Notes under the pieces: generated by a model
Told to the model about the DNA's origin: nothing
Databases searched by the model: none
What the model saw: the letters and a program-made list of their open reading frames with translations, nothing else
Program-made: the position numbers and the translations under genes
Shown here: positions 1 through 64,000 of the stretch, one piece after another
Position numbering within the stretch: position 1 is the stretch's first letter
How the letters are laid out: every line of letters starts with the position of its first letter
Assembly (NCBI GenBank): GCA_963724515.1
Contig: CAVRUU010000003.1
Coordinates: 643,593 to 707,592, forward strand
Length of the DNA: 64,000 bases
Direction: 5' to 3'
Source of the DNA: Candidatus Eiseniibacteriota bacterium
GTDB taxonomy: Bacteria > Eisenbacteria > RBG-16-71-46 > SZUA-252

Positions 1-826
1 GCTGGTCCCACTGCTCGGCGCCGAGCGCGGTCCAGCGGACGTAGAATCTCTGTGGCGGTCCCCCGCTCGCGCGCGAGAGAACCGCGAGGTGCGAGACGTC
101 GAGCACCGAGGGGCCGCTGTATCCCTTGTGCGTGAACAGGAACCCTCCCTCGGTCACGAGCTTCCCGCGAGGCATCGGCGCTTCGATCGTCACGGGGAGC
201 GAGACCCCGGTGAGCGCTGAGTACCGGTGCGGATCCGCGGTGAGGGGCGTCAGCGCCGCGTAGGTATCGTGGACCGTATGCCCCAGGCCGCGCGCGATCG
301 TGAGGCCCGTGCCGTCGCTCCCGGTGGCCGGCACCGAGAGCCCGCCGGTCGCGACGATCACCGCGGAGGCGCGAATCTCGGCGCCGCCGGCGAGCCGGAC
401 CCGCCACCCGGGGGTAAGTCCCGTCACATGGGATTCCGGGCGCACCTCGACGCCGCATCCTTCGGCGAACGCCCTCAGCCCGTCGCGGACGTCGTGCGCC
501 CTGTTCGAGACGGGAAAGAGCTTTCCCGTTTCCTCTTCGAGCGCGAGCGGGATCGCCAGGTCTTCCTCGAAGAACCGCCGCTGTTCCCGCAGCGGCCAGG
601 AGAGAAGCATCTTCTTGAGCGTATTCGGCGAGGAGGTTGTTACGAAGCGGGAGGGCAAGAGTGCCGACGGGAGGACGTTGCAGCGGCCGCCCCCGCTCAT
701 GAGGATCTTCCGGCCGCCGTCGCGGGTCCGCTCGAGGAGCAGCACGCGGCGCGGGGGGTCCTCGCCCGTCTCGGGACGCGCCGCGAAGATGGCGGCCATG
801 AAACCGGCGGCGCCCGCGCCGATCAC
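1..826 (-). CDS. HI0933-like NAD(P)/FAD-dependent oxidoreductase (BaiN/YhiN family), 5' part only; C-terminus lies beyond window start
   Basis: Minus-strand translation gives a Rossmann N-terminus '...PPIVVIGAGAAGFMAAIFAA...' followed by 'RKILMSGGGRCNVL', the signature of the HI0933 family. No stop in the window, so it is absent from the ORF track. The start is inferred as a GTG immediately before the GxGxxG motif, because the upstream gene's stop is at 862; start is uncertain. Confidence 0.55.
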   Translation of the reverse strand, partial: MIGAGAAGFMAAIFAARPETGEDPPRRVLLLERTRDGGRKILMSGGGRCNVLPSALLPSRFVTTSSPNTLKKMLLSWPLREQRRFFEEDLAIPLALEEETGKLFPVSNRAHDVRDGLRAFAEGCGVEVRPESHVTGLTPGWRVRLAGGAEIRASAVIVATGGLSVPATGSDGTGLTIARGLGHTVHDTYAALTPLTADPHRYSALTGVSLPVTIEAPMPRGKLVTEGGFLFTHKGYSGPSVLDVSHLAVLSRASGGPPQRFYVRWTALGAEQWDQ

Positions 827-861
827 GACGATCGGTGGGCCGGTCTTACCTCCGGGGCGCG

Positions 862-3800
862 CTATCTCAGGATCGCCATCTTCTTGGAGGACGTGTGCCC
901 GTCGGGATAGGTGATCAGATAGAAGTAGATGCCGCTCGCGGTCCTCTTCCCCGACTCCACGATTCCGTTCCAACGCGCCGCGTGGATTCCCGCGGGCTGC
1001 ACGGCGTCCACGAGGGTCCGGACCAGCCTTCCCCGGACGTCGTAGACGCGGACCGTGACGCGGCCCGCCGCCGACAGGCTGTACGGAATCACGGTCTCGG
1101 GGTTGAACGGGTTGGGGCGATTCTGCATCAGCGCATCGACGAATGAAGGCGGCGGCGTCACGTCGACGGTGCTCAATACCCGGGTCGCGTCCTGAATCGG
1201 GTAGAGCGGGCCGTAGGTGCCGGTGCTGAAGCCGGTCAGGGTCGCCCAATTGCCGTACTTGTTCGCATCCGTCGGGCACGGCCAGCAGGATGCCGTGTCC
1301 GAGCCCGACCGCGGTCCGCGGCAGCTCGTCAGGAACTTGTAGAGCACCTGGGCGCGGGTGTCGACCAGGTTCGAGCCGCCCTGGCGGATGAACTGGATCG
1401 AGAAGCCGTAGCCCAGAGCCTTGTTCCGGTCGTGATCGTTGAGCACGTCACGCTCGGTCGCGTGGGAGACCGCCGCGACGTTCGTCACGGATGCGAAGGT
1501 CGGATAGGTCGCCGAGTTCTGTGCCTCCGCGCTCCCGATCCCGACCAGCGCGTCGAATCGGTTGGCGACCGGACAGCCGCCGTCCACGAAGTAGACGTAG
1601 GCACCCGGCGTCCCAAGGCCAGGACCCGCGGCCGGATCCGCGAACAGATCCCTGATTGTCGGTTGGGTGATCGAACCGCCGCCGTTCCACTGATTCGCCG
1701 CCGCGGCCACGCCTAGCACGCTCGTCGCCAACGCGTTCTCGTTCGGGTGCGACGGGCCGCCGACCGCCAGCAACTCGTCGAAGAAATTATCGCCCGAGGC
1801 GAAGAAGCAACGGTCACCCCCATCGGCGCCCGGTGTCGGGGTCTCCCACCATTGTTTGATGAGCTTCGCGCTCGACTCTTCATCGACAACCACGGTCGAG
1901 ACATGCGAGGACTCGATCATGATGCGATACCAGAGTGCCAGCGAGTCCTTGATGCTGTACTCGTCCATGTTCGGGAAATAGTTCCCGAATCGTCCCGCGC
2001 GGGTCCCCACAAATTCATGGCCGCCGATGTGGTTTCCCTCATCATCCCCCTGGAGCGTTCGGTAACGATCGGCGCGGACTCCGAGCGCGCGAAGGGCCTG
2101 GGTGACCGGATCGACGTAGTAGTTCCACTTCGTGTAACTGCCGTCCAGGTTCAGGATCGGCGTGCTGGTCTTCCCCGCCAATTGCGTGCCGACCGCTCCA
2201 GGCGAATAGACACGCGGGAGCACGTTGAACTCGAAGATGTCCGGGGCCACGATCGATCCGCCTGGAAGGATCGGGAGGTCCTCCACTTCGTAGGCCCGCC
2301 AGTCAGCGCTGAACCGGTAGGTGGTCCCGCCGTTCAAGTCAACGCCCTTGAGGTAGTACTGCAGCCGGGTTCCGCGCGGAAGGAACGCCAGCTGGCTGTA
2401 GAGGGATTTGCCGTTCACGCTGAATCCACCGGGAAGCGAGGAACCAATCTTGTCGCGCGGAGGCCAGTTCATTCGAAATCTCGTGTCGATCAGCACGGTG
2501 TCTGGGGAAGATAGCGCCACGGAGTTCGCGTCGAGCTCGCTCGAATCGAAGGGGCTCCAGGTCTTCGTCGCCGGGTCGAAAATGCGGAAAATGACGCGAG
2601 GTGCGTCGAAGGCAGCGACGAAGTTCGGGTTGGTGTGGGCGATGGTCAGACCAAGACTCACGCTCTTGTCGAACCCATGATGCCAGTTGATACCCATTCC
2701 ATCGCGACGGAGCCCCGTTCCGATCGAGACCGTGATCGAATCACCGAGAGGGCTGTTGAAGTTGTCGCGCACCGCGCCACCCGCAACGCCGCCCGCGATA
2801 TCGCTTCCCCGTATGCCCGGCCAGCAGGCGCCAGCGGTTACCGTGGCCGCGTTGCATCCGGTTCCGGCCATGGTGCCGTCGATGAAGGTGGATTGGGCGG
2901 GAAATGCCGGCAGAATCCCAAAAACTGGGGACGGCACGCCGGTCACGACCTCGAGCCGGAAGTTGTCGTACAGCAGGCCGTATATGACGTCGCCGCAGTT
3001 GTTGAGGTCAGCCGACAGCAAAGGCACGCATTGAACGGAGTAGCGGAGCTGGACCGAGTCCGCCTGAGTGGCCTCGGCCAGCTCGGCACGGACATCGTAC
3101 CAGTATTGAAGAGCCGCTCCCCGTCTCGTCCCGGCGAGAAACGTGTTTCTCCATCTTCTCCAAGAGCCGTCCTTGAAGAAGCGATACTCGGCGAATTGGA
3201 TGTAGCCTTGAAACCTGGGCAGATCCTCATACTGGGACCACTGGCCGACAACCGATGCAATTCCAGGAGGAATGGGGAACGTACAGGACACGATCGAGTT
3301 GAACTGGTTGGGCACGGTGTGGAAGTTGCCCACGTTGCCGCCCTCGAAGATCAGGTCGGTTGCCGTGTTCTTCGGCGTACAGGTATCCGGAGTAGGCAGG
3401 CTCGAGCCCTGCACGAGCTGCCAGAGGGTGCCCACGCCGGGCGCCACGCGAGCCGAGACGATCGGAGCGCCGGGCGTGCCGACAAGCACCGCGCCCAGAA
3501 ACGCGTCGACGCCTCCCGCCGCGGCCTGGTCCGTGTAGATGGTGCCGTTGTCGCTCGTGAAGATGTTGTCCAAAAGCTGGCCATGGCCCTCGGGCCAGAG
3601 GCCGTCCTCCGAAGAATTGAAGCAGTCGGACTTGAACACCAAGTAGAGCGCGCGGTTCGAGGCGTCGATCGTGAACGAGGCGCCCGTCACCGTGGCCGGC
3701 GCGCCCGCGCCGCTCGTGACCATGATCGGGCCACCCGTGGTGCTTCCGCCGGTTGCGTTCGGCGTGGTCGGGGAGATGCTACCCGTCCACTGAATCAGGT

Positions 3801-4464
3801 ACGTCCCGGCCCCGATGATCCCGTCCAGCACGCTTCTGGAGTTCCCGATCGGGTCGACAGCGCCGCCACCCCCGCCGATCAACCAGACGAAGTCGTAGCC
3901 GCCCTCGGTGCTGAATTGATAATCGAACGTGAGGTTGTAACTCGCACCGTGCGTCCCGGTGTCTATGTAGAGGATCTGGTACGTGAAGTTCGCGTAGCCA
4001 TACTTCACGACCCAATTCGCGTCGAATTTGCCGCACCAGAGCATCCGACTCCCCCCGATCGCCGGGGGGCAGTTCCCACCGGTGGTGCAGGTCGCGTTGT
4101 CCGAGACGTGCCACAGAACATCGCTCAGCGACTGGTCCACGACTTGGTACGGCCCCGTCGTGCCGGCCGTGTAGGAGTTCAGCGAGTCGGCTTGCGGGGT
4201 CGTCCGGGGAGTCCACGTGCTGTTCGCGCGATCGATGCACGCGCCGGGGTAGAGGAACCACGTAGTCGTCGCGGTCGCGGACCTGACGATCGAGCCAGCC
4301 CACGTCGGTGCAGGGACAGGTGACGGCGGCGGCGGGTAGCCCCCACCCTTGACGCGTTCGGCGGCCATGATGGGCGCGGGAGACAGGATCGGGAGAAGCG
4401 TCAGCGAAAGGACTACGAGGAGGACGTGGGCGCGATTCCGTGACTGCACAAGAAGCAAATCCAT
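862..4464 (-). CDS. Large secreted protein (1200 aa) with N-terminal signal peptide and C-terminal FlgD-Ig/T9SS-type sorting domain; function unknown
   Basis: ORF-track ORF. N-terminus 'MDLLLVQSRNRAHVLLVVLSLTLLPILSPAP' is signal-peptide-like. The C-terminal ~90 aa 'NRPNPFNPETVIPYSL...VRVYDVRGRLVRTLVD...SGIYFYLI...KKMAILR' matches the Por-secretion-tail / FlgD-Ig-like pattern. No HExxH or other catalytic motif recognised. Confidence 0.7.
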   Translation of the reverse strand: MDLLLVQSRNRAHVLLVVLSLTLLPILSPAPIMAAERVKGGGYPPPPSPVPAPTWAGSIVRSATATTTWFLYPGACIDRANSTWTPRTTPQADSLNSYTAGTTGPYQVVDQSLSDVLWHVSDNATCTTGGNCPPAIGGSRMLWCGKFDANWVVKYGYANFTYQILYIDTGTHGASYNLTFDYQFSTEGGYDFVWLIGGGGGAVDPIGNSRSVLDGIIGAGTYLIQWTGSISPTTPNATGGSTTGGPIMVTSGAGAPATVTGASFTIDASNRALYLVFKSDCFNSSEDGLWPEGHGQLLDNIFTSDNGTIYTDQAAAGGVDAFLGAVLVGTPGAPIVSARVAPGVGTLWQLVQGSSLPTPDTCTPKNTATDLIFEGGNVGNFHTVPNQFNSIVSCTFPIPPGIASVVGQWSQYEDLPRFQGYIQFAEYRFFKDGSWRRWRNTFLAGTRRGAALQYWYDVRAELAEATQADSVQLRYSVQCVPLLSADLNNCGDVIYGLLYDNFRLEVVTGVPSPVFGILPAFPAQSTFIDGTMAGTGCNAATVTAGACWPGIRGSDIAGGVAGGAVRDNFNSPLGDSITVSIGTGLRRDGMGINWHHGFDKSVSLGLTIAHTNPNFVAAFDAPRVIFRIFDPATKTWSPFDSSELDANSVALSSPDTVLIDTRFRMNWPPRDKIGSSLPGGFSVNGKSLYSQLAFLPRGTRLQYYLKGVDLNGGTTYRFSADWRAYEVEDLPILPGGSIVAPDIFEFNVLPRVYSPGAVGTQLAGKTSTPILNLDGSYTKWNYYVDPVTQALRALGVRADRYRTLQGDDEGNHIGGHEFVGTRAGRFGNYFPNMDEYSIKDSLALWYRIMIESSHVSTVVVDEESSAKLIKQWWETPTPGADGGDRCFFASGDNFFDELLAVGGPSHPNENALATSVLGVAAAANQWNGGGSITQPTIRDLFADPAAGPGLGTPGAYVYFVDGGCPVANRFDALVGIGSAEAQNSATYPTFASVTNVAAVSHATERDVLNDHDRNKALGYGFSIQFIRQGGSNLVDTRAQVLYKFLTSCRGPRSGSDTASCWPCPTDANKYGNWATLTGFSTGTYGPLYPIQDATRVLSTVDVTPPPSFVDALMQNRPNPFNPETVIPYSLSAAGRVTVRVYDVRGRLVRTLVDAVQPAGIHAARWNGIVESGKRTASGIYFYLITYPDGHTSSKKMAILR

Positions 4465-4519
4465 GCGAACCTCGCACTGTTCCGCGCCCCGGAACGGAGT
4501 ACAACAGAGCGGAATTCTA

Positions 4520-7500
4520 TCACAAAAGTCCCCCGATTGCGAGTTCGAATGCCCGCTCGAGCGTCATCGTGCGCCCCTTCGAAAAGACCGCGGCCGCGCC
4601 ATCGGCGCCCACCTCATCCCACAGCGAGCCCAGGTCCTCCTGGATTCTCCGCTGATCCTCCGGCATGGGTTTCACGCCGAGGGTTTCCCGGAGCGCGCGG
4701 GACGCGCCGTACAGGGTGAGCGCGCGCTCGGGCTGGTCCTGCCGGAACTCCAGCGCCGCGCACCGCTCCAGCGCGTCCACCATTCCCTGCCGGTCCCCGA
4801 TCTCGTGGAGGATCTCGAGGCTCTCCTTGAGGTACGCGCGGGCGCGCGGGAGATCGTGATCGTTTGCCGCGAGGAGACCCAGCTCTCCCAGCGAGTACGC
4901 GATCCCGGACCGCTCCCCGAGCTCACGCTGGAGCGCCAGCCCCTGCTCGTGGTACGCGTGGGCCGCGGCATCGTCCCCTTGCGCGCGGGCCGAAGTGCCC
5001 AGACCGTTCAACGTGATCGCTTCTCCGGTCCGGTCTCCCAGCTCTCGCTCGAGCGTGAGCGATTCCTCGTAGAACTGGCGCGCGCGCGCGTAGTCCTCCT
5101 GACCCAGCGCCACGCTCCCCAGATTGTGGAGCACGGCGGCGATTCCGTGACGATCGTCGATCGCGCGGCAGTGGACGAGGCTCTCTTCATAGGCGGACTT
5201 CGCCGCGGCGTGGTCCCCTTTCATGTACGCGAGGTTCCCCAGCTCCTTGAACGCCGACGCAAGCCCCTCCCGGTCGCCCTCCTCCCGCGCGATCGCAATG
5301 CACGCTTCGATCCGGTCGTGGGAGCCCGCGTAGTCTCCGAGACAGCGGGCCAGAACGGCGGCGCCGTGCAGGGCCTTCGCGCGCGCCGCGCCGCGCGCGG
5401 GCGCGCCGGGCGACTCCAGCGCTTTCCCGAGACGGCGGTTTCCCTCTTGCCAGAGCCCGCGGATCCACCAGAAGCGCCACAGGCTCGCGCAGAGGGAGAG
5501 TCCGCTCGAGCCGTCGCCGCGCTCGTGCGCCACCTCGACCGCCTGGCGGAAGTTGTCGTGCTCCTCCTCGAGACGGTTGAGCCAGGAAGCCTGCTCGGGT
5601 CCCATGAGCTCGGGTTCCACGCGCTCCGCGAGCGCGCGATAGAACTCGGCGTGTCGTCCGACGTGCGCGTCCCATCCTCCGCCGCGCTGGAGCCGCTCCC
5701 TGCCGTAGGCTCTCAGGGTCTCGAGCAACCGGTAGCGCGCGGTCCCTTCGCGGCCTTCCTCCGGAGTGAGGAGGGACTTGTCGACCAGGTGAGCCAGGAG
5801 ATCGAGGATCTCCTCCTCGCCGATTCCGTCTCCGGAGCAGACCGCCTCCGCGGCCTCGAGCGAGAGCCCTCCCGCGAACACGCTGACGCGCTGGAAGAGC
5901 TGCTGCTCCTTTTCCTCGAGCAGGTCGTAGCTCCAGTCCACCGCGGCCCGAAGCGTCTGCTGGCGCTGCAGCGTGGCCGTGCTCCCCGTCGTGAGAAGCC
6001 GGAAGCGATCCTCGAGGCGGCCGAGGATCTGGGGTGCCGGGAGCACCTTGATGCGGGCCGCCGCCAGCTCGATCGCGAGCGGGATCCCGTCCAGGCGCCC
6101 GCAGATCTGCGCCACCGTCCAGGCGTTCTGATCCGTGAGCGTGAACGCGGGCTGTACCGCGGCGGCGCGATCCACGAAGAGTCGTACCGATTCATAGCGG
6201 CTCACCGCCTGGCGCGGGAGCGGCGTGCCGGCGGGATCCGGAACGCTGAGCGAGGGAATCCGCCAGAGGTTTTCCCCGGCGACTCCGAGCGCCTGGCGGC
6301 TCGTGGCCAGGATGCGGAGCCCGGGTGCCGCGGCGAGGAGCGTGTTGGCCAACGCCGCGCAGGTGGGAGTCACGTGCTCGCAGTTGTCGAGAACGAGAAG
6401 CAGGGAGCGCGAGGCGAGATGCTCCGCGATCGTCTCGGCGATCGGTCGTCCCGGCTCCTCCCGAAGCCCCAGGGCCACGGCCACGCTCTGCGGCACGAGC
6501 GAAGGATCCGAGAGGGCGGCCAGCTCCACGATCCATGCTCCGTCCGTGAACCGTTCGAGAAGATTCCTTGCGACCTGGACGGCAAGCCGCGTTTTCCCGC
6601 ATCCACCTGACCCGAGGAGCGTCACGAGCCTTGCCGAGCCGAGGAGGCGCGCCACTTCCTGCATCTCCTCCTGACGGCCGACGAAGCTCGTCAACGATAG
6701 CGGAAGGTTGTTCGGAACGCGGGTGGGAGCATCGGCGGCGCCTGGGGATGGCGCGGGCGGCCGAGGTTCGTCGGAAAGCGAGCGCAGCGCCGCGGAGATT
6801 TCCGAGCCGCGCGAGTACCGCCGGTCGCGGTCCTTCGTCATCGCGCGCTGCACGATCGCGTCGAATGCGCGGGACAGCCCGGGCCTTACCCGGCTCGGGG
6901 CGGGGGGCTCGACGAGGGTGATCTCGTGGATGATCGAGAGGGCGCTCGGACCTTCGAACGGGACGCGTCCCGTCGCGGCCTCGTAGAGCACGACCCCCAG
7001 GGAGAAGAGGTCCGACCTCGGATCGAGGGTGTCCCCCCGCGTCTGTTCGGGGGACATGTAGGAGACCGTCCCCGCGATAGCGCCCGCGCGCGTCAGATCG
7101 CTCACGGTCGCCGCGGGCGCGGCCGGGCTCGCCTCTCCCTCCACGCGCTTCGCCAGGCCGAAGTCGGCGACCTTGGCGCGGCCCGAGCGTGTGAGCAGGA
7201 TGTTCGCGGGCTTGATGTCTCGATGGATGAGACCGAGCGCGTGCGCCGCGTCCAGCGCCTCCGCCACGTCGCCACCGATCCGGACCACCTCCTCCAGCTC
7301 GAGCGGCCCGCGGGAGACGCGGGCGCGTAGCGTCTCCCCTTCCACGAATTCCATCGCGATGAAGTGGTATCCGTCGGCCTCCTCGACCTCGTAGATCGTG
7401 ACGATGTGGGGATGGTTCAGCGTTGCGGCGAGCTGGGCCTCGCGGATGAAACGCTGGCGCGCGGACACGGAGTCGAGCGCGTCGCCGGAGAGGATCTTGA

Positions 7501-7618
7501 GCGCCACGTCGCGGCCGAGCCGCTCATCGCGCGCGCGATAGACGACTCCCATGCCGCCGGTGCCGAGGCGCTCCGCGATGCGGTAGCGCGAAATGGCCTT
7601 TCCGACCTGTATATCCAC
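4520..7618 (-). CDS. PknK-like STAND Ser/Thr protein kinase: N-terminal Hanks kinase, central P-loop NB-ARC/AAA NTPase, C-terminal TPR repeats
   Basis: Kinase motifs 'LGTGGMGVVYRA', 'HRDIKPANILL', 'DFG', 'SPE'; then a Pro-rich linker; then P-loop 'LLGSGGCGKTRLAVQVA'; then multiple TPR-like repeats with 'LGxxAxxxG' periodicity. The ORF track starts at 8035, but its first ~139 codons are Arg/Gly-rich and overlap the upstream gene that stops at 7681. I place the start at an in-frame GTG (about 7618) just before 'VDIQVGKAISRYRIAERLGTGG'. Confidence 0.75.
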   Translation of the reverse strand: MDIQVGKAISRYRIAERLGTGGMGVVYRARDERLGRDVALKILSGDALDSVSARQRFIREAQLAATLNHPHIVTIYEVEEADGYHFIAMEFVEGETLRARVSRGPLELEEVVRIGGDVAEALDAAHALGLIHRDIKPANILLTRSGRAKVADFGLAKRVEGEASPAAPAATVSDLTRAGAIAGTVSYMSPEQTRGDTLDPRSDLFSLGVVLYEAATGRVPFEGPSALSIIHEITLVEPPAPSRVRPGLSRAFDAIVQRAMTKDRDRRYSRGSEISAALRSLSDEPRPPAPSPGAADAPTRVPNNLPLSLTSFVGRQEEMQEVARLLGSARLVTLLGSGGCGKTRLAVQVARNLLERFTDGAWIVELAALSDPSLVPQSVAVALGLREEPGRPIAETIAEHLASRSLLLVLDNCEHVTPTCAALANTLLAAAPGLRILATSRQALGVAGENLWRIPSLSVPDPAGTPLPRQAVSRYESVRLFVDRAAAVQPAFTLTDQNAWTVAQICGRLDGIPLAIELAAARIKVLPAPQILGRLEDRFRLLTTGSTATLQRQQTLRAAVDWSYDLLEEKEQQLFQRVSVFAGGLSLEAAEAVCSGDGIGEEEILDLLAHLVDKSLLTPEEGREGTARYRLLETLRAYGRERLQRGGGWDAHVGRHAEFYRALAERVEPELMGPEQASWLNRLEEEHDNFRQAVEVAHERGDGSSGLSLCASLWRFWWIRGLWQEGNRRLGKALESPGAPARGAARAKALHGAAVLARCLGDYAGSHDRIEACIAIAREEGDREGLASAFKELGNLAYMKGDHAAAKSAYEESLVHCRAIDDRHGIAAVLHNLGSVALGQEDYARARQFYEESLTLERELGDRTGEAITLNGLGTSARAQGDDAAAHAYHEQGLALQRELGERSGIAYSLGELGLLAANDHDLPRARAYLKESLEILHEIGDRQGMVDALERCAALEFRQDQPERALTLYGASRALRETLGVKPMPEDQRRIQEDLGSLWDEVGADGAAAVFSKGRTMTLERAFELAIGGLL

Positions 7619-7680
7619 AGGATCCTCGGTTCGACGGTGGCGTGGCTTCCAGGGATCCCCGCTAGCATACTCCGCTTTGC

Positions 7681-9435
7681 CTAGTTCTCGGGGTTCCCTG
7701 CGACTTTCCGCCGCAGCGCCTCCAGATATGCATGATCGACCGGGTATCCGAGCGCCTGGGCCCTGAGGGCGTCCTCGAGCGCGCCCGCGGTATCGCCCGT
7801 CCGCATCCTCACGCCGCTTCTCCAGACGTAGGCCTTCGCGTTGCTCGGCTGGAGCGCGATCGAGGCGTCGAAGTCCGCCAGCGCCCGATCCAACCGGTTC
7901 GAGGCGCTCCGCGAGAGGGCGCGGTTCAGGTAGCCCTCCGCGTAGTCCCCCTTCAGCTCGATGGCCCGCGTGAACGCGCGCTCCGCTTCCTCCCGCGATC
8001 CAAGCGTGAGCTGGACTGCTCCGAGACTGTTCCACGCGACGGCGTCGTCGGACTTGATGCCGACACTCTTCTCGAGATCCGCCAGCGCTCCCGGGTTGTC
8101 CCCCTCCAGGAAGCGGAGCGTCCCCCGCATCGTCAGCGCCCGGTCGTTGTTCCCGTCGAGCGAGAGCGCCTTGTCGACATCGGCCATCGCGCGGTCATTC
8201 TCACCCAGGAGCATGTAGGAGCGGGCCCGCTTCGTGTAGCCGAGCGGAAGCGTCGGGTAGTGGCTCAGCACATCGGTCCAGAGCGCGACGTTGTCCTTCC
8301 AGACCGCGCACCGCGCCCGGGTCGCGAAGAGAGCGAGCACGCCTGAGACAGCGAGGAGAACGAGGAACGCCGTCCTCCAGACGGCCTGCCGCGCCGGCAG
8401 GCTCCGGACGAGTAGCCGGAAGATGCTCGCGAGGATGAGCCCCACCCCGATGTAGGAGAGATACGTGTATCGATCCGCGATGATGGCGCTGCCCACGGGA
8501 AATAATTGCAAGACAAGCGCCACGTTCGCGAGGAAGAAGAGGGCTCCGAACGCGGCCGCCCTCTCTTTCCTCGCGACCAGCCATGTGGCAGCGCCGAACG
8601 CCAGAACGCCGAGCGGCGCCAGGTAGAAGATCATCGGCAGCGCTCCACCCGTCCTCAGGGGATACGGATAGAAGGCGGAGAGATCCAGGGGGAGGATGGC
8701 GCGAATCAGGTAGGCGCAGATGCCATAGGAGGCGAAGAGGATCCGCTCGTGGAACGCGAACGAAGCGAGGTCTTGCAGGGCTCCCTGGCGCGCCTGCGCC
8801 ACGATCGACAGGTAACCGAACACGAGCGCGATGACGACGAAGGGAGCCTTCTCGGCGAGCGTACGAGCGCTCGGCTTCCGGCGCAGGTGGAAGTCGATCG
8901 CCACGAGCGCCAGAGGCAGGCTCACCGCCATCCCCTTGGCCAGGAGGGAGAGAACGAACAGGAACAGAGAGCCGACGTAGTAGAGAGCACCCTTTCGATG
9001 CTTCCCTGCCCAGAGGATATAGCTGATACACGACGCAATGTAGAAGACCGCGAAGAGAACGTCCTTCCGGCCCGACACCCACGCGACCGATTCCACGTGG
9101 AGCGGATGAATGCCGAAAAAGAGCGACGTGATCACGGACAGCTCGGTCGAGCCCGTGAGCAGCAGGAGGAACCAGAAAACGGCAACGGTCGCGAGCACGT
9201 GAAGGGCGATGTTCGTGATGTGGTAGCCCTTCGGGTTCAACTTCCACAGGCGGTAGTCCAGCGCGTAGGAGGCCATCGTCAGCGGCTGGTAGTTGCCTTC
9301 GACGTACGTGCGAAACATCGCCCCGATGCCGGCGGGAGACGGATCGCGGATCAACGAATTCTCCGTCACGTACTGGGGATCGTCCCAATCGGTGAACCCG
9401 TTCTGGATCGCGGGCCAGAACGCGAACGCGGTCAC
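7681..9435 (-). CDS. TMTC-like membrane protein: N-terminal multi-TM DUF1736-type domain ('WPAIQNGFTDWDDPQYVTEN') plus C-terminal TPR repeats; putative protein O-mannosyl-transferase-like glycosyltransferase
   Basis: ORF-track ORF. Hallmark motif 'FxWDDxxYVxEN' follows the first TM segment; ~10 TM helices; C-terminal TPR repeats. The true start is probably ~18 codons upstream of the track start: the in-frame upstream reads '...IRSAGPKAAWWLPPVIALV' (a TM helix) but contains no ATG/GTG/TTG. Confidence 0.7.
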   Translation of the reverse strand: MTAFAFWPAIQNGFTDWDDPQYVTENSLIRDPSPAGIGAMFRTYVEGNYQPLTMASYALDYRLWKLNPKGYHITNIALHVLATVAVFWFLLLLTGSTELSVITSLFFGIHPLHVESVAWVSGRKDVLFAVFYIASCISYILWAGKHRKGALYYVGSLFLFVLSLLAKGMAVSLPLALVAIDFHLRRKPSARTLAEKAPFVVIALVFGYLSIVAQARQGALQDLASFAFHERILFASYGICAYLIRAILPLDLSAFYPYPLRTGGALPMIFYLAPLGVLAFGAATWLVARKERAAAFGALFFLANVALVLQLFPVGSAIIADRYTYLSYIGVGLILASIFRLLVRSLPARQAVWRTAFLVLLAVSGVLALFATRARCAVWKDNVALWTDVLSHYPTLPLGYTKRARSYMLLGENDRAMADVDKALSLDGNNDRALTMRGTLRFLEGDNPGALADLEKSVGIKSDDAVAWNSLGAVQLTLGSREEAERAFTRAIELKGDYAEGYLNRALSRSASNRLDRALADFDASIALQPSNAKAYVWRSGVRMRTGDTAGALEDALRAQALGYPVDHAYLEALRRKVAGNPEN

Positions 9436-9500
9436 CAGGGCGATGACCGGGGGGAGCCACCACGCCGCCTTCGGGCCGGCGCTTCGAATCGGAGTGGAGG

Positions 9501-10310
9501 CTACGGGCAGAGGTCTCCGACGTAGGTGCCCGCGTCGTCGTCCGTTCCGCCGCCGATCACGTCGGTGAACGTGTAGGTTCCCGAGAGGTGTCCCGTGGTC
9601 GTGTCGACCGTGCCGGGCGCGAAAAGCGTGAAGGCGCCGGCGTCGTAGTCGATATCGATCGTTCGCGGGTTGCCGCTCCCGGTCACGGTGCCCTCGAAGT
9701 AGATGCCGCCCGTCAATGTGGTATCCCCCGCGGTGTGAGCGACGCCGGTCAGGACCGAGTCGGCAACGGAGAAGGAGAACCTGCCCGAATCCGACGAGGC
9801 CGTGGAATGGTAGACGCCGCAGTAGGCTTTCACGGTGGCCGCCGAGCCCTTGAAGCAGAGGAACTCGCCGTGATCGGCCGCGCCGCCGGGTCCGAACCAG
9901 ACCCCGTTGATATTGGGCCTGCCGTGCGTGCCGGCCTCATATTGCCCGCCGAACGTGAACCCGCTCCCGGCCAGCGTGAGGCCGTCCGTGCCCGTGTCGT
10001 AGGTTCCGGTAAGGGCGTAGTCGGTGCTCCCGAGCGAGGCGGTGCCGGTCGCGGTGATGGTGGCGCGGGCGGCGCGATTTCCCCCCCAGCGGCCGGCCAG
10101 GCTGGCGGTGCTGACGTTGACCGTGAGCTTGCCGCTTTGGTCTCCGCTCGTGAATATGCCGATGAAGGAGGATGTGCCCGGAGTACCACCCGGCGGGTTT
10201 GTCGTCTTGTCGTCGCTGCAACCCGCGAGAGCGAGGAAGCCGAGCGCGCCGGCCAGGATGAGCGCGAAGACCGGATGAGAGAAGCGGGCGAGGCTGCGAG
10301 ACGCGAACAT
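9501..10310 (-). CDS. Hypothetical lipoprotein, Gly/Thr-rich
   Basis: Signal peptide with lipobox 'LALAGC' ('MFASRSLARFSHPVFALILAGALGFLALAGCSDD'); low-complexity G/T-rich mature region; no recognisable domain. Confidence 0.5.
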   Translation of the reverse strand: MFASRSLARFSHPVFALILAGALGFLALAGCSDDKTTNPPGGTPGTSSFIGIFTSGDQSGKLTVNVSTASLAGRWGGNRAARATITATGTASLGSTDYALTGTYDTGTDGLTLAGSGFTFGGQYEAGTHGRPNINGVWFGPGGAADHGEFLCFKGSAATVKAYCGVYHSTASSDSGRFSFSVADSVLTGVAHTAGDTTLTGGIYFEGTVTGSGNPRTIDIDYDAGAFTLFAPGTVDTTTGHLSGTYTFTDVIGGGTDDDAGTYVGDLCP

Positions 10311-10399
10311 GGAACCTCCTGTCGAGCTTGGTGGACGAGACGGTCCCTAACTATATCGCGCCGGCTCAGCCGTTTCCAGCGATTGGATTGCGGGAGATG

Positions 10400-11647
10400 C
10401 TACTCGTGTCTGAGGGCATCGATCGGGTGAAGGCTCGCGGCCCGGATCGCGGGCAGCAGGCCGAACGCGACTCCCACGGCGCAGCAGAAGAGAAGCCCGA
10501 TGACCGCCCACTCCGTGGGCACGCTGACGTCGAAGTGTGCGAATACGGCGACGAGGTTGCCCAGTCCGAAGCCGACGATCACCCCGATGACGCCCCCGAT
10601 GTTGCAGAGGATGACGGCCTCGAGCAGGAACTGCCCGAGAATACTCGCACGCTGGGCGCCGAGCGCCTTGCGGATCCCGATCTCCCGGGTCCGCTCGGTC
10701 ACCGCGACCAGCATGATGTTCATGATCCCGATGCCCGCCACGACCAGCGCGATGATGCCGATGACGAACGCGGCGAGCTTCACGCCCATGCTCATCTTGT
10801 TGAACTGGGTGATGAGGCTCTGGCTGTTGAAGAAATCGAAATTGTCCTCTTCTCCGGCCTTGACGCCGCGGTCGCGCCGCAGCACCTGGCGCGTTTCCTC
10901 GATCGCGTCGTCGATCAGCTCGGGCGTCTTCGCGCGCACCGTGATGTTGACCGAGCGTGGAAATCCGTCGCGGCCCATCAGGCCGTACGTGTTCACGAAC
11001 GTCGAGACCGGGATCAGGACGTAGTTGTCGAAGCTCCCTCCGAACGCCGACTTCTTCTCGTCGAATACGCCGATCACCTCGTACTTGCGCCCGTCGACCC
11101 GGATGTCCTTCCCGACGGGATCGGTGAAGGGATAGAGCTTCTTGGCGATCGCGTGGCCGATGACCGCGACCCTTCGCCCGGTCTTCACGTCCATCTCGGA
11201 GAGATTGCGGCCCAGCCCGACGTAGTGGGTGTTGTTGGGCGGGTACTCGGGGGTGCCGCCGCAGATCGAGATGTTCGGGTTCGTGGACTCTCCCTTGTAC
11301 TGCGCCGTGAAACCGAAGTCCCAGATCTCGGACCCCACGAGGTCGACCGTCCCCACGTGCTCCCGGATGGACTTCGCGTTCTCGAGCGTGAGCGGCGGCC
11401 GGCGCATCGCCCTGCGCCGCTCCGCGTCGGAGTGGAATCCGCCCGCCGGCCACTTCTGCACCTGGAACGTCTGGGCGCCGAGCACGCTCATCTCCCGCTC
11501 CAGCGTGCTCTGGATGACCGAGATGGCCGTCATCACGGCGATGATGGAGGCGACGCCGGCCACGATCCCGACGAGCGTCAGCGTGGACCGGAGCTTGTTG
11601 CTGACGATCGCACCCATCGACATGAAGAGCGTATCAAGCGGACGCAA
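10400..11647 (-). CDS. ABC transporter permease, MacB/FtsX family (intact, 415 aa)
   Basis: N-terminal TM helix 'LRSTLTLVGIVAGVASIIAVMTAI', large periplasmic domain, and C-terminal FtsX 3-TM bundle with 'VTERTREIGIRKALGA'. Confidence 0.85.
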   Translation of the reverse strand: MRPLDTLFMSMGAIVSNKLRSTLTLVGIVAGVASIIAVMTAISVIQSTLEREMSVLGAQTFQVQKWPAGGFHSDAERRRAMRRPPLTLENAKSIREHVGTVDLVGSEIWDFGFTAQYKGESTNPNISICGGTPEYPPNNTHYVGLGRNLSEMDVKTGRRVAVIGHAIAKKLYPFTDPVGKDIRVDGRKYEVIGVFDEKKSAFGGSFDNYVLIPVSTFVNTYGLMGRDGFPRSVNITVRAKTPELIDDAIEETRQVLRRDRGVKAGEEDNFDFFNSQSLITQFNKMSMGVKLAAFVIGIIALVVAGIGIMNIMLVAVTERTREIGIRKALGAQRASILGQFLLEAVILCNIGGVIGVIVGFGLGNLVAVFAHFDVSVPTEWAVIGLLFCCAVGVAFGLLPAIRAASLHPIDALRHE

Positions 11648-11667
11648 GACGGAGCCTCCCCGCGGGT

Positions 11668-12880
11668 CTATTCATAGCGAAGCGACTCGATGGGATCGAG
11701 CCTCGCCGCCCGGTACGCCGGGACGATTCCGGCCGTGACGCCGACGGCGATCGAGACGGCGACCGCGACGACGAGAATCGGCACCGAGAGGCTCGCGGGC
11801 ATCACGGTCGCGTTGATCACGCCGGCGAGGAGCGCGGCCAGCACGATTCCGATCGTTCCCCCGAGCAGGCAGATCACGGATGACTCGAAGAGGAACTGGA
11901 GCAGGATGCTCCGCCGCGTGGCGCCGATCGCCTTGCGGATTCCGATCTCGCGGGTCCGCTCCGTGACCGAGACGAACATGATGTTCATCACGCCCACCGC
12001 GCCGACGAAGAGCGAGATGCTCGTCACGATGAGGCCCACCAGGAGCACGATCCCCATCATGTTGTTGAACGTGCCGACCAGCGTGTCGAGCTTGTTGATC
12101 GAGAAGTTGTCGGGCTCGACGGGCCGGAGCCTCCGGATCTTCCGCATCTCGCCGATCACCTCGTACTCGAGATCCCGGAGCGACCCCTGGGCCGGCGCCT
12201 TGACCGCGATGTTGACGTCCCGCCGCCCGTGGCCGCCCCCGAAGGCTCTCACGTACGACGTGATCGGGACGAAGATCTGCCGGTCGAAGTTCGGACCGCC
12301 GAGGAAGCTTCCGCCCTGCTTCTCCATGACGCCGATCACGCGGAAATCGCTCCGGCCGATCTTGATCTTCTTGTTCAGGGGATCCACGGTTCCGAACAGG
12401 CCCTTCTGGACGTCGGACCCGATCACGCAGACGTCCTTCTTGTAGTTCACGTCGTAGGGGAGCAGGAAGCGGCCCGATCTGCGGCTGCGCGCTGGAAACC
12501 AGGATTCCCTTCTCGGTGGTGCCGATGATGTTGACGCCCTCCATCGTCTCGTCCCGGTACTTCACGTCCTGGTTTCCGGCCATGGACGGGTTGACGATCG
12601 CCCTGCCCCGCAGCCTGTCCTCGAGCGCGCGCGCCTCGCGCAGCTCGAGATTGGGGCGGTTGCGGAAGGGGAAGAAGTCGTTCATCGACCACCCAGGGCA
12701 TCCGCGACACGTAGATCACGTCGGTGCCGACGGCGGAGAAGCTCTCGCGGAATTTGTTCTGGAGCCCGTTCGCCGCCGTCATGGTGAGCACGACGGCGAC
12801 GATGCCGATGATGATGCCGAGCGTCGTCAGGGCGCCGCGCGCCTTGTTGGCGCGAATCGCGCGCAGGGCGATCTGGAGTG
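11668..12880 (-). pseudogene. Second MacB/FtsX-family permease, split over three reading frames (at least two +1 frameshifts)
   Basis: Native-looking segments sit in three overlapping minus-strand frames: 12447..12791 ('VLTMTAANGLQNKFRESFSAVGTDVIYVSRMPWVV'), 11672..12685 ('MNDFFPFRNRPNLELREARALEDRL...NIIGTTEKGILVSSAQPQI') and 11668..12450 ('GRFLLPYDVNYKKDVCVIGSDV...VTERTREIGIRKAIGA...LRYE'). Junctions map to about 12690 and 12460. The 5' end (~12880) is approximate. Confidence 0.6.
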
Positions 12881-12917
12881 ATTCTCGAACATCGAGCGCG
12901 GATTCATCGCGGTCCCG

Positions 12918-14216
12918 TCAACCCTGAGAACGGCTCTCCTTGGCCCGGTCGGTCGGCTTCTTCGTGTTGTCGATCGTCACGACCGCGCCGTTCTCGAGGT
13001 CCTTCGAGATCGCGCGGTAGCTGCCGGTGACGATCTCGTCGCCCTCCTTGAGGCCGTCGAGGATCTCGATCAGGTCGTCGCTCTGGATGCCGGTCTTGAC
13101 CTGCGGCGCGACCGCCTTGCCGTTCTCGATGCAGAACACGATCTCGACGAAGCCGTCCTTGTCGGCCTTGTACGCGCTTCCGGAGCCGCCTCCGCGTCCT
13201 TCCGCTTCTCCCCCTTCGGCGTGAGCTGGTCCACGGTCCGGACCGCGACGCTCTGGAGCGGCACGCTCAGCGCGTGGTCGTTCGTCTTGGTGATGATGTC
13301 CGCGCTCGCCGTCATGCCGGGACGCAGGGTCTTCGGCGGATCCGGGATCGTGATCTTGATCTCGAACTCGGTCTTCTGCTCCGTGGTGCCGGCGCCGGCG
13401 GACGTTGGCGCTGCTCGCGATCTCCGAGACGACGCCCTTCAGCGTCTGGTTCGGGAGGGCGTCCACCTGGATCTCGGCCGCCTGGCCGATCGTGATCGAG
13501 ATGACGTCGTTCTCGTCCACGTTGACCTGCGCTTCCATCGCCGAGAGGTCGGCGATCACCAGGATCACGTCCTTCTGGAACTGGGAGCCCAGCGCGATCT
13601 CTCCCTGCTCCTTGTTCAGCGCGCTGATCGTCCCGGACATGGGGGCGTAGATCGTGGTCTTGGACAGGTCGTCGCGCGCCTGCTTCAGCGCGGCCTTCGC
13701 CTGCTGCACCTGGTCCATCGCGGACTTGTGGCGCGCCACCTCGACCTGGTACTCGGCCTGCTTCGCCTCGAAGGCGGCCTGGGACTCGAGCCCGCCGGCC
13801 AGGAGCTCCTTGGAGCGCTCGAACTCGTTCTCGGCCCGGTTCATGTTCTCGTGCACCAGCGCCGCGTTCGCCTCCGCGGAGCTGACGTTCGCCACGGCGC
13901 TCTCGACGGCGGCGATGTAGCGCTCACGGTCGAGCCCGACGAGGAAGGCCCCCTTCTCGACCGATTGCCCCTCGACGACCGCGAGCTTCTTGATCTTCGC
14001 GCTCACGTCGGCGCTGATCTCGACCTGGGTCTTGGGCTGGATCTTCCCGGTCGCGCTGACCTTCTGCACGATCTTCTGGCGGCCGACCTTCGCCGTCTGG
14101 ACTTCGGGTGATTTGCCGCCGCGGCCGCGCATGGCCATTCCGCTGACGGCGAGGACTACCAGGAGGATCACGGCGCCGATCAAGAGAGGCTTTCTCTTGA
14201 GGAGTTTCAGTTTCAT
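12918..14216 (-). CDS. Efflux periplasmic adaptor (membrane fusion protein, MacA/HlyD family) with an internal scrambled ~80-aa segment caused by two compensating frameshifts
   Basis: N-terminal TM anchor, coiled-coil region and 'TIYAPMSGTISAL' lipoyl/beta-barrel motifs. Main-frame residues ~262-340 ('RRRRHHGAEDRVRDQDHD...') are low-complexity junk, while the alternate frame (ORF 13070..13315 and upstream) reads native MFP sequence '...SANV|AGAGTTEQKTEFEIKITIPDPPKTLRPGMTASADIITKTNDHALSVPLQSVAVRTV'. The main frame resumes with 'GGGSGSAYKADKDGFVEIVF'. Confidence 0.65.
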   Translation of the reverse strand: MKLKLLKRKPLLIGAVILLVVLAVSGMAMRGRGGKSPEVQTAKVGRQKIVQKVSATGKIQPKTQVEISADVSAKIKKLAVVEGQSVEKGAFLVGLDRERYIAAVESAVANVSSAEANAALVHENMNRAENEFERSKELLAGGLESQAAFEAKQAEYQVEVARHKSAMDQVQQAKAALKQARDDLSKTTIYAPMSGTISALNKEQGEIALGSQFQKDVILVIADLSAMEAQVNVDENDVISITIGQAAEIQVDALPNQTLKGVVSEIASSANVRRRRHHGAEDRVRDQDHDPGSAEDPASRHDGERGHHHQDERPRAERAAPERRGPDRGPAHAEGGEAEGRGGGSGSAYKADKDGFVEIVFCIENGKAVAPQVKTGIQSDDLIEILDGLKEGDEIVTGSYRAISKDLENGAVVTIDNTKKPTDRAKESRSQG

Positions 14217-14288
14217 GGTGGGGATACCTCCGGTCGCTAACCGACTCTTACCCGATGACTTGCTTGGGATCGCCTTAAGAATACGGCC

Positions 14289-14313
14289 AAAACGGCGAAT
14301 TGGTTACGCCGTC
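14289..14313 (-). terminator. Rho-independent terminator downstream of the 904-aa secreted-protein gene
   Basis: Minus strand reads 'ACGGCG-taaccaatt-CGCCGT' (6-bp stem, 9-nt loop) followed by TTTT, about 110 nt after the stop at 14420. Confidence 0.4.
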
Positions 14314-14419
14314 TTTGGGACCCGTCGCCCCGGGACCCCGCTTTGGCGCGCGGGCACTCGACGCTCCCCCGCTTCGGCCGCGTAACTAGCAGTTAATCAA
14401 TGTGTTACTGGGTACACCC

Positions 14420-17134
14420 CTACCGCACGACGACGAACCTCCCGATCTCCTTGCCCAGCTCGGTGTCGACGGAGAAGAGATAGATCCCGCTCACGATCTT
14501 CTGGCCGTTGCGGGAGATCAGATTCCAGGGCACCGATCCCTCGCCGGCGGTCACGGCGTTCCTGCCGTATTGGAGATCCGACGGCGGCTTCCCGTTGAAG
14601 GGAATGTCCTTCACCAGGTCGCCCGCCAGGGTGTAGACGTGGATCGTCCCCCTCGTGCGCGGCAGGTTCATGAAGACGACCTTCGTGCCCGAAGGATCCT
14701 CCGTGGTGGGGACCAGGTCCCACTCCGCTCCTCCCTTGTAGGGGTTCGGCACGACGAAGACATGGTTCTGGTCGTTTCGCGAATCCCCGCGCGGATAGAC
14801 TACCTGCGCGTTCGAAGCGCTCGGATTCCCCTGCAAGATCGCGTCCGCGCCCGCCGAGTCGCCCGGTACGACGGAAACCGGCACGATCGAATAGAAGTAC
14901 GGGAAGCCGTTCAACACGTGGCTGTCCACGTAGCTGTACCGCCCGACCGCGAACAGCGTGTCGATCTCCGTGTAGCTCGAATCGTCGCGAACGGACCGCG
15001 TGTTCGGATCCCACCGGACCAGGGTCGGATTGATGTTCACGAACGGGATCGAAGGATCGATGAGCTCCGATAGGGGCCGCGCCGGAGTGTCCTTGGGGTC
15101 TGTCCGCCACTCGCCGAGGAGCGACCAGAGGCTGCGCGAGGGGGCGTTGGTCCCGAGGGGCCGCGTCCACCCCGCCGCGCGGAAGATTCGATAGCCGAGA
15201 AACTCCTTGAGGTTCCCTCTCTGAGCGTCCCGCACGTGCTCGGCGAAGTTGTTCCACTTGAGCGTGACCCTCCGATCCCCGGGGAAAAACCACGCGGACA
15301 GGCGCGTCGAGTCGAGGTGGCTCCCGTAGTTTCGCAGGAAGTCCGCGACCTCCCCTCGGCCGTTCTCGCCGGCGTAGAACGGCGACGGGAGCGGCGCCGC
15401 GGCCACCCAGTTCACGAGGTGCTCCCGCCCGCCCTGACCGGTGTTCACGTCGCAGTCGAAATCCACGTAGGTGCAGGAGGGCGAGACGATCTGGATATTC
15501 ATCGTGTCGTCGCTCGCGCAGTGGGCGCCGTCCGGGATCGTTCCGCCGAGGATGTCCTGGCACACGTACTTCCCGCTCTGCTGGAGCTCGCACGGCGTGT
15601 TCGGATCCCACGGCGGCACGCCGAAGAACCCAGGCACCGTGTTCACATCCGAGTGGAACCGGAGGCGGCACAGCGATGACTCGGGGATCTGGTACGTGAA
15701 GCCGCGACCGCCGACCTGCGTGTTGAGGAGGCAGGTCTCCTTTCCACAAGTACCGGTGAGCGCGCTGCCGTCCAGGTCCGAATAGAGACCGTCGAAGACC
15801 TGCTGGGCCCGGATCGCATTGTCGATCAGAGTCCCGCCGCCGGGGCTCGGACCGCGACCCAGGCCCATGACCCACGCGACCGAAACCGTGAGCGAGGAGT
15901 CCGGAAGGATGGTCCGGAAGGGCCCCGTCGCCATCATGATTCGGTAATCGAGTGCCCTCGCCGATATGATCTGCCCCACCAGGTCGGGATTGAGAGACGG
16001 GTCGGACATGAGCAGGTAGCGCTGGGCGTCGTTCTGCGGATCGCCCCCCGCCGCGAACGGGGCATCCCCCGAGAAGAACTTGAACGAAGTGATGCCGACT
16101 CTTCGTGGCGCCGACGCCCCGCTCGGGTCGGTCGTGTGGTTCAGGAAGATGCATCCGAAGTACCCGGGCGCGTCTCCCCCCTTGTGATCCTGGACACGGG
16201 CCGGATCGTCCGGGTTGTCCCACATGTACCCCATCTGAATTCGCCGCGATACGAAACTCCCGGTGGATCCCACGAAGGTCACGACCGAATCGATGAGCCC
16301 CGCCTGATCGTCGGAGTAGTAACAATCGCGGCAGACGGCTCGGCTTCCGATGTCCATGTCGGCGAAGATGCCGACATAGATGTTCCGCCACGCCCGGCCG
16401 CTCTGGTTGATGATCTTGTAGTCCATGCCCACGAAATCATTCTGTCCCGGGGTCGCCCACGCGTAGGAGGTCTGTTGAACTCTGAGACCGAGTGGAATGT
16501 GCTCGGGGCTCGTGGCTCTGACGTTCTCGGTGTCGTCGAAGTACTCGCAAGCGAGCATCTGCTGGCCGATTGCGGAATAGTCCTCATCGCATCGCCCGTC
16601 GCCGTCATCGTCCTCGCCGTTGAGGAAGTCCTCATCGACCAGCCCGTCCCCATCGTCGTCGGGGTTCACGCTGCCCGAGATCACCCGATTCGCGCCGGGC
16701 GCTCCCTCGTACGACTCTCGGACGTCCGCGACCCGGTCCGGTGGAAGCGGGACGCAGGCAGCCCGAGGAGTGAGCGTAGGCGACATCTCGTAGTCGAATC
16801 GGGTCCTCCCGATGGAGGTGGTGACATGCGGGATCCCGCTCGCGTCGAGCGCTCCCACCCAGAGGCCGGCGGCATACAGATAGTCGTTCCCCGACCCCGG
16901 AGGCCACTCGGCCGCGGGGACGGTCGAGAAGACTCCGTAGAATGGATTTCCCGTGACGCCGTAGTTCCCGATCTGAAGCTGCAGCTGGCCGACGTTGTGG
17001 ACGAATTTCCCGTCGGTCCGGACCAGACGTCGTTGATCCGGCCGGCCGGGCGCTGCCGCCGGATCGAGGGGCTGAAATGCGCAAACAGAAGACCAGAGGC
17101 TGAGGATGCCCAGAAGCCAGAGCGCGGATCTCAT
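14420..17134 (-). CDS. Large secreted protein (904 aa) with thrombospondin-type-3-like Ca-binding Asp repeats and a C-terminal beta-sandwich sorting-type domain
   Basis: Signal peptide 'MRSALWLLGILSLWSSVCA'. Repeats 'NPDDDGDGLVDEDFLNGEDDDGDGRCDEDY'. C-terminus 'NHVFVVPNPYKGG...GTIHVYTLAGDLV...SGIYLFSVD...GRFVVVR' resembles gliding/T9SS-type C-terminal domains. Confidence 0.65.
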   Translation of the reverse strand: MRSALWLLGILSLWSSVCAFQPLDPAAAPGRPDQRRLVRTDGKFVHNVGQLQLQIGNYGVTGNPFYGVFSTVPAAEWPPGSGNDYLYAAGLWVGALDASGIPHVTTSIGRTRFDYEMSPTLTPRAACVPLPPDRVADVRESYEGAPGANRVISGSVNPDDDGDGLVDEDFLNGEDDDGDGRCDEDYSAIGQQMLACEYFDDTENVRATSPEHIPLGLRVQQTSYAWATPGQNDFVGMDYKIINQSGRAWRNIYVGIFADMDIGSRAVCRDCYYSDDQAGLIDSVVTFVGSTGSFVSRRIQMGYMWDNPDDPARVQDHKGGDAPGYFGCIFLNHTTDPSGASAPRRVGITSFKFFSGDAPFAAGGDPQNDAQRYLLMSDPSLNPDLVGQIISARALDYRIMMATGPFRTILPDSSLTVSVAWVMGLGRGPSPGGGTLIDNAIRAQQVFDGLYSDLDGSALTGTCGKETCLLNTQVGGRGFTYQIPESSLCRLRFHSDVNTVPGFFGVPPWDPNTPCELQQSGKYVCQDILGGTIPDGAHCASDDTMNIQIVSPSCTYVDFDCDVNTGQGGREHLVNWVAAAPLPSPFYAGENGRGEVADFLRNYGSHLDSTRLSAWFFPGDRRVTLKWNNFAEHVRDAQRGNLKEFLGYRIFRAAGWTRPLGTNAPSRSLWSLLGEWRTDPKDTPARPLSELIDPSIPFVNINPTLVRWDPNTRSVRDDSSYTEIDTLFAVGRYSYVDSHVLNGFPYFYSIVPVSVVPGDSAGADAILQGNPSASNAQVVYPRGDSRNDQNHVFVVPNPYKGGAEWDLVPTTEDPSGTKVVFMNLPRTRGTIHVYTLAGDLVKDIPFNGKPPSDLQYGRNAVTAGEGSVPWNLISRNGQKIVSGIYLFSVDTELGKEIGRFVVVR

Positions 17135-17395
17135 CCGACCATTCCCCCGAGGACTTCCGGCTCTACGTGGATCGGATACTGAGACGGGGGGAGCATAGAA
17201 TCGGCCGAGGGGGGATTGATCGCGGGGGGGGAAAGCTCCGAACCGCGAATCTGCCCGGTGAGCGAGCGTCTGTCAAGGGGATTTCAGCCTGTGCGGGGCT
17301 CTACAAATAAAGCTTTACTTCTCCGCCGTTGGTGTCGATACTCCTTGCAAGCAGTAGCCTGTCGGTTGTACGTAGCGCAGAGATGCGATGCATTG

Positions 17396-17425
17396 CCGCA
17401 GGAGAAACCCCCTGCGGCGTTTTTT
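17396..17425 (+). terminator. Intrinsic-terminator-like hairpin plus U6 tract inside the csp upstream leader
   Basis: 'CCGCAGG-agaaaccc-CCTGCGG' followed by 'cgTTTTTTg', ~110 nt upstream of the csp start codon; further GC hairpins follow (17430-17510). Confidence 0.4.
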
Positions 17426-17534
17426 GTATCCGGGAGTCAGGTTTTCCCGGGGGCCCGACCAACGAGGCCGGGCTGGCCGAGCCGAGAGGCTCGGTGAGTG
17501 GGGGCACAAAGCCCCAGTTCGCAAGGAGCAAAGA

Positions 17535-17735
17535 GTGGCTGTTGGAACCGTGAAGTGGTTTAACGAGGCGAAGGGTTTCGGATTCATCCAGCAAGAGGGT
17601 GGCGAGGACGTATTCGTGCATTACTCTTCCATCTCCGGCGAGGGCTTCAAGACCTTGGCCGAGGGCGAGCGTCTGGAGTTCGAGGTCGTCAAGGGGCCGA
17701 AGGGTCTCCAGGCAGCAAACGTCCGCAAGGCATAG
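17535..17735 (+). CDS. Cold-shock protein, CspA family (67 aa)
   Basis: '[63 protein letters not shown]' carries the RNP1/RNP2 cold-shock-domain motifs. GTG start with SD 'AGGAG' 8 nt upstream. The ORF track lists a longer spurious N-terminal extension from 17388. Confidence 0.85.
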
Positions 17736-17800
17736 GTTAGGCCAGCGGTAGAAACGTTCGAGGCGGCACCGAAGGGTGTCGCCTCGCTTCGTTTCGCCCC

Positions 17801-19240
17801 TCAGTACCTCGGCACGGACGGATCCACCGTCTCCGCCCAGGCGTTGATGCCGCCGGTCAGGTTCTGCACCTTGCGGAAGCCGGCCTCGCGCAGGAGCTGG
17901 ACGGCCTTGCGGCTGCGCGGGCCGGATCGGCAATAGGCGACGATCTCATCCGCGGTGTTCAACTCCCCCAGCGAATAAGGCAGCGTCCCGAGCGGGATCA
18001 GCTTCGCGCCCTGAAGCCGCGAGATATCCCATTCCTGCCTCTCGCGAACGTCGAGCAGGAAGATGTCCTCCCCGCCATCGATTCGATTCTTCAAATCGCG
18101 CGGCGCCAGCTCCGAATCGCACGCGACCCCCGCGGATTCCGCCTCCAGTCCACAAAAGAGCGCGTAGTCGATGAGCTTCCGGATGCTGGGATTGGCGCCG
18201 CAGAGGGGGCAATTGGGGTCCTTCCTCAGCTTGAGGGTGCGGAAGCTCATCGCCAATGCGTCGAACAGAAGGAGCCTCCCGGCAAGCGAGACCCCCTTGT
18301 CCAGGATGAGCTTGATCACCTCGGTTGCCTGGATGAGACCCACGATTCCCGGCAGCACGCCGAGGACTCCCCCTTCGGCGCATGAAGGCACGAGTCCGGC
18401 GGGCGGAGGCTCGGGGTAGAGGCATCGATAGCAGGGGCCGTCCTTCGTCGCGAAGACCGACGCCTGCCCTTCGAACCGGAAAATGCTCCCGTACACGTTC
18501 GGCTTGCCCGTCAGGACGCACGCGTCGTTCACGAGGTAGCGCGTCGGGAAATTGTCGGTGCCGTCGGCGACGATGTCGTATTCGCGGAACAGCTCGAGGG
18601 CGTTCTCCGAGGTGAGCCGCGTCTCGTGCGTCTCGACCTGGATGAGCGGATTCACCCCTCGGAGCCGGTCGCGCGCGGAATCGAGCTTCGACCGGCCCAC
18701 GGCCGACGTGTCGTGGATGATCTGCCTTTGCAGATTGGACTCATCGACGACGTCGAAATCGACGATTCCGATTCTCCCGACGCCCGCGGCGGCGAGATAG
18801 AGCGCGAGGGGCGAGCCGAGCCCGCCGGCCCCGATCAGGAGCACGCTCGCGTTCTTGAGCTTCACCTGACCCTCGAGGCCCACCTCGGGCATGATGAGGT
18901 GCCTGCTGTAGCGGCGGATCTCCTCCTGGGAGAGAGGGAGCGGGGACGCGTCCCCATTCCCTCCGACGCCTCCCGCGACCGACGGGACGATGCTGACGAC
19001 GTCCTTCTCGGCGAGGAGGGTTTCGCCTTTGTTCAAGTACCTGACGTCCTCGTCGTTGACGTAGACGTTCACGAACGAGCGAAGCCGCCCGTCCTCGGAG
19101 TAGAGGTGCTTCTTGAGCTGGCCGTGACGCTCGACGAGGCGGCTCAGGGCGTCGCCGACCGTGCCTGCCTCGACGGTCACTTCATTGGCCCCGCCTACGT
19201 AGCTCCGGAGCGGGGTCGGGATCAGGATCTTCACGTGCAT
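17801..19240 (-). CDS. moeZ: Tri-domain fusion: N-terminal ThiS/MoaD/CysO-like sulfur-carrier domain (ends in GG), MoeZ/MoeB-type E1 adenylyltransferase, C-terminal rhodanese
   Basis: Residues 1-90 'MHVKILIPTP...VVSIVPSVAGG' form a beta-grasp sulfur-carrier fold ending in Gly-Gly. E1 domain has 'LLIGAGGLGSPLALYLAAAGVG' and the Zn motif 'CYRC...C..C'. Rhodanese active-site loop is 'YCRSGPRS'. Confidence 0.8.
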   Translation of the reverse strand: MHVKILIPTPLRSYVGGANEVTVEAGTVGDALSRLVERHGQLKKHLYSEDGRLRSFVNVYVNDEDVRYLNKGETLLAEKDVVSIVPSVAGGVGGNGDASPLPLSQEEIRRYSRHLIMPEVGLEGQVKLKNASVLLIGAGGLGSPLALYLAAAGVGRIGIVDFDVVDESNLQRQIIHDTSAVGRSKLDSARDRLRGVNPLIQVETHETRLTSENALELFREYDIVADGTDNFPTRYLVNDACVLTGKPNVYGSIFRFEGQASVFATKDGPCYRCLYPEPPPAGLVPSCAEGGVLGVLPGIVGLIQATEVIKLILDKGVSLAGRLLLFDALAMSFRTLKLRKDPNCPLCGANPSIRKLIDYALFCGLEAESAGVACDSELAPRDLKNRIDGGEDIFLLDVRERQEWDISRLQGAKLIPLGTLPYSLGELNTADEIVAYCRSGPRSRKAVQLLREAGFRKVQNLTGGINAWAETVDPSVPRY

Positions 19241-19650
19241 TCGACTTCCTCCGCGTCAAATCGATCGCGTTCCTCCGCCAGCACCCACGACGTCAGGTCG
19301 CTCGGCTGGCCGCGCTCCACGCTCACGATCAAGTACGAATACCAGGGCCACGCGTGCTCGCGGTCGTACTCCGACGGCCGGGCGGGATGGTCCGGATGGG
19401 AGTGGTAGATCCCCACGACGTCGAGCCCGTGGCTCCGCGCCCATGCCTCCGCTTCCCGGTACGCCTCGGGCCCCGCGTAGTAGCGACGCTCCGGCGATTC
19501 CGCGGTTCGGTTCTCGAACGGTCGGGCCACGTGAACCACCTTGCTTCCGTTCTGCGTCTGGCCGAGCAGCACGCCGCAGCATTCCGCGGGGTAGGCCTCC
19601 GCCCCCCTCGCGCGGATTTGCCGCAACAGGTCGACCGGGATCCGGATCAC
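19231..19650 (-). CDS. mec: JAMM/MPN+ metalloprotease (Mec+/CysLP family)
   Basis: JAMM motif 'E..CCGVLLG' and 'HSHPDHPARPSEYD' (HxHx7Sx2D). Overlaps the upstream cysM by 4 nt and the downstream fusion gene by 10 nt, suggesting translational coupling. Confidence 0.8.
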   Translation of the reverse strand: MIRIPVDLLRQIRARGAEAYPAECCGVLLGQTQNGSKVVHVARPFENRTAESPERRYYAGPEAYREAEAWARSHGLDVVGIYHSHPDHPARPSEYDREHAWPWYSYLIVSVERGQPSDLTSWVLAEERDRFDAEEVECT

Positions 19651-20711
19651 AGCTCCGCCTCCCAGAACCGCTCGCTCAGATAGCGGTCCGCCCCGTCGGG
19701 GAAGATCGTCACGACGCGCGGCGTCTCACCCGCGCGGATCGCCTCGCGGGCGACCTCGAGCGCGCAGTGAAGTGCTGCGCCCGACGATATCCCGATCAGC
19801 AACCCCTCCTCGCGCGCCGCGCGGCGCACCATGCGATAGGCCGCCTCCGTCGAAACCGTCCGATTCTCGTCCGGGAACGACGGGTCGTAGATCTCGGGCA
19901 CGATCGCGCTTTCCATGTGCTTCAGGCCCTCGAGGCCGTGGAAGGGTGAGTCGGGCTGGACCGCGACGATCCGCACGCCGGGAATCTGCTCGCGGAGTCT
20001 CCGTCCCACGCCCATCAGGGTCCCCGACGTGCCGAGGCCCGCGACGAAATGCGTTACGCGCCCGCGGGCTTGTTCCAAGATTTCCACCGCGGTCGTGTTG
20101 TAGTGCGCCTTCCAGTTCGCCGGATTCGAGTACTGGTCCGGATAGAAGTACCGATCCCCTTCGCGCGAGACGATGCGCCGCGCCTCACGAATGGCGCCGT
20201 CCGAGCCTTCCTGCGCGCTCGTGAGCCTCAGATCGACTCCGTACGCGCGCAGGATTCGGATCCGCTCGGGACCCGCGTTCGCCGGAAGGCAGAGCGTGAC
20301 TCGGTATCCCTTCGCGGCGCCGATCATCCCGTACGCGATGCCCGTGTTTCCCGACGTCGCGTCGAGGATCGCGCGGTCCGGAGTGAGCGCGCCGCTCTGC
20401 TCGCCCTCGTGAATCATCGCGAGGGCGGCCCGGTCCTTGATCGAGCCGCCGGGGTTCTCCCACTCGGCTTTTGCGAGGATCTCCGCGCCCCGAAGCTCGG
20501 AGCCGATGTGGCGGAGCTTCACGAGCGAGGTCCCGCCGATCAGGTTCAGGATGGATGCCGGACGGCGATACCGGCGGCGCTCGCGAAGCGGCTCTCGGGT
20601 GCGCCCCTGAAGAAGGGATCGAATCACGTCTGGGGCTCCGGATATGCGTGTGTCTTCACTGTATGTTTCTCCTTCGATGGCCCGGCGCTCCGCGTCCGGA
20701 GACGCCGCCAT
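19647..20711 (-). CDS. cysM: Cysteine synthase (CysM/CysK family, PLP-dependent; thiocarboxylate-accepting CysM-type by context)
   Basis: 'GGSIKDRAALAMI', 'TSGNTGIAYGMIGA', 'GTSGTLMGVGRRL'. The first ~45 residues of the track ORF may be spurious; the true start is uncertain. Confidence 0.8.
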   Translation of the reverse strand: MAASPDAERRAIEGETYSEDTRISGAPDVIRSLLQGRTREPLRERRRYRRPASILNLIGGTSLVKLRHIGSELRGAEILAKAEWENPGGSIKDRAALAMIHEGEQSGALTPDRAILDATSGNTGIAYGMIGAAKGYRVTLCLPANAGPERIRILRAYGVDLRLTSAQEGSDGAIREARRIVSREGDRYFYPDQYSNPANWKAHYNTTAVEILEQARGRVTHFVAGLGTSGTLMGVGRRLREQIPGVRIVAVQPDSPFHGLEGLKHMESAIVPEIYDPSFPDENRTVSTEAAYRMVRRAAREEGLLIGISSGAALHCALEVAREAIRAGETPRVVTIFPDGADRYLSERFWEAEL

Positions 20712-21103
20712 CCATGGTCAATTTGTTATCGGGAAACGAGATACGGGGGGAGCGGATCCGGCCTTGGCCGGTTTCCTAGGCCAGGCGGACCCGCGGGCTA
20801 CAGATACATCGGCCCGGGAGGGCCGGCGACACGGCGGCCCTTAGACGACTCGTGTGCATATACTTACGATGCCGCAAGGCGGCTCGTCGGTGCGTGATTC
20901 GGCTCTTCATAGGTGGAAGATTATACCATAAAGAAGCACGTATTTTGGGTCCCCTCTTCAGACTCCCGCCGAGGGGAAAATGAACCAGGCTGACGATCCT
21001 CGCCCCTGTGGGCGAGGACACCATGACGTGGGCCGAATCGGCTATTCTCGGTCCAATGAGAAGATAGGAACCAGGCGGGAATCCACGGAGGACAGCGATT
21101 CGC

Positions 21104-24100
21104 ATGGGCACGAGCTGGGCCTTCGGAAAATGGCTGGAGTCGGGTCGCCACTGGCCGGACTCGGAGAAGAGCCCTCTTCGCGGGGAGCTCCTCAGCGTCG
21201 AGCACCTCGAGGAGCGGGCTCGCGTTCTGGCGGCAAGCTATACCCTCGCCCGCAATCCTCGCCACCGGCCGCACCGATTTCTGCCTCGCCTCCAGGAAAA
21301 CGCCCGCGCCCTCCGCCGCGCCTACCTCGCCCTGGCGGGAGATGTGCGCCGCGGACGGCCGGTGGCTCCGGCCGCCGAATGGTTGCTCGACAATTTCCAT
21401 CTGGTCGAAACGGAAGTCGGCGAGGTCCGAAAGAACCTCCCGCAGCTCTACTATCTAGAGCTTCCCAAGCTTGCATCCCGTGAGGTCGCGGGCATGGCGC
21501 GCGTCCACGCCATGGCCCTCGAGTTCATCCGGCACAGCGATGCGCGCTTCGACCTCCATCGCCTGACACGCTTCGTGAGCGCCTACCAAACGGTGGCCCC
21601 CCTGACGCTCGGCGAGCTGTGGGCCTGGCCGAGCATGCTCAAGCTCAGCCTCATCGAGAATCTGAGGCGACTCACGGACGAGATCATGGAGAGCCGCGCG
21701 GGCGAGGCGGAAGCCGACCGCCACTTCGCGCGCTTCGAATCGACAGCCGCCACGGACCCGCTTCCACCCTTCCCCGAAAGTCTTTCGAACGGGTTCGTGG
21801 TCCAGCTCGCTCAGCACATGAGAGAACTCGGCCCGCGTATCTCCGAGCTGAGGGCCGCGCTCGAGCGAACGCTCAACGCGGCCGGCTCCAGCGTCGATGA
21901 GGCGGTGCGCGCCGAGCACCAGCGGCAGACCATGGGGCATGCCTCGACGGGCAACTCGATCACCTCGCTGAGGCTGGTCGCCACCATCGATTGGAATCGC
22001 GCGATCGAGCGCGTGAGCTTGATGGAGCAGGTTCTCCAGCGCGATCCCGCCGGCGTCTACGGCACGATGGACTTCGCCAGCCGCGATCGCTACCGGCAGG
22101 CGGTGGAGGAATTGTCCGAACCGAGCGGAGAGGCTCAGATACGCGTGGCTCTCCGCGCGATTGAGAGCGCACGCCAGGCGGCGGAGAAGCATCCGGGCGA
22201 ACCGAGCGGGCACATCGGGTATCACCTGATCGGCGGCGGGCGCCGCGAGTTCGAGGTGGATGTCGCATACGTCCCGCGATTCAAGCAGAGGATCCGCCGA
22301 TTCATCTTCGCACGCGCCGTGCTCTTCTATCTGGGCCCGGTCTCGTTCCTCACCGCCTTGGGCGTCGCCGCGACGGCGGTTTACGCGCGATCCCAGGGCG
22401 CTCCGGTGACCCTTCTCCCCTGGGTCTGTGTGCTTGCGCTCATCCCCGCGAGCCAACTCGCGATCCTGACCGTCCAGAAGTTCGTGCACCGTGTCGCTCG
22501 GCCCCGCCGCCTGCCCAGAATCGAGCTCGAGGGCGGCGTCCCGGAAGAGGCGTGCACGATGGTGGTCGTGCCCACGCTGCTCGGGGGCGTCGGGAGCGCG
22601 AGAGCGCGGATCGAGCATCTCGAGGTGCAGGCGCTCGGGAACATGGATCCACAAATCCACTTCGCGCTTCTCACGGACTTCCCCGACGCGACGGAGGCGG
22701 AGCGGCCCGAGGACGAGGCCATACTCGCGGTCGCGGTGGCCGGAATCGAAGCCCTGAACGCCCGTCACGGAGGCGGCAAGCAGAACCGCTTCTACCTCTT
22801 CCATCGGCCCCGACAGTGGAATGCGCAGGAGGGCGTGTGGATGGGTTGGGAGCGAAAGCGGGGTAAGATCGAAGAGTTCAACGCTCTGCTGCGCGGTTCC
22901 GATGACACGTCGTTCCAGATCATGGTGGGCGACCGATCGATTCTCGAGAAGGTCCGCTACGTCATCACGCTCGATTCCGACACCCGCTTGCCGCGCGACG
23001 TCGCGGGTCGGCTGATCGGAGTCATCCGGCATCCCCTCAACCGCCCGCATTTCGATCCGCGGCTGGGCCGCGTCGCTCGGGGCTATGGAATTCTCCAGCC
23101 GCGCGTGAGCGTCACCATGTCGAGCGCAGCGGGCTCGCTGTTCGCGCGCGTCTACGCCGGCCACACGGGGGTCGACCCCTACACGACCGCGGTCTCGGAT
23201 GCCTACCAGGATCTCTTCAGCGAGGGCATCTTCACCGGCAAGGGGCTGTACGACGTCGATGCCTTCACGGCCGCCCTCGAAGGGCGCGTGCCCGAAAACG
23301 CGCTCCTGTCGCACGACCTGTTCGAGGGTCTCCATGCCCGAACGGCTCTGGTCTCCGACATCGAGCTCGTGGACGACTTCCCGTCGAGCGTGCTGGCTCA
23401 CGCGGGGCGCCAACGCCGCTGGGTGCGCGGCGACTGGCAGATCCTGGCTTGGCTCTTCCCCTGGGTGCCCACGCGGCATGGCCTCGAGCGGAATCGCCTC
23501 CCCCTGATCAGCAGATGGAAGATTCTCGACAACCTGAGGCGAAGCCTGGTCGCCCCCAGCACGCTCGCCCTTCTCGCCTCGGGATGGACGTGGCTGCCGG
23601 GGGCACCCTGGGCGTGGACCCTTGCGGTGGTCGCCGTCTCCAGCTTTCCGATCTATCCGCAGCTGTTGCGCGGCCTGAGAGGACCGGCCCAGCACCAACC
23701 CACCGGGGTCTTCCTCCGCGACGTGCGGGAGGAAGTGAAGACCGCCGGAGCGCAGGTGCTCCTCGACCTCCTCCTGCTCGCCTACCACTCCTACGAGATG
23801 GTCCATGCGATCGGGGTCACGCTGGTGCGGCTGATCGTCACGCAGCGGAGGATGCTCGAGTGGGAGCCTGCCGCGGCCGCCGCGGCCCGCGCCGCCGGGC
23901 TGACCGGGCGCGAGGGACTGCGCGCGTTCGCGAACGGAATGTGGGCCAGCCCCGCCACGGCGATCGCGCTCTACGCGGCCATCCTCGCGTCGCGGCCCGA
24001 AGCGCTCCGGATCGCCTCGCCGCTGCTGCTCCTCTGGTTGTCCGCGCCTCTCGTTGCCTTCTGGTTGAGCCGCCCGGCGCGCCCGCGCGTGATCGTTCTC

Positions 24101-27100
24101 GCGCCGCGCGATCGGATCTTCTTGCGCCGCGTCGCCCGGAACACCTGGCGGTATTTCGAGACGTTCGCCGGGGAGGGAGAGCACTGGCTCCCGCCGGACA
24201 ACGTTCAGGAGACACCGGGGGAGAAGACGGCGCATCGCACGTCACCGACGAACGTCGGCATGGCATTGCTCGCCACGTTGTCCGCGCACGACCTGGGCTT
24301 CATCGACGCGCAGGAAACTCTCGATCGGATCGAGCGGACGATCGCGACGGTCGAAGTGCTCGAGAAATTCCAGGGGCATCTGCTGAACTGGTACGACACC
24401 ACGAGCCTGGCTCCGCTCCAGCCCCGCTACGTGTCGACCGTCGATAGCGCCAACCTCGCGGGGTCCCTGCTCGCCGTGGCGGAGGGGCTGCGACGGCTCG
24501 GCACGGCCCCGGCGAACGCCCTCCGCTTGGCCACGACGATCGAGGACACCTCGGCGCTCCTGCGCCAGAGTCTCAATACCTGCGCCAAGAACAGCCCTGA
24601 CGCGTCGATCCAGGAGCGCCTGGCGCGGGCCATTCGCGAGCTGGACGCCCTGGATCCGGCCGCCGCGCTGGAAACGGCCGGCCTCGGCGCGATTCCCGGG
24701 CACGAGGCCGCGGAGGCGGCCTTCTGGGGCGGCATGCTCCTGCGCCTCATGCGGGGCCCGACCGAGTCTCCGATGAAGCCGGGCGATTCGCGCGCCGCCC
24801 TCGCCGACCGGGCGGAAGCCCTCGCGAACGCGATGGACTTCAAATTTCTCTACGACCGCGAGCGTCGGATCTTCTCCATCGGGTTCCGGCTTGCGGACAT
24901 GGAGGGCCCGGGACGTCTCGATCCCTCGTACTACGATCTGCTGGCGTCCGAAGCTCGGCTCGCGAGCTTTGTCGCGATCGCCAAGGGGGACGTCCCCCAG
25001 GAGCACTGGTTTCAGCTGGGACGCGCCCTCGTGGGCGTCGGCGGGATGCCTACCCTGGTCTCATGGAGCGGCTCGATGTTCGAATACCTCATGCCGCTTC
25101 TGCTCATGCGGAGCTATCCGGACACGCTGCTCCACCATTCGAGCGGGGCCGCCGTGCACGCGCAGATCCAGTACGGGCGCCTCCAGGGAGTCCCCTGGGG
25201 AATTTCCGAGTGCGCGTTCAATCTCCTGGATCGGCACGGGACGTACCAGTACAAGGCGTTCGGCGTGCCCGAGCTGGGGCTGAAGCGCGGATTGTCCGAA
25301 GATCTCGTCGTGGCGCCGTACGCGACGGCGCTCGCGGCCATGGTCGATCCCATAGAGGCCGTGGCCAATCTGAGGCGCCTCGCGCGCGAAGGCGCCCAGG
25401 GCAAGTACGGCTTCTATGAAGCCCTGGATTACACGCCGCGCGAGAGCGGCAAGGCGACGGAGACGGCGGCGGCGAGCGGCCGCGCCCGACCTGTGCCGGT
25501 ACAGGCGTACTTCGCGCATCATCAGGGAATGACCGTCGCGGCGCTCGCCAACGCGGTGCTGAACGATCTGATGGTGTCCCGCTTCCACGCCTCCCCGGGA
25601 ATCCAGGCGACCGAGCTTCTGCTGCAAGAGAGGGTGCCGCGCTTCGTGCCCGTGATCCGGCCCAGGCCGATCGAGGTGACGCGGGTCGCGCCGGCGATTC
25701 TGCCCGTTTCGCCGCGGCGGTTCCGCACGCCGCATACCCGTTATCCCCACGCGGCATTTCTTTCCAACGGCCGCTACGTATCGGTGGTCACGAACGCGGG
25801 AGGCGGCGCCAGCTCTTGCCGCGGTCTCGCGGTCACGCGCCAACGGGAGGACGCGATCCGCGACCCAGGCGGCCAGTATCTCTATCTTCGTGACGTGCGA
25901 AGCGGCGCGACCTGGTCCGCGACCTATCAACCGATGCGGCGCGAACCGGACGAATACCGGGTCACCTTCCTCGCGGACAAAGCGGTCATCCAGCAGAGCG
26001 CAGAGGAGATTGACACGTTGCTCGAGATCGCGGTCTCTGCAGAGGACGACGTGGAGGTGCGGCGGTTGTCGCTCACCAATCGGAGCGCGCACCAGCGCGA
26101 GATCGAGATCACGAGTTACGCAGAAGTAGTGCTTGCCCCGCAGGCGGATGACCTCGCACACCCGGCCTTCGGAAAGCTCTTCCTGGAAACCGAATGCAGC
26201 CCGGAAACCGCTTCACTCCTGTGCGGACGGCGGCGGCGCTCCGAGGAGGAGCCCGGCGCTTGGGCGATCCACGTGCTGAGCCTGGAAGGCCGCACGCAGA
26301 GCGCCGTGGAGTGGGAAACGGACCGGATGAGATTCCTCGGCCGTGGCCGCGGTCCCGACGACCCGGTCGCGCTCGACGGCCGGCCGCTTTCGGGCACGGT
26401 CGGCGCGACCCTCGACCCGATCTTCAGCCTCCGGCAGCGCATCCGGCTCGCGCCTGGGGGGTTCGCGCGGGTCGCCTTTGCGACCGGGATGGCCGCCGAC
26501 CGTGACGCCGCGATCGCCCTCTGCATGAAGTACGCGGACCCGACCTCGGCGCCACGCACCTTCGCGCTCGCCGCGACCCAGCTCTCGATCACGCTCCGTC
26601 ACCTCGGCATCCCGGTCGAGGAGGCGCAGCTCTACGAGCGTCTCGCCTCGCGCGTCTTCAACACCGACCGCTCTCTGGGAGCCGCCCCCGGGGTTCTGGC
26701 GCGCAACGTCCTCGGCCAATCGGGACTCTGGGGCCACGGCGTCTCGGGCGATCTCCCAATCTTGCTGATTCGCGTGCTCGAGCCGGACGACGTCGCACTC
26801 GTGCGCCAGGTGCTGCGGGCCCAGGACTACTGGAGAGTGAAGGGTTTGAGCGCCGACGTGGTGATCCTGAACGAGCATCCGGTGAGCTATCGGAACGAGA
26901 TCCACGAGCAGCTCGAGGTCCTGCTGCAGGGTGGTCCCTGGGGTGCGTGGAAGGATCGCGCCGGCGGGGCGTTCCTGCTCACCGCGGAGGGCATGAGCGA
27001 GGCCGAGCGCGTCCTCCTCTCCGCCGCCGCGCGCGCGGTCCTGAGCGGTGACGCGGGGGATCTCGAGGCTCACCTGAATCGCGCCTATTCGGAACCCGCG

Positions 27101-29632
27101 TGGCCGCCCGCGCTCGAAGTCGCCGGACCTTCCACCCAGCCGTCCGAGGAGGATTCGGGTCCGGAGATCGAGATCCCGGAGCTCACGTTCTGGAATGGGC
27201 GCGGGGGCTTCACGCCCGATGGGAAGGAATACGCGATCGTTCTGAACGGAGCCGACGAGACGCCGCTCCCCTGGGCCAACGTTCTCGCCAATCCGCGCTT
27301 CGGAAGCGTTGTGACGGCCGCCGGCCCCTCCTACACCTGGTCCGAGAACAGCCGCGAGAACCGGCTCACCCCGTTCATCAACGACCCGGTGACGGAAGGG
27401 ACCGGAGAGGCGATCTACCTGCGCGACGACAAGACGGGCGCGGCATGGGGCGCGACACCCGGCCCGATGCGGCGCGAAGCCGATGGAGGGCGCTGGATCG
27501 TGCGCCACGGCGCGGGCGTGACGCGCTACGTGCGCCGCCAGCGTGGGATTCGGCACGAGCTGGCGATCTTCGTCCATCCTACGGAGCCGGTGCGTTTCGC
27601 GCTGCTCACGCTCGCGAACCAGACGGGCCGGCCGCGGCGCCTGAGCGTCTTCAGCTACAACGAGTGGAGGCTCTCCCCGCCGCGCGCCGGCGAGCAGATC
27701 CACGTCCGCACGGAGCTCGAAGCAGACACTTCGGCACTGCTCGCGGAGAATCCGTACAACCAGGATTTCAGGGGACGGGTCGCATTCGCGCACGCCGGCC
27801 CGCTCACTTCCGCGACCGGCGACCGGCTGGAATTCCTGGGCAGGAACGGCACGATGGCGCGACCGGCCGCGCTCGGCCGCCGCGTGCTGTCGAACGCCTT
27901 CGGCGCGGGGCTGGATCCCTGCGCCGCGCTCCAGGTCGCCGTGGACCTGGCACCTCGCGAGACCCGCCAGGTCGTCTTCCTGCTCGGGCAGGGCGAGAAT
28001 CGTGACGCCGCTCTCCGTCTCGTTCGCGCTCATGGATCCGCATCCGCCGCGCTCTCGGCGCTCCGGGATGTCGAACGCTCCTGGGACGACATCCTCGGCG
28101 CGGTTCAGGTCCATACGCCGGACGACTCCTTTGATCTCCTCATGAATCGCTGGCTTCTCTATGAGTCCGTCGCGAGCCGGTTGTGGGCACGGACCGCCTA
28201 TTACCAGCCGGGCGGCGCGTATGGGTTCCGCGACCAGCTTCAGGACGTGATGGCGCTGAGTTTTGCAGGTCCCCGGCACTACCGGGAGCACCTGCTGCGC
28301 GCCGCCGGCCGCCAGTTCATCGAGGGGGATGTGCAGCACTGGTGGCACGCCCATACGGGGGCGGGTGTGCGGACCCGTTGCTCCGATGATTTCCTGTGGC
28401 TGCCGTTCGCCGTCGCGCACTACGTCGATGCGACCGGCGACCGCGCGGTTCTCGAGGAGCGCGTGCCGTTCCTGACAGGGCAACCCCTCCGTCCGGACGA
28501 GCAGGAGGCCTACGGTCATCCTGGCGTATCGGGCGAGAGCGCGACGCTCTACGAGCATTGCGCGCGCGCCATCGACCGGGGCATGACCTCGGGATCGCAC
28601 GGGCTCCCGCTGATCGGGAACGGCGACTGGAACGACGGCTTGAACCGTGTGGGGCGGCAGGGTCGGGGAGAAAGCGTCTGGCTGGGCTGGTTCCTGTCGA
28701 GGATCTTGAGGGATTTTGCCGGCCTCGCCGAGAAGCGTGGGGACGGCGAGCGAGCCGCCCGCTACAGGAACGAGATCGGACGCCTCGCGGTGGTTCTCGA
28801 ACAGGCCTGGGACGGGGACTGGTACCGGCGCGGGTACTTCGACGACGGCACGCCTCTCGGCTCGGCGCAGAGCGAGGAATGCCGCATCGATTCTGTCGCC
28901 CAGTCCTGGGCGGTGCTGTCCGGTGTCGCGCCTTCACAGCGCGCGGAGCGCGCGATGGACTCCGTGCGGAGCCATCTGGTCCGGCGGGACGCCCGCGTGG
29001 TCCTTCTCCTCACTCCTCCCTTCGACTCATCCCCGCTGGATCCCGGCTACATCAAGGGCTACATCCCCGGCGTGCGCGAGAACGGCGGCCAGTACACGCA
29101 CGCGGCGATCTGGGTCTTGATGGCGGTGGGCAGCCTCGGCAGCGGAGACGAGGCCGTGGAGCTCTTCCATCTCCTCAACCCGATCAATCACGGGCGCATG
29201 CCGGCCGACATCGCGCGCTACAAGGTCGAGCCCTACGTGGTCGCGGCGGACGTGTACGCGCACCCCGCCCACGCGGGCCGCGGCGGCTGGACCTGGCAAA
29301 CGGGATCGGCGAGCTGGATGTATCGTGCCGGTCTGGAGACCATCCTCGGGATCGAGCGCCGCGGTTCCACATTCTCCCTGAATCCCTGTCTGCCATTCGC
29401 GTGGCCTGGGTTCTCGGTCGTGCTTCGTACCGGGAATACGCGTTACGAGATCTCGGTCGAAAACCCCCAGCAGCGCTGCCGCGGGGTCTCGGAGGTGGAA
29501 CTGGATGGCGTTCCGGTCCCGGCCCATGCGATTCCCTTCCGCGACGACGGGGGAAGACATCAGATTAGAGCCGTGATCGGTGATCCGGTCATGGCAAGTA
29601 GCGGCGTCGGGCGGTCCGAACACGCGGGCTGA
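21104..29632 (+). CDS. cgs: Cyclic beta-1,2-glucan synthase homologue (Cgs/NdvB/ChvB-like, 2842 aa): N-terminal membrane domain + GT84 glycosyltransferase + C-terminal GH94-type glucan phosphorylase/hydrolase domain
   Basis: Size and architecture match the NdvB family: N-terminal '[12 protein letters not shown]' region, TM segments around residues 400-470 and 900-1000, a DxD-type motif '[13 protein letters not shown]', and a C-terminal alpha/alpha-toroid GH94-like region ('NGDWNDGLN', '[10 protein letters not shown]'). Uninterrupted 8.5-kb ORF. Confidence 0.75.
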
Positions 29633-29675
29633 TCGCGCCGGTCCACCGCATCACGCAATGAAAGGAGTTCCCCGC

Positions 29676-29879
29676 ATGGCTGTAGCGAGGGTCACCGAGA
29701 TCACGGCTTCATCCAGCAAGAGCTTCGAGGACGCCACCCGGATCGGCGTCAAGCGAGCGAACAAGACGCTGCAGAACGTGAAGGGCGCCTGGATCCAGGA
29801 GCAGAAGCTGAAGATCGAGGGCGGAAAGATCGTGGAGTACCGCGTGAACATGAAGATCACGTTCATTCTCAAAGACTAG
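29676..29879 (+). CDS. Dodecin-family flavin-binding protein (67 aa)
   Basis: 'MAVARVTEITASSSKSFEDATRIGVKRANKTLQNVKGAWIQEQKLKIEGGKIVEYRVNMKITFILKD' fits the dodecin fold pattern. SD 'AAAGGAG' upstream; internal ATG of track ORF 29580..29879. Confidence 0.75.
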   Translation: MAVARVTEITASSSKSFEDATRIGVKRANKTLQNVKGAWIQEQKLKIEGGKIVEYRVNMKITFILKD

Positions 29880-30051
29880 CCGCGCGTCGACGCACCATGG
29901 AAAGGGCCCCAGCGCTTGCGCGCCGGGGCCCCGTTGCATTCGTCGAACGTGAGCCTATTCCTTCTTTTCGGGCTCGCAGACGTCGCACCCCTTGTCGAAG
30001 ACGACCCTCCAGCGGCCGTCCAAGACAAGACGCTTCATGACGTTTCTCCCC

Positions 30052-30822
30052 TTACTTCGCTCCGGCGGGGGATGGATAGGGACCGGGGTCGAATGGAATC
30101 GAGATTCCGAATCGCGTCACCACTCCGCTCCAGTCGGCGCGGACGCTGGATCCGTCGTCGAGCCGGAGCGGCGTGCCGTTGGATTTGAGGTCGCCGGTCT
30201 TCGCGGACCGATAGCCAAGGGCGGCATCGAAGTGGAGTCCTCTGGAGATCGCGATATCGGCCATCGCAAGCCCATGGAATCCCAGCCCCGTTCCATCGAA
30301 GACGTACGAGCGGCGCTGGGCGCCCACGTTCGCATGGACGTCGCCCTTGCAGATGTAGTAGCCGGCGCCGCCTCCGATGCCGTAGCGACCCGCCCGCCAG
30401 GATCGAAAATAGCCGAGCGTGGCGGTGAGCGCGTTTGCCGGAGCCGAGACGCCCTCGTCGATCGGCACCGTTACGAAGGCCAGACCCGCCTTCGAGGCGC
30501 TCGCGCCCAGATGATTGTAGTCGAACAGAAGACAGATCTTGTCTTTGTGGGGCCAGACCCGGATGCCGGCTCCGAACGCGGCGCCGCTTCCGAGCTTCTT
30601 GGCCGTGAAGCCGGAACCAGCGAGCAACCGGTTGTCTTCGTCGATTCCGCGGTTGACGTCGGACATGCTGTAGGACTGGAGCCCACCGAAGAACGCGAGG
30701 AATACCCTCGGCCTTTGGCCGGATTCCGCGGAGGAGGTCGCGGGCCGCCCCACGGAAAGCAGGGCGCAGAGCAGAGCTACGGCAATTGCCCGAGGCATGA
30801 TGCCGGCCAGTTTGGCATGCAT
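30052..30822 (-). CDS. Putative outer-membrane beta-barrel protein (OmpA/OmpW-like porin family), ~250 aa
   Basis: Only the C-terminal ~250 aa of track ORF 30052..31926 look native: signal peptide 'MHAKLAGIMPRAIAVALLCALLSVGRPATSSAE', then alternating amphipathic beta-strand pattern ending in an aromatic-rich C-terminus. The upstream ~370 codons of that ORF are an antisense shadow of the M23 peptidase gene. Start could be 30822 or 30798. Confidence 0.5.
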   Translation of the reverse strand: MHAKLAGIMPRAIAVALLCALLSVGRPATSSAESGQRPRVFLAFFGGLQSYSMSDVNRGIDEDNRLLAGSGFTAKKLGSGAAFGAGIRVWPHKDKICLLFDYNHLGASASKAGLAFVTVPIDEGVSAPANALTATLGYFRSWRAGRYGIGGGAGYYICKGDVHANVGAQRRSYVFDGTGLGFHGLAMADIAISRGLHFDAALGYRSAKTGDLKSNGTPLRLDDGSSVRADWSGVVTRFGISIPFDPGPYPSPAGAK

Positions 30823-30930
30823 GAGGCGCGCGCACAAGTGGCCAAAAAAGTGGCGTCCCCCCTCGAGTTTGCGGTAGCATGAGCTAAGCTGAGGGCAGTC
30901 GCGGCAAACCCTACAACCGGGCCACGCACC

Positions 30931-33387
30931 GTGAGAAGAACTCAGGGGAAGTCCCGTACTACACCGCGTATCTGCATCGCGGTCCTCGTCTTGACCGGCT
31001 CCCTGCTCGCGGCGAACGCTCGAGCGGACGGCCCTTCCCCTGAGGAGCGTTCCATCCTCGACAAGCTCCGTGCGTCCGGCGCGCGCCCCGGGAGCGCCCT
31101 TCAGTTTCACCCGAGCACGCCCTCGGGAGCCCATGTCCAGGAAGTGCCGGTGAGGTTCGCGTGGCCCTTGCCCTGGCCTCAGTCGGATCCGAGGCTCAGG
31201 ATCACGAACTACGTAGACCATGCCCCGGACTTCGGGCTCATCCTCGACTACATGGGCTTGGGCTTCACCTACGACGGCCACTATGGGACAGACATCAACA
31301 TCAACTCGTTCGCGGACATGGACGAGGGGGTCCCGGTGCTCGCGGCCGCGAACGGACGGGTCATCTACGTCGTCGACGGGAATTATGATCGAATGTACGA
31401 GGCATCTCCGGTACCCGCCAATGGAGTTCAGTTGGTCCACGAGGACGGATCGACGAGCCTCTACTGGCACCTCCGGACGAATTCCACAATGGTTCAGCTG
31501 GGAGAGTACGTCCGCGAGGGTCAGCAGCTCGGGTTCGTGGGCAGCTCCGGCTTCACGATGACGCCGCATCTCCATTTCGAGGGCCGTGATCCGACCGGGA
31601 ATTTTGATCCCTGGAGCGGCCCCGCCAATCCATTTCCGAGCCTCTGGAAGCACCAGGAGGACTATTACGGGGACGATCATCTCGTCGTCCACATCCTGGG
31701 AGTGACGACAGGTTCGGCCTTCTTCGATGAGGGCTCGCTCTTGGATTGGTCGGCCTTCAAGGAAAAGCCGAGCCAGCCCGTGGTTTTCGGGGCCGACGAG
31801 CCGAATCTCAAAGTGTGGGTCTTGCTCTCCGGTCAACCGACAGAGCCCTATCGCGTCGAGGTCCACCGCCCCGACGGATCCATCTTTGGCCAGGTCGAGT
31901 CCGGAGTCACGGCTTACGTGCGGCACTGGGGGGAGGGGTACCAGTACTACGATTTCCCCTTCAACGGAAGGGTCTCAGCCGCTGACTATGGCGAGTGGTA
32001 CGCGCAGATCCTGTTCGGCGGCGTGCCGGTGAGCACGGACCGCTTCACGGTCGGCGAGACGAGCCGATACGCGCCCCGATTCCATTGGCTTGCCGGAAAG
32101 TCGCTCCACCTCTCCACCGAGAGGCAGCAGGACGTCCTCTCATTGTCCTTCCTCGGGGCTCCGCCCGAGAGCCTCACCTTCGCCCTGGAGAACGCGCCGA
32201 GCAATGTGTCGCTGGCCACGGATGAGTTTGGGCAGACGATCGTCCTGATCGATCCCGCCGGGCCGGACCTCGCCAACGTGCGTTCGCGCGAGTTCGCGGT
32301 CGTCGCGACGGATCCCGACGGACGGCAGGGCAGGATGCGCTACCACCTGGTCAACGATGCCGCGAGCACACTCGGGTCCCCGCCGGTCGCGGCCGCACCC
32401 GGCTCCGTATCAGGGATCCCGGGCGATACGGTTACCGTGGACGTCTCGGCATCGGACGCCGACGGCGATGAGATTGCCGGGTTGACCGCGGATCTCTCCG
32501 GGCTTCCATCAGGACACGGGGCGACGTTCACCGTCGGCGGGGGAAACACGATGGGGAGACTCGTCTGGCCAACCAGGGCCGGTGGCGGGGGCACGTACGC
32601 GGTGACCTTCACAGCCCGCACATCGCTCGGCAGCGGGTACCCCGAGTACTACGGGTACCCCGCGACCGTCCAGACAGGAACCGCGACGACGAGGATCACG
32701 CTCGTGGAGGAGCTGGCCGCGCGCGCGTTCACGATCGGCGGGAACAGGACGCTCCGCCTGTCCTCCCACGGGCATCACTCACACAGGGCTCCATGGTGCG
32801 TCAACGTGGAACCAGTGAAGGCCGACTTTCGCCTCACCGACATCGACCTCGCGAGCGTCGAGCTTGTGTCGGATGGAACCGGGACCGTCGATCGGATTTC
32901 CCCGTACAGCAGGAAGAGGATCGTAGTCGAGGACTGGGATCGCAATTGCGTGGCGGACATCGCCTTTTGCTTCGCCAACGAGGATCTGGGGAGGCTATTC
33001 AGCGCGGTCAAGGGCAGGCGGAGGCTGACCGCGACGATTCATGGCACGCTCGTTTCGGGCGCGAAGTTCTCCGCCGCGGTGACCTTGAACGTGGTCGCAA
33101 GCGGGCGCGACCGGGATGATGCCAGCATTTCCCCCAACCCACTGAACCCGGACGCGATTCTCACGCTCAGCCTCTCCCATCCGGGGCCGGTACGCGTTCA
33201 GATCTTCGACACCCAGGGCCGCCTGGTCCGGACGCTTCTGGACACGAGCTTCGCGCCGGCGGGCCCTCTCGAGCTTCGCGTCGAAGCGCGCGACGGCGCG
33301 GGGAGCGCCTTGAGCTCGGGCGTGTACTTCTATCAGGTCTCGACGAGCGACGGCGCGACGACGGGCCGGTTTGTAGTCCTGAAGTAG
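30931..33387 (+). CDS. Secreted M23-family (LytM-type) metallopeptidase with C-terminal FlgD-Ig/T9SS-type sorting domain (818 aa)
   Basis: Signal peptide. M23 motifs 'HYGTDI' (HxxxD) and 'TPHLHFE' (HxH). C-terminus 'ISPNPLNPDAILTLSL...VRVQIFDTQGRLVRTLLD...SGVYFYQV...GRFVVLK'. Confidence 0.8.
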   Translation: MRRTQGKSRTTPRICIAVLVLTGSLLAANARADGPSPEERSILDKLRASGARPGSALQFHPSTPSGAHVQEVPVRFAWPLPWPQSDPRLRITNYVDHAPDFGLILDYMGLGFTYDGHYGTDININSFADMDEGVPVLAAANGRVIYVVDGNYDRMYEASPVPANGVQLVHEDGSTSLYWHLRTNSTMVQLGEYVREGQQLGFVGSSGFTMTPHLHFEGRDPTGNFDPWSGPANPFPSLWKHQEDYYGDDHLVVHILGVTTGSAFFDEGSLLDWSAFKEKPSQPVVFGADEPNLKVWVLLSGQPTEPYRVEVHRPDGSIFGQVESGVTAYVRHWGEGYQYYDFPFNGRVSAADYGEWYAQILFGGVPVSTDRFTVGETSRYAPRFHWLAGKSLHLSTERQQDVLSLSFLGAPPESLTFALENAPSNVSLATDEFGQTIVLIDPAGPDLANVRSREFAVVATDPDGRQGRMRYHLVNDAASTLGSPPVAAAPGSVSGIPGDTVTVDVSASDADGDEIAGLTADLSGLPSGHGATFTVGGGNTMGRLVWPTRAGGGGTYAVTFTARTSLGSGYPEYYGYPATVQTGTATTRITLVEELAARAFTIGGNRTLRLSSHGHHSHRAPWCVNVEPVKADFRLTDIDLASVELVSDGTGTVDRISPYSRKRIVVEDWDRNCVADIAFCFANEDLGRLFSAVKGRRRLTATIHGTLVSGAKFSAAVTLNVVASGRDRDDASISPNPLNPDAILTLSLSHPGPVRVQIFDTQGRLVRTLLDTSFAPAGPLELRVEARDGAGSALSSGVYFYQVSTSDGATTGRFVVLK

Positions 33388-34369
33388 CCACCAGCTCCTC
33401 GATGACCGGGTAGGCCACCGAGACCCGCTGATAGGGCTGTTCCGGATCGATCATGTCATGGTGGATCTGCTGAGAGGCAGGGAACTCGAAGGTCCGCACG
33501 TCCGCGCCCCTTGACCGCCATCGGCGCACCAGCTCGAGGGCCAGATCGTTGTTCACAGCATCATCCACCGCCGAGGTCACGAGAGCGATCCTCGCCGCCG
33601 GCTTGCGCCGGCCGGCCTCATCGAGGACCTCGAACCCCAACCGATAGACCTCCGCCAGGGCGTGGCTCGCGAACCGCGGGTAGCATTGCCTGGGGCCCGC
33701 GACGTCGGCCCGCGACTTCGAATCCCACCAGACGAAGAAGTTCGGCAACCGGAGCAGCGCGCACGCAAGCGGCCGCGCTGCCGGGGCCGGCATCCCGTGC
33801 GGCGCGAACGAGGGCGCCAGCAGCACGACACAATCGATGTCGGTTCGGTGCTGCGCGAGCCACGCTCCGAGCACCGCGCTCGAGGAAAGACCCACGACCG
33901 TGACGTGCTCACCCAGACCATGGGCGATGTCGATCGCGCGCTCTCCCGCCCGCGCCAGATCCTCGGCGTTCAGCCGGCCGAGATCCTCGGTCATGCGATC
34001 CGCCATCCCGTGGCGTGGGAGCCGCGGAATGAGCACGTTGCAGCCCAGCCGGGCAAAGTGGTCCGCGAGAAGATCGAACTGCTTCGGACAATTGGTGAAG
34101 CCATGGAGCAGGACGATGACACGTTCCGTCCGGGCGCCCACGGAGATGAGGCGCGGATGACACTCGGAATTGATTTCCGGGCCATCTCCGGCGCGGAGCG
34201 AATCGAAACGAGCGATCGCGTCGGAGTAGCTGAGGGCCGGCCCGGAGGCGGCGGGCCGGGCGACGGACGGGAGCCGGCCGAGCAGGAGCCAGAGGACGGC
34301 AAGAGCGCCGCAGGTCGCGAAGACCCACGGCGCTCTATGGAGTCGGCGTCGACGCCCCGCGCTGCTCAC
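33167..34369 (-). CDS. Secreted alpha/beta-hydrolase (esterase/lipase-like) with a long Arg/Ser-rich C-terminal tail
   Basis: GTG start overlapping the upstream gene's TGA. Signal peptide 'MSSAGRRRLHRAPWVFATCGALAVLWLLLGRLPSVA'; 'VIVLLHGF', nucleophile-elbow-like 'VVGLSSS', His-containing C-terminal region. The last ~70 codons are low-complexity and overlap the M23 gene's 3' end. Confidence 0.6.
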   Translation of the reverse strand: MSSAGRRRRLHRAPWVFATCGALAVLWLLLGRLPSVARPAASGPALSYSDAIARFDSLRAGDGPEINSECHPRLISVGARTERVIVLLHGFTNCPKQFDLLADHFARLGCNVLIPRLPRHGMADRMTEDLGRLNAEDLARAGERAIDIAHGLGEHVTVVGLSSSAVLGAWLAQHRTDIDCVVLLAPSFAPHGMPAPAARPLACALLRLPNFFVWWDSKSRADVAGPRQCYPRFASHALAEVYRLGFEVLDEAGRRKPAARIALVTSAVDDAVNNDLALELVRRWRSRGADVRTFEFPASQQIHHDMIDPEQPYQRVSVAYPVIEELVATSGLQTGPSSRRRSSRPDRSTRPSSRRSPRRRALRREAREGPPARSSCPEASGPGGPGCRRSERVPAPDGRG

Positions 34370-35013
34370 CCAATGGGGGCGGGCTTGATCGCGATGGACA
34401 CCGGCTCGCTCAGCGTGACCTTCATCTTCTGTCCCGCCGGGAGCACGATCTGATTCCCCTTCGTGGCGACGGCTACGCCCGCTCCGACCACGGCCCCGGC
34501 CGCGGCGCCCTTCCCGATGCTCTTCTTGCCGCCCAGGACTCCTCCGAGGATTCCTCCGGCGACGGCACCCCCACCGACCTCGAGCGCGCTCTCCTTCGCG
34601 TCTCCCTTCCCCTCGATCCGGAGGGGCACGGCGGCGATCGCGTAGCTCTTGCCGTCCTGCGTGACCAGCTCCGTGAAGCGGAGGGTCAGCTCGGCCCCGC
34701 CCGCGATGCGCCCGGCGGGATCGACGTGGGTCACCTCGCCGTTGATGGTCGCGCCGGCAGGCACCACGGTCACTTCGTTGACGCGAACCTCTTCCAGCGT
34801 GCGTAGCGTCACCTTGTCGCCGACGTGGTTCTTCCCCGTGTCGATCGTGTTCTGGAGCGCGGCGACGAACTCCGTCCCGGTGGCCAAGGTCTCGGTCTTC
34901 TTGCTGTCCGCGACCGACTGCTGGCCACACCCCGCCCCCGAGAGGGCGACGGCGACGAGCGCGGCGAAGAGAAACGCGCGGCGGATCTGATTTACTGAAT
35001 TGGATTTACTCAT
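34366..35013 (-). CDS. Lipoprotein with glycine-zipper (GxxxG) C-terminal region
   Basis: Lipobox 'VALSGAGC'; C-terminal 'GGGAVAGGILGGVLGGKKSIGKGAAAGAVVGAGVAVA', typical of SlyB/Gly-zipper lipoproteins. Confidence 0.55.
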   Translation of the reverse strand: MSKSNSVNQIRRAFLFAALVAVALSGAGCGQQSVADSKKTETLATGTEFVAALQNTIDTGKNHVGDKVTLRTLEEVRVNEVTVVPAGATINGEVTHVDPAGRIAGGAELTLRFTELVTQDGKSYAIAAVPLRIEGKGDAKESALEVGGGAVAGGILGGVLGGKKSIGKGAAAGAVVGAGVAVATKGNQIVLPAGQKMKVTLSEPVSIAIKPAPIG

Positions 35014-35121
35014 GGCCCGATTCCTCCAGGGTTTGGTGCGTCACAAAGAACCGAAGCCCCATTGTGTCGGACGGGCCCGCAGGGTGCAAGAACTGCGAAG
35101 ATCGCGACTGACTTTCCGGTG

Positions 35122-35919
35122 TCAGTCCACCCGGCGCAGACGAGGCTGGAAGTCGACGTTGTCCTTCACCCAGGAGAAGAACTTCTGCTGCTGTGCGAAC
35201 GGCCTGTCGGGGACGAGCATCTTCGGATTGTTCCATTCCGACATGACGATCGCGTCCTGGGTCCAGACCTTGACGCGCTTGCGCGGCACTTCGTCCCGCC
35301 AGCTCTTCGCCGTGACCGCGTCCGTGTAGAGGATGCGCAGGGTGATGTTGCGGGAGAGGTTCTCGAGAGGTTTCAGCCGGATGCCTCGGAACTTGGCGGA
35401 CCGGCTCACGCCGCCCAGATCCGGCATGCCATCGCTGAGCAGCACGATCGAGATGGGCTTCAAGATCAGTTTCTTCGAGTCGACCATGTCGGCGACCTGC
35501 GCGAAGAAGGCGTTGAAGTCCGTGAACGGGTTCTCCTTCTTCCTCGGAAAGAGGACCCTCAGCTGTGCTTCGATCTCCTCCACGGTGCGGTCCTGGAACG
35601 TCTGGATCGGGAACAGCGTCTTCGCTTCACCCTTGCTCACGCCGCCGATCGTCCCGACGAACATGGAATGCGGAATCTCCATGCCGCCGAGCCCGTTCAG
35701 GTGCGCGTGGATGTAACGTGCGAGGAATTCGATCGAGTTGTCGAAGTACTTCCCGTCCATGAAGGAGCCGCTGATATCGACGCCGATGAACAGAACGAGA
35801 CGGCCCGCGTTGGCGACCGGCCGATCAGAGGCATCGGGGTCCGCGGGCACGCCGGCCGTAAGGCGCGCCGGGGCGAGAAGGGTCCCGATTACGAGGAGCG
35901 AAAGGGCAAGGGCGCGCAT
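35122..35919 (-). CDS. Secreted vWA-domain protein (DUF1194-like)
   Basis: Signal peptide; MIDAS-type motif 'VLFIGVDISGSF'. Start lies 1 nt after the corrected stop of the upstream membrane-protein gene. Confidence 0.65.
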   Translation of the reverse strand: MRALALSLLVIGTLLAPARLTAGVPADPDASDRPVANAGRLVLFIGVDISGSFMDGKYFDNSIEFLARYIHAHLNGLGGMEIPHSMFVGTIGGVSKGEAKTLFPIQTFQDRTVEEIEAQLRVLFPRKKENPFTDFNAFFAQVADMVDSKKLILKPISIVLLSDGMPDLGGVSRSAKFRGIRLKPLENLSRNITLRILYTDAVTAKSWRDEVPRKRVKVWTQDAIVMSEWNNPKMLVPDRPFAQQQKFFSWVKDNVDFQPRLRRVD

Positions 35920-36048
35920 GTCAGGCCGCCTTCCTGATGCGCGCGCTGTTCAGCTCGGCGACCAGCAATCGCGCATCCTTGAAGTCCTGAACATTCTTGA
36001 GGGGCAGGTCGATGAGGTGCCGGTTCGAGAGCAGCAGGGTGACGAAGT

Positions 36049-37116
36049 TCAGCGCCGCGGCGACAACCTGCATCGGCGGCACGAGGAACGCGTCCAGGAG
36101 GCGTTCGCCCTCCGCCCCGACCCACTGGAATTCGCTGGTGAGCTGGCTCGAGAAGCTGTCGGAAAAGAGCCTGAACCCGGGCCGAGCTTCGCCGCGGTTT
36201 CACGGTTGCCGACTCCCTGACGCTGAATGATCGCCATGATCGTGGGCGTCCCGGCGGACGCGAACAGGAACCAGGACAGGCTGCGAAGACCGAGCCAGAT
36301 CACGCCGGCGATCGCCAGCGTGCCGACGATGCCGAGCTCGAACTTCCCGGACGTGTGCTGGGCGAACCACGGCACCAGTGCGTCGACGAACTCGCGGTAC
36401 AGGAAGACGATCTCGACGAACATCGCCACCAACTCGACCACGCCGATCTTGACGATCGTCGGCCAGTCGCGGCTCTTCAGCGCCGAGGCCCACGTCGACA
36501 GCACGGCGTAGCTGCCGAGCACGATGAACAGCATGAACAGGAACAGCGGGATGCGGACCGCGGTTTCGGTCATCTGCGTGCCCGCCAGGTTCGAGAGCGT
36601 GTCGATGACGAGCGACGTCATCACGTACGTGAAGATGATGGCCTCGAACACGCACCAGAAGAACGTCATCGCCACCGCGATCCACGGCACACCCGGGTTG
36701 AGCACGTTGCTGCCGATGCTGCGGATCATGCGGAACGGCAGCGCGACCAGCTCCTGGATGATCGCCCATGTCCCGACGAGCAGCATCTGGCACACGCCGA
36801 GCAGCGAGATGACGAGTCGGAGCACGAAGCGGAACACGCCGCCCCAGAACGTGAAGGTCGCCCGCGCCATGTCCCACCAGGTGACGAGCATGAGACCAAC
36901 GAACGTGCGTCGCTTGCCGCGCACGAGAATCGTCGGCAGGCTCAGGACGCTCGACCAGTAGGCCAGGGCGATCGCGCCGAGCGGCATGATCAGGAAGACC
37001 CGCTTCGCCACGAGAAGCCAAGACGGGTCGCCCGCGCCCCAGGCAAAGAGAAAGGCGCTCTTCATCGGCTGCCAGAGCGCGATGGTCTCGATCCAAAATT
37101 GCGCGTCTTGGTTCAT
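36049..37116 (-). CDS. Polytopic inner-membrane protein of unknown function, with an apparent frameshift near the 3' end
   Basis: At least 9 hydrophobic helices. After '...AIIQRQGV' the track frame becomes Ser/Arg-rich junk, while the adjacent frame reads a native-looking ~80-aa C-terminus ('...FSSQLTSEFQWVGAEGERLLDAFLVPPMQVVAAALNFVTLLLSNRHLIDLPLKNVQDFKDARLLVAELNSARIRKAA*') ending at about 35921. Confidence 0.5.
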   Translation of the reverse strand: MNQDAQFWIETIALWQPMKSAFLFAWGAGDPSWLLVAKRVFLIMPLGAIALAYWSSVLSLPTILVRGKRRTFVGLMLVTWWDMARATFTFWGGVFRFVLRLVISLLGVCQMLLVGTWAIIQELVALPFRMIRSIGSNVLNPGVPWIAVAMTFFWCVFEAIIFTYVMTSLVIDTLSNLAGTQMTETAVRIPLFLFMLFIVLGSYAVLSTWASALKSRDWPTIVKIGVVELVAMFVEIVFLYREFVDALVPWFAQHTSGKFELGIVGTLAIAGVIWLGLRSLSWFLFASAGTPTIMAIIQRQGVGNRETAAKLGPGSGSFPTASRASSPANSSGSGRRANASWTRSSCRRCRLSPRR

Positions 37117-37205
37117 GGGGTTTCCTTTCCGAATGCGCGAGCGTAAGTACCGTACAGTTAAGGTTTTAGGGAGCGCGGGGATTTCGAACAGCTGCCGACG
37201 GTGCT

Positions 37206-38195
37206 CTAGGGGGCCTGCGGACGCGCCGCCACGTCGGCGGCCTTCTTACCCGTCTCGAATCGAATCAAGAACTCCTGGGTCGCTTCCCCGCCCTTCGAGT
37301 CGGTCACCCGGACGGCCACAGGGTAATCTCCCCGCCGCTGATCCGGCGGGGGCAGCGGCCAGACAACGACGCCGCCCGGGTTTACGGTCATGCCGGCCGG
37401 CGCACTCACGAGATTGTAGGAAAGCGCGTCGCCGTCGCGATCCGCGGCGACGATCTGGTAGCGAAACGCCGCGTCGGTCGGTCCCGGCGCGGGTGGCTGG
37501 GAGGTGAATTGAGGGGGCCGGTTTTCGATCGTGAGCGCCGGGCTCCGAAGAGGCGCGGAGCTGCTCTGACCGTCGGATGCGACGGCCTCGACCGCGACAC
37601 GATCGCCGCGAACGAGCTTGTCGGTCGTCATGGTGGCGCCGCCCTCGCCTCCGAGTTGTTCGCCATTCCTGAACCATCGGTATTCATACGACACGCGATC
37701 GGCGTCAGGATCCGACGACTGGACGTTCGCCTGGAGACTCGGCGTCCCGGAGGCCGATGTCATCCAGAGGTCGACGCCGGTGATCTTGGGCGGGGTGTTC
37801 CTCACCTCCACCGTCGCGGTCAGATTCAACGGCGCCGAGTCTCCGAGAGCCACCTCGACCGAGATCCGCTGCCCTTTGGAGAACTGGGATGGTTCGAGCG
37901 AACCGGATCGCGCTCCCTCGATGACCGCGCCGTCGCGCCTCCACTGATAGCGGCACTTGGCGCGGTCGATCCACGGACCGTCGAAGACCACGTCGATACG
38001 CGAAACCGCGTACGCCGGATCGGGCGACAGGTGAATCTGTCTCGACCCGGCCTGCGCGTGACCTACATCGCTCCTCCCGGTCGAGCCGCCGGAACAGCCG
38101 GCCACGACGAGGGCGCCCGCAAGGGCGCCCAGACAGACTTGTACCAGTCGTGCCGTCGTCGCGCTCAACGACGAACCGCGCTCCACGGTAATCAC
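37206..38195 (-). CDS. Lipoprotein with tandem Ig-like/cadherin-like beta-sandwich repeats
   Basis: Lipobox 'VVAGCSGG'; repeated ~90-aa units with 'RNTPPKITGV...' and 'ENRPPQFTSQP...DRDGDALSY' patterns. Confidence 0.5.
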   Translation of the reverse strand: MITVERGSSLSATTARLVQVCLGALAGALVVAGCSGGSTGRSDVGHAQAGSRQIHLSPDPAYAVSRIDVVFDGPWIDRAKCRYQWRRDGAVIEGARSGSLEPSQFSKGQRISVEVALGDSAPLNLTATVEVRNTPPKITGVDLWMTSASGTPSLQANVQSSDPDADRVSYEYRWFRNGEQLGGEGGATMTTDKLVRGDRVAVEAVASDGQSSSAPLRSPALTIENRPPQFTSQPPAPGPTDAAFRYQIVAADRDGDALSYNLVSAPAGMTVNPGGVVVWPLPPPDQRRGDYPVAVRVTDSKGGEATQEFLIRFETGKKAADVAARPQAP

Positions 38196-38605
38196 CGCGG
38201 AGGCATGGGGTCGTTTGCCAGGATGCGGGTGCCCGATTGCCCCGCGGCTTCCGTGTCGGTCGCGGCGGGCCTTACGATGATCGTCCGCACGACGAACGAG
38301 TTGCCGCTGCGTTCTCCGGCGATGTACAGGTAGCGGTTGAGAACCATCTTGCCCAATGGCGCGGCGCCCTCTCCGATCACGTAGAGCGACGCGTCGGGGG
38401 CCACCGTGTATCGGACCCTGCCTATCTGAAGTGTCTCTCCGATGTACCCCGTGTAGTTCGTCGACAGGGAGAAGGTCGTGTTTTGACGCGGGGCGCGAGC
38501 CTTGGCCTTGGGTCCGGTCTTTCCCGCGTCGACGTCCGCCGCCAGCGACAGCGCGAGAAGGAGCGCCGTCGCGGCAAGCAGGTTCACACCGATTCGATGG
38601 CTCAT
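38192..38605 (-). CDS. Small secreted hypothetical protein (137 aa)
   Basis: Signal peptide 'MSHRIGVNLLAATALLLALSLAADVDA'. No recognisable domain. Overlaps the next gene by 4 nt. Confidence 0.4.
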   Translation of the reverse strand: MSHRIGVNLLAATALLLALSLAADVDAGKTGPKAKARAPRQNTTFSLSTNYTGYIGETLQIGRVRYTVAPDASLYVIGEGAAPLGKMVLNRYLYIAGERSGNSFVVRTIIVRPAATDTEAAGQSGTRILANDPMPPR

Positions 38606-38620
38606 GGGTACTCCTTTCGA

Positions 38621-41335
38621 TTAGTACCGTTGACGCCAGGCGCGTACGGTGAGTTTCCGTACCGAGGCGCTGATATCCTGGGTCATCATCGTCGTGTTGG
38701 AGTTCTGGAAGATGATCGCCCCGTTCGCGAAGTCGACGGCGGGGTTCGACAGGATTCCGTCGCCCTTTGAGTCGATGCGACCGGCAGTCACGTTGTTTTC
38801 CGACCCGTCCTGATTGTCCTTCCCCGAGCCGTCATTGAAATCGAGGCTGTAGAGCCACGACTCCCCACCGGACTCGCAGGATCCGTTCTTGGGGCGGAAC
38901 GACGTCACGTAGAAGGTCCCCGCAGCGATCGTTCCCGCTCGAACCACGCGCTCGCCGCTGCTTTGGACGAGGTCGACGTACCATCCTCGGTCAGCGCCGG
39001 TCAGCGCCGTGATGCTGTTCGTCTGATTGACCAGACTCGCCCGCGTGAGGGCAGGACCCGAGTAGGTATCGAAGAGCCCGTAGATCGTTTGCGATGAGGT
39101 CGTGGACAGGTCCGCGTTGGTCAGGTACTTGCCCGTGCCAAAGTAGACAAGGACGCGACCCTGCTCGTCCATGCTCAGAGCCGGCGCCGCCTGGATCGGC
39201 TGGGCGTTGCTGAAGAGCTGGGCTACGGTCCAAGGATTGGTCTTGACGTCGACGCGCCACACACGCCCCGCGAGGTCGCCGACATAGAGCAGGTCATCGT
39301 ATCCGTCGAAGTCCTTGTCCAACACCGTGGCGGCCGTCGCCATGTTGGGTATGACAGCCGACCCGAGATTGTATGTCGCCAGGACCGATCCGTTGGCTGG
39401 GTCCAGGGCCAAGATGGACGCCTGGCCGGTCAAAGAGTCGAGACCCGTGCTGGCAGCCAGGACGAACTTGTCGAGGGTCTTGTCACGAACGAGCGCCGGG
39501 CGGTTCCAGGATCCCTTGAGCAGAGGCAGGTTGACATCCCAGAGAACGCTCACGTTGCCGGGCGTTGGATCGGTCACATCGAGCGCGAAGAGGCCGCTGC
39601 CGCCGCGCTCCTGCCCGCCGATCAGGACCGTCTTCCAGCTCCCATTGATGTAGATGTCGTAGACCGCCGACGCCATGTTCACGAAATACTCATGGCAGTA
39701 AGACGGGCTCATCAAGTCCTTCAGCTTCGACAGCTGATTCTTCGGCACGTAGGCCCAGCTCTCGGTTCCGTCCGAAGCCTTGAAGCAGTGAAGCATGCCG
39801 TCGTTGGCTCCCACGTAGAGCACCTCGGTCCGCCCGGCGTTGGCCGACCGGAACGCGGGATACGAGAGGAAGTCATGGAACGAAGCGGGCTTCCCGATCG
39901 TGATCGGAGAGGAATCGACGACGTCACCGAGCTTCCAATCGTCCCGATCACGGTAGCCCGCGAGATCCGTTCCGCGCGTGTAATCGATGATGTTCGTAGC
40001 CGCCGCGACATCGGCCGCTCCGAGCAGGACCTGGAGCGCAGCGGCATTACCCGTCGTGAAGTTCACCTTGTTCAGGCCGGTGGATGACGTGTAGATGGTG
40101 CGGGTGTTTGGCGCACGGCTCTGGAGGAGCGCGCCCGCTTCCCACAGAGGCGAGTTTCCGGTCGTGTACGGCAACGCGAACGACTCCACGAATCCCCTCC
40201 ATGAGACCGATTCGTACCTAGCGCGATAGAGCCGGTTGTTCGTCTGATCCTCAGCGGATACCACGGACACGGCCGTACCGGCCGACACCTTCTTGTCGAT
40301 CTCGGCCAGCGCCTGGGTCAAGGATGCGGTCAACTGGGCCGTGTTCCTGGCGCTGTACAGCAGCCCGCCGCCGAAGTCGGCCACGTTTTGCAAGATCGGC
40401 GCCGTGATGTTGAACCCGACGACATAGGTCGTGATGTTCTGCATTCCGCTCAGGTCCGCCCGCATGTCGTTCCGGTACAGGTAGTACGAGACACCCTCGA
40501 CGTAGTTGGTGCACTTATAGCTGTCCGGGAATGGCGCGCCAAGACTCGTGCAGGAACCGGGGGCGTCGCCGCTGCCGTCGGCGTCCTGCAGATACGCCGG
40601 CACATTCTCATCCCTCGTGGGGTGCCCGTCCGTCACGAGGAGGACGAACGGCTTCTCGCAGGCGGCCTTGAGAGGCGCGCTCGCGCCCGTGCTCTTGAAA
40701 TAGTTCATCGCGTCGACCATGTTCTCGGCAAGCGGAGTATACGCGTCGGCACTGATCCCGTTCACCGCGGCCTGAAGCGTCGCCACGCTGCTGCCCATCG
40801 GGGCGATCAGGGTTCCACCATTGTCGAAGTTGAACCTCTGGAGACCGAACGCAACATTGGTCGAAGCACTCGCGATCACGCTGTTCACCACCTGCTTCGC
40901 CACCTGAATCCGGGTCACCGCTGGAATCTGGGCCCGCTGGGTCGCGTCCGCCGTGAAGTAGATCCAGTTCAGATAGTTCCCGTCATACCAGGCATCGTCC
41001 CCTCCGTCGCTGTCCACCAGATAGGCGGAGGGCGTATTCGGCCAGGAATTGTTGAAGCTCTTCGGCGTCTTGTTGCCGTCGCTCGAGACGAGGTAGACCT
41101 GGTCGCTGGTGAAGTTCCCCGGGTAAGTCACCGTGTCGTCGTAGTCGTCGTGGTACAACGGGGCGTTCATGCTGGCAGAGTTGTCGAAAATGATGAGCAC
41201 TTTCGCCTCTCCGACCGTCCGTACGATCGGCAGCGGAATGTCGCATGACCCGGCAATCGAGTCGGTGGGTACCACAGCGACCGCGAATCCCGCGATCGCC
41301 AATCCAGCTGCAAAAAGAAGAAGTCTCGCCTTCAT
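38621..41335 (-). CDS. pilY1: Type IV pilus tip adhesin PilY1 family (N-terminal vWA-like domain + C-terminal beta-propeller)
   Basis: Signal peptide; MIDAS 'VLIIFDNSASM'; C-terminal region with 'YVGANDGMLHCFKASDGTESWAYVP', typical of the PilY1 propeller; 904 aa. Confidence 0.75.
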   Translation of the reverse strand: MKARLLLFAAGLAIAGFAVAVVPTDSIAGSCDIPLPIVRTVGEAKVLIIFDNSASMNAPLYHDDYDDTVTYPGNFTSDQVYLVSSDGNKTPKSFNNSWPNTPSAYLVDSDGGDDAWYDGNYLNWIYFTADATQRAQIPAVTRIQVAKQVVNSVIASASTNVAFGLQRFNFDNGGTLIAPMGSSVATLQAAVNGISADAYTPLAENMVDAMNYFKSTGASAPLKAACEKPFVLLVTDGHPTRDENVPAYLQDADGSGDAPGSCTSLGAPFPDSYKCTNYVEGVSYYLYRNDMRADLSGMQNITTYVVGFNITAPILQNVADFGGGLLYSARNTAQLTASLTQALAEIDKKVSAGTAVSVVSAEDQTNNRLYRARYESVSWRGFVESFALPYTTGNSPLWEAGALLQSRAPNTRTIYTSSTGLNKVNFTTGNAAALQVLLGAADVAAATNIIDYTRGTDLAGYRDRDDWKLGDVVDSSPITIGKPASFHDFLSYPAFRSANAGRTEVLYVGANDGMLHCFKASDGTESWAYVPKNQLSKLKDLMSPSYCHEYFVNMASAVYDIYINGSWKTVLIGGQERGGSGLFALDVTDPTPGNVSVLWDVNLPLLKGSWNRPALVRDKTLDKFVLAASTGLDSLTGQASILALDPANGSVLATYNLGSAVIPNMATAATVLDKDFDGYDDLLYVGDLAGRVWRVDVKTNPWTVAQLFSNAQPIQAAPALSMDEQGRVLVYFGTGKYLTNADLSTTSSQTIYGLFDTYSGPALTRASLVNQTNSITALTGADRGWYVDLVQSSGERVVRAGTIAAGTFYVTSFRPKNGSCESGGESWLYSLDFNDGSGKDNQDGSENNVTAGRIDSKGDGILSNPAVDFANGAIIFQNSNTTMMTQDISASVRKLTVRAWRQRY

Positions 41336-41337
41336 GA

Positions 41338-41784
41338 TCAGTAACCCTCCTTATACAAGCGCAACGCACCCACTTCGATTGCCGCTTCTGATTGCTGCAC
41401 GCTCGTCCCGCCGGCATCGATGCGATACTCGAAGTCCTTGTATTCGAGGCTCCAGCCCGGACGAAAGTGCTTCCGTACGTATGCAACGTCGAACTTGTAG
41501 TTCTGGTCGGTCGTCAGCGGGACGTATCCGGCGGCGATGTAGACGTGGTTCTGACCGTCCAGGAGGCCCGGCGGGTTCAGCTGGGTCCGAACCCAGTTGA
41601 TTCCGGCCTCCCCCGCCGCGTCCGCGGAGTAGAAGGCGCGGTTCTGGGTGACGGTCGCGAACTCCGACTTCTTGTTCGACACGGCGAGCGCCACGATGAT
41701 GAGGGCAATGCCGGTCAGCACCACCAGTACGCCCATCGCCAGAACGAGCGCGGACCCGCGTTCGTCCGCCAGACGCCTTGACAT
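41338..41784 (-). CDS. pilX: Type IV pilus minor pilin PilX-like
   Basis: 'MSRRLADERGSALVLAMGVLVVLTGIALIIV' N-terminal hydrophobic segment typical of PilX. The track ORF starts 12 codons earlier (41820). Confidence 0.6.
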   Translation of the reverse strand: MSRRLADERGSALVLAMGVLVVLTGIALIIVALAVSNKKSEFATVTQNRAFYSADAAGEAGINWVRTQLNPPGLLDGQNHVYIAAGYVPLTTDQNYKFDVAYVRKHFRPGWSLEYKDFEYRIDAGGTSVQQSEAAIEVGALRLYKEGY

Positions 41785-41820
41785 CTTGTGCGCTCCCCTT
41801 GTGTGCGAGTGTGTTTGCAT

Positions 41821-42408
41821 CTACATGTTCCTGAGGGCGATCCGTGTGTTCAGGGTGATCGCCATCGAGTCCCTGTCTTGAGCCGTGACCGTGAGCCCGA
41901 CGGCACGCACCCGTGCCGCGTTGGTCACGCTCAGGGGCAGCGGGCCGAGGACCGCGTTGGTTCCATCGAAATAGGTGAGCGTCATGGCACGCACATTGGG
42001 CATGACGACTTGGGCACCCGAGCCGGGATTCCGGAGAATCGCCTTCGCGGCAGCGTCGTAGTTGTAGGTCACGTCCTCGGACGGCTCCGCGGTTTGGATG
42101 ACCCCGTCGCCGTTGAGATCGGCGCGAATGTGAACCATGCTCGCTTGCGCAGCCACGAGACCGGCGAGGCCGATTTGCGGTTCACCGGGATCCGCGCCTG
42201 CCTGGCGCAATTCCATCTCCATGAGGGACAGACCCCGCCGGGCGTTCATTTGCACTCCGGCGAGGCGAGACGTCTTCCCATGAAGGCGAGAACTTGCGAG
42301 CGTGATCTTCATGACGGTAGCGAGCACGAGCCCGAGGATCGTGACGACGACCATGAGCTCGACAAGAGTCATGCCGGAGCTGAGGCGGTTGTGCTTGGAG
42401 TTTCGCAT
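41821..42408 (-). CDS. pilW: Type IV pilus minor pilin PilW-like (prepilin-type N-terminus)
   Basis: Prepilin leader + 'GMTLVELMVVVTILGLVLA'. The track ORF starts at 42477; the internal start at 42408 gives a 12-aa leader ending in G. Confidence 0.6.
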   Translation of the reverse strand: MRNSKHNRLSSGMTLVELMVVVTILGLVLATVMKITLASSRLHGKTSRLAGVQMNARRGLSLMEMELRQAGADPGEPQIGLAGLVAAQASMVHIRADLNGDGVIQTAEPSEDVTYNYDAAAKAILRNPGSGAQVVMPNVRAMTLTYFDGTNAVLGPLPLSVTNAARVRAVGLTVTAQDRDSMAITLNTRIALRNM

Positions 42409-42416
42409 GGCCTCTC

Positions 42417-42791
42417 TCATCGCATTGAAATCAGGTTGCGGAGCAGAAGGGTGCGCGACGCGCCCTTCTCGGTCCAAGTGACGGTCACGTCCACCTGCCT
42501 GAGACCCGGCGCCACGGTGGTCACGATGGTCTTCCAGTTGAGTCCGCTTACGACGCCGGAGTCAGTTACAGCAGCCGTGTAGCCGGCGCCGACGACCGCT
42601 TCCATCTGCCCCTGCGCGATGCTCAACGCTCGTGTGTCCTGTCCGGTGGCGACCACGGCCCGGGTGGACACGGTCTGCACGGCCGCGATGGGCAGGATCC
42701 CGATCCCGATGATGATCATCGCGATCATGAGCTCGACGAGCGTGAATCCCTCCTCATCGATGCCCGCAAGCCTCGTGCGCGTCCTAGTCAT
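42417..42791 (-). CDS. pilV: Type IV pilus minor pilin PilV-like
   Basis: 'MTRTRTRLAGIDEEG|FTLVELMIAMIIIGIGIL' prepilin N-terminus. Confidence 0.65.
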   Translation of the reverse strand: MTRTRTRLAGIDEEGFTLVELMIAMIIIGIGILPIAAVQTVSTRAVVATGQDTRALSIAQGQMEAVVGAGYTAAVTDSGVVSGLNWKTIVTTVAPGLRQVDVTVTWTEKGASRTLLLRNLISMR

Positions 42792-43260
42792 GCGACAAGC
42801 TCCCGTTGGCGGCGACCAGGACGGTCGTGGAATCGCCTATCCCGCACACCGTGACGGCAACGGGGACGGAAAGACCCCAGGAGAAGAACGTGGCCGGACC
42901 GCCAGCCGTACAGACCATGCCAGACGGCATGGAGCGGGTGAGGATGTTCGCAGGGGGAGCCACCTGGGAAATGGTGTACGTGGCCCCGGCGAACGCGATT
43001 TGGTACGTCTTGCGCCGCATCGTGGCGAGGGAATGGGCATAGTCGAGGTCGCCCATCAACGTGTTCGTCGCGCCTTGGAGTTGAGTGGAGCGCATGAAGC
43101 GTGCGAACTTCGGCACGCTGACAGCGAGGACAATGCCCACGACGACCATCACGACCATGAGCTCGACGAGCGTAAGACCCATCGAGTCGAGTCGCCCGTG
43201 ACCCCACAGAACACGTGGGCTGCGAGCAGTTTGGTTGCGCATGACACGGAGAGAATGCAA
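42784..43260 (-). CDS. fimT: FimT/FimU/GspH-family minor pseudopilin
   Basis: '...DSMG|LTLVELMVVMVVVGIVLAVSVPKF' prepilin N-terminus; first gene of the minor-pilin operon. Exact start uncertain. Confidence 0.6.
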   Translation of the reverse strand: MHSLRVMRNQTARSPRVLWGHGRLDSMGLTLVELMVVMVVVGIVLAVSVPKFARFMRSTQLQGATNTLMGDLDYAHSLATMRRKTYQIAFAGATYTISQVAPPANILTRSMPSGMVCTAGGPATFFSWGLSVPVAVTVCGIGDSTTVLVAANGSLSHD

Positions 43261-43612
43261 GTGTCGTGCCGCGACAGCACTTACGTTCGGGATGCCTCGT
43301 TCCTATAGCGCGGGATGGGCAAGCGAACGTTTGGCAAGGGAGATGGCGCCGATCGAACTCTCCAGGCCGTCCGAGCCTGGGGAAATTTAGGGACTGCGTG
43401 GTCCGATCCGACCACGCCAAGTCCGCGGAGTGCTTGCGGATTGCGAACCGCCAGGGAAATGTCGCCGATCGCACGCTCCGGCTGCCGACGCGGCCACCCT
43501 GATAAAGCCTCCTCGAGTCGACAATCCTATCGGCGCGATGCGGCGCTCTTTACCCTCCAGGGTAGACGCGCCGCCATCGGCCAAATCTTCCGGCAACTTT
43601 CGAGCCCGGTGC

Positions 43613-44812
43613 CTACCTTTTGAACCGCGCCGCCTCATCGGAGCCGCCGGTCACGTTCCCGGCGCTGTAGGAATGCGCTCCCGCGCCCGCCAGCTCTCCG
43701 CCGGAAACGATCAGATACTCCTCCCGGATGGGCCGGCCCTCGAACCAGCATTCCAGAATCTCGCGCACGCCCGCGGCGTAGCGCGCCTGGGCCGAGAGGC
43801 TCGTGCCGGACACGTGGGGTGTCATCCCGTGGTGCGGCATGGTCCTCCATGGGTGGTCCTTGGGCGCCGGCTGGGGAAACCAGACGTCCCCCGCATAGCC
43901 CGCGAGTTGTCCGCTCTTCAGCGCCCGCGCGATCGCCTCCCGGTCGCAGATCTTCCCCCGCGCCGTGTTGACCAGGTAGGCGCCGCGCTTCATCTTCGCG
44001 ATTAGCGCGTCGTCGAACAGGTTCTCGGTCTCCGGATGAAGCGGCGTGTTGATGGTGACCACGTCGCAGACCCGGACGAGAGATTCGGCATCGGGATGGA
44101 ACGTGGCTCCCAGTTCCCGCTCGACCTCTGTGGAAAGCCGATGCCGATCCGTGTAGTGCAGCTTCACATCGAACGCCTTGAGCCGCCGGAGCGCGGCCGT
44201 GCCGATGCGGCCCGCGCCGACCGTACCCACCGCCATTCCCTCGAGGTCATACGAACGTGAAACGCAGTCCGCGATGTTCCATCCGCCGTTCACGACCCAT
44301 TGATATGACGGGATGTAGTTGCGCACCAGAGCCAGGATCATCATGACGATGTGCTCCGAAACGCTGATGCTGTTGCAGTAGGTGACCTCGGCGACCGTCA
44401 CTCCTCGATCGATGGCGCTTTGCAAATCCACGTGGTCGGATCCGATCCCCGCCGTGATCGCCAGCTTGAGCTTCTTCGCCTTGGCGATGCGCTCCGCGGT
44501 CAAATACGCCGGCCAGAACGGCTGTGAAATCACGATCTCGGCGTCGGGCAGCTCCCGCTCGAAAGCGGACTTTGGGCCGTCCTTGTCGGCGGTGACGACC
44601 AGTTTGTGTCCCTGGGATTCGAGGAACTTGCGGAGGCCCAGCTCTCCCGAGACGCTGCCGAGAAGCGCCCCTGGCTTGAAATCGATTCGCTTGGGGCTCG
44701 GAACCGACTGTCCGTCCGGATAGCGCTTGATCTCGGGGATTTCGGTCAGGGGATAGGAAGTCGGATATCCCCCCTTCGGATCGTCGTACAGCACACAGAG
44801 TACGGTGGCCAT
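43613..44812 (-). CDS. fdh: NAD+-dependent formate dehydrogenase (D-2-hydroxyacid dehydrogenase superfamily)
   Basis: Near-textbook FDH sequence: 'MATVLCVLYDDP', 'ISQPFWPAYLT', 'GSDHVDL', 'GTVGAGRIG', 'YAGDVWFPQPAPKDHPWR', 'GMTPHVSGTSL'. No in-frame TGA, so not a Sec enzyme. Confidence 0.92.
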   Translation of the reverse strand: MATVLCVLYDDPKGGYPTSYPLTEIPEIKRYPDGQSVPSPKRIDFKPGALLGSVSGELGLRKFLESQGHKLVVTADKDGPKSAFERELPDAEIVISQPFWPAYLTAERIAKAKKLKLAITAGIGSDHVDLQSAIDRGVTVAEVTYCNSISVSEHIVMMILALVRNYIPSYQWVVNGGWNIADCVSRSYDLEGMAVGTVGAGRIGTAALRRLKAFDVKLHYTDRHRLSTEVERELGATFHPDAESLVRVCDVVTINTPLHPETENLFDDALIAKMKRGAYLVNTARGKICDREAIARALKSGQLAGYAGDVWFPQPAPKDHPWRTMPHHGMTPHVSGTSLSAQARYAAGVREILECWFEGRPIREEYLIVSGGELAGAGAHSYSAGNVTGGSDEAARFKR

Positions 44813-44967
44813 TGGAGGTCACTCCTTTCTTCCATCGAGGGGGTACTGGCGAGAGGGTGGATTGTGGCCCCACGCGGCCCTGCGGCGCAATACTAATGGG
44901 GAGCCTGGGCGCGTGGAGCCCGTTTCAACCTCATGCTCTTCGATCGTAAGATGGCGCAGAGGGAGGA

Positions 44968-47094
44968 TTGCGAGTGGGTAGTCGCACAGATCGACTGATC
45001 GGCAACCGGCTCCTCATCGGCCTGATGATCGTGGCCCTGGCCGTCCGGCTCTGGGGGATCGCGGACCGTCTGCCGGATCCCACGCTCGGTCTCAACCCGA
45101 TCATCGGCGACTCTTCCGTCGATGAGGGGGACCGGCGGGCGATGTCCTACGCGTGGGAGATGTGGCACGGAGGAACGCACGCCCTCGACTTGAATCCCAG
45201 AACGGGCGACTGGCCCGGTCTGCCCTTCCACGTCACCCTCGGACTTCAGTTCTTGTACCGCACGTGCTACTCGATCGCGCACGGAGGCGTCACGGCGGAG
45301 GGATTCGCGCGACACGTCGCGGCCGATCCGGCTGGGATGTTCCTCTTCGCGCGGTTCTTCAATGCCCTGATCGGCGTGCTTACCATATTTCTGACCTACC
45401 GCCTCGGTGCCCTGCTCGGCGGGAGGCGACTGGGGTTCATTTCGGCGCTTCTATTGACCTTCAATCCCTTTCACATCCTGATTTCTCAGCGCGTCGCCGA
45501 TCCCAACTTGCTCGCGCTCATGTTTGTCCTGTTTGCGGCCATTCTCCTCGTAGGCGAAGGCAAGGAGCATGGCTGGCGCGTGCCGGCGACGGCCGGCGCG
45601 ATGATCGGTCTCGCGGGAGCGTCCAAGTACGTACCGCTGGTCTTGATCCTCGTCCTGGTGCTCGCCAACATCGACCGGACCGAGGGGCATTCGCCTCGCG
45701 CCCTGCGCATTCGTTGGCGCGGGATGGCTGTGGGGCTTCTGGCGTCGCTGCTCGCCTTCTCGCTCGCGTCGCCGTACACGCTGCTCGACTGGAGCGCCAA
45801 GACTCAGGATTTGCAATTGCAGCGCGGGCGGCTGCTCGGTGAATGGGTCGGACTGTCCGAGTCCGGCGTTTCGCTCCCCACATACCTGGTTCGCACACTC
45901 CCGCACATGCTTGGCTGGCCGTCCTATCTCCTCTCGGTTGCCGGGTGCGCCCTTCTCTTTGCTCGCCGGCCGCGGGGGTGGGTCGTGCCGCTGATCCCTG
46001 TCGTGCTGCTCCTCCCGACCGGTCTTCTTGCCGTGGCGCAGGAACGTTTCATGGCGCCGGCCCTCGGGTCCCTCATCGTTGCTGCCGCGTACACCATCGT
46101 CCGAACTGCGTCTTGGTGGAAGGAGCGTTTCGCGGCGCCGGCGGGAGCGGCGCGCGTGGTGACGGCAACAGCGCTCATGCTCCCGATGGCCGTCTCCATT
46201 GTCTGGACCGCTCCTGAGTATCTACGCACCCGCGAGGCGCTCCGCCTGCCCGACACAAGGCATCTCGCGCATCGGTGGATCGAGGCCTCGATCCCACGCT
46301 CCGAGCCGATTGCGGTGGATCTGTACGGCCCCGAGTTCAACCCGGAGAGGGGCGGAAGGCTGGCTCTCCTATGGCCGTTCCTGGCGACGCAAGCCGTTTA
46401 CGTTCGAGCTGCCTACCATCCCGAATGGCTCGATGGTCTTCGCTATTACGTCACATCGGAGGAGATCTTCCGTCGCTTCGTGGCCGCTGCCGATCGCTAC
46501 CCGGATGAGGTGGCATTCCATCGGTGGATTCGGTCGCGCGGTACCCTCGTCTGGACGACGGATTCGAAGGCCGCTTCAGGCCCGAGGATCGACGTCTGGA
46601 CACTCCCGGAGCGCATCAGCGATCGTGAGCAGCGCGACCGGCTGTGGGATGAGGCACTTCGGAAGCCGATGTACGAGCTGCGACTCGCTCACTGGTGTCG
46701 GGACATGGGGATGGTCTTCCTGAAGCGGGACCAATACGCCCGAGCCGAAGAATGGGCCACGCGCGGGCTGACCGTCCGAGACCGCGCGTTCCGGAAGGAC
46801 CTGTTCGAGACCCTGGCGCTCGCACAGGTCCGGCTCGGAAGGGCTTCGGAAGCCGCGGCGACAGCGCGCGCCGGATTGAATGATTTTCCGGAGTCACCGT
46901 TTCTTCACTTGGACTACGCGATGGCGCTGGAGGCTCTATCCAGGAGGGACGAGGCGATCGTCGAGTATCGCGCTGCGCTCCGGTTCAGCTCCAATGCGAG
47001 CGCGGCGAAAATGATCCAGACTCTACTGGCCAGACTCGAGGGCCCCCGGCCTCATGCGGCGTCGAGACCTACCTTCCGGAGCAATGCCAGGTAG
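44968..47094 (+). CDS. GT39-family (ArnT/PMT-like) membrane glycosyltransferase fused to C-terminal TPR repeats (708 aa)
   Basis: ~11 TM helices with large loops, N-terminal region typical of dolichyl-phosphate-mannose / undecaprenyl-phosphate glycosyltransferases, C-terminal TPR repeats. Confidence 0.7.
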   Translation: MRVGSRTDRLIGNRLLIGLMIVALAVRLWGIADRLPDPTLGLNPIIGDSSVDEGDRRAMSYAWEMWHGGTHALDLNPRTGDWPGLPFHVTLGLQFLYRTCYSIAHGGVTAEGFARHVAADPAGMFLFARFFNALIGVLTIFLTYRLGALLGGRRLGFISALLLTFNPFHILISQRVADPNLLALMFVLFAAILLVGEGKEHGWRVPATAGAMIGLAGASKYVPLVLILVLVLANIDRTEGHSPRALRIRWRGMAVGLLASLLAFSLASPYTLLDWSAKTQDLQLQRGRLLGEWVGLSESGVSLPTYLVRTLPHMLGWPSYLLSVAGCALLFARRPRGWVVPLIPVVLLLPTGLLAVAQERFMAPALGSLIVAAAYTIVRTASWWKERFAAPAGAARVVTATALMLPMAVSIVWTAPEYLRTREALRLPDTRHLAHRWIEASIPRSEPIAVDLYGPEFNPERGGRLALLWPFLATQAVYVRAAYHPEWLDGLRYYVTSEEIFRRFVAAADRYPDEVAFHRWIRSRGTLVWTTDSKAASGPRIDVWTLPERISDREQRDRLWDEALRKPMYELRLAHWCRDMGMVFLKRDQYARAEEWATRGLTVRDRAFRKDLFETLALAQVRLGRASEAAATARAGLNDFPESPFLHLDYAMALEALSRRDEAIVEYRAALRFSSNASAAKMIQTLLARLEGPRPHAASRPTFRSNAR

Positions 47095-49312
47095 CGGGGA
47101 TCCTTGCGGATCGAATCGAGACGCGGGTGGACGCGCAGGAAGACTAGCCCGGTCGCGCGTTCCTCGACCGCGACGTCGAGCCAGCGGAACGCTTCGTCCA
47201 CGTCGCCGAGGCTCGCGTGCAGCGCGGCGATGCCCCACGCCGAGACCACGCGGTGCGAGCGGGCGGCGATCAGTTCCTGGAGGATGCGCCGCGCCTCCGC
47301 CTCGTTTCCGCTGCTCGCCTCGAGGTGCGCGAGGCCGAACGACGGCCCGGCGACGCCGCCGCTCAGGCGCCGGCCCTCCTCGTACTCGCGGCGGGCCTCG
47401 TCGAAGCGACCCAGCGCTTCGAGCGAGCGAGCGAGATCGGTGTGCGCGCCGTCGAAGCGCGGATCGAGCTCGATCGCCTTTCGGTAGTAGACGAGCGAGC
47501 GCTCGTACTCGCGGGCGTAGTAGTAGGCGTCGCCGACCACGGTGTGGATCAGCATCGACAAGCGGGTCGAGGCTGAGCGCCTTCAGCATCGCCTCCTGCG
47601 CTTCGCGGTGACGCTCGGAGCAGTAATAGAGCAGCCCGAGGCCGGTGTACGGGCTCGTCAGTCCGGGATTCAGCTCGATGGCGCGCGTCCAGGACCGGAT
47701 CGCGCCGGCGAGATCCATCTCGTCCGCAGCGACAGCTCCCAGCGCGGCATGCGCCTCGGCGAGGGAATCGTCCAGCTCCAGCGCCTTCATCGCGGCCGCT
47801 GCGAGCCTCGCGCGTTCGCCTCGGCCGGCGGCGCCATGCCGCGGCCGGCGCGGACGTTGTGGCACATGCGCGATCCCCGCCCACGCGGGGGCGTACGATC
47901 GGGTCCAGCTCGAGCGCGCGCTGGAAGTGCCGCAGGCCCAGCTCGATCGCCTGCGGGGACGCGGCGGCGGCCGTGTGGCGGCCCTTCAGGTACTCGACGT
48001 GCGCCTCGGGGTTCACGGGGCGCCGCTTCGCGAGCTGCGTCGCCTCGCGCGGCGTCACCTGCACCGCGATCTCCTTCGCCACCGTTTCCGCGACCCCGCT
48101 CTGCAGATCGAGCACGTCCTCGATCTCGCCGTCGTAGCGGTCGGCCCACAGCGTCTCGTCCGTCCGCGCGGAGACGAGCTGCACGGTGACGCGCACGCGC
48201 TTGCCGACGAGCAGCGCCGAGCCCTCGAGGATCGCGTCCACGTTCAGCTCGCGCGCGATCTCGGGCAGCGCCTTCTGGACGCCCTTGTACTTCATCGCCG
48301 ACGTGCGCGAGATCACGCGCAGCGCCTTGAGGCGCGCGAGCTCGGAGATCAGCGCCTCGGTCATGCCGTCGGCGAAGTACTCCTGCGCCGGGTCGTGCGA
48401 GACATTCTCGAACGGAAGCACCGCCAGCGAGCGGATGACGTCCCGCGCGGGCTCCGGCTCGACGCCGCGCCGCGCCGCCTCGCGGTTGCCGCGCAGCGTC
48501 TGGCTCACGGCTCCCGCCGACGCGGGACGCAGCGCGGGGTCCTTGCTCAGGCAGGAGTCGATCAGGCGGTCGATCTCGAGAGGGGTCTCCGGCCGCAGCG
48601 AGCGAACGGGACGCGTGGCCCCGTGCAGGATCTCGAACATCAACGCCTCCGGCCGCTCCTTCTCGAACGGCCGGCGTCCGGTCACCATCTCGTAGAGCAT
48701 CGCGCCGAACGAATAGACGTCGGTGCGCACATCGTCCGCTTCGCCGCGCAGTTGCTCGGGCGCCATGTAGGGAAGCGAGCCGAATATCGCGCCGGTCTGC
48801 GTCAGGTCGGTCATGGTCTGGGATGCGTGCAGCAGCCCGGCCAGGCCGAAATCGAGGATCTTCGGTGTCCCGGCCGCAGTAAGAACGACGTTCCCGGGTT
48901 TCAGGTCGCGATGCAGGAAGCCCATGCGGTGCGCGGCCTCGAGGGCGTCGCCGATCTCCGCCCCGAGCCGGGTCAGCTCGTCGAGATCAAGCGGCCCTTT
49001 CTGCAGTCGCGATTGGAGCGTGCCGCCCGGGACGTGCTCCATGACAAGGAAATCCACGCCGTCCTGTGTGTCGAAGTCGAAGATGGTCGCGACACCGGGG
49101 TGCGACAGGCGGGACAGGACGTGCGCCTCGCGACGGAATCGCTCGCGCGCCGTCGGGTCCGCAAGCGTGCCGCGCAGGAGCACCTTGACCGCGACGTCGC
49201 GGTCGAGATGAAGGTCGTGGGCACGGTACACCTCGCCCATGCCGCCGGCGCCGAGCGGCTCGAGGATGCGATAGTGGGAAAGCTGCTGACCGATCACGGA
49301 TCCGGCTGTCAC
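47052..49312 (-). pseudogene. Ser/Thr protein kinase with TolB-N-like oligomerisation region and C-terminal TPR repeats, split over three reading frames
   Basis: Frame 1 (47549..49312): kinase 'LGAGGMGEVYRA', 'HRDLKPGNVVL', 'DFG', 'APE', then 'RSLAVLPFENVS...YFADGMTE...RVISRTS', then the first TPR, then junk. Frame 2 (47023..47865): native TPR 'AAAMKALELDDSLAEAHAALGAV...KALSLDPL', then junk. Frame 3 (47052..47561): native TPR C-terminus 'SMLIHTVVGDAYYYAREYERSLVYYRKAIELDP...'. Junctions at about 47880 and 47555. Confidence 0.65.
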
Positions 49313-49887
49313 GCCCGCGCAGGCACGCTCGACATCCGGTAGAGGTGGCGCAGGAGCAAGATCTGCCCGAAGTGGCCGCTGAAGTGCTCGAGGATGTGGT
49401 AGAGGTACCAGCGCCGGGTGATGGAGCGCGTGGATCCGTCGTCCCGCGTGCGCGAAAACTCGCTCGCGAGATCGGCGTCGCTCACGCTTGCGGCTGCCTC
49501 CTTCACGAATTGGCGCGCGCGGGTCATGAGATCGTCGAAGTAAGCGAGGTCCTTCCCCGCCAGCTTCGCGGGCGCCGTTCCGCCTTCCTTGAGAGGCATG
49601 CCGTCATCGTCGACGCCGATTCCCAGGATCGGGACCAGATCGGCATTGGGGTCATTCTTCAACGCCACCATCGTCCACCAAACCTCCACGACCGCCAAAT
49701 GGGCGAGTAGCATCCCGATCGTGTTCATGCCCGGCTTTGGTTGCCACTGAAGCTCCTCCGGTGTCATACCTTGGATGCCTTCCCGGAGGAGCCGGAGCTG
49801 ATCGTCCATTTGCGCGATGAAGAGGGCGGCTTCCGTGGATCGGAACCCCGCCGGACGCTCGATATCCGACTTCATGTACTTGCTCAT
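49309..49887 (-). CDS. DinB/YfiT-like (DinB_2) metal-dependent hydrolase/thiol-transferase superfamily protein
   Basis: 'LAHLAVVEVWW' and a four-helix-bundle His pattern typical of the DinB_2 family. Confidence 0.6.
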   Translation of the reverse strand: MSKYMKSDIERPAGFRSTEAALFIAQMDDQLRLLREGIQGMTPEELQWQPKPGMNTIGMLLAHLAVVEVWWTMVALKNDPNADLVPILGIGVDDDGMPLKEGGTAPAKLAGKDLAYFDDLMTRARQFVKEAAASVSDADLASEFSRTRDDGSTRSITRRWYLYHILEHFSGHFGQILLLRHLYRMSSVPARA

Positions 49888-50048
49888 CAGCAGTTGCCTC
49901 GGAGTGGGGTGAGTTCTTCAGTACGGCTCGGAGCTACACCGTCTACGGTAGCAGGAGCGGCCCACCTTCCGAAGGGCTATTCAGCGCGCCGCGGGGGCGC
50001 TCGCCAGGAGTATCCGCGGGGGGAAAGAGAGGGATCTGGAGGGGTTGC

Positions 50049-50525
50049 CTAGGCGGGCACCTTCGTCGGAAGGCGATGCGCCGAAACAGCCTTCAGTACA
50101 CCCATCACGTCCGCGTAACCGATCCCGTCATCCTCTCGGCGCAAGCTCTTCTCCGCGGCGAGGGCGAGGTCGTTCAGCGAAATTACCCCGCTCAGCTTTC
50201 CCTGTTTGTCGACCACCGGGAGCCGGCGAACCTGTCCCTCGCTCATCCGATGCATCGCGACCCGAACGTCGTCCGATGGCGCGCACGTGAAGGCGTGACT
50301 GCCCATGACTTCCCGCACCGGAATCGAGCTGGCGGAGGAATGTCTCGTGGCGGTCGCCATGCAGATGTCCCGATCCGTGATCACCCCCGCGAATCGTCCC
50401 GAGGAACTCTCCACGACCGGCACGAACCCACAGTCCCGGCGCCACATGATCATGGCCGCCTGGGCAAGATCCGCCTCGGGCGCGCACGTCTCCACATCCC
50501 GCGTCATCAGGTGCTCGACTTTCAT
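50049..50525 (-). CDS. CBS-domain pair protein (~158 aa)
   Basis: Native sequence begins 'MKVEHLMTRDVETCAP...' with two CBS motifs ('GFVPVV...GVITDRDI', 'RRLPVVDKQGKLSGVISLNDL'). The preceding 73 codons of the track ORF are junk. Confidence 0.7.
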   Translation of the reverse strand: MKVEHLMTRDVETCAPEADLAQAAMIMWRRDCGFVPVVESSSGRFAGVITDRDICMATATRHSSASSIPVREVMGSHAFTCAPSDDVRVAMHRMSEGQVRRLPVVDKQGKLSGVISLNDLALAAEKSLRREDDGIGYADVMGVLKAVSAHRLPTKVPA

Positions 50526-50780
50526 GGCCGTCTCCTTCCTGGCGGAGCGCATCGCGCTCGAACATCTCCGCGATCCCGCGCATCCAATCCAATTCATGTG
50601 GGTTCCACATGAAGGCTCCTCGAAGCAACCGTGGCGGGGAGCAGTCGGTAGGCCCCCCAAAATGGGTAGGGGCCGCGACGTTTTCTCGGCGGTTCTCCTC
50701 GGGCGTCGATCGAGCAATCGACGAGCACGAGAACCGAAGATCATGCGCCGAGACGTGACGGCCCCCTATGGAAGGACGAA

Positions 50781-51215
50781 CTACGCGGTTTTGATCGGTA
50801 CGAAGATCCCTTTGCTCGCCTCGGCCTTCGGAATCGCGATCGTGAGGATGCCGTTCTTGAAGACGGCGTTCACTTTGTTGTCATCCACCGGAATTGGCAG
50901 GCGGATGGACCGCGTGAAGACTCCGTACGAGCGCTCGATCCGATAGAACCGCTCGTCCTTCTCCTCTTCCTCCTTCTTTCTTTCACCCGAGATCGTGAGG
51001 ATGTGATCTTGCAGGGAGATCTTGATCTCCTTGGGATCCAGCCCCGGAATCTCCATCTTCACGAAAAAGAACTCCTTCGTTTCGGAGAAATCGAGAACGG
51101 GGCTCCATTCTCCCATTGTCCGCTCCGGGAGATCCCCCTCCCAGATCCTGTCGAAGAGGCGGTCCATCTCGTTACGGAGAACCGTCAGTCCGTTTCCCGG
51201 CAGCATCGCTTTCAT
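50781..51215 (-). CDS. Hsp20/alpha-crystallin family small heat-shock protein
   Basis: 'SPVLDFSETKEFFFVKMEIPGLDPKEIKISLQDHILTISGER...SYGVFTRSIRLP...NGILTIAIPK' is the canonical ACD. Confidence 0.85.
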   Translation of the reverse strand: MKAMLPGNGLTVLRNEMDRLFDRIWEGDLPERTMGEWSPVLDFSETKEFFFVKMEIPGLDPKEIKISLQDHILTISGERKKEEEEKDERFYRIERSYGVFTRSIRLPIPVDDNKVNAVFKNGILTIAIPKAEASKGIFVPIKTA

Positions 51216-51348
51216 GATCTCCTCCCCCTTCCGCCTTCGTTTGTGCCCATCGTTCTCGCTCGATCTACCACATATTACAATGTGCGCCGGGACGGGATCG
51301 GTCCATGGTCTGTTGGGAGGAGGAGGAAGTAGACGGAGGGTGTACTGC

Positions 51349-53160
51349 CTACCGAACCCGGAGCGCGTTCAGGATCACCGCCGCATCGAGCGCCTCCTGC
51401 ATCACCGCGCCGACCGCGGGGGCCACCAGCCCCAGGCTCGCGAATATCATCAGCAGGAAACTCACGCCGAGCCCGACACCGATGCTCTGGAGCGCAATGC
51501 GCCGCATGCGGCCGCTGATGGCCATTGCGTCACCCACACGCGAGATGTCGTCCACGAGGAGCACGATGTCCGCGGCCTCCGCGGAAACCGCGGTGCCGTG
51601 CTCGCCCATCGCGATCCCGACCGTGGCGGCGGCCAGGGCGGGGGCGTCGTTGATCCCGTCCCCAACCATCACGACGGTCCCGTGGCGGCGCCTCAGATCC
51701 TTGATCGCGGCGACCTTATCGGCCGGCAGGAGGTTCGCGCGCACGGTCCGGATGCCCGCCTGCGCGGCGATGACGTCGGCGGTAGCCTCCCGGTCGCCCG
51801 TGAGCATCACGGATTCGATCACGCCCAGCACCGCGAGCCGCTGCATCAGGGACGGCACCTGGTGTCGCAGTGGGTCGTCGAACTCGATCGTTCCGGCGAG
51901 ACGCCCGTCCACGGTCACGTAGGCGACGGTGTGGTGATCGGGGGCGGGCGGCGCCGCGACGCCGCGCGCCGCGATGTACCCGGCCGATCCGATAGCCACC
52001 AGGTGACCCTCGACCCGGCCCGAAGCCCCTGAGCCCGGAGTTTCCAGAAAGTCGGTCGCCTCGGGAAGGAGCCCGAGCCGCTCCCGGCCCGCATCGGCGA
52101 CCGCCTTGCCCAAGTGATGGGACGAGAGCTGCTCGACCGAAGCCGCGAGGCGCAGCAGATCGTCCGACGTGGTCCCGTTCATCGTCTCGATGCGGCCCAC
52201 CGTTGGATGGCCCAGCGTGAGCGTTCCGGTCTTGTCGAAAACGACCGCGCGGGCCCGCCCCACCTGTTCGAGCGCGGCGCCGGTTTTCACGATGACGCCG
52301 ATGTCCGCCGCGCGGCTGATCCCCGCGATCACGGCAATCGGGGTCGCGAGGATGAGCGGGCAGGGCGTCGCGACCACCAGCACCGCGAGCACGCTCGTCG
52401 CGCTGCCCGTGAGGAGCCACGCGACACCGCACATCGCGAGCGTCAGAGGGGTAAACCACACGGCGAAGCGGTCCGCCAGCCGTTGTATCGGTGGCTTCTC
52501 GCGACGCGCCCGCTCGACGAGGCGCACGATCTGCTGGTACTGGCTGCTGTCCGCCGCTCGGAGCGCGCGCATCCGGAGCGCCCCGTCGAGGTTGACGCTC
52601 CCTGAGAGGAGCCGCGTCCCCGGAACCGCGCGGATCGGAAGCGGTTCGCCGGTGAGGGCCGACTGATCCACGGCCGATGTGCCGTCGGTCACCTCGCCGT
52701 CGACCGGAACGAGGTCGCCGGGGCGGACCAGCAGCTGGTCCCCTACCTGGATTTCGCCGACGGGGACCACCGTTACCTGTCCCGCTTGGAGGCGATGGCC
52801 GAATTTCGGCGCCCTGGCGAGCAGCGACTCCAAGGAGCTGGACGCTTTTCCCATGGCGTATCGCTCGAGGGCCTCGCCCCCTGACTGCATGAGAGCGATG
52901 ACCGCCCCCGCGAAGTACTGCCCGACGACGAGGGCCGTGACGATGGCGAGCATCGCCACGATGTCCGCCGCGAACCGCCCCCTGACGATTCCGCGCAATG
53001 TCTGCCAGACGAGCGGCACGCCGCCCACGAGGAGTGTCGCCAGGAAGATCCATCGCGCCGGCTCGGGGGCGCGGAACAGGAGGCGCGCGATCACCCCGGC
53101 CACAAGGCCCGCGGCCACGATCGCGGGAAGCGGGAACAGCTTGATGAGCCGGAGCATCAA
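51349..53160 (-). CDS. P1B-type heavy-metal-translocating P-type ATPase lacking an N-terminal metal-binding domain (603 aa)
   Basis: 'DKTGTLT', TM 'CPL' ('ATPCPLILATP'), 'SSHHLGKA' (SEHPL-like), 'MVGDGINDAPALA', 'TGD'. Starts directly with the membrane helices. Confidence 0.8.
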   Translation of the reverse strand: MMLRLIKLFPLPAIVAAGLVAGVIARLLFRAPEPARWIFLATLLVGGVPLVWQTLRGIVRGRFAADIVAMLAIVTALVVGQYFAGAVIALMQSGGEALERYAMGKASSSLESLLARAPKFGHRLQAGQVTVVPVGEIQVGDQLLVRPGDLVPVDGEVTDGTSAVDQSALTGEPLPIRAVPGTRLLSGSVNLDGALRMRALRAADSSQYQQIVRLVERARREKPPIQRLADRFAVWFTPLTLAMCGVAWLLTGSATSVLAVLVVATPCPLILATPIAVIAGISRAADIGVIVKTGAALEQVGRARAVVFDKTGTLTLGHPTVGRIETMNGTTSDDLLRLAASVEQLSSHHLGKAVADAGRERLGLLPEATDFLETPGSGASGRVEGHLVAIGSAGYIAARGVAAPPAPDHHTVAYVTVDGRLAGTIEFDDPLRHQVPSLMQRLAVLGVIESVMLTGDREATADVIAAQAGIRTVRANLLPADKVAAIKDLRRRHGTVVMVGDGINDAPALAAATVGIAMGEHGTAVSAEAADIVLLVDDISRVGDAMAISGRMRRIALQSIGVGLGVSFLLMIFASLGLVAPAVGAVMQEALDAAVILNALRVR

Positions 53161-53163
53161 CGC

Positions 53164-54276
53164 TCAGGGCGTGATGGCGACTTTGAGCACTCCGTCGCGC
53201 TGGTTCGCGAAGAGCTCATAGGCCTCTTCGATCTGGTCCAGCCGATATCGGTGCGTCACGAGCGGCCGCAGATCGGCCATGCCCGAAGCGAGCACGCCCA
53301 TCAGTCTCCGCATCCGCTCCTTGCCACCGGGGCACAGGGTGGTGACCACGGTGTGGTCCCCCAGCCCCGCCGCGAGAGCGTCGAGAGGCAGGCTGAGCTT
53401 TCCGGAGTAGACCCCCAGGCTCGAGAGGACGCCGCCTGGTCGCAGGACGCGCAGGCAGCTCTCGAAGGTTTCCTGGGTGCCGAGGGCCTCGATCGCCACG
53501 TCGACGCCGCGGCCAGAGGTGTCTTCGAGAATTGCTCTCACCGGATCCTGCAGCCTGCGGTTGATGATGACGTCGGCGCCGAGCTTGGATGACATGGACA
53601 GACGCTGGGCCAATGTGTCGACCGTGTAGATCCGCGTGGCCCCCAAGAGCTTTGCGCCTACCGTCGCGCACAAGCCGATCGGGCCCTGAGCGAAAATGGC
53701 AACCGTGTCTCCGATCCGGATTCGGCCGCTTTCCGCGCCGCCGAATCCCGTGCTCATAATGTCGGGGCACATGAGCACTTGCTCGTCGGTGAGCTCGTCG
53801 GGAATGGGGGCGAGATTGGCCATCGCGTTCGGGACGGCCACGTATTCGGCCTGGCATCCGTCAATGGTGTTCCCGAACCGCCAGCCCCCGATCGCCTTTC
53901 CGCCGCACTGGGCCGGGCTCCCCCCGAGGCAGGCGTAACATTGGCCGCACGGGGTGATCGCTCCGACGATTACTCTCTGGCCGACCCGGTACCCGGTGAC
54001 TGCAGTCCCGAGCTCCTCGATGATGCCGACCGGCTCGTGGCCGACGGTGAGGCCGCGGGCCACCGGGTACTCTCCCTTCAAGATATGCACGTCGGTGCCG
54101 CAGATGGTCGTCGTCTTGACGCGAAGCAACGCCTCGGTCGGGCCGATCGCAGGGATCGACTTCTCTTGTAGCACGATGCGGCCCGGCTCCACGAAGACCG
54201 CCGCCTTCATGGTGCCCCGGGTCTTCCGCGGCCCCGGGATCACGGGGGCCGGCAGGGTCACGTCGGTCTCAGTCAT
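53164..54276 (-). CDS. Zn-dependent alcohol dehydrogenase (MDR superfamily; threonine/sorbitol dehydrogenase-like)
   Basis: 'GHEPVGIIEELG', structural-Zn Cys cluster 'CGQCYAC', Rossmann 'GPIGLCATVGAKLLGA'. Confidence 0.8.
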   Translation of the reverse strand: MTETDVTLPAPVIPGPRKTRGTMKAAVFVEPGRIVLQEKSIPAIGPTEALLRVKTTTICGTDVHILKGEYPVARGLTVGHEPVGIIEELGTAVTGYRVGQRVIVGAITPCGQCYACLGGSPAQCGGKAIGGWRFGNTIDGCQAEYVAVPNAMANLAPIPDELTDEQVLMCPDIMSTGFGGAESGRIRIGDTVAIFAQGPIGLCATVGAKLLGATRIYTVDTLAQRLSMSSKLGADVIINRRLQDPVRAILEDTSGRGVDVAIEALGTQETFESCLRVLRPGGVLSSLGVYSGKLSLPLDALAAGLGDHTVVTTLCPGGKERMRRLMGVLASGMADLRPLVTHRYRLDQIEEAYELFANQRDGVLKVAITP

Positions 54277-54712
54277 GGCGGCTCGCTTCTCTGACGACGA
54301 GGACGCTGCACGGCGCGTGCGTCACCACGTGTGAAGCCACGCTCCCGAGCAGCAGCTTCTTGATTCCGGTCCTTCCGTGCGATCCCACGACGATGAGCTC
54401 CACGTGCTCGGCCCGAGCCGTCTCCAGAAGCGCTACGCGAGGGTCCGCGACCACCATTCGCGCTTCGGCGGCCTGGCCCGCCTCCATGAGCCGCGCCGCG
54501 GCACGGTTTGCGATGTCTCTGTGGTACTTCTGCTGCTCTTCCAGGAGCTGGGCGATGGCATTGGGTGCGGTGGCTTCGCCGGGCCCGACGAAGATCGGGG
54601 CGACGGCTGAGAGGACGAGAAATTTCGTTGCCTTCGGCCAGGCTGCTCCGGTGGCGTACCGGATGGCGGCGTCCGAACAAGGCGAGTCATCTACACCGAT
54701 CAGCACTTTCAT
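54269..54712 (-). CDS. Universal stress protein (UspA family)
   Basis: 'MKVLIGVDDSPCSDAAI...ELIVVGSHGRTGIKKLLLGSVASHVV'. Internal start of track ORF 54269..54793. Overlaps the ADH gene by 8 nt. Confidence 0.75.
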   Translation of the reverse strand: MKVLIGVDDSPCSDAAIRYATGAAWPKATKFLVLSAVAPIFVGPGEATAPNAIAQLLEEQQKYHRDIANRAAARLMEAGQAAEARMVVADPRVALLETARAEHVELIVVGSHGRTGIKKLLLGSVASHVVTHAPCSVLVVREASRHD

Positions 54713-54852
54713 CGTATCTACCTCCTCTCTCTCCTCTTCTCGGCGATCATATCGCCGTCGCGCATCCAGCGCCAACCTATCCATAGGTAGCATGACGCGG
54801 TGGCGGCTGATGCCATGACAGAGCCGAAACTCGGCTGGGCTATACTGCGGCC

Positions 54853-56562
54853 ATGGAGCCGGACGAACGGATCGACCCTGTGACCGGGGAGCGGTATCGG
54901 GCGGTGTCGAAACGCGGAGAGGCGCTTCTCGATGATCCGATTCTGAACAAGGGGACCTGCTTCTCGGAAGCGGAGCGAGCCGCTCTGGCGCTCCGCGGCC
55001 TTCTTCCCCCGGGAGTCGCGACGGAGGAGGAGCAGCGCGCCCGCGCGTACGAGAATTTTCAACGCTCGGGCAGCAACGTGCAGCGATATCTCTTCCTCAA
55101 TGCACTGCAAGACCGCAACGAGACGCTCTTCTACCGTCTCCTCCTCGATCACCTCGAGGAGATGATCCCGATCGTCTACACGCCCACGGTTGGGCGGGTA
55201 TGCGAGCAGTTCAGCCACATCTACCGCCGGTCACGCGGCGTGTACGTCTCCGCCCAGGATCGCGGCCGTATCGCGTCCATCCTTCGCAACGCTCCCTATT
55301 CGGATCCTCGCGTCATCGTCGCCACGGACAACGAGGCGATTCTGGGGATCGGAGACCAGGGCGTCGGCGGCATGGGGATCCCCATCGGAAAACTCTCTCT
55401 CTACACGGCCGGCGCGGGGATCCACCCCTCCTCTTGCCTGCCCCTGGATCTGGACGTCGGAACCGACAACCAGGCTCTTCTCGACGATCCGCTCTATCTC
55501 GGCGTCTCGAGCCGGCGGCTGCGTGGGCAGGCGTACGACGACCTCGTGGACGAGCTGGTCGATTCGATTCACGAGGTGTTCCCGCGCGCACTCCTACAGT
55601 GGGAGGATTTTGCGAGCCGGAACGCCTTTCGCGTGCTCGCGCGGCACCGCGACCGGATCCTCTCCTTCAACGACGACATCGAGGGGACCGGCGCCGTCGT
55701 GACCGCGGGCATCCGGAGCGCGCTCAAGCACATCGGACGGCATCCCTCCGGGGAGCGCATCGTCTTCTTCGGAGCGGGCGCCTCAGGGGCGGGCTCCGCG
55801 CTCGCCCTGAGGCGGGTGCTCCAGGCGGAAGGAGTCCCGGAATCAGCGCTCGGCTCCCGGGTGCTTTGCCTTGATTCGCGAGGGCTCATCCTTCGGGACC
55901 GGCCAGGGCTTGTTGGCGAGAAGGCGATCCTCGCCACGGATCCAGCCTTTGTGCGTGGGTGGCGGTTGCGAGATGCGGGAAGGGTCGGGCTCGACGATGT
56001 GATTCACAACTTCCACCCCACGATTCTGGTCGGCGCCTCCGGCCAGCCGGGATCGTTCACCGAATCCGTCGTCCGCGGGATGATCGGCCACTGCGCACGA
56101 CCCATTATTCTCCCGATCTCCAATCCCACCGACAATGCCGAGGCGACCCCGGCCGATCTGCTTCACTGGACGGGCGGCGCTGCAGTCGTTGGGACCGGGA
56201 GCCCATTCCCGCCCGTAACCCAGAACGGAGTCACCTACGAAATCGGCCAGGGGAACAACGTGCTGATCTTCCCGGGGGTGGGGCTTGGGGCGCTCGCGGT
56301 GGAGGCGCGCCGAATCACGGATGCGGCGTTCGCGGCAGCGGGTGAGGCGCTGCACCGGTTCACCGACATAACCGGCAGACCTGGGGAGGCGATCTACCCG
56401 CCGCTTTCGCGGCTGCGGGACGTGTCCCTCCAAGTGGCGCTCGCGGTCGGAGCGGCCCTGATTGAGGAGGGAGTGGCGGATCCTCTGTCCGCCGCGGAAG
56501 TGGAGCGGAGCGTTCTGGAGATGGTCTGGGAACCCGTCTACCGGCCGTATCGGCCCGCCTGA
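54853..56562 (+). CDS. NAD(P)-dependent malic enzyme
   Basis: 'VYTPTVG', 'NDDIEGTGAVVTAG', 'FFGAGASGAG', 'FNDDIEGT' divalent-metal and NAD motifs; 569 aa. Confidence 0.85.
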   Translation: MEPDERIDPVTGERYRAVSKRGEALLDDPILNKGTCFSEAERAALALRGLLPPGVATEEEQRARAYENFQRSGSNVQRYLFLNALQDRNETLFYRLLLDHLEEMIPIVYTPTVGRVCEQFSHIYRRSRGVYVSAQDRGRIASILRNAPYSDPRVIVATDNEAILGIGDQGVGGMGIPIGKLSLYTAGAGIHPSSCLPLDLDVGTDNQALLDDPLYLGVSSRRLRGQAYDDLVDELVDSIHEVFPRALLQWEDFASRNAFRVLARHRDRILSFNDDIEGTGAVVTAGIRSALKHIGRHPSGERIVFFGAGASGAGSALALRRVLQAEGVPESALGSRVLCLDSRGLILRDRPGLVGEKAILATDPAFVRGWRLRDAGRVGLDDVIHNFHPTILVGASGQPGSFTESVVRGMIGHCARPIILPISNPTDNAEATPADLLHWTGGAAVVGTGSPFPPVTQNGVTYEIGQGNNVLIFPGVGLGALAVEARRITDAAFAAAGEALHRFTDITGRPGEAIYPPLSRLRDVSLQVALAVGAALIEEGVADPLSAAEVERSVLEMVWEPVYRPYRPA

Positions 56563-56592
56563 GCCGGCGCTCGGCTGGGGCCCGCCCGGGGC

Positions 56593-57387
56593 CTAACGCC
56601 GAAGCCGTCTTGCGTACAGGAGGAGCGGATTCCGCACGATGTAGATGCCGACCTGGAGCCGGTCCTGGAGCCCCAGCTTCGCGAGGATGTGCCCCACGTG
56701 CTTCTTCACCGTCGGTTCGCTGATCCCCAGCGCCCTTCCGATCTCCTTGTTCGATCGTCCGTCCGAAATGAGCCCGGCTACGTCCAGTTCCCGGGCGGAG
56801 AGCTCGCGCGAAGCGCCCGGCGACTCACTCGAGAGAGCCTTCTTCACGATCGCCGATGCGGTGAGTGGCTCGTACCACGCATTGCCCTCCGCCACAGTGC
56901 GCACCGCCCGAAAAAGCTCTTCCGGCTCCGCATCGCGCCGGAGCGCCCCGAGCGCTCCCTCGGAAACCGCGATCTGCAGACAATCGGTGCACATGCTCGC
57001 GGCCGAATTGGAAGCCGGAAGGTCCGAACGAACCCGATGAGGAGGGTTCAGGATCAGGCATTGTCCCGCGCCCCGTTCCGCGACGGCGATGACGTGGGTC
57101 GCGGGGTGCGCTGCGCGGACGAACGAAATCGCGGAAACGCCGTCCAGGCCGGGAAGGCCGATCGACATGATGACGACGTCGGGCCGAAGGCGCTTGCACC
57201 GGCTCGCCGCTTCCAGCCCGGTCGCGGCGTCGGCGACGATCTCGAAATCAGGCTGGGACTCGAGAACCGCGATGAGCCCCCGACGATCGATCGGTCGATC
57301 GTCTGCGACGATAATCCGGATCTTGCGCGCCCCCTTTCGCATACGGGGGGTTCGCGGGCGCGTCGGCTTTTCTGTGTGTGGGGTCAT
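56593..57387 (-). CDS. Two-component response regulator, NarL/FixJ (LuxR-HTH) family
   Basis: REC domain 'IRIIVADDRPIDRRGL...PDVVIMSIGLPGLDG' and C-terminal HTH 'LSARELDVAGLISDGRSNKEIGRALGISEPTVKKHVGHILAKLG'. An unusual ~25-aa insertion separates REC and HTH. Start may be the internal Met at ~57342. Confidence 0.75.
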   Translation of the reverse strand: MTPHTEKPTRPRTPRMRKGARKIRIIVADDRPIDRRGLIAVLESQPDFEIVADAATGLEAASRCKRLRPDVVIMSIGLPGLDGVSAISFVRAAHPATHVIAVAERGAGQCLILNPPHRVRSDLPASNSAASMCTDCLQIAVSEGALGALRRDAEPEELFRAVRTVAEGNAWYEPLTASAIVKKALSSESPGASRELSARELDVAGLISDGRSNKEIGRALGISEPTVKKHVGHILAKLGLQDRLQVGIYIVRNPLLLYARRLRR

Positions 57388-57536
57388 GACGGCGCTATGC
57401 TACCAATGGACCAGTGCAGATGCAACCTGTGTAAGGTAGACGTAACTGCGTCAGAGTCGATAGGTTCCGCCGTAGACAAGGAAACGGTCCGCTGGCTCGC
57501 AACCGGCGACTCGATGGTGGTCGTAGGGGAGGGGTC

Positions 57537-58469
57537 ATGAATCGAGCGCGCGTCTACCAAGTCGGCCTCGCAACGGCCGCGGTGCTCCTCACCACCTGCT
57601 TCGCTCCCGCGTTCGCAGACGATAGCGGGTCCCAATACGTCGGCTCCAAGACTTGCGCCACGTGCCACGAGGAGCAGTTCGAGGCGTTCCAGAGCAACGT
57701 GCATCACCAGGCGGAGCTGGACGGCTCGCTGGTCGCCGAGCACGTCGGATGCGAGGCATGCCACGGCCCCGGCTCGCGTCACGTCGCGGCCGACGGCAAT
57801 GAAGACGACCCGGGGTTCGCCACGATGCGCGTGTTCAAGCGCATGAAACCGGACGAAGCCTCGGCCGTCTGCCAGACGTGCCACAAGACCGGGGAGCAGC
57901 TCTACTGGCTGCAGAGCACCCACTCGCGGAACGACGTCGCATGCCAGAGCTGCCATTCCATCCACAACGCGAAGAGCGAGGCCCAGGCCAAGCTGCTCGT
58001 GAAGGAGAGGTCAGCGGACCTCTGCATCTCGTGTCACGGCGACAAGCGGGCCGCGCTGGAGCACACCGCGCACATGCCGCTCCGCGAGGGCGCCATGAGC
58101 TGCGTCGATTGCCACAATCCCCACGGCTCGGTCGGCCCGAGAATGATCCGTGCCGCCTCGAACACCGAGCTTTGCGTCACCTGCCACATGGACAAGCGTG
58201 GCCCCTTCATGTACGAGCATCCGCCGGTTCGAGAGAATTGCGTCTCATGCCATCAGCCACATGGGTCGAACAGCGACAAGATCCTCGCCGGGAGGCGCCC
58301 GTACCTGTGCCAGCGGTGCCACGTCGGTTCGCGGCATCCGAGCACCCTTTATGACGTGCCGGATTTCACGGCCAGCGGAGCCAATAAGGTCATCAACCGG
58401 TCCTGCACGAACTGTCACAGCCAGATTCACGGCTCGAATCACCCATCCGGAGAATTCTTCCTGAGATAG
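57537..58469 (+). CDS. mtrA: Periplasmic decaheme c-type cytochrome, MtrA/DmsE/MtoA/PioA family
   Basis: Signal peptide and exactly 10 CxxCH motifs in 310 aa (CATCH, CEACH, CQTCH, CQSCH, CISCH, CVDCH, CVTCH, CVSCH, CQRCH, CTNCH), the size and heme density of the MtrA/DmsE family. Confidence 0.8.
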   Translation: MNRARVYQVGLATAAVLLTTCFAPAFADDSGSQYVGSKTCATCHEEQFEAFQSNVHHQAELDGSLVAEHVGCEACHGPGSRHVAADGNEDDPGFATMRVFKRMKPDEASAVCQTCHKTGEQLYWLQSTHSRNDVACQSCHSIHNAKSEAQAKLLVKERSADLCISCHGDKRAALEHTAHMPLREGAMSCVDCHNPHGSVGPRMIRAASNTELCVTCHMDKRGPFMYEHPPVRENCVSCHQPHGSNSDKILAGRRPYLCQRCHVGSRHPSTLYDVPDFTASGANKVINRSCTNCHSQIHGSNHPSGEFFLR

Positions 58470-58485
58470 GGGGAGGTGGAACTCG

Positions 58486-60609
58486 ATGGTTCGGACCTTG
58501 GTGGCGCTTTCAGTGCTTCTCGTAGCGATCGTGCTGGGGGATCCGGCTCCGGCCGCTGAGAACGCCGATGGATCTGTCACGTTCGGCACTCAGTGGTGGA
58601 ACCAGACGGCCCCGGAAGCGAAGTTTCAGGAGTTCAATCAGGTCCCTCGCGGCGCGTTCATGGATTCCTACGCTCTGCGCACCTGGCGGGATCGCAATCT
58701 CCTTCTGTTCTACGGTCAGCACGCGTTCCGAACCGACCAGTCGAATACGCTCAACTGGTGGCACGGCGCGAAGCTCCGGATCGACGTCGGCTACCGGGAG
58801 ATTCCCCACAACCTGAGTTTCATCGTGCATTCCCCCTTTACCGAAATCGCTCCGGGAGTGGAGGTCGTGCCCGATTCGCTGCAGGCCCAAAACGAGGCGA
58901 ACGCCGCCGGCTACGTCGCCCGAATGCGGTCCGCGCTCGCGGCCTCTCCGCGTCTCAACATGGGGTTCCGGACCGATCTCACGAAGGCACGGGTGAGGGC
59001 GCGGCCGGCGCGCTCCTGGCAATTCGATCTGCAGGGGAGCCGGCGCCTGCGTTCGGGGCGCAAGCCCTGGGGCGGCGGGTTCAGCCCGGGCAACGGCGTG
59101 GAGGTCTGGGAACCGATCTCCCAGCGGATGCTGGATGGAGAGGCGCGCGCGAGCTACCAAAAGAACCGCATGACCCTGATGGCGGCCGCGGGGGTGTCGG
59201 AATTCACCAACAACGTGGACACGCTCACGTTTGACAACCCGGCCCGCCTGACGGCTCAGAGCAAGGGGCGAGCCGATCTTTATCCCGACAACCGCTCGGT
59301 CCGTGGAACGCTCGCCCTGGCGTACCAGGCCCCGATGCGAACGGCCTTCAACGGAACCGTAGGGCTGAGCCGGAACACCCAGAACGATCCGTGGGTGCCA
59401 TTCACGGCGAACACCACGAGCCCCTATTCCAGCCTGGACTCGCTTCCTCCCGAGCGCAGCACGCATGCCAAGGTGGATATCTTCACTCAGGATTACCGTG
59501 TGACGTCGCATCCTCTGGCGGATCTGGGCGGGACGCTGCGGTTCCGGCAGTACCACTACCTCAATCGCACCCCCGAGCACATCTTCTCGGGCGAGTCGGT
59601 GGCGGACGCCGCCTTCGCCGTGGGTGCCATCGAGACGGAGCCGGCCAGCTACAAGCACCAGTCGTACGGAATCGATCTCGACTACAACCCGCTCAAGCGG
59701 ATCGGCCTTTCCGGGACGGCGGAGCGTCTCGATCGCACACGCACGCATCGCGAAGTCCTCTCCGATCGTGAAGAGTCCTACGGCGGCAAGCTTCGCGTCC
59801 GGCCGATCGACAAGGTCTCGCTCGAGGCCCATGCCCGAAGCGCCAAACGCTGGGCGCGGAATGCGGACTTCTCGTACGGCGGTATCGAGCAGACGGCTCT
59901 GCGGCGGTTCGACGTGGCGGATCGGAAGCAGACCCAGGCGGGTGGAAGCGTGGGATTCACGCCGACCGATCGCTTCGAATTGACGGCGAGCTTCGCGTAC
60001 CTCTTCGAGAAGTACGAGAACGACCTGGCGGACACCGTCCGGATCGGCCTTCGCAGGGTCCACCAGCGCAACACGAGCGTGGACATCAACTATCACGCTT
60101 CCGCGAACATGGACCTGTCGGGGTCGCTCGGCTGGGAGCAGTTCATCTCGCGCCAGGCATCGCGCCAGAGCCGGAGCGCGGCCATGGGCACGGCGGACTC
60201 CACGTGGACGGCCCGCGAGAAGAACGAGGGATTGTTCGGGAACGTGGGCATCGACTGGCGCGCCAAGCCCGATCGCCTGGGGTTCAACCTGGGGTTGGAC
60301 TACGCGCGTTCTCCGACGTCGTTCGTCTTCGCGACTCTGACGCCGGTGATCAGCGCACAGAATCCGCCGTATATCAGGTACCGCCGGATCGACCTCACGT
60401 TCGAGACCAAGTATGACCTCGCCGCCGAGACGCAGGTCGGGGTCCAGTACGCGTGGGAGCAGTTCGACGTCACGGATTTCTCCGCGCAGGACATCCCCAA
60501 TATCGGTATCGCGGTTGGAGCTTCGAACGCGAACTTCATCTACCTCGGCGACAGTTTCCAGAGCTACCGAGCGCACCGAGTGGCCCTCGTGGTTCGCCAG
60601 AGATTCTGA
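58486..60609 (+). CDS. mtrB: MtrB/PioB/MtoB-family outer-membrane beta-barrel porin (partner of the decaheme cytochrome), 707 aa
   Basis: Signal peptide, ~700 aa with alternating short beta-strand periodicity and a C-terminal aromatic residue ('...ALVVRQRF'). Encoded 17 nt downstream of the decaheme gene, as in mtrAB/mtoAB/pioAB loci. Confidence 0.7.
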   Translation: MVRTLVALSVLLVAIVLGDPAPAAENADGSVTFGTQWWNQTAPEAKFQEFNQVPRGAFMDSYALRTWRDRNLLLFYGQHAFRTDQSNTLNWWHGAKLRIDVGYREIPHNLSFIVHSPFTEIAPGVEVVPDSLQAQNEANAAGYVARMRSALAASPRLNMGFRTDLTKARVRARPARSWQFDLQGSRRLRSGRKPWGGGFSPGNGVEVWEPISQRMLDGEARASYQKNRMTLMAAAGVSEFTNNVDTLTFDNPARLTAQSKGRADLYPDNRSVRGTLALAYQAPMRTAFNGTVGLSRNTQNDPWVPFTANTTSPYSSLDSLPPERSTHAKVDIFTQDYRVTSHPLADLGGTLRFRQYHYLNRTPEHIFSGESVADAAFAVGAIETEPASYKHQSYGIDLDYNPLKRIGLSGTAERLDRTRTHREVLSDREESYGGKLRVRPIDKVSLEAHARSAKRWARNADFSYGGIEQTALRRFDVADRKQTQAGGSVGFTPTDRFELTASFAYLFEKYENDLADTVRIGLRRVHQRNTSVDINYHASANMDLSGSLGWEQFISRQASRQSRSAAMGTADSTWTAREKNEGLFGNVGIDWRAKPDRLGFNLGLDYARSPTSFVFATLTPVISAQNPPYIRYRRIDLTFETKYDLAAETQVGVQYAWEQFDVTDFSAQDIPNIGIAVGASNANFIYLGDSFQSYRAHRVALVVRQRF

Positions 60610-60630
60610 CGGGCGCCTGAACCAGCTCGC

Positions 60631-60669
60631 GGGCCGCCGGGCGATGCCCCGGCGGCCCGCGCTTTCGTC
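60631..60669 (+). terminator. Strong GC stem-loop (11-bp perfect inverted repeat) with a weak U-tract between the porin gene and the Rieske gene; possible partial terminator/attenuator
   Basis: 'GGGCCGCCGGG-cgatgc-CCCGGCGGCCC' followed by 'gcgcTTTCg'; then SD 'GGGAGGG' for the Rieske gene. Confidence 0.35.
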
Positions 60670-60680
60670 AGGGAGGGCCT

Positions 60681-61136
60681 TTGCGAGAATCCGACGGAAC
60701 GAGAACAACGCCGCTCCCGCGCCGGGCCTTCCTGTCCCGGTTCCTGAGCCTCTCCGTGGGCACCCTCTGCGCGGCGGTCTTTTATCCCGTCGCCCGGTTT
60801 CTGAGCCCGCCCCATGTCGAGGAGGATGTGGGGTCCCGCGTTCTCGCCGGTAAGGTCTCCGAGGTCTCGAAGGAAGGCTGGAAGATCTTCCCGATGGGCT
60901 CGGAGCCCGGCATCCTGATCGAGAACACTCCCGGCGAGTTCCGCGCCTTCACGGCGAATTGCACGCATCTTGGGTGCACCGTCCAGTTCGATAAGAGTTC
61001 CCACCGGATCTGGTGCGCGTGCCACAACGGCTATTACGACCTCGAAGGCAGGAACGTGGCGGGTCCCCCGCCCCGGCCTCTCAAGCCGTTCACGGTCCAA
61101 GTGAGCGGAGACGATATTTTCGTCAGCCGCGCCTGA
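60681..61136 (+). CDS. Rieske [2Fe-2S] iron-sulfur protein with Tat signal (cytochrome bc-type complex subunit)
   Basis: Twin-arginine motif '[10 protein letters not shown]'; Rieske boxes 'CTHLGCT' and 'CACHNG'. TTG start. Confidence 0.85.
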
Positions 61137-61137
61137 A

Positions 61138-62313
61138 GTGAAGGAGGCGCCGTCCATGATCCGAAAGATCGGCGAGTGGCTCGACGCTCGGATCGGGCTC
61201 GGCGGGCTCCGGCACGTCGCCGAGGAGAAGACCGTCCCGCTGCACCGGCACAGCCCCTGGTACTACCTGGGCGGGATGACGCTCTTCTTCTTCATGATCC
61301 AGGTCGGAACAGGCATCCTCCTGATGCTGTACTACCGCCCCTCCACCCAGGAAGCGTACGAGTCGATCCAGTTCATCCTGACCCAGGTCCCCTTCGGGTG
61401 GCTGATCCGCTCGATCCACTCCTGGTCGGCAAATCTGATGATCGCGGCCGCGCTCGCGCACCTGTTCTCCGTTCTCTTCCTCAAGGCCTACCGTCCGCCC
61501 CGGGACCTGACGTGGATGACCGGATTCGCCCTCCTGATCCTCGCCATGGGGTTCGGGTTCTCCGGGTACCTCCTCCCGTGGAACAAGCTGGCGTACTTCG
61601 CGACGAAGGTGGGGACGGATATCGCCGGGACGGTGCCCCTCGTGGGCGACTTCGTGGTTCGGTTCCTGCGCGGAGGCGATCACGTCACCGGAAGCACCCT
61701 CTCCCGCTTCTATGGATGGCACGTAGCCATCCTGCCCGCGCTGGCGACATCCCTGCTCGTCCTCCACCTCGTCCTGGTGCAGCGGCACGGAATGAGCGTG
61801 CCGCCTTCAGTCGAGAAGGAGCCCGGCCCGCAGCGAAGCATGCGGTTCGTGCCGGACTTCCTCCTTCGCGATCTCTTCGGATGGACCCTCGCCCTCGGTG
61901 TGCTGGCCGCGCTCGCCGCCCTCTTTCCCTGGGAGCTGGGGGAGAAGGCGGATCCGTTCGCGCCCGCGCCCTCGAACATCCGTCCCGAGTGGTATTTCGT
62001 GGCGATGTTCCAGACCTTGCGGTTGGTTCCCGGGGGCGCGCTGCTCGGGATCGAGAACGAGGCCGCGGTGATCCTCGCCTTCGGTGCGATTGGGGCGCTC
62101 GGGTTCCTGATCCCATTCCTCGATCGTTCGGTCGTCAAAAGCGGCAGGAGCCCGGCGTTCACGCTTCTCGGCGTGGTGGCGCTCGCGTTCCTCGTCGGAA
62201 TGACCGCATGGGGCTACCACGCGTGGTGGCCCATCGCGGTCGCGTTCGTCGTGGCCGCGGCGGGATGGCTCTCCGGCAGGGCGATGGTCTCCAAGCGCGG
62301 CGGTGCCGGATGA
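61138..62313 (+). CDS. Cytochrome b (bc1/b6f-type, 391 aa)
   Basis: Heme-ligand His-bearing helices ('[19 protein letters not shown]', '[11 protein letters not shown]...[10 protein letters not shown]') and the 'PEWYF' Qo-site motif. Starts 1 nt after the Rieske stop. Confidence 0.85.
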
Positions 62314-64000
62314 GCGCGCGGGCGTGGTTCCTGGGCTTCCTCGTTCTGCTCTCGACCGCTTTCACGGACCACGCTCTGGGAGCGCCGGCCCGCCCCGACA
62401 CGAGCTCCTGCATCTCGTGTCATCGGGACGCGGACGAGTCCCGGTTACGAAACCCGGTCGTGGCCTGGTCCAATGACGTCCACGCCGCCGCCGGGTTGGG
62501 ATGCGAGTCCTGCCATGGGGGGGATCCGCGACGGGCCGCCACCAAGGACCCGGATGAAGCCGCGGACTACGCGATGGATCCCGCCAAGGGATTCAAGCCG
62601 CCTCCCGATCGTCTCGAGATTCCTCAATTCTGCGCACGATGTCATTCGGACGCGGCCTACATGAAACGCTACAACCCGCAGCTGCGCGTGGACCAGTACG
62701 CCGAGTACCGGACCAGCGTGCACGGGAAGCTCAACGCCGCCGGAGACTCGAAACCGGCCACGTGCATGGACTGCCACAATGTCCACGGGATCCGTCCGGT
62801 CAATCATCCCAGCTCGCCGGTCTACGCCCAGAACGTGCCGAAGACGTGCGCCCGATGCCACGCGGACTCGTCATTCATGGCCCCTTACAAGATCCCCACG
62901 AACCAGTACGCCGACTATCAGAGGAGCGTCCATGCGGGCGCGCTCCTGGAGCAGGGGGACCTTTCGGCTCCGGCGTGCAATGACTGTCACGGAAACCACG
63001 GGGCGGCGCCACCCGAGGTGAAGTCGGTGATCCATGTCTGCGGCCAATGCCACGCGCGCGAGGCGGGCCTCTATCAGAGCTCGATGAAGAAGGCGCTCTT
63101 CGAGCGGCTGAAGGTGCCCGAGTGCATCGTGTGCCACAGCAATCATCGCATCCTGCACCCAACGCCCGAGCTGTTCCACGGGCGATCGGCGCCCGAGATC
63201 ACGGCGGGCACGATCACGGGCAAGGACCCATTTACCGCCCATGTCGGGGAGCTGGCGCAGGGTCAGAAGGTCACGGCGACTTGGCGGGACGTCCTGAGTC
63301 CCCATGTCGAGGCGGCGGATCCCCGCTACCGGCACACGATCGAGATCACCGCGAAGGGCATGGCTCCCGTCGTCTTGGACGCGACCGTGCGTCCCGGCGC
63401 CGCTGCGGCGCCCCGGTCCTCCGGCCCGTCCGGAACCCCCGCCCGCCTCGCGACAGCGCTCACCATCGAGCCGCTGTCCGGGATCCCGGTGGAAGCCGGG
63501 GACGCGATTCTCTTCCGCCTCGAGGTTTCTGCCGGAATCGAAGCAGTGCAGGACCTCCGCATCTTCGATCGGCCGGGCCAGGCGGTGCATCCGATCGCCG
63601 GGGCTGCCTGCATGACATGTCACAAGATGGGGGATTCGTGCGACGTCGCCTCCGAAACGATGTACGCTACTCTGAGCGGGCTCGATCGAGAGATACGGCT
63701 CGGAACAGCCCTGCTTCGAAAGGCGGAGCTCGCTGGGATGGAGGTGAGCCGCCCCATGTTCGACCTGAAGAGCAAGGGGACGACCGCGGCGATCGAGGCG
63801 CGCTCTCTGATCCATTCCTTCGATCCGCCCAGGCTTGTGAAGCGTGCCAACGAGGGCCGCGTGGCCGCCGCGGAAGCGAAAGCCGCTGGGAACCGGGCTT
63901 TGGACGAGATTCAGGTTCGCCGCAAAGGCCTCGCGGTATCGCTCGTGTTGGTGGTGCTCGTCCTGACGGGTCTCGCTCTCAAGATCCGCCAGCTGGACAG
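62310..64000 (+). CDS. Membrane-anchored multiheme c-type cytochrome (at least 9 CxxCH), 3' end beyond window; third subunit of the Rieske/cyt b complex
   Basis: Not in the ORF track because there is no stop in the window. ATG overlaps the cyt b stop (ATGA). My translation gives a signal peptide '[18 protein letters not shown]', CxxCH motifs CISCH, CESCH, CARCH, CMDCH, CARCH, CNDCH, CGQCH, CIVCH, CMTCH, and a C-terminal TM helix '[18 protein letters not shown]' near 63930-63990. Confidence 0.75.

Follow-up and report, generated by a model that had tools for sequence, protein, structure and literature searches.

The operon and its flanks

Three open reading frames lie on the minus strand of the window, by which we mean the whole stretch of 64 kb (64,000 nucleotides) that was analysed. 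Read directly from the window, they encode a cysM-like product of 354 aa, a JAMM protease of 139 aa and a fusion protein of 479 aa. The initial annotation had described an operon in which cysM is followed by the JAMM gene and then by a carrier-E1-rhodanese gene, with overlaps of 4 nt and 10 nt, and the ORF positions bear this out exactly, the shorter overlap reading GTGA. The features are as follows.

19647..20711, minus strand: cysM-like PLP-dependent cysteine synthase (Pfam PALP, E 1e-64; SIKDR PLP-lysine context)
19231..19650, minus strand: JAMM/MPN+ zinc metalloprotease, Mec+-like (Pfam Prok-JAB, E 2e-28; intact motif)
17801..19240, minus strand: fusion ORF of 479 aa, comprising CysO-type carrier, spacer, ThiF/MoeB-type E1 and rhodanese (Pfam, AF2)
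18968..19240, minus strand: CysO/ThiS/MoaD-type beta-grasp carrier domain, aa 1-91, ending in VAGG (match to 3DWG_C and 4N6E_B; AF2)
18968..18973, minus strand: Gly90-Gly91 codons (gga ggc), with the predicted scissile bond Gly91/Val92 (motif conservation, CysO alignment)
18935..18967, minus strand: spacer, aa 92-102 (VGGNGDASPLP; unconserved, low AF2 pLDDT)
18206..18910, minus strand: ThiF/MoeB-type adenylating E1 domain, aa 111-345 (Pfam ThiF, E 1e-83; Foldseek)
17831..18103, minus strand: rhodanese sulfurtransferase domain, aa 380-470, active-site Cys437 in CRSGxRS (Pfam Rhodanese, E 2e-18)
17759..17786, no strand assigned: G+C-rich hairpin between the convergent fusion gene and cold-shock gene (pattern scan, consensus match only)

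The JAMM ORF starts with GTG in its 4-nt overlap with the stop of the cysM-like gene, and the fusion ORF starts with an ATG inside the 10-nt overlap with the JAB stop, with GGAGGAAG just upstream. Neither a riboswitch nor a promoter was detected 5' of the cysM-like gene. The hairpin at the other end has a stem of 12 pairs, 9 of them GC, and is possibly a shared terminator of the fusion gene and the cold-shock gene, judging by its sequence.

For the cysM-like gene, GTG 20627 (326 aa) is a more probable start than ATG 20711 (354 aa), since a GGAG lies 8 nt 5' of the GTG and the alignment of homologues begins only around residue 50 of the 354-aa product; this longer version is absent from the protein collection. 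The product is clearly a member of the PALP / cysteine synthase family, but it reaches just 329 bits for NCBIfam cysM (TIGR01138, cut-off 394) and 338 bits for cysKM (TIGR01136, cut-off 344). M. tuberculosis CysM (3DWG_A) matches it with E 2e-59, general CysK proteins ranking above, and the enzyme does not appear to be a clear O-phosphoserine-specific orthologue. As its cysM score lies below the cut-off and it is closer to CysK, it is solely the gene context that points to its use of a protein thiocarboxylate.

In the JAMM protein, direct reading of the translation finds the motif intact (E23, H83-S-H85, S93, D96). Its nearest solved chain is 2KCQ (E 8.5e-36), and PfJAMM1 (5LD9/5LDA) matches as well. 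For the E1 domain of the fusion protein, Foldseek returned MoeB (1JW9_B, TMt 0.92) and ThiF (TMt 0.93-0.95), while Uba4 (6YUB_A) is the best match for E1 and rhodanese combined. Invariant residues of the E1 comprise RYSRH 110-114, GGLG 139-142, C270xxC273, C344xxC347 and C287; in the rhodanese, C437 is invariant among 62 homologues. With the MoeZ equivalog NF005902 the fusion protein scores 515 bits against a cut-off of 647, which makes it a member of the MoeZ family, not a certified equivalog.

The carrier domain and its internal Gly-Gly

Pfam places ThiS at aa 5-91 of the fusion protein (E 4e-12), ThiF at aa 111-345 and Rhodanese at aa 380-470, confirming both the domain boundaries and the fusion of a ThiS/MoaD-like domain to a MoeZ E1 and a rhodanese that the initial annotation had proposed. 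In a phmmer search against the PDB, the carrier domain matches M. tuberculosis CysO (3DWG_C, E 8e-16) and the ThiS/MoaD chain 4N6E_B (E 3e-15); the two crystallised CysO proteins are its best solved relatives. Both alignments span residues 1-91, and the internal AGG falls on the C-terminal AGG of these chains. Together with the operon of CysM, JAMM and E1-rhodanese genes, this upholds the assignment to the CysO pathway.

The AF2 model of the fusion protein has a mean pLDDT of 83.4. Its secondary structure is beta-grasp-like over aa 2-86 (pLDDT about 80-90), in agreement with the carrier fold expected of the N-terminal 90 or so residues; for aa 87-99 pLDDT drops below 50, so that the spacer is predicted to be disordered. 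The pTM of 0.65 suggests that the relative placement of the domains in this model is uncertain.

Residues 88-91 of the fusion protein read VAGG and are followed by VGGNGDASPLP and then by LSQEEIRRYSRHL, where the E1 starts. The GG is thus not the free C-terminus of the translated ORF: 388 residues lie downstream, and the frame is open into the E1. Conservation of the linker, which the initial annotation had put forward as a check, holds for one part and fails for the other. The motif [IL][IV]P[SA][IV]AGG is present in all 179 scorable fused sequences, whereas the spacer from GG to [ILVM]xRYSRH varies among homologues from 8 to 37 residues, has no sequence conservation and is rich in A/P/L/V/E/T. 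The position directly behind GG is taken by A, S, V, K, T, R, I, G or L, in no case by Cys, which leaves no conserved nucleophile for self-cleavage, and the junction DNA differs between close relatives by many indels. Besides the fused domain, the 64-kb window holds no CysO-like ORF.

Fused and split loci

At least 120 homologous protein clusters (65-100% identity) share the fusion architecture. In all 120 clusters listed, the GG motif is followed in frame by the E1 motif, and 119 of them carry all three Pfam domains, the remaining one being an N-terminally truncated fragment. Among the 80 best genome loci, whose hosts are mostly Acidobacteriota, 64 have the fused form. An assembly, frameshift or sequencing artefact is ruled out by the recurrence of the fusion in these clusters and loci. 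The order cysM, JAB, carrier/E1 is kept in 77 of the 80 loci, and in 79 a JAB gene precedes the carrier/E1 on the same strand, so that the expected orthologous fusions and their co-occurrence with a JAMM gene are both found. At two loci (L039 and L058) cysM is missing and JAB is kept; a third one, which is fused (L055), has an upstream gene that belongs to neither of these two kinds. Of the 80 related loci, 79 show no further CysO-like gene inside 6 kb, the sole exception (L074) having one 4.3 kb away.

In the other 16 of the 80 best loci, carrier and E1 are split into separate genes, the free carrier gene sitting exactly where the fused domain sits. Each split carrier ends in GG plus 1-11 residues, GGR*, GGMY*, GGNGDR* and GGAGNKRAR* among them. 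All 16 are in-frame, a figure biased toward such cases by a query that spanned the junction. Stop-codon read-through at the split loci is ruled out, as TAA, TAG and TGA are mixed and the E1 ORFs have their own Met. A bare GG end occurs in only 2 of 143 motif-bearing cluster representatives, from a search of 1.8 billion representatives that was dominated by metagenomic fragments and used for tail statistics only. Fused and split forms interconvert repeatedly: the E1 tree contains at least 8 changes of state, and for some split loci the nearest neighbour, about 0.09 away, is fused. This interconversion, with 16 split loci in 80 and at least 8 changes, is new here. Overall, the carrier family is present in hundreds of species, most of its best-matching loci being fused.

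Proposed release of the carrier: precedents and alternatives

How would a carrier with an internal Gly-Gly become available to its E1? Adenylation by ThiF/MoeB-type E1 enzymes needs a free C-terminal carboxylate, making self-charging without cleavage chemically implausible. Of the two mechanisms offered in the initial annotation, release by the JAMM enzyme is the better supported, as we infer from the invariant [IV]AGG, the disordered spacer, the JAB gene at 79 of 80 loci, the tails of the split carriers and the precedents discussed below. Most likely, by sequence and by analogy, the JAMM enzyme cuts the carrier after GG and so releases CysO and MoeZ. We therefore consider it probable that the locus is a CysO-dependent (protein-thiocarboxylate) cysteine operon whose carrier is synthesised as the N-terminal domain of the E1 that activates it and is then freed by the JAMM protease.

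In such a scheme, the three genes would be translationally coupled, so that protease and precursor are made together. The JAMM enzyme would hydrolyse Gly91-Val92, so that CysO, now 91 residues long and ending in a Gly-Gly carboxylate, is separated from a MoeZ-type E1-rhodanese that has about 388. The E1 would then adenylate CysO-GG, and the persulfide of rhodanese Cys437 would convert it to CysO-COSH. This the CysM-like PLP enzyme would join to aminoacrylate, from O-phosphoserine or O-acetylserine, and after an acyl shift the resulting CysO-Gly-Gly-Cys would be cut by the same JAMM enzyme, setting cysteine free and regenerating CysO. Maturation and turnover would then be the same reaction, the hydrolysis of the peptide bond behind the GG of CysO, and the sequence encoded after GG would therefore be disposable, allowing short tails, long spacers and whole-E1 fusions to swap freely in evolution.

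M. tuberculosis possesses the same four activities in CysO, CysM and Mec+ (Rv1335, Rv1336, Rv1334) and MoeZR (Rv3206c), namely a CysO-type carrier ending in AGG, a PLP sulfhydrylase, a JAMM protease and an E1 with C-terminal rhodanese. There, however, CysO is a free protein of 93 residues whose chain stops right at GG, and moeZR is not linked to the other genes, whereas here the two are fused within a coupled three-gene operon; the chemistry of the CysO pathway, including the hydrolysis of the CysO-cysteine adduct by Mec+, has been described (PMC3227635).

Carriers embedded in a partner enzyme have precedents. MoaX of M. tuberculosis, a natural MoaD-MoaE fusion, is active only once cleaved after Gly82 (PMC4326299), and the JAMM protease DR0402 of D. 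radiodurans cuts the natural MoaD-MoaE fusion DR2607, exposing the C-terminal Gly (PMC8832034, citing Yang et al. 2018); HvJAMM1 cuts linear SAMP fusions (cited in PMC8832034). MoaX and DR2607 resemble the present fusion in carrying the sulfur carrier as N-terminal domain of a partner, with an internal GG. Their partner, however, is the downstream sulfur acceptor MoaE of the molybdenum cofactor pathway, and the JAMM gene is not adjacent, whereas the carrier in the window is joined to the enzyme that activates it upstream, the E1-rhodanese, and the gene of its putative protease overlaps the fusion gene.

Short extensions are removed likewise. QbsD trims QbsE in thioquinolobactin synthesis, and CxnF is proposed to trim CxnE in chuangxinmycin synthesis; the residues behind GG are CF in QbsE and a decapeptide in CxnE, and the JAMM enzyme of the cluster exposes the GG ahead of a MoeZ-type E1 (PMC5925218). 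With their tails of 1-11 residues, the split relatives of our operon look exactly like the QbsE and CxnE precursors, whereas in the window the 'tail' is not a short peptide but a functional enzyme of 388 residues. A third JAMM-trimmed carrier precursor is reportedly found in the HcyS/HcyD pair of Wolinella methionine synthesis.

The gene set itself, with ThiS/MoaD, E1-rhodanese, JAB and cysteine synthase, is that of operon subtype 4c (Iyer, Burroughs, Aravind 2006), whose hosts include an acidobacterium (PMC1779556, Table 1), and a role of JAB in the release of fused ThiS/MoaD was predicted in the same paper (PMC1779556, section 16). Makarova and Koonin (2010) listed Ubl-E1 fusions as 'shared with bacteria' (PMC2948915). 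We found no statement in PMC1779556 or PMC2948915 of a carrier-E1 fusion in the cysteine-synthase subtype; the only bacterial Ubl-ThiF fusion discussed there, from Campylobacter, has a non-ThiS Ubl and lies beside a free ThiS. Considering MoaX, DR0402 and QbsE/CxnE, the prediction by Iyer et al., the fusions listed in 2010 and how common the fusion is, the 'distinctive processing logic' seen in the initial annotation was an overstatement. The arrangement is real and widespread, yet it is a variation on the processing known for related carriers and not a new kind of system.

Because unfused systems, that of M. tuberculosis among them, likewise retain Mec+ to hydrolyse the adduct, adjacency of the JAMM gene is not discriminating, and its presence is no proof of a maturation role. 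A housekeeping protease, or autocatalysis, might cut the precursor after GG and leave the operon JAMM to act only as Mec+ on the CysO-Cys adduct. The fused locus without upstream JAB (L055) fits this, implying a protease encoded elsewhere or a different protease there, as does the fact that the MoaX-cleaving protease of mycobacteria is still not known, MoaX being misprocessed in E. coli (PMC4326299). We nevertheless judge this explanation unlikely: adduct and precursor contain the same type of bond, between CysO-GG and the alpha-amine of the next residue, JAB stays beside the fusion even where cysM is absent, and related JAMM enzymes cut linear carrier fusions (PMC8832034) and post-GG tails (PMC5925218). 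Autocatalysis in particular is disfavoured by the variable position behind GG, with no conserved Cys, Ser or Thr.

It would be more surprising still if the beta-grasp domain were never released, serving as a docking, regulatory or autoinhibitory module of the E1 while a separate free CysO, MoaD or ThiS carries the sulfur. Such a situation would parallel the Campylobacter fusions found together with free ThiS, for whose fused domain a different role was inferred (PMC1779556); a further CysO-like gene is indeed present at one related locus (L074), and our search for a free carrier covered 64 kb of the source genome. But the fused domain is a full-length CysO homologue and no divergent Ubl, its GG is invariant while the sequence downstream drifts, a free carrier gene takes its place in split relatives, the forms interconverting between close relatives, and 79 of 80 loci are without a second carrier gene nearby. 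There is also a slim chance that the operon functions mainly or additionally in protein conjugation of the SAMP/TtuB/Urm1 type, with the carrier attached to target lysines and the JAMM enzyme as deconjugase. SAMPs, TtuB and Urm1 do have dual roles as sulfur carriers and modifiers (PMC2948915, PMC9574740), and in NCBIfam the top-scoring names are SAMP1 (carrier domain), SAMP-activating E1 UbaA and desampylase. All three scores, however, lie below their cut-offs (NF041918, 56 bits against 60; NF047750, 353 against 450; NF041370, 83 against 130), the carrier has its best solved relatives among the CysO proteins, the linkage to cysM is conserved in 77 of 80 loci and an E2-like gene is absent.

Should CysO indeed be freed from its E1 by the JAMM enzyme, a single protease would take care of maturation as well as turnover in a sulfur-carrier pathway, a simple reason why the carrier genes of this family tolerate any sequence after GG. 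The principle of a carrier fused to its partner and freed by JAMM would extend from the downstream synthase, as in MoaD-MoaE, to the upstream activating enzyme. In eukaryotes, ubiquitin arises from fusion precursors, out of which deubiquitinases release it, and a carrier-E1 fusion freed by JAMM would mirror this processing. A more speculative extension of JAMM release, to which we give little credence, is that the E1 dimer has its adenylation site occupied or blocked by the CysO tail and spacer as long as these are tethered, so that MoeZ stays inactive, the JAMM cut being a regulated switch. A zinc-dependent cut, for example a redox- or thiol-responsive one, would then turn on thiocarboxylate cysteine synthesis and yield carrier and E1 already assembled into a 1:1 complex. 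In hundreds of genomes of soil Acidobacteriota, Gemmatimonadota and Eisenbacteria the protein is labelled just 'MoeB', a name that masks the encoded, oxidation-resistant CysO route to cysteine.

The operon and its three products

The carrier domain considered here forms the N-terminal part of a protein whose gene is one of three overlapping reading frames:

19647-20711, minus strand: cysM-like ORF, 354 aa (Pfam PALP)
19231-19650, minus strand: JAMM ORF, 139 aa, GTG start (Pfam Prok-JAB)
17801-19240, minus strand: fusion ORF, 479 aa (Pfam ThiS, ThiF and Rhodanese)

By ORF positions and Pfam, the initial annotation was accurate on this anatomy, including the overlaps of 4 nt (GTGA) between the cysM-like and JAMM ORFs and 10 nt between the JAMM and fusion ORFs. 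Shine-Dalgarno-like GGAG runs lie ahead of the JAMM and fusion starts. The real start of the cysM-like gene is more likely GTG 20627 than ATG 20711, since a GGAG is found 8 nt upstream of the former, alignments with homologues do not begin until about residue 50, and the protein collection, which contains both other operon products, lacks the 354-aa one; the first 28 codons of the ORF (20627-20711) are probably untranslated. Upstream of cysM, neither a riboswitch nor a sigma-70-like promoter was detected.

In the fusion protein, Pfam recovers all three proposed domains, ThiS at residues 5-91 (E 4e-12), ThiF at 111-345 (E 1e-83) and Rhodanese at 380-470 (E 2e-18). NCBIfam agrees at the family level (cysM/cysKM; MoeB/MoeZ; SAMP1/MoaD for the N-terminal part of the fusion), with most equivalog scores below the curated cut-offs, and the JAMM motif of the middle protein is intact (E23, H83-S-H85, S93, D96). 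That the N-terminal 90 or so residues are a beta-grasp carrier, as originally supposed, is supported by both alignment and modelling. The alignment of residues 1-91 with both crystallised CysO proteins (M. tuberculosis CysO 3DWG_C, E 8e-16; ThiS/MoaD chain of 4N6E, E 3e-15) runs end to end, with the SVAGG of the carrier on the C-terminal AVAGG of the crystallised chains, and an AlphaFold2 model (62-sequence alignment, mean pLDDT 83.4) has beta-grasp-like secondary structure at residues 2-86. Between VAGG (residues 88-91) and the conserved E1 N-terminus LSQEEIRRYSRHL lies the stretch VGGNGDASPLP; the Gly-Gly tail and spacer (residues 87-99) have a pLDDT below 50. The remainder of the protein resembles MoeB and ThiF (TM 0.92-0.95), and Uba4 is the best match to the E1-plus-rhodanese combination. 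Because the RYSRH arginine-finger segment, the GGLG nucleotide loop, both CxxC zinc motifs, Cys287 and the rhodanese Cys437 are invariant in 62 homologues, and because of these fold matches, every part of the fusion looks functional.

Spread of the fusion and the residues after Gly-Gly

The fusion is genuine and common. In a search of 5.8 billion proteins, all 120 listed clusters (65-100% identity) carry the Gly-Gly motif followed by an in-frame E1 motif; 119 contain all three Pfam domains, the remaining one being an N-terminally truncated fragment. Their named sources are Eisenbacteria, Binatia, Acidobacteriota and Blastocatellia. Scanning one genome per GTDB species with residues 1-127 yielded at least 518 confirmed matches; Acidobacteriota contribute most of the best 80 loci, and others belong to Gemmatimonadota, Eisenbacteria, Dormiibacterota, Ignavibacteria and Bacteroidota. 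The protein is consistently mis-annotated as plain 'MoeB'. Of these 80 loci, 77 have cysM, JAB and carrier/E1 in succession on the same strand. At L039 and L058, JAB lies directly upstream and cysM is replaced by unrelated ORFs (around 4400-6000). JAB is present upstream in 79 of the 80, the exception being L055 (1-2083), where an unrelated gene precedes the fused gene and both JAB and cysM are absent. Conservation of the linker applies to the motif [IL][IV]P[SA][IV]AGG, invariant in 179 scorable sequences, but not to the spacer, in which 8 to 37 residues (median 17), rich in A/P/L/V/E/T, separate Gly-Gly from the E1 motif with no sequence conservation.

In 16 of the best 80 loci, carrier and E1 are split, with a stop codon soon after Gly-Gly and an E1 with its own Met; all 16 are in frame with the E1, the query having spanned the junction and thus favoured such cases. 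None of these carriers ends at Gly-Gly, their ends including GGR, GGK, GGV, GGMY, GGREN, GGARK, GGGQEM, GGNGDR, GGAGNKRAR and GGCCPCGCCCCPR. A bare-GG stop was found in only 2 of 143 motif-bearing cluster representatives from a 1.8-billion-protein library, a fragment-rich list that is merely indicative. A neighbour-joining tree built from the E1 portion shows at least eight changes between the fused and split states; the nearest neighbours of the split loci L032 and L035 are fused and lie about 0.09 away, and the junction DNA of such pairs contains many indels between cleanly aligning flanks. This pattern is as expected if the sequence after Gly-Gly is removed and hence nearly unconstrained, and fused and split forms alike would need trimming there.

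Many related free CysO-type carriers have a cysteine-rich tail immediately after Gly-Gly (GG-CCCCCCL, GG-CCALI, GG-CCVMTCGT, GG-ACACYCPCRMNA, GG-C; at the locus L079, 5280-5600, GG-CCPCGCCCCPR). This set comprises L079 and the proteins P0166, P0170, P0178, P0195, P0197, P0214, P0217, P0223 and P0230; in contrast, none of the 120 listed fused proteins has Cys in this position. A GG-Cys tail mimics the CysO-cysteine adduct, and QbsE likewise ends in GG-CF. Such a tail might mimic a substrate, pause translation as a cysteine sensor, or form a metal or persulfide site.

Identity and proposed release of the carrier

How, then, could an internal carrier be charged? E1 enzymes of the ThiF/MoeB type adenylate the carrier at the free alpha-carboxylate of its final glycine, which is established chemistry (PMC3227635, PMC1779556). 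As an internal Gly-Gly cannot be adenylated, the uncleaved fusion would be unable to charge itself, and the self-charging in cis once considered for this E1 is chemically implausible. The conserved Gly-Gly makes sense only if it is turned into a terminus. The domain might instead be an unreleased accessory module, as in the Campylobacter Ubl-ThiF case (PMC1779556), with a free carrier encoded elsewhere; our carrier search of the source genome covered 64 kb. We nevertheless take the fused domain for the operon's carrier, since the 64-kb window has no other CysO-like ORF, 79 of the best 80 loci have no second such gene within 6 kb, and the free carrier gene of split relatives occupies the exact position of the fused domain. 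The sole second gene in the 80 is a 99-codon ORF (L074:1411-1707, minus strand, E 2e-29), which lies on the strand opposite the fused gene, 4.3 kb upstream of it.

The operon's JAMM enzyme is the best candidate for releasing the carrier and, in our estimation, probably does so: it would cut after Gly-Gly, between Gly91 and Val92, and free the carrier from the E1-rhodanese. Its gene overlaps that of the substrate, and in the mycobacterial pathway the JAMM enzyme hydrolyses the CysO-cysteine adduct (PMC3227635), whose bond is of the same type as that of the proposed cut. Related enzymes provide precedents: according to PMC8832034, DR0402 cleaves a natural MoaD-MoaE fusion (citing Yang et al. 2018) and HvJAMM1 cleaves linear SAMP fusions, while QbsE loses its terminal CF to QbsD, and removal of a terminal decapeptide from CxnE has been proposed for CxnF (PMC5925218). 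A different protease could mature the precursor, as L055 lacks an adjacent JAB and the protease acting on MoaX is itself still unidentified (PMC4326299). Self-cleavage is unlikely, because the residue after Gly-Gly varies in the 120 listed fused proteins (A, S, V, K, T, R, I, G or L) and is never Cys. Finally, the system might also, or instead, conjugate the carrier to proteins; SAMP-like names among the NCBIfam matches hint at this, but all of their scores lie below the cut-offs.

The gene set equals that of operon subtype 4c (Iyer et al. 2006, PMC1779556), and the chemistry proposed matches the mycobacterial CysO pathway. Three features set the present operon apart: the fusion of the carrier to the E1-rhodanese that activates it, the union of all components in one translationally coupled operon, and a CysM-like enzyme whose orthology to the O-phosphoserine-specific M. 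tuberculosis CysM is not clear. The processing had been called distinctive, and a full-text literature search turned up no description or test of a CysO-MoeZ fusion. However, carrier-partner fusions cleaved at Gly-Gly are already known from MoaX (PMC4326299) and from Deinococcus MoaD-MoaE with its JAMM enzyme (PMC8832034), and a 2010 list of domain architectures includes Ubl-E1 fusions (PMC2948915). The CysO-E1 fusion is widespread, yet unsurprising in concept.

Surrounding genes

The neighbours of the operon are unrelated to sulfur metabolism:

17388-17735: cold-shock gene, convergent with the fusion gene
17759-17786: G+C-rich hairpin between the two convergent gene ends
21104-29632, plus strand: GH94 cyclic-glucan-synthase-like gene, 2842 aa, divergent, about 390-480 nt from cysM

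A sub-threshold match to the Rfam cspA thermoregulator (RF01766, 17368-17789, plus strand; 37.7 bits, gathering score 78, E 2.5e-7) extends over both the leader and the coding sequence of the cold-shock gene. The 2842-aa ORF contains GH94 supersandwich, GH94 catalytic and glucoamylase-like domains and is of the cyclic beta-1,2-glucan synthase / cellobionic-acid-phosphorylase type. For a 904-aa protein encoded at 14420-17134 on the minus strand, with a signal-peptide-like N-terminus, Pfam gives no hit under E 0.001. Another ORF (38621-41335) is also 904 aa long, yet is unrelated to it.

Follow-up and report, generated by a model that had tools for sequence, protein, structure and literature searches.

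Positions 57537-64000 of the window (the whole stretch of DNA analysed, 64,000 nucleotides) carry genes for an MtrA-like decaheme cytochrome, an MtrB-like outer-membrane barrel, a Rieske protein, a cytochrome b and a multiheme cytochrome c, all on the forward strand and closely spaced. Together with a monoheme cytochrome gene just past the window end, we read them, with moderate confidence, as a modular six-gene cluster for extracellular electron transfer that most likely operates in uptake mode. The initial annotation had described five co-directional, tightly packed genes; all five were found, and the families it had assigned to their products hold in each case. Identities, folds, heme counts, topology signals, recurrent synteny and the swapping of partners are observed; that the two modules touch, which way electrons run and what the substrate is are inferred.

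Table 1 Features of the conduit and bc gene cluster, in window coordinates
Feature	Position	Strand	Details
NarL/LuxR-type response regulator	56593..57387	-	Divergent from mtrA; Response_reg and GerE domains
Divergent intergenic region	57388..57536	.	149 nt; presumed promoters, from position only
Periplasmic decaheme cytochrome c, MtrA/MtoA/PioA/DmsE family	57537..58469	+	310 aa; 10 CxxCH; signal peptide
MtrB/PioB-family outer-membrane beta-barrel	58486..60609	+	707 aa; no cysteine; C-terminal Phe
Hairpin in the mtrB-Rieske spacer	60629..60660	+	Perfect 13-bp G+C stem, 6-nt loop; folding z = -2.5 to -2.7
Tat-exported Rieske [2Fe-2S] subunit	60681..61136	+	151 aa; TTG start; PF00355 (43.4 bits)
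Cytochrome b	61156..62313	+	385 aa; b6-like N-terminal half fused to subunit-IV-like C-terminal half; PF00033, PF13631, PF00032
Nonaheme cytochrome c subunit	62310..64000 (window end)	+	Full length 567 aa; C-terminal membrane anchor

Gene order and protein families

Neighbouring genes of the cluster lie about 17-72 nt apart, with a spacer of 16 nt between mtrA and mtrB. The N-terminal hydrophobic segment of the MtrA-like protein ends AFA/DD. The protein scored 263.1 bits against the DmsE-family model TIGR03508 (cut-off 192.2), and its residues 27-308 matched Shewanella baltica MtrA (6r2q_A, E = 3.1e-58). Membership of the NrfB or NapC family, which the initial annotation had raised as a possible objection, was rejected: both models fell far under their cut-offs, and the protein belongs to the DmsE/MtrA family instead.

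The same annotation had asked whether the 707-residue protein might turn out to be no barrel, or no relative of MtrB and PioB. Profile and structural model agree that it is an MtrB-type barrel. It scored 234.6 bits against PF11854 (cut-off 23), covering positions 53-634 of the 635 in the profile, and the MtrB family profile in turn matched 6r2q_B (E = 3.7e-64). The AF2 model (pLDDT 84.8, pTM 0.79) consists of beta structure throughout, in about 26-28 long strands. Its top Foldseek match was Shewanella 6r2q_B (E = 1.7e-36, TM 0.83/0.90), with the runner-up at about 0.4. In this alignment only 16% of residues are identical with those of Shewanella MtrB, and the score on the stricter model TIGR03509 (179.5 bits) lies under the cut-off of 240; the window protein is therefore a divergent family member. 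An N-terminal CxxC in MtrB is a signature of metal-reducing Gammaproteobacteria, and since the window protein contains no cysteine, this motif is absent. In all relatives examined, a decaheme gene lies directly beside mtrB.

The Rieske protein has a twin-arginine motif (RRAFL), one N-terminal transmembrane helix and the cluster motifs CTHLGC and CACHNG; among the NCBIfam models it comes closest to those of b6f-type PetC, at scores under their cut-offs. It had been placed 1 nt from the cytochrome b gene, a distance that proved to be an artefact of listing open reading frames. The cytochrome b frame opens at a GTG at 61138, and a ribosome-binding site (GAAGGAGG, 61141-61148) 5' of the ATG at 61156, together with public gene calls at that ATG, sets the start there; the spacer is therefore 19 nt and the protein 385 residues long. 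The ATGA junction noted further downstream is genuine: the cytochrome b and cytochrome c genes overlap at 62310-62313.

The closest solved relative of the cytochrome b is cytochrome b6 (6rqf_I, 7.8e-55). Its histidine pairs are spaced as in b6, 13 residues apart in helix B and 14 in helix D, and its Qo motif is PEWY. The complex was nonetheless rejected as a cytochrome b6f: the b6 and subunit IV parts are fused, the heme-ci position is occupied by tyrosine (WYYLGG) and cytochrome f is missing. It was also rejected as a canonical bc1, since its third subunit carries nine hemes and is not matched by the Pfam model of cytochrome c1.

This third subunit had been described as a membrane-anchored cytochrome with nine or more hemes. 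The anchor stands, and the count is now exact: the full protein is 567 residues long and has nine, its gene running just 4 codons and a stop past the window end. It matched no solved chain by sequence and none of the Ext-named NCBIfam models. Its gene adjoins Rieske and cytochrome b genes in more than 40 loci (essentially all of the 46 with enough flank), it is fused to cytochrome b in two proteins (P0146, P0186), and its C-terminal anchor resembles those of cytochromes c1 and f. Gene adjacency, fusions and anchor together identify it as a predicted subunit of the bc complex.

The sequence past the window end was taken from contigs with an identical nonaheme cytochrome gene, which reach about 2 kb beyond it. 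Three genes were called there: one for a 138-residue monoheme class-I cytochrome c, 46 nt 3' of the nonaheme gene, a His_Phos_1 gene and one of unknown function. Homologues of the monoheme protein share an invariant histidine and no invariant methionine, reminiscent of the bis-His MtoD (PMC4412085). A profile search against solved structures gave weak c551/c555-type matches only, and no match to MtoD.

Across the 64 kb, just two open reading frames contain more than one heme motif, those of MtrA and the nonaheme cytochrome. No gene for a NapC/NirT (CymA-type) tetraheme cytochrome was found within the window, and no MtrC-like gene in the 64 kb, in the roughly 2 kb past the nonaheme gene or downstream in the related locus L003. 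The lack of an MtrC-like gene is weak evidence: a partner outside the cell could have its gene in another part of the genome.

Direction of electron flow

We propose that MtrA and MtrB would form a heme wire across the outer membrane that, like MtoAB and PioAB, has no surface cytochrome of the MtrC type. On the inner side, the Rieske protein, cytochrome b and anchored nonaheme cytochrome would make up a proton-motive bc-type complex linked to quinone. This variant of complex III is widespread, and here it may fill the position held by a CymA/NapC quinol dehydrogenase in closely related mtrAB clusters; the monoheme class-I cytochrome is the probable periplasmic go-between. Fe(II), reduced minerals or humic substances outside the cell would supply the electrons, which MtrA would hand on to the monoheme and nonaheme cytochromes. 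Their further route could lead to a terminal oxidase and, by reversal of the bc complex driven by the proton-motive force, to the quinone pool. Reversal of this kind has been proposed for Sideroxydans, with MtoD and bc1, and for the petI complex of Acidithiobacillus.

We favour inward flow, that is, oxidation of Fe(II) or minerals, over outward flow. This preference follows from the lack of an MtrC-like gene and of the CxxC motif in MtrB, from the precedents of Zixibacteria RBG-1, whose cluster was assigned to Fe(II) oxidation on the same grounds, and of PioAB, and from the potentials of the Mto system, which run downhill inwards: MtoA spans -350 to +30 mV and MtoD lies at +155 mV, with MtoD proposed to feed a reversed bc1 (PMC4412085).

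Possible, but rather unlikely in our estimate, is that the same wire runs outwards. Quinol would then be oxidised through a proton-motive Q cycle, and electrons would leave by way of the nonaheme cytochrome (possibly also the monoheme one) and then MtrA, with Mn(IV) oxides, chelated Fe(III) or oxidised humics among the high-potential acceptors that could receive them outside the cell; if so, more energy would be conserved per electron than by the CymA route. In most phyla the Rieske/cytochrome b/nonaheme trio adjoins class-I cytochromes or ACIII-like or NrfCD-like modules, a setting that fits an ordinary forward-running complex III, and very large cytochromes with 16-37 hemes, of a kind typical of metal reducers, are encoded at many related loci. 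Rieske/cytochrome b complexes are known to supply periplasmic reductases in Campylobacter and Wolinella. Mtr conduits are reversible (PMC6430793). Against outward flow, however, stand the absence of a surface cytochrome gene in or near the cluster and the fact that the nearest characterised systems without MtrC, Mto and Pio, are oxidisers. A Rieske centre, moreover, normally delivers electrons at a higher potential than that of MtrA/MtoA-type hemes, so that outward transfer would be uphill by the published values (PMC4412085) unless the hemes of the window protein are unusually positive.

Pairing of the modules in related genomes

The pairing of conduit and bc genes recurs well beyond the window. 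The same cluster is present in L001, L002, L007, L051 and L058 (MtrB identity 67-80%) and in L003, L067 and L081 (37-39%); L055 has both gene sets in swapped order, and divergent versions occur in L035, L086 and L107 (26-36%). These clusters lie in at least four differing genomic flanks. At four further loci (L023, L050, L026 and L030), genes for an 8-10-heme periplasmic cytochrome and a secreted protein of 686-806 residues stand directly upstream of the trio; the secreted proteins end in phenylalanine, have no Pfam match and represent two candidate porin families. Since the adjacency recurs down to 26% MtrB identity and also beside porin candidates of two other families, conduit and bc module are likely to be functionally coupled, and recurrent synteny thus backs the functional link that had been suggested from the window.

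The further claim that the bc complex is dedicated, or hard-wired, to the conduit was not borne out. The trio forms 476 clusters at 50% identity, spread over many phyla and usually without MtrAB nearby, and of 46 genomes, drawn from more than 10 phyla, the majority have it with no mtrB close by. To the question whether these are ordinary bc genes shared with unrelated neighbours, the answer is thus largely yes. At one syntenic locus, related genomes hold both modules (in either order), bc genes only (L056) or mtrAB only (L004), and L059, with 76% MtrB identity, has nothing bc-like over 8 kb downstream. Among about 40 evaluable metagenomic mtrB loci, only about 6 have bc genes nearby; the coupling is therefore optional.

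What takes the place of the bc genes elsewhere is informative. Eight loci (L052, L054, L061, L085, L094, L096, L103 and L108) carry a NapC/NirT-type cytochrome and a monoheme cytochrome c instead, among them L061, whose MtrB is 79% identical to that of the window and which has a CymA-like partner and no bc genes. The monoheme cytochromes of the CymA-type and bc-type clusters are about 40% identical. Because close MtrB relatives thus combine a CymA-like cytochrome with a homologous monoheme protein, the bc module appears to stand in for CymA as the quinone link.

A divergent LuxR-family regulator had also been reported upstream, and it is present, though as a companion of mtrAB and not of the bc genes: a homologue occupies the same position in L001, L002, L007, L052, L061 and L108, and it is linked to mtrAB because some of these clusters have CymA in place of bc. 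No match to the sigma-70 consensus was found in the divergent intergenic region. The stem-loop noted after mtrB is real (Table 1), with comparable hairpins in L001 and L051 and none clearly seen in L007, L003 and L058. It lacks a following U-tract, so it may be an attenuator or an mRNA-stabilising element; it could part two transcription units.

These observations bear on a second alternative, that there is no direct coupling at all. The bc genes would then encode a housekeeping complex III, the monoheme cytochrome would be its soluble acceptor on the way to a terminal oxidase, and mtrAB would be an independent cassette in a variable region. The wide distribution of the trio without MtrB, the occurrence of all four states at one syntenic locus, a regulator that accompanies mtrAB only and a hairpin lying between the two gene sets speak for this arrangement. 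We nevertheless consider it improbable, given that the pairing is kept in at least four flanking contexts, after a change in gene order and across MtrB divergence to 26-39% identity, that the layout recurs in other phyla with two unrelated candidate porin families, and that the genes follow one another at short distances on one strand.

That the conduit serves a non-metal substrate is very improbable; examples would be DMSO-type respiration, with a pair like DmsEF, or reduction of selenite or tellurite, for which the ext system of Geobacter is the model. In favour of such a substrate, the best model of the decaheme cytochrome is named for DmsE, the cytochrome b scores 207.7 bits on the model of ExtP (NF040969; from the selenite/tellurite operon) and the ext cluster likewise has Rieske and cytochrome b genes together with those for a porin and cytochromes. 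Against it, the ExtP score lies under its cut-off of 290 and is no better than that of the generic cytochrome b6 model (220.4), and no DmsAB-type molybdoenzyme, rhodanese or ExtI-type porin was found in the cluster or the window.

Comparison with known conduits

The conduit and bc gene cluster can be set against six described systems. Shewanella MtrCAB-CymA (6R2Q) has an MtrA homologous to that of the window and an MtrB of the same fold, whereas the window cluster is without MtrC, OmcA, CymA and the CxxC of MtrB. The extHIJKLMNOPQS cluster of Geobacter sulfurreducens joins a porin to cytochromes, a Rieske protein and a cytochrome b (PMC5877670); its ExtI porin, however, is unrelated to MtrB, and it adds a rhodanese and a selenoprotein cytochrome. 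The petI/rus operons of Acidithiobacillus ferrooxidans resemble the window in tying a bc complex genetically to an outer-membrane electron pathway, there for Fe(II) oxidation with the complex running in reverse. They differ in their outer-membrane part, the fused porin-cytochrome Cyc2, in having a canonical bc1 and in using rusticyanin and a diheme c4 as carriers.

PioABC of Rhodopseudomonas palustris TIE-1 is, like the window, built on an MtrAB-type conduit, which there serves electron uptake, and inhibitor data place bc1 in the PioAB-dependent route (PMC6430793). Its carrier is a HiPIP (PioC), in contrast to the window cluster, and its bc1 is canonical, with cytochrome c1, and encoded elsewhere. 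The Mto system of Sideroxydans lithotrophicus ES-1 (MtoAB-MtoD-CymA; oxidation of Fe(II) and minerals) shares with the six-gene cluster a decaheme and barrel pair that lacks a surface cytochrome, together with a quinone-linked partner in the inner membrane; its small monoheme class-I cytochrome, MtoD, may have a counterpart in the monoheme protein encoded past the window end. The inner-membrane partner is a NapC/NirT tetraheme cytochrome in Mto and the Rieske/cytochrome b/nonaheme complex in the window; L052, L054, L061 and other relatives of the window MtrB have exactly the Mto composition.

The initial annotation had held that known Mtr, Mto and Pio conduits are paired with a CymA/NapC-type quinol dehydrogenase or a HiPIP and not with a dedicated bc-type complex. 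Precedents exist, in the ext cluster and in Zixibacteria RBG-1, and the layout of MtrAB with bc genes is not new, having been reported from Zixibacteria in 2013. There, MtrAB is clustered with PetAB and with monoheme and multiheme cytochromes (Castelle et al. 2013, Nat Commun 4:2120, PMC3903129). RBG-1 belongs to a different candidate phylum and is likened to the window by its published description; two other Zixibacteria loci (L019, L025) have the trio with no MtrB within reach. By that description RBG-1 has two monoheme and several multiheme cytochromes, while the window cluster has one of each beyond MtrA. Both combine homologues of MtrA and MtrB with PetAB and no extracellular cytochrome, both are known from the genome only, and the RBG-1 cluster has been interpreted as serving Fe(II) oxidation (PMC3903129).

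Architecture of the cluster

As the initial annotation had described, five co-directional genes with short spacers run from position 57537 to the end of the window, below a divergent response regulator that we could assign to the NarL/LuxR type. The product of gene 1 scored well above the curated DmsE/MtrA cut-off (TIGR03508, 263 bits vs 192) and matched MtrA in the solved Shewanella baltica Mtr complex (6r2q_A, E = 3e-58); models for NrfB, NrfH and NapC all fell far under their cut-offs, which bears out its assignment to the MtrA/DmsE family. For gene 2, a single-sequence search of solved structures gave no match, so a family profile was needed: built from 44 homologues, it found MtrB of the same complex (6r2q_B, E = 3.7e-64). 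The AlphaFold2 model of gene 2 was all-beta (pLDDT 84.8, pTM 0.79) and superimposed on 6r2q_B with TM-scores of 0.83/0.90, the runner-up being a TonB-dependent receptor at ~0.4. Pfam, profile match and predicted fold thus agree on the MtrB/PioB-type barrel first proposed. The protein contains no cysteines and its last residue is Phe.

Features of the window and of the mtrAB-bc cluster
Feature	Position	Strand	Description
Kinase-ATPase gene	4520-8035	minus	1171 aa; Ser/Thr kinase fused to an NB-ARC/AAA (STAND-type) ATPase and TPR repeats
ThiS-ThiF region	17801-20711	minus	ThiS-ThiF-rhodanese fusion (479 aa) beside a small ORF and a PLP-dependent enzyme; apparent cassette for sulfur-carrier-protein biosynthesis
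Giant ORF	21104-29632	+	2842 aa; GH94 supersandwich, GH94 catalytic and glucoamylase-like domains; similar to a cyclic beta-1,2-glucan synthase or phosphorylase
Pilin-like genes	38192-43260	minus	Small genes with pilin-like N-termini, then a PilY1 beta-propeller protein of 904 aa; apparent minor-pilin and tip cluster of a type IV pilus
Second Ser/Thr kinase	47549-49312
Stress-type gene group	50049-54793	minus	Directly upstream of the cluster region; CBS-domain protein, Hsp20, P-type ATPase, Zn-dependent alcohol dehydrogenase, universal stress protein
Response regulator		divergent	Upstream of gene 1
Gene 1, mtrA (MtrA/DmsE-family decaheme cytochrome)	57537-58469	+	310 aa; signal peptide, ten CxxCH
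Gene 2, mtrB (MtrB/PioB barrel)	58486-60609	+	707 aa; Pfam MtrB_PioB end to end, 234.6 bits
Antisense ORF	58510-60708	minus	732 aa; opposite mtrB
mtrB-Rieske spacer			71 nt; holds the hairpin
Hairpin	60629-60660		Perfect 13-bp G+C stem
Gene 3, Rieske protein	60681-61136	+	151 aa; RRAFL twin-arginine motif, one TM helix, CTHLGC, CACHNG
Gene 4, cytochrome b		+	N-terminal half nearest cytochrome b6, fused to a subunit-IV-like C-terminal half; heme-ligand His spacings of 13 and 14 residues; Qo motif PEWY; Tyr in place of Cys at the heme-ci position
Gene 5, nonaheme cytochrome c		+	Start in ATGA overlap with the cytochrome b stop; signal peptide, C-terminal TM helix
Cys444 of gene 5	63639-63641		Lone cysteine (GDSCD), six residues past heme 9

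Longest-ORF (greedy) gene calling was dropped because at 65% G+C antisense ORFs outgrow genuine genes; the one opposite mtrB, longer than mtrB itself, is an artefact of this kind that would mislead such calling.

The 1-nt Rieske/cytochrome b junction reported earlier proved to be an ORF artefact, since cytochrome b almost certainly starts at ATG 61156, downstream of a GAAGGAGG ribosome-binding site and in agreement with public gene calls. The ATGA junction between cytochrome b and gene 5 stood. Gene 5 had been described as a membrane-anchored cytochrome with nine or more hemes; it has exactly nine CxxCH motifs, and a C-terminal TM helix as its anchor. The full protein (P0068) is 567 aa long, so only four of its codons lie outside the window. 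We rejected PEWY as evidence on electron direction: it is found with menaquinone too and does not discriminate between quinone types.

On contigs with an identical gene 5, gene calls place a sixth gene 46 nt further on; it encodes a monoheme class-I cytochrome c of 138 aa, and the genes after it are unrelated. The hairpin between mtrB and the Rieske gene (z about -2.6) has no U-tract downstream and is conserved in part of the relatives but not all, so we did not count it as a defining part of the cluster. A sigma-70 scan found no promoters, and terminator-like matches were no more numerous than in shuffled controls. Neighbouring genes encode a malic enzyme, a universal stress protein, a Zn-dependent alcohol dehydrogenase, a P-type ATPase and Hsp20; none is respiratory.

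The nonaheme cytochrome family

Scanning one genome per species with the nonaheme cytochrome as query gave 46 loci, in Eisenbacteria, Latescibacterota, Acidobacteriota, Gemmatimonadota, Zixibacteria, Omnitrophota, Chloroflexota, Binatia, Calditrichia and others. In every locus with sufficient flanks, the nonaheme gene adjoins Rieske and cytochrome b genes, in the order Rieske-b-c, or c-Rieske-b in the Gemmatimonadota loci. Two related proteins, P0146 (953 aa) and P0186 (805 aa), are cytochrome b-nonaheme fusions; three more (P0188, P0274 and P0306) are candidate fusions, judged solely from where the match falls in each sequence. Searched exhaustively, 1.84 billion representatives yielded 476 clusters (50% identity) at E <= 1e-30, rising to 1714 at E <= 1e-10. 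Among 83 representatives, all nine heme motifs align, and 76 have exactly nine.

Family members are usually ~430 aa long; the window's subfamily carries an extra insertion of ~135 residues. In the AF2 model (pLDDT 89) the insertion forms a beta-sandwich between an eight-heme domain and heme 9, followed by a three-helix stalk whose final helix is the membrane anchor. Cys444 is invariant in this long subfamily, whereas the short family has Gly or Ala there; a role as heme ligand or redox-active residue is possible. There is no solved structure for the family, and a literature search for a Rieske protein combined with a nonaheme cytochrome returned nothing; we found no biochemical description of the family.

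The neighbours of the Rieske-b-nonaheme trio in other phyla include class-I cytochromes, NrfC/NrfD-type modules, ACIII-like genes and cytochrome c maturation genes. Because the trio is this widespread and its neighbours this varied, it is a general complex-III variant and not a private partner of MtrAB, and the initial view of a bc complex dedicated to the conduit is unsupported. The nonaheme protein appears to be the complex-III cytochrome of several little-known phyla abundant in soil. Very large multiheme cytochromes (16-37 hemes) adjoin the trio in several phyla; those at loci L044:7875-15565, L016:17755-19743 and L029:8632-10683 have 21, 22 and 37 CxxCH motifs.

Recurrence of the pairing and exchange of partners

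The complete mtrA-mtrB-Rieske-b-nonaheme cluster recurs in five loci with 67-80% MtrB identity (L001, L002, L007, L051, L058) and in three with 37-39% (L003, L067, L081), together with the monoheme cytochrome where the contig reaches far enough. At L062 (71% MtrB identity), Rieske and cytochrome b genes lie directly 3' of mtrB. More divergent versions occur in L035, L086 and L107 (26-36% MtrB identity), the order is reversed in L055, where bc genes and monoheme cytochrome precede mtrAB, and the flanking contexts are of at least four different kinds. The L035 version, from Candidatus Eisenbacteria (L035:16162-21153, minus strand), is a second, strongly divergent MtrB-Rieske-cytochrome b-nonaheme cluster in its genome, whose proteins are 28-39% identical to those of the window; it is followed by genes for a 17-heme cytochrome and NrfCD-like proteins, and an ordinary copy of the trio lies 5 kb away.

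In other phyla, the genes directly upstream of the trio's Rieske gene encode a periplasmic cytochrome with 8-10 hemes and a secreted protein of 686-806 aa (L023:4861-8302, L050:4859-8300, L026:1004-4357, L030:5070-8408). The secreted proteins form two sequence families (L026 with L030, L023 with L050), all end in Phe, and none has a Pfam match. Profile comparison with MtrB gave 54% probability for L030 over the C-terminal 225 columns, 10% for L023 and 5% for L014. Size, signal peptide, C-terminal Phe and position suggest barrels, and make these proteins candidates for new porin families of porin-cytochrome conduits in Acidobacteriota and in MAGs labelled Omnitrophota/Planctomycetota.

The recurrence of the pairing across relatives, flanks and gene orders, and beside these other candidate porins, argues for a functional coupling of mtrAB and the trio. 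The two modules also occur singly. At a syntenic locus between a DnaE2/DUF2330/RnfD-like and a DUF1028/tricorn gene group, both are present in L003 and L055, bc genes only in L056 and mtrAB only in L004. No bc genes lie within 8 kb downstream of mtrB in L059 (76% MtrB identity), and only ~6 of ~40 evaluable metagenomic mtrB loci have them nearby. On this genomic evidence the coupling would be optional: the proposed synteny of mtrAB with Rieske and cytochrome b genes does recur, but the conduit is not hard-wired to them.

In eight relatives (L052, L054, L061, L085, L094, L096, L103, L108), a NapC/NirT (CymA-like) gene and a monoheme cytochrome stand beside mtrAB instead, a composition like that of the Sideroxydans mto cluster; L061 has 79% MtrB identity and the same response regulator as the window. 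Some other MtrB relatives have a diheme class-I cytochrome. CymA-type and bc-type clusters have homologous monoheme cytochromes (~40% identical), in which one His, the candidate distal ligand, is invariant and no Met is. The simplest reading is a shared outer part, MtrAB and a small cytochrome, that would be joined to alternative quinone-linked inner-membrane modules. Closely related mtrAB conduits with either partner, each accompanied by a homologous monoheme cytochrome, offer a natural comparison.

Direction of electron flow and known systems

The route of electrons at neutral pH from Fe(II) or minerals to the quinone pool and NAD+ is still debated, with CymA, bc1 and ACIII as candidates. 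From the gene identities, folds, topology signals and synteny we infer a path in which MtrA within MtrB would cross the outer membrane, the periplasm would be bridged by the small cytochrome or the stalked nonaheme subunit, or by the two together, and the Rieske/cytochrome b core would tie the path to the quinone pool with proton-motive coupling.

We favour inward flow, in which Fe(II), reduced minerals or humics would be oxidised, at about an even chance. A CxxC motif in MtrB marks metal-reducing gammaproteobacteria. The window's MtrB is without it and no MtrC-type surface cytochrome gene lies nearby; mtrA and the nonaheme gene are the only ORFs in the 64 kb with more than one heme motif. On published potentials, inward transfer is downhill, from MtoA (-350 to +30 mV) to MtoD (+155 mV), and a reversed bc1 as the route to quinol has been proposed in Sideroxydans and shown for Acidithiobacillus (PMC4412085). 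The bc1 complex also takes part in PioAB-dependent uptake (PMC6430793), and Castelle et al. gave the RBG-1 cluster the same inward reading (PMC3903129). Outward flow to high-potential acceptors, through the same conduit and core, is rather unlikely. That mtrAB and the bc genes are merely adjacent would suit the loci where each stands alone, but is distinctly unlikely in view of their repeated pairing. Non-metal substrates for the conduit are very improbable.

A bolder form of the proposal, which we consider unlikely as a whole, is a shuttle-free, reversible and proton-motive-force-coupled wire of ~20 redox centres from quinone pool to cell surface. The nonaheme subunit, lifted on its three-helix stalk and bearing the lineage-specific beta-sandwich, would dock directly on the periplasmic end of MtrA, so that Rieske cluster, nine hemes and ten hemes would form one continuous wire. 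At least three outer-membrane porin families would each have been joined separately to the same inner-membrane hub, in uncultured phyla of soil and groundwater (Eisenbacteria, Acidobacteriota, Omnitrophota/Planctomycetota-like MAGs). Outside Proteobacteria, such a wire would close the gap in neutrophilic metal oxidation at its uphill step.

With low-potential menaquinone as the quinone, a bc complex coupled to the proton-motive force would be of particular advantage. The window probably belongs to Candidatus Eisenbacteria, to judge from its nearest labelled relatives (L007, P0094, P0108, and L005, which carries the label Latescibacterota). If the coupling of mtrAB and the trio is real, Candidatus Eisenbacteria and relatives would join the organisms able to exchange electrons with soil minerals.

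The initial view that known conduits of this kind have no bc-type partner was incorrect. What is added here is how large and uniform the nonaheme family is, the evidence from fusions, and the series of swapped partners and of gains and losses at one locus. The nearest precedent is the cluster of Zixibacteria RBG-1 (2013), known only genomically, in which MtrAB accompanies monoheme and multiheme cytochromes and PetAB (PMC3903129). An analogous linkage of porin, Rieske protein and cytochrome b is found in Geobacter extHIJKLMNOPQS (PMC5877670). Functionally, the closest systems are MtoAB-MtoD-CymA, PioABC with bc1, and the petI and rus operons.

Follow-up and report, generated by a model that had tools for sequence, protein, structure and literature searches.

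Cytochromes c1 and f each place a heme domain in the periplasm, held by a single C-terminal transmembrane (TM) anchor; both are made with a signal peptide that is cleaved off, and both work with a Rieske protein. The petI bc1 complex of Acidithiobacillus ferrooxidans works backwards and delivers electrons from cytochrome c to quinone. This complex is co-encoded with Fe(II)-oxidation cytochromes and receives the electrons of the iron chain (PMC10654088). In the anammox bacterium Kuenenia, a membrane-anchored hexa- or octaheme cytochrome c encoded in Kuste4569-4574 and Kustd1480-1485 replaces cytochrome f, and in the AlphaFold models the cytochrome winds its long helices around the complex while its two membrane-nearest hemes take the acceptor position (PMC12954380). 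The ExtHIJKLMNOPQS (Cbc5) cluster of Geobacter sulfurreducens encodes a porin-like outer-membrane protein and multiheme cytochromes together with the Rieske protein ExtO and the b-type cytochrome ExtP (PMC5877670). Fe(II) oxidation by MtoAB-MtoD-CymA in Sideroxydans and by PioABC in Rhodopseudomonas has been summarised elsewhere (PMC10654088). A cluster in Zixibacteria RBG-1 (Castelle et al. 2013) combines MtrA and MtrB with PetAB and with multiheme and monoheme cytochromes; its multihemes are inner-membrane or periplasmic, there is no extracellular cytochrome, and the cluster was read as a system for Fe(II) oxidation (PMC3903129). When EET quinol oxidases and quinone reductases were surveyed in 2018, the CymA, CbcL and ImcH families were listed and a Rieske/cytochrome b complex was never mentioned (PMC6295460); nor does a 2026 preprint on multiheme cytochromes in peat mention Rieske or cytochrome b. 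Beyond Shewanella and Geobacter, the route of electrons between outer-membrane conduits and the quinone pool is unsettled for Fe(II) oxidisers and other electroactive bacteria.

The window analysed here is a stretch of 64,000 nucleotides from a Candidatus Eiseniibacteriota bacterium. Its end carries an operon in the order mtrA, mtrB, Rieske protein, cytochrome b and nonaheme cytochrome, with a monoheme cytochrome c gene just beyond the window. The features of the operon and of the nonaheme protein are as follows.

56593..57387, minus strand: divergent LuxR/NarL-type response regulator (PF00072 and PF00196)
57537..58469, plus strand: MtrA/DmsE-family periplasmic decaheme cytochrome, 310 aa, ten CxxCH motifs (TIGR03508, 263 bits against a cutoff of 192)
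58486..60609, plus strand: MtrB/PioB-family outer-membrane beta-barrel porin, 707 aa (PF11854, 234.6 bits, full length)
60681..61136, plus strand: Rieske [2Fe-2S] protein with a twin-arginine signal/anchor (PF00355, 43 bits)
61138..62313, plus strand: cytochrome b, unsplit, 391 aa (PF00033, 172 bits, and PF00032)
62310..64000, plus strand: nonaheme c-type cytochrome gene (stop-free frame, GC3 0.82, identical public protein P0001, nine conserved CxxCH)
62310..62384, plus strand: its signal peptide, aa 1-25, ending ...HALG/AP (hydrophobic N-terminus, low AF2 pLDDT at 1-27, fusion junction of P0079)
62397..63179, plus strand: eight-heme periplasmic domain, aa 30-290 (PF14537, PF14522, PF09699 and PF02085 above their cutoffs)
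63195..63593, plus strand: beta-sandwich insert without hemes, aa 296-428 (AF2 strands at 301-428, pLDDT mostly >90)
63600..63923, plus strand: ninth heme motif CMTCH, aa 434-438, and long-helix bundle, aa 443-538 (AF2 helices, conserved H502)
63924..63992, plus strand: C-terminal TM anchor, aa 539-561 (Kyte-Doolittle up to 2.63, continuous with the last AF2 helix, conserved in relatives)

In the PDB, the MtrA-family protein matches Shewanella MtrA as solved in the MtrCAB complex (6r2q, chain A, E 3e-58). The porin scored 179.5 bits with TIGR03509, under the cutoff of 240, and had no PDB match by phmmer. An MtrA-family decaheme and an MtrB/PioB barrel lying side by side identify the pair as a conduit of the MtrAB/MtoAB/PioAB kind. 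No MtrC/OmcA-type outer-surface cytochrome was found in the operon, where the divergent regulator lies directly upstream of mtrA; one could be encoded elsewhere on the 821-kb contig. The regulator probably controls the operon, and the same type of regulator gene was observed upstream of the same operon in locus L084. A 283-aa open reading frame at 56689-57540 (plus strand) was considered as an MtrC-like gene and rejected, its translation being Arg-rich nonsense without a family match; it is spurious, and the real gene at that place is the response regulator on the opposite strand. The monoheme cytochrome c gene directly downstream of P0001 gave no significant match to any solved cytochrome in the PDB search, and an analogy with the MtoD shuttle is thus without sequence support. 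The mtrA and mtrB genes at the head of the operon, which make the locus interesting, were absent from the earlier note.

The Rieske protein carries both cluster boxes, CTHLGC and CACHNGYY, and scored 73.8 bits with NF010001, under its cutoff. Cytochrome b has eight TM helices by hydropathy, the PEWY motif of the Qo site and four heme-b histidines, and in the PDB it comes closest to cytochrome b6 (E 8e-55) and bacterial cytochrome b. Tyr stands where, on an alignment to the FYCLGG motif, the heme-ci cysteine would be. With PEWY, the four histidines and the two Rieske boxes in place, the bc core looks functional.

We compared the operon with the described systems. The RBG-1 cluster belongs to a different lineage from the organism of the window, and its likeness to our operon is drawn from the description of the cluster. 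A Zixibacteria locus (L063) was observed to carry a member of the nonaheme family beside Rieske and cytochrome b genes, whereas the conserved nonaheme subunit, its distribution, its fusions and its architecture are not described in the RBG-1 paper (PMC3903129). As this type of cluster was noted genomically in 2013, the present finding is moderately novel. The window follows the same plan as the Mto and Pio systems: an MtrA decaheme and an MtrB/PioB porin, no MtrC, a small carrier in the periplasm (in the window the monoheme cytochrome c) and a quinone-interacting inner-membrane module. This module is the tetraheme CymA in Mto, while the window has a Q-cycle-capable Rieske/cytochrome b/nonaheme complex instead.

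The cytochrome b of the window scored 207.7 bits with the ExtP model NF040969, under the cutoff of 290, and falls outside the Ext/Cbc5 family. Furthermore, the Geobacter cytochrome b is split into ExtP and ExtQ whereas that of the window is unsplit, the porin ExtI is not MtrB-like, the Geobacter cytochromes carry 4, 5, 10 and 12 hemes, and a rhodanese and a selenoprotein are part of the cluster. The description of the cluster, on which our comparison with the cytochromes ExtM/N/S is based, includes no C-terminally anchored nonaheme subunit. In the anammox complexes b6 and subunit IV are separate, heme cN is present and an NAD(P) oxidoreductase forms a further subunit. Our operon, in which no NAD(P) oxidoreductase gene was found, falls outside that group, as its cytochrome b is unsplit with eight TM helices and has Tyr at the heme-ci Cys; the cytochromes were compared by description. 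Because no specific sequence or fold relation to solved or curated cytochrome families was found, the likeness of the nonaheme protein to the Geobacter Cbc and anammox cytochromes is an analogy and not a shown homology. With cytochromes c1 (bc1) and f (b6f) the protein shares its position in operon and complex and its topology, but each of these has a single heme where our protein has nine, and searches of Pfam, the PDB and Foldseek revealed no similarity in sequence or fold; cytochrome c1 (PF02167) and cytochrome f (PF01333) gave no match at E<=0.01, and there was no PDB match to either. The petI complex differs in its monoheme c1, its acidic pH and its use of Cyc2/rusticyanin instead of MtrAB.

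The nine CxxCH motifs of the nonaheme protein start at residues 34, 65, 108, 152, 180, 223, 244, 272 and 434, where 0.03 motifs would be expected from the protein composition, and the first eight belong to the eight-heme periplasmic domain. A motif scan found no CxxCK or other atypical heme motif. All nine motifs are invariant in 105 aligned relatives, which include a long and a short form as assigned from protein lengths and alignment; the earlier note had set their conservation in homologues as a test, which the family passes at 100%. Outside the motifs, exactly nine candidate distal ligands, seven His and two Met (H58, H138, H159, H208, H230, H279, H502, M118 and M190), were conserved in at least 94% of these relatives, with H502 conserved in 98%. 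All nine hemes appear to be six-coordinate, with putative His/His ligation in seven and His/Met ligation in two. As the nine additional residues suffice for nine such hemes, the protein looks like an electron wire and not an enzyme.

The N-terminal 26 residues look like a Sec signal peptide. In the eight-heme domain, the modules of hemes 3-4 and hemes 5-6 form a tandem duplication (internal repeat of 44% identity, E 1e-16). The beta-sandwich insert is limited to the long form, being gapped in all 70 short-form relatives and absent in P0119 and P0120. The AF2 model is confident, with a pLDDT of 89 and a pTM of 0.82, rising to a pLDDT of 94 in the C-terminal half, where the helices span residues 443-474, 480-499 and 506-566 (pLDDT >94). 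The TM anchor is followed by the basic residues KIRQLDRSRR on the cytoplasmic side. The signal peptide, the nine CxxCH motifs and the C-terminal anchor that had been noticed earlier were all found again by sequence and hydropathy.

At E<=1e-30 the nonaheme protein matches 907 clusters (50% identity), and at least 578 species genomes carry the family. It is dominant in phyla that abound in soil, among them Acidobacteriota, Gemmatimonadota and Eisenbacteria, and the loci studied also come from Rokubacteria, KSB1, Zixibacteria and others. The closest homologues are labelled Eisenbacteria or Latescibacteria, and relatives are publicly annotated as 'cytochrome c3 family protein'. Four multiheme cytochrome c3-like families matched above their cutoffs, namely PF14537 (48.7 bits, cutoff 25), PF14522 (43.3, cutoff 24.8), PF09699 (40.0, cutoff 20.6) and PF02085 (33.3, cutoff 22.9), all within residues 27-280. 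The C-terminal half is covered by no Pfam family, and neither the beta-sandwich nor the heme-9/helix module gave a Pfam match even at E<=10. Among the curated NCBIfam models only weak generic ones matched, and the full-length protein has no curated model of its own. Membership of the MtrA/DmsE family was rejected (TIGR03508, 52.6 bits against a cutoff of 192.2; nine hemes and a C-terminal TM anchor), as was membership of the NapC/NirT/NrfH/CymA family (no PF03264 match, 20.9 against 134 with the NrfH model, and an anchor that is C-terminal). PDB searches with the single sequence and with a 62-sequence profile returned only sub-threshold matches to ActA and NrfA, and ActA of alternative complex III was rejected on its best match (6lod_A, E 0.27, 12.9 bits). 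No solved homologue was found by PDB sequence, profile or Foldseek search. In the literature we found no experimental study of the family and no paper that pairs the nonaheme protein with a Rieske protein.

Every one of the 82 informative loci, which span many phyla, has a cytochrome b gene next to the nonaheme gene (82 of 84 in total, two being without flanking sequence and hence not informative for this adjacency), and a Rieske gene was seen in 77 of the 84. In-frame fusions of cytochrome b with the nonaheme protein occur in at least six sequence clusters (P0079, P0119, P0196, P0200, P0206 and P0262). These constitute indirect, Rosetta-stone evidence that the two proteins may associate physically, and they fit the topology, since after the eight TM helices of cytochrome b what was the signal peptide would become helix nine. 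Because of the adjacency, the fusions and a topology like that of c1 and f, the nonaheme protein is supported as the c-type subunit of a Rieske/cytochrome b complex that is widespread and so far uncharacterised, in agreement with the earlier proposal that it belongs to a bc-type complex.

The same six-gene operon was found in loci L001, L083 and L084 with 58-74% identity. In the window the nonaheme protein probably serves as the third redox subunit in place of c1 or f and wires the quinone pool to MtrAB, with Fe(II) oxidation slightly favoured. The Sec signal peptide would export the protein and the C-terminal helix would hold it in the inner membrane, with the long-helix stalk carrying heme 9 near the membrane. 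Heme 9 would be the electron partner of the mobile Rieske cluster, and the other eight hemes would form a wire reaching into the periplasm. This wire most likely connects the (mena)quinone pool to MtrA inside the MtrB porin, and to the small class-I cytochrome c, and would thereby complete an electron path from the inner membrane to the cell exterior. The contact between the wire and MtrA is one that we infer from the structure of the operon. Of the two directions of flow, the inward one, in which Fe(II) or some other reduced substrate would be oxidised outside the cell, is slightly favoured because the operon has no MtrC-type surface cytochrome, an argument used before for the equivalent Zixibacteria cluster (PMC3903129). 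The nonaheme and monoheme cytochromes would then be the branch point, from which electrons go on to a terminal oxidase or back to quinone, the latter branch running backwards through the bc complex and driven by the proton-motive force.

Flow in the outward direction is possible, if rather doubtful. Menaquinol would be oxidised via a Q cycle and the electrons passed down the nonaheme wire to MtrA/MtrB and on to extracellular Fe(III), Mn(IV), humics or soluble metal complexes, which would make the complex an energy-conserving counterpart of CymA, CbcL or ImcH. The usual course of electrons in a Rieske/cytochrome b complex is from quinol to an acceptor, and the window's MtrA is a clear homologue of that of Shewanella; both points favour export. 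A Q cycle, however, works only with an acceptor of more positive potential than the Rieske centre, which even in enzymes of the menaquinol type means roughly +100 mV or higher, and this requirement excludes most Fe(III) oxides. The missing MtrC/OmcA-type surface cytochrome and the co-transcribed class-I monoheme cytochrome c, which is typical of oxidase links, also speak against export. On the other hand, the Geobacter Ext cluster, with its porin, multihemes and Rieske/cytochrome b proteins, is up-regulated on Fe(III) (PMC5877670), and in the Blastocatellia locus L017 the module is followed by three further multiheme cytochrome genes.

The association with MtrAB was observed to vary among the loci. 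MtrA-like decahemes occur within 10 kb in 29 of the 84, leaving about two thirds without an MtrA-like gene in that range. As an example, the three-gene module stands alone among housekeeping genes (EF-P, PRTase) in the Terriglobia locus L054, as it does in many genomes, and it adjoins a multi-domain class-I cytochrome c in the Gemmatimonadota locus L082. These loci, and the monoheme cytochrome c that follows the gene, would fit an ordinary complex III, in which the nonaheme protein is the c1 equivalent of the lineage, electrons pass from quinol through a soluble cytochrome c to a terminal oxidase, and the neighbouring mtrAB is functionally independent. We consider this unlikely for the window. 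There and in the closest relatives the mtrA, mtrB and bc genes share a strand and are either 16-71 nt apart or overlap by 4 nt, and nine hemes far exceed what is needed to reach a soluble cytochrome c. In addition, MtrAB precedes the module in the window, L001, L083 and L084 and follows it in L031, L004 and L053; since the linkage persists on either side and so survives rearrangement of gene order, selection on the linkage is indicated. As most loci are without a nearby MtrA-like gene and the module is alone in L054, the family-level role would therefore be that of a general quinol:cytochrome c oxidoreductase, with the MtrAB link being lineage-specific.

NrfA was the sole protein of solved structure to which the nonaheme protein bears some resemblance. 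Profile matches were local (E 0.002-0.01, with E 0.002 on heme-pair stretches), and Foldseek weakly related the C-terminal heme and long-helix module to that of NrfA, with a probability of 0.99-1.0 but E values of 0.05-0.19. A catalytic role has also been proposed for the HAO-like subunit of an anammox Rieske/cytochrome b complex (PMC12954380). A catalytic NrfA/HAO-like enzyme that acts on nitrite, hydroxylamine or sulfur species while tethered to the bc complex is nevertheless highly improbable, as the NrfA matches are below significance (Foldseek E 0.05-0.5 overall, TM <=0.31) and the nine conserved non-motif His/Met residues leave no obvious open coordination site. With no CxxCK either, assignment as an NrfA pentaheme nitrite reductase was rejected.

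The nonaheme gene itself reads as a stop-free frame of 563 codons at 62310..64000, as had been claimed, and the in-frame stop that was named as its refutation is not there; the other five frames contain 2 to 19 stops each. GC contents of 0.67/0.51/0.82 by codon position follow the coding pattern of the 66% GC window, and an open frame of this length has a chance probability of ~1e-6. The ATG at 62310 overlaps the TGA of cytochrome b as ATGA, and a 4-nt overlap of the two genes was also seen in the called gene coordinates of L001, L002, L083 and L084. P0001 is 100% identical and ends in ...KIRQLDRSRR. Because it has 567 aa, the window holds 563 of 567 codons and only the last four codons and the stop lie beyond it. 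The earlier note had treated the gene as partial, which is right in that the frame runs off the end of the window, and can be refined in that the gene is nearly complete. The gene was indeed absent from the list of open reading frames, as that list omits frames running off an end. Long spurious frames are common in 66% GC sequence, the shadow frame at 56689-57540 being an example, but a chance open frame or a pseudogene is a negligible prospect here, ruled out by the odds of the open frame, the coding-like GC3, the excess of CxxCH motifs and the thousands of homologues in which these are conserved. For annotation, frames at contig ends should be called as partial genes; otherwise such an operon appears as a bc complex without its c-type subunit.

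The locus offers a concrete and testable candidate for the link between conduit and quinone pool, namely a bc-type complex with a conserved nine-heme wire in place of c1, encoded in one operon with MtrAB. We tentatively propose that the Rieske/cytochrome b/nonaheme complex is a dedicated inner-membrane partner of MtrAB in Eisenbacteria, Acidobacteriota and Zixibacteria, and a fourth class of EET quinol oxidase/quinone reductase that is reversible and Q-cycle-capable. If true, this class would stand beside CymA, CbcL and ImcH, and it would be physically bridged to MtrA by the nine-heme stalk, in which the beta-sandwich is optional. Bacteria of soil and sediment would then either gain energy as they export electrons or push electrons from Fe(II) uphill into the quinone pool. 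Whether or not it is linked to MtrAB, characterising this family would fill a gap in the respiratory chain of Acidobacteriota, Gemmatimonadota and Eisenbacteria.

Translation of 62310..64000 (plus strand) gives 563 codons with zero stops. This is the continuous frame of 563 or more codons that the earlier note had read from the ATG overlapping the cytochrome b stop codon; an in-frame stop, named there as a possible refutation, was looked for and none was observed. The remaining five frames carry 2 to 19 stops each, and the chance of an open frame this long was computed to be about 1e-6. The three codon positions have GC contents of 0.67/0.51/0.82, a coding signature for this 66% GC window. The ATG at 62310 shares the bases ATGA with the TGA of the cytochrome b gene (61138..62313), and an identical 4-base overlap was found between called genes in 4 related loci. 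A public protein that is 100% identical (P0001) has 567 aa and the C-terminus KIRQLDRSRR, and the window therefore lacks just four codons and the stop of this gene. Its absence from the ORF track is explained, as had been proposed, by the listing omitting ORFs that run off an end.

Nine CxxCH motifs occur in the product, with first residues at aa 34, 65, 108, 152, 180, 223, 244, 272 and 434, where 0.03 would be expected from its composition. Its N-terminus is signal-peptide-like and the C-terminal helix at aa 539-561 is strongly hydrophobic, so that the signal peptide, nine motifs and membrane anchor first described are all present. A word-indexed search returned 6736 related proteins at E<=0.001, and 907 clusters at 50% identity score E<=1e-30 in an exhaustive profile search. 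When 105 full-length relatives were aligned (35 of a long form and 70 of a short form), all nine motifs were observed to be 100% conserved; conservation in homologues had been set beforehand as a test. Exactly nine histidines or methionines besides the motifs are conserved at 94% or more in this alignment (H58, H138, H159, H208, H230, H279, H502, M118 and M190), and the motif scan found no CxxCK or other atypical heme motif in the protein. Nine candidate distal ligands for nine hemes point to six-coordination throughout, which in turn would argue for an electron-transfer wire rather than a catalytic cytochrome. Hemes 3-4 and 5-6 form a tandem duplicated di-heme module at aa 108-235 (window 62631-63014; 44% identity, E 1e-16) with the pattern CARCH..M..Y..SVH..CxDCHxxHG. 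In addition, an unpaired cysteine, Cys444 (window 63639-63641), is located in a GDxCD motif six residues past the heme-9 CxxCH. It is invariant in 62 long-form sequences and is not conserved among short forms; its possible roles are as a ligand, in a disulfide or as a redox switch.

A confident model was obtained with AlphaFold2 from an alignment of 62 sequences (pLDDT 89, pTM 0.82; pLDDT 94 for the C-terminal half predicted separately). The protein is divided as follows:

aa 30-290, eight-heme domain of short helices
aa 296-428, heme-free beta-sandwich
aa 434, ninth heme motif
aa 443-566, three long helices, the last one turning into the membrane anchor

Only the long form has the beta-sandwich insert; 70/70 short-form relatives, with a typical length of 410-445 aa, show a gap here in the alignment, and the related proteins P0119 and P0120 lack it. 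Pfam matches were solely to generic multiheme domains within aa 27-280; neither the beta-sandwich nor the C-terminal module had a Pfam match, even at E<=10. No sequence-related solved structure was found in the PDB (best single-sequence E 0.27), the profile search reaching E 0.002 only for local NrfA heme pairs, and Foldseek with the model gave zero matches at E<=0.001. Heme 9 and the long helices recurrently resemble the C-terminal module of NrfA below threshold (Foldseek probability 0.99-1.0, E 0.05-0.19), a resemblance of the predicted fold that may be taken as a lead only.

The gene is located in an operon with the following upstream members, preceded by a divergent regulator:

56593..57387, minus strand, LuxR/NarL-type response regulator, divergent
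57537..58469, plus strand, MtrA/DmsE-family decaheme cytochrome, first gene of the operon (TIGR03508, 263 bits against a cutoff of 192; ten CxxCH)
58486..60609, plus strand, MtrB/PioB porin (PF11854, 234.6 bits)
60681..61136, plus strand, Rieske protein with a twin-arginine motif and the cluster boxes CTHLGC and CACHNGYY
61138..62313, plus strand, unsplit cytochrome b with eight TM helices, PEWY and four b-heme histidines

Spacing across the operon is 16 to 71 nt, or genes overlap by 4 nt, and a 138-aa class-I monoheme cytochrome c follows the nonaheme gene just outside the window. The cytochrome b carries tyrosine at the position of the heme-ci cysteine of b6-type proteins. A 283-aa ORF at 56689-57540 (plus strand), upstream of mtrA, was rejected as a shadow ORF; its translation is Arg-rich without a family match, and the real gene lies on the minus strand.

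The association with cytochrome b was found to be highly conserved. At least 578 genomes encode a relative of the nonaheme protein in a scan of one genome per species, and 84 loci were scored (80 fetched from the scan plus 5 from contig look-ups, less 1 duplicate contig). These come from the Acidobacteriota (Pyrinomonadaceae, Blastocatellia, Thermoanaerobaculia, Vicinamibacteria, Terriglobia and Aminicenantes) and from Eisenbacteria, Gemmatimonadota, Rokubacteria, KSB1, Zixibacteria and other lineages. The cytochrome b gene directly adjoins the nonaheme gene in 82/84 loci, the other 2 being without flanking sequence, and a Rieske gene was seen in 77/84. Most loci have the order Rieske, cytochrome b, nonaheme, and several from Gemmatimonadota and Rokubacteria have nonaheme, Rieske, cytochrome b. 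Furthermore, cytochrome b and the nonaheme protein form a single polypeptide in at least six distinct clusters (P0079, P0119, P0196, P0200, P0206 and P0262). Such fusions fit the predicted topology, where the eighth helix of cytochrome b would leave its C-terminus on the cytoplasmic side, and what was once the signal peptide would cross the membrane as helix nine and bring the hemes into the periplasm. Because adjacency, fusions and a c1/f-like topology agree, the nonaheme protein is likely to serve as the c-type subunit in a Rieske/cytochrome b complex of wide distribution, and the assignment to a bc-type complex in the earlier note is upheld on the same evidence.

This kind of system is already known. 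In Geobacter a Rieske/cytochrome b pair is linked with multiheme cytochromes and a porin, a cluster of MtrAB, PetAB and a multiheme cytochrome was reported from Zixibacteria in 2013, and in anammox Rieske/cytochrome b complexes multiheme cytochromes replace c1 or f (PMC12954380). Sections of Baymann et al. 2012 (PMC3509893) place Rieske/cytochrome b enzymes of Acidobacteria and Gemmatimonadetes in unusual 'green-clade' groups, and the c subunit is not described in those sections. Multiheme acceptors were proposed for ancestral bc complexes by Dibrova et al. 2013, as cited in a passage of PMC5317091. A survey of EET (extracellular electron transfer) quinol oxidases and a 2026 peat multiheme-cytochrome preprint mention neither Rieske nor cytochrome b, and the literature searched held no paper combining a nonaheme cytochrome with a Rieske protein. 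Relative to that literature, the conserved nonaheme subunit, its distribution and its cytochrome b fusions are new, as are the 8+1 heme architecture, the helical stalk and the optional beta-sandwich. Membership tests for c1/f, MtrA/DmsE, NapC/NrfH, NrfA and ActA did not recognize the protein, which passed only generic c3-like multiheme domain models, and the window cytochrome b scores under the ExtP cutoff.

The closest homologues are labelled Eisenbacteria and Latescibacteria. Several large window proteins end in sorting tails for type IX secretion, in keeping with the FCB superphylum. For example, a secreted 1200-aa protein (862-4464, minus strand) ends in FlgD_ig / Por_Secre_tail / CHU_C domains and a secreted 818-aa protein with an M23 peptidase domain (30931-33387, plus strand) has the same type of tail; these tails point to a type IX secretion system and to an FCB host. 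Elsewhere, a giant 2842-aa protein (21104-29632, plus strand) with GH94 supersandwich, GH94 catalytic and glucoamylase domains resembles a cyclic beta-1,2-glucan synthase/phosphorylase. Two further proteins are of 904 aa, one (14420-17134, minus strand) predicted with strong coding signal and without a Pfam match at E<=0.001, the other (38621-41335, minus strand) with a PilY1 domain, a component of type IV pilus tips or adhesins. Genes for malic enzyme, alcohol dehydrogenase, a P-type ATPase, HSP20 and a Ser/Thr kinase around the operon have no bearing on electron direction.

The MtrA-like decaheme aligns to chain A of the MtrCAB structure from Shewanella (6r2q, E 3e-58); this 333-aa chain is named 'Cystathionine beta-synthase' in the database table, which looks like a labelling error. 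This six-gene operon recurs in three related loci (L001, L083 and L084) at 58-74% identity, with the malic enzyme gene upstream in L083 and the same response regulator type upstream in L084, as in the window. A few genes ahead of the operon and just past the malic enzyme gene, L083 also encodes a protein of 1319 aa (1-162, running off the locus) that combines multicopper-oxidase, PKD and Ig domains and may bear on metal oxidation. In L031, L004 and L053 MtrAB follows the bc module rather than preceding it. Loci of Blastocatellia and Pyrinomonadaceae have an MtrA-like decaheme and a 746-aa porin-sized protein without a Pfam family before the Rieske gene. In the Blastocatellia locus L017 this protein (5889-8129), at the MtrB position between decaheme and Rieske, has only a marginal DUF2490 match and is probably a divergent porin; several Pyrinomonadaceae loci have a similarly placed protein. 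Downstream of its nonaheme gene, L017 has three additional genes for multiheme cytochromes. An MtrA-like gene occurs within 10 kb in 29/84 loci. Since the linkage persists despite rearrangement, the bc module is probably coupled functionally to MtrAB in the lineage of the window.

In such a coupled system, quinol/quinone chemistry at the Qo and Qi sites of cytochrome b would be linked via the Rieske cluster to whichever heme lies closest to the membrane; heme 9, on the helical stalk, is the probable candidate. The eight-heme wire would then carry electrons onward, both to MtrA within the MtrB porin and to the monoheme cytochrome c. The direction of flow cannot be read from sequence. Given coupling to MtrAB, we put inward flow, in which Fe(II) or some other donor outside the cell would be oxidized, at slightly better than even. 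The operon layout parallels MtoAB-MtoD-CymA and PioABC, which speaks for this direction. A Q cycle running forward requires an acceptor of higher potential than the Rieske centre; this rules out most Fe(III) oxides and so also favours inward flow. The Rieske box has glycine where high-potential Rieske proteins carry serine, which we take to suggest a low-potential, menaquinol-type centre. In addition, the window operon has no MtrC-type surface cytochrome, an absence that Castelle et al. 2013 took as an argument for Fe(II) oxidation by the equivalent Zixibacteria cluster. Outward flow from quinol to an extracellular acceptor, on the same premise, has a little under an even chance; bc complexes normally run from quinol to acceptor, expression of the Geobacter cluster ExtHIJKLMNOPQS, in which a Rieske/cytochrome b pair is encoded, rises on Fe(III), and the downstream multiheme cytochrome genes of L017 also speak for this direction.

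Other partners were observed elsewhere in the family. The three-gene module stands by itself in a Terriglobia locus (L054), is paired with a multi-domain class-I cytochrome c in a Gemmatimonadota locus (L082), and is paired with a c554-like multiheme cytochrome in L002 and L085. In these two Eisenbacteria loci the c554-like protein (L002 7119-8252, L085 8245-9375; about 376 aa) precedes the Rieske gene and replaces MtrAB; L085 also has cytochrome b and the nonaheme protein fused in one 953-aa ORF. Because coupling to MtrAB is not universal, the complex would be, at the level of the family, a general quinol:cytochrome c oxidoreductase with variable periplasmic partners.
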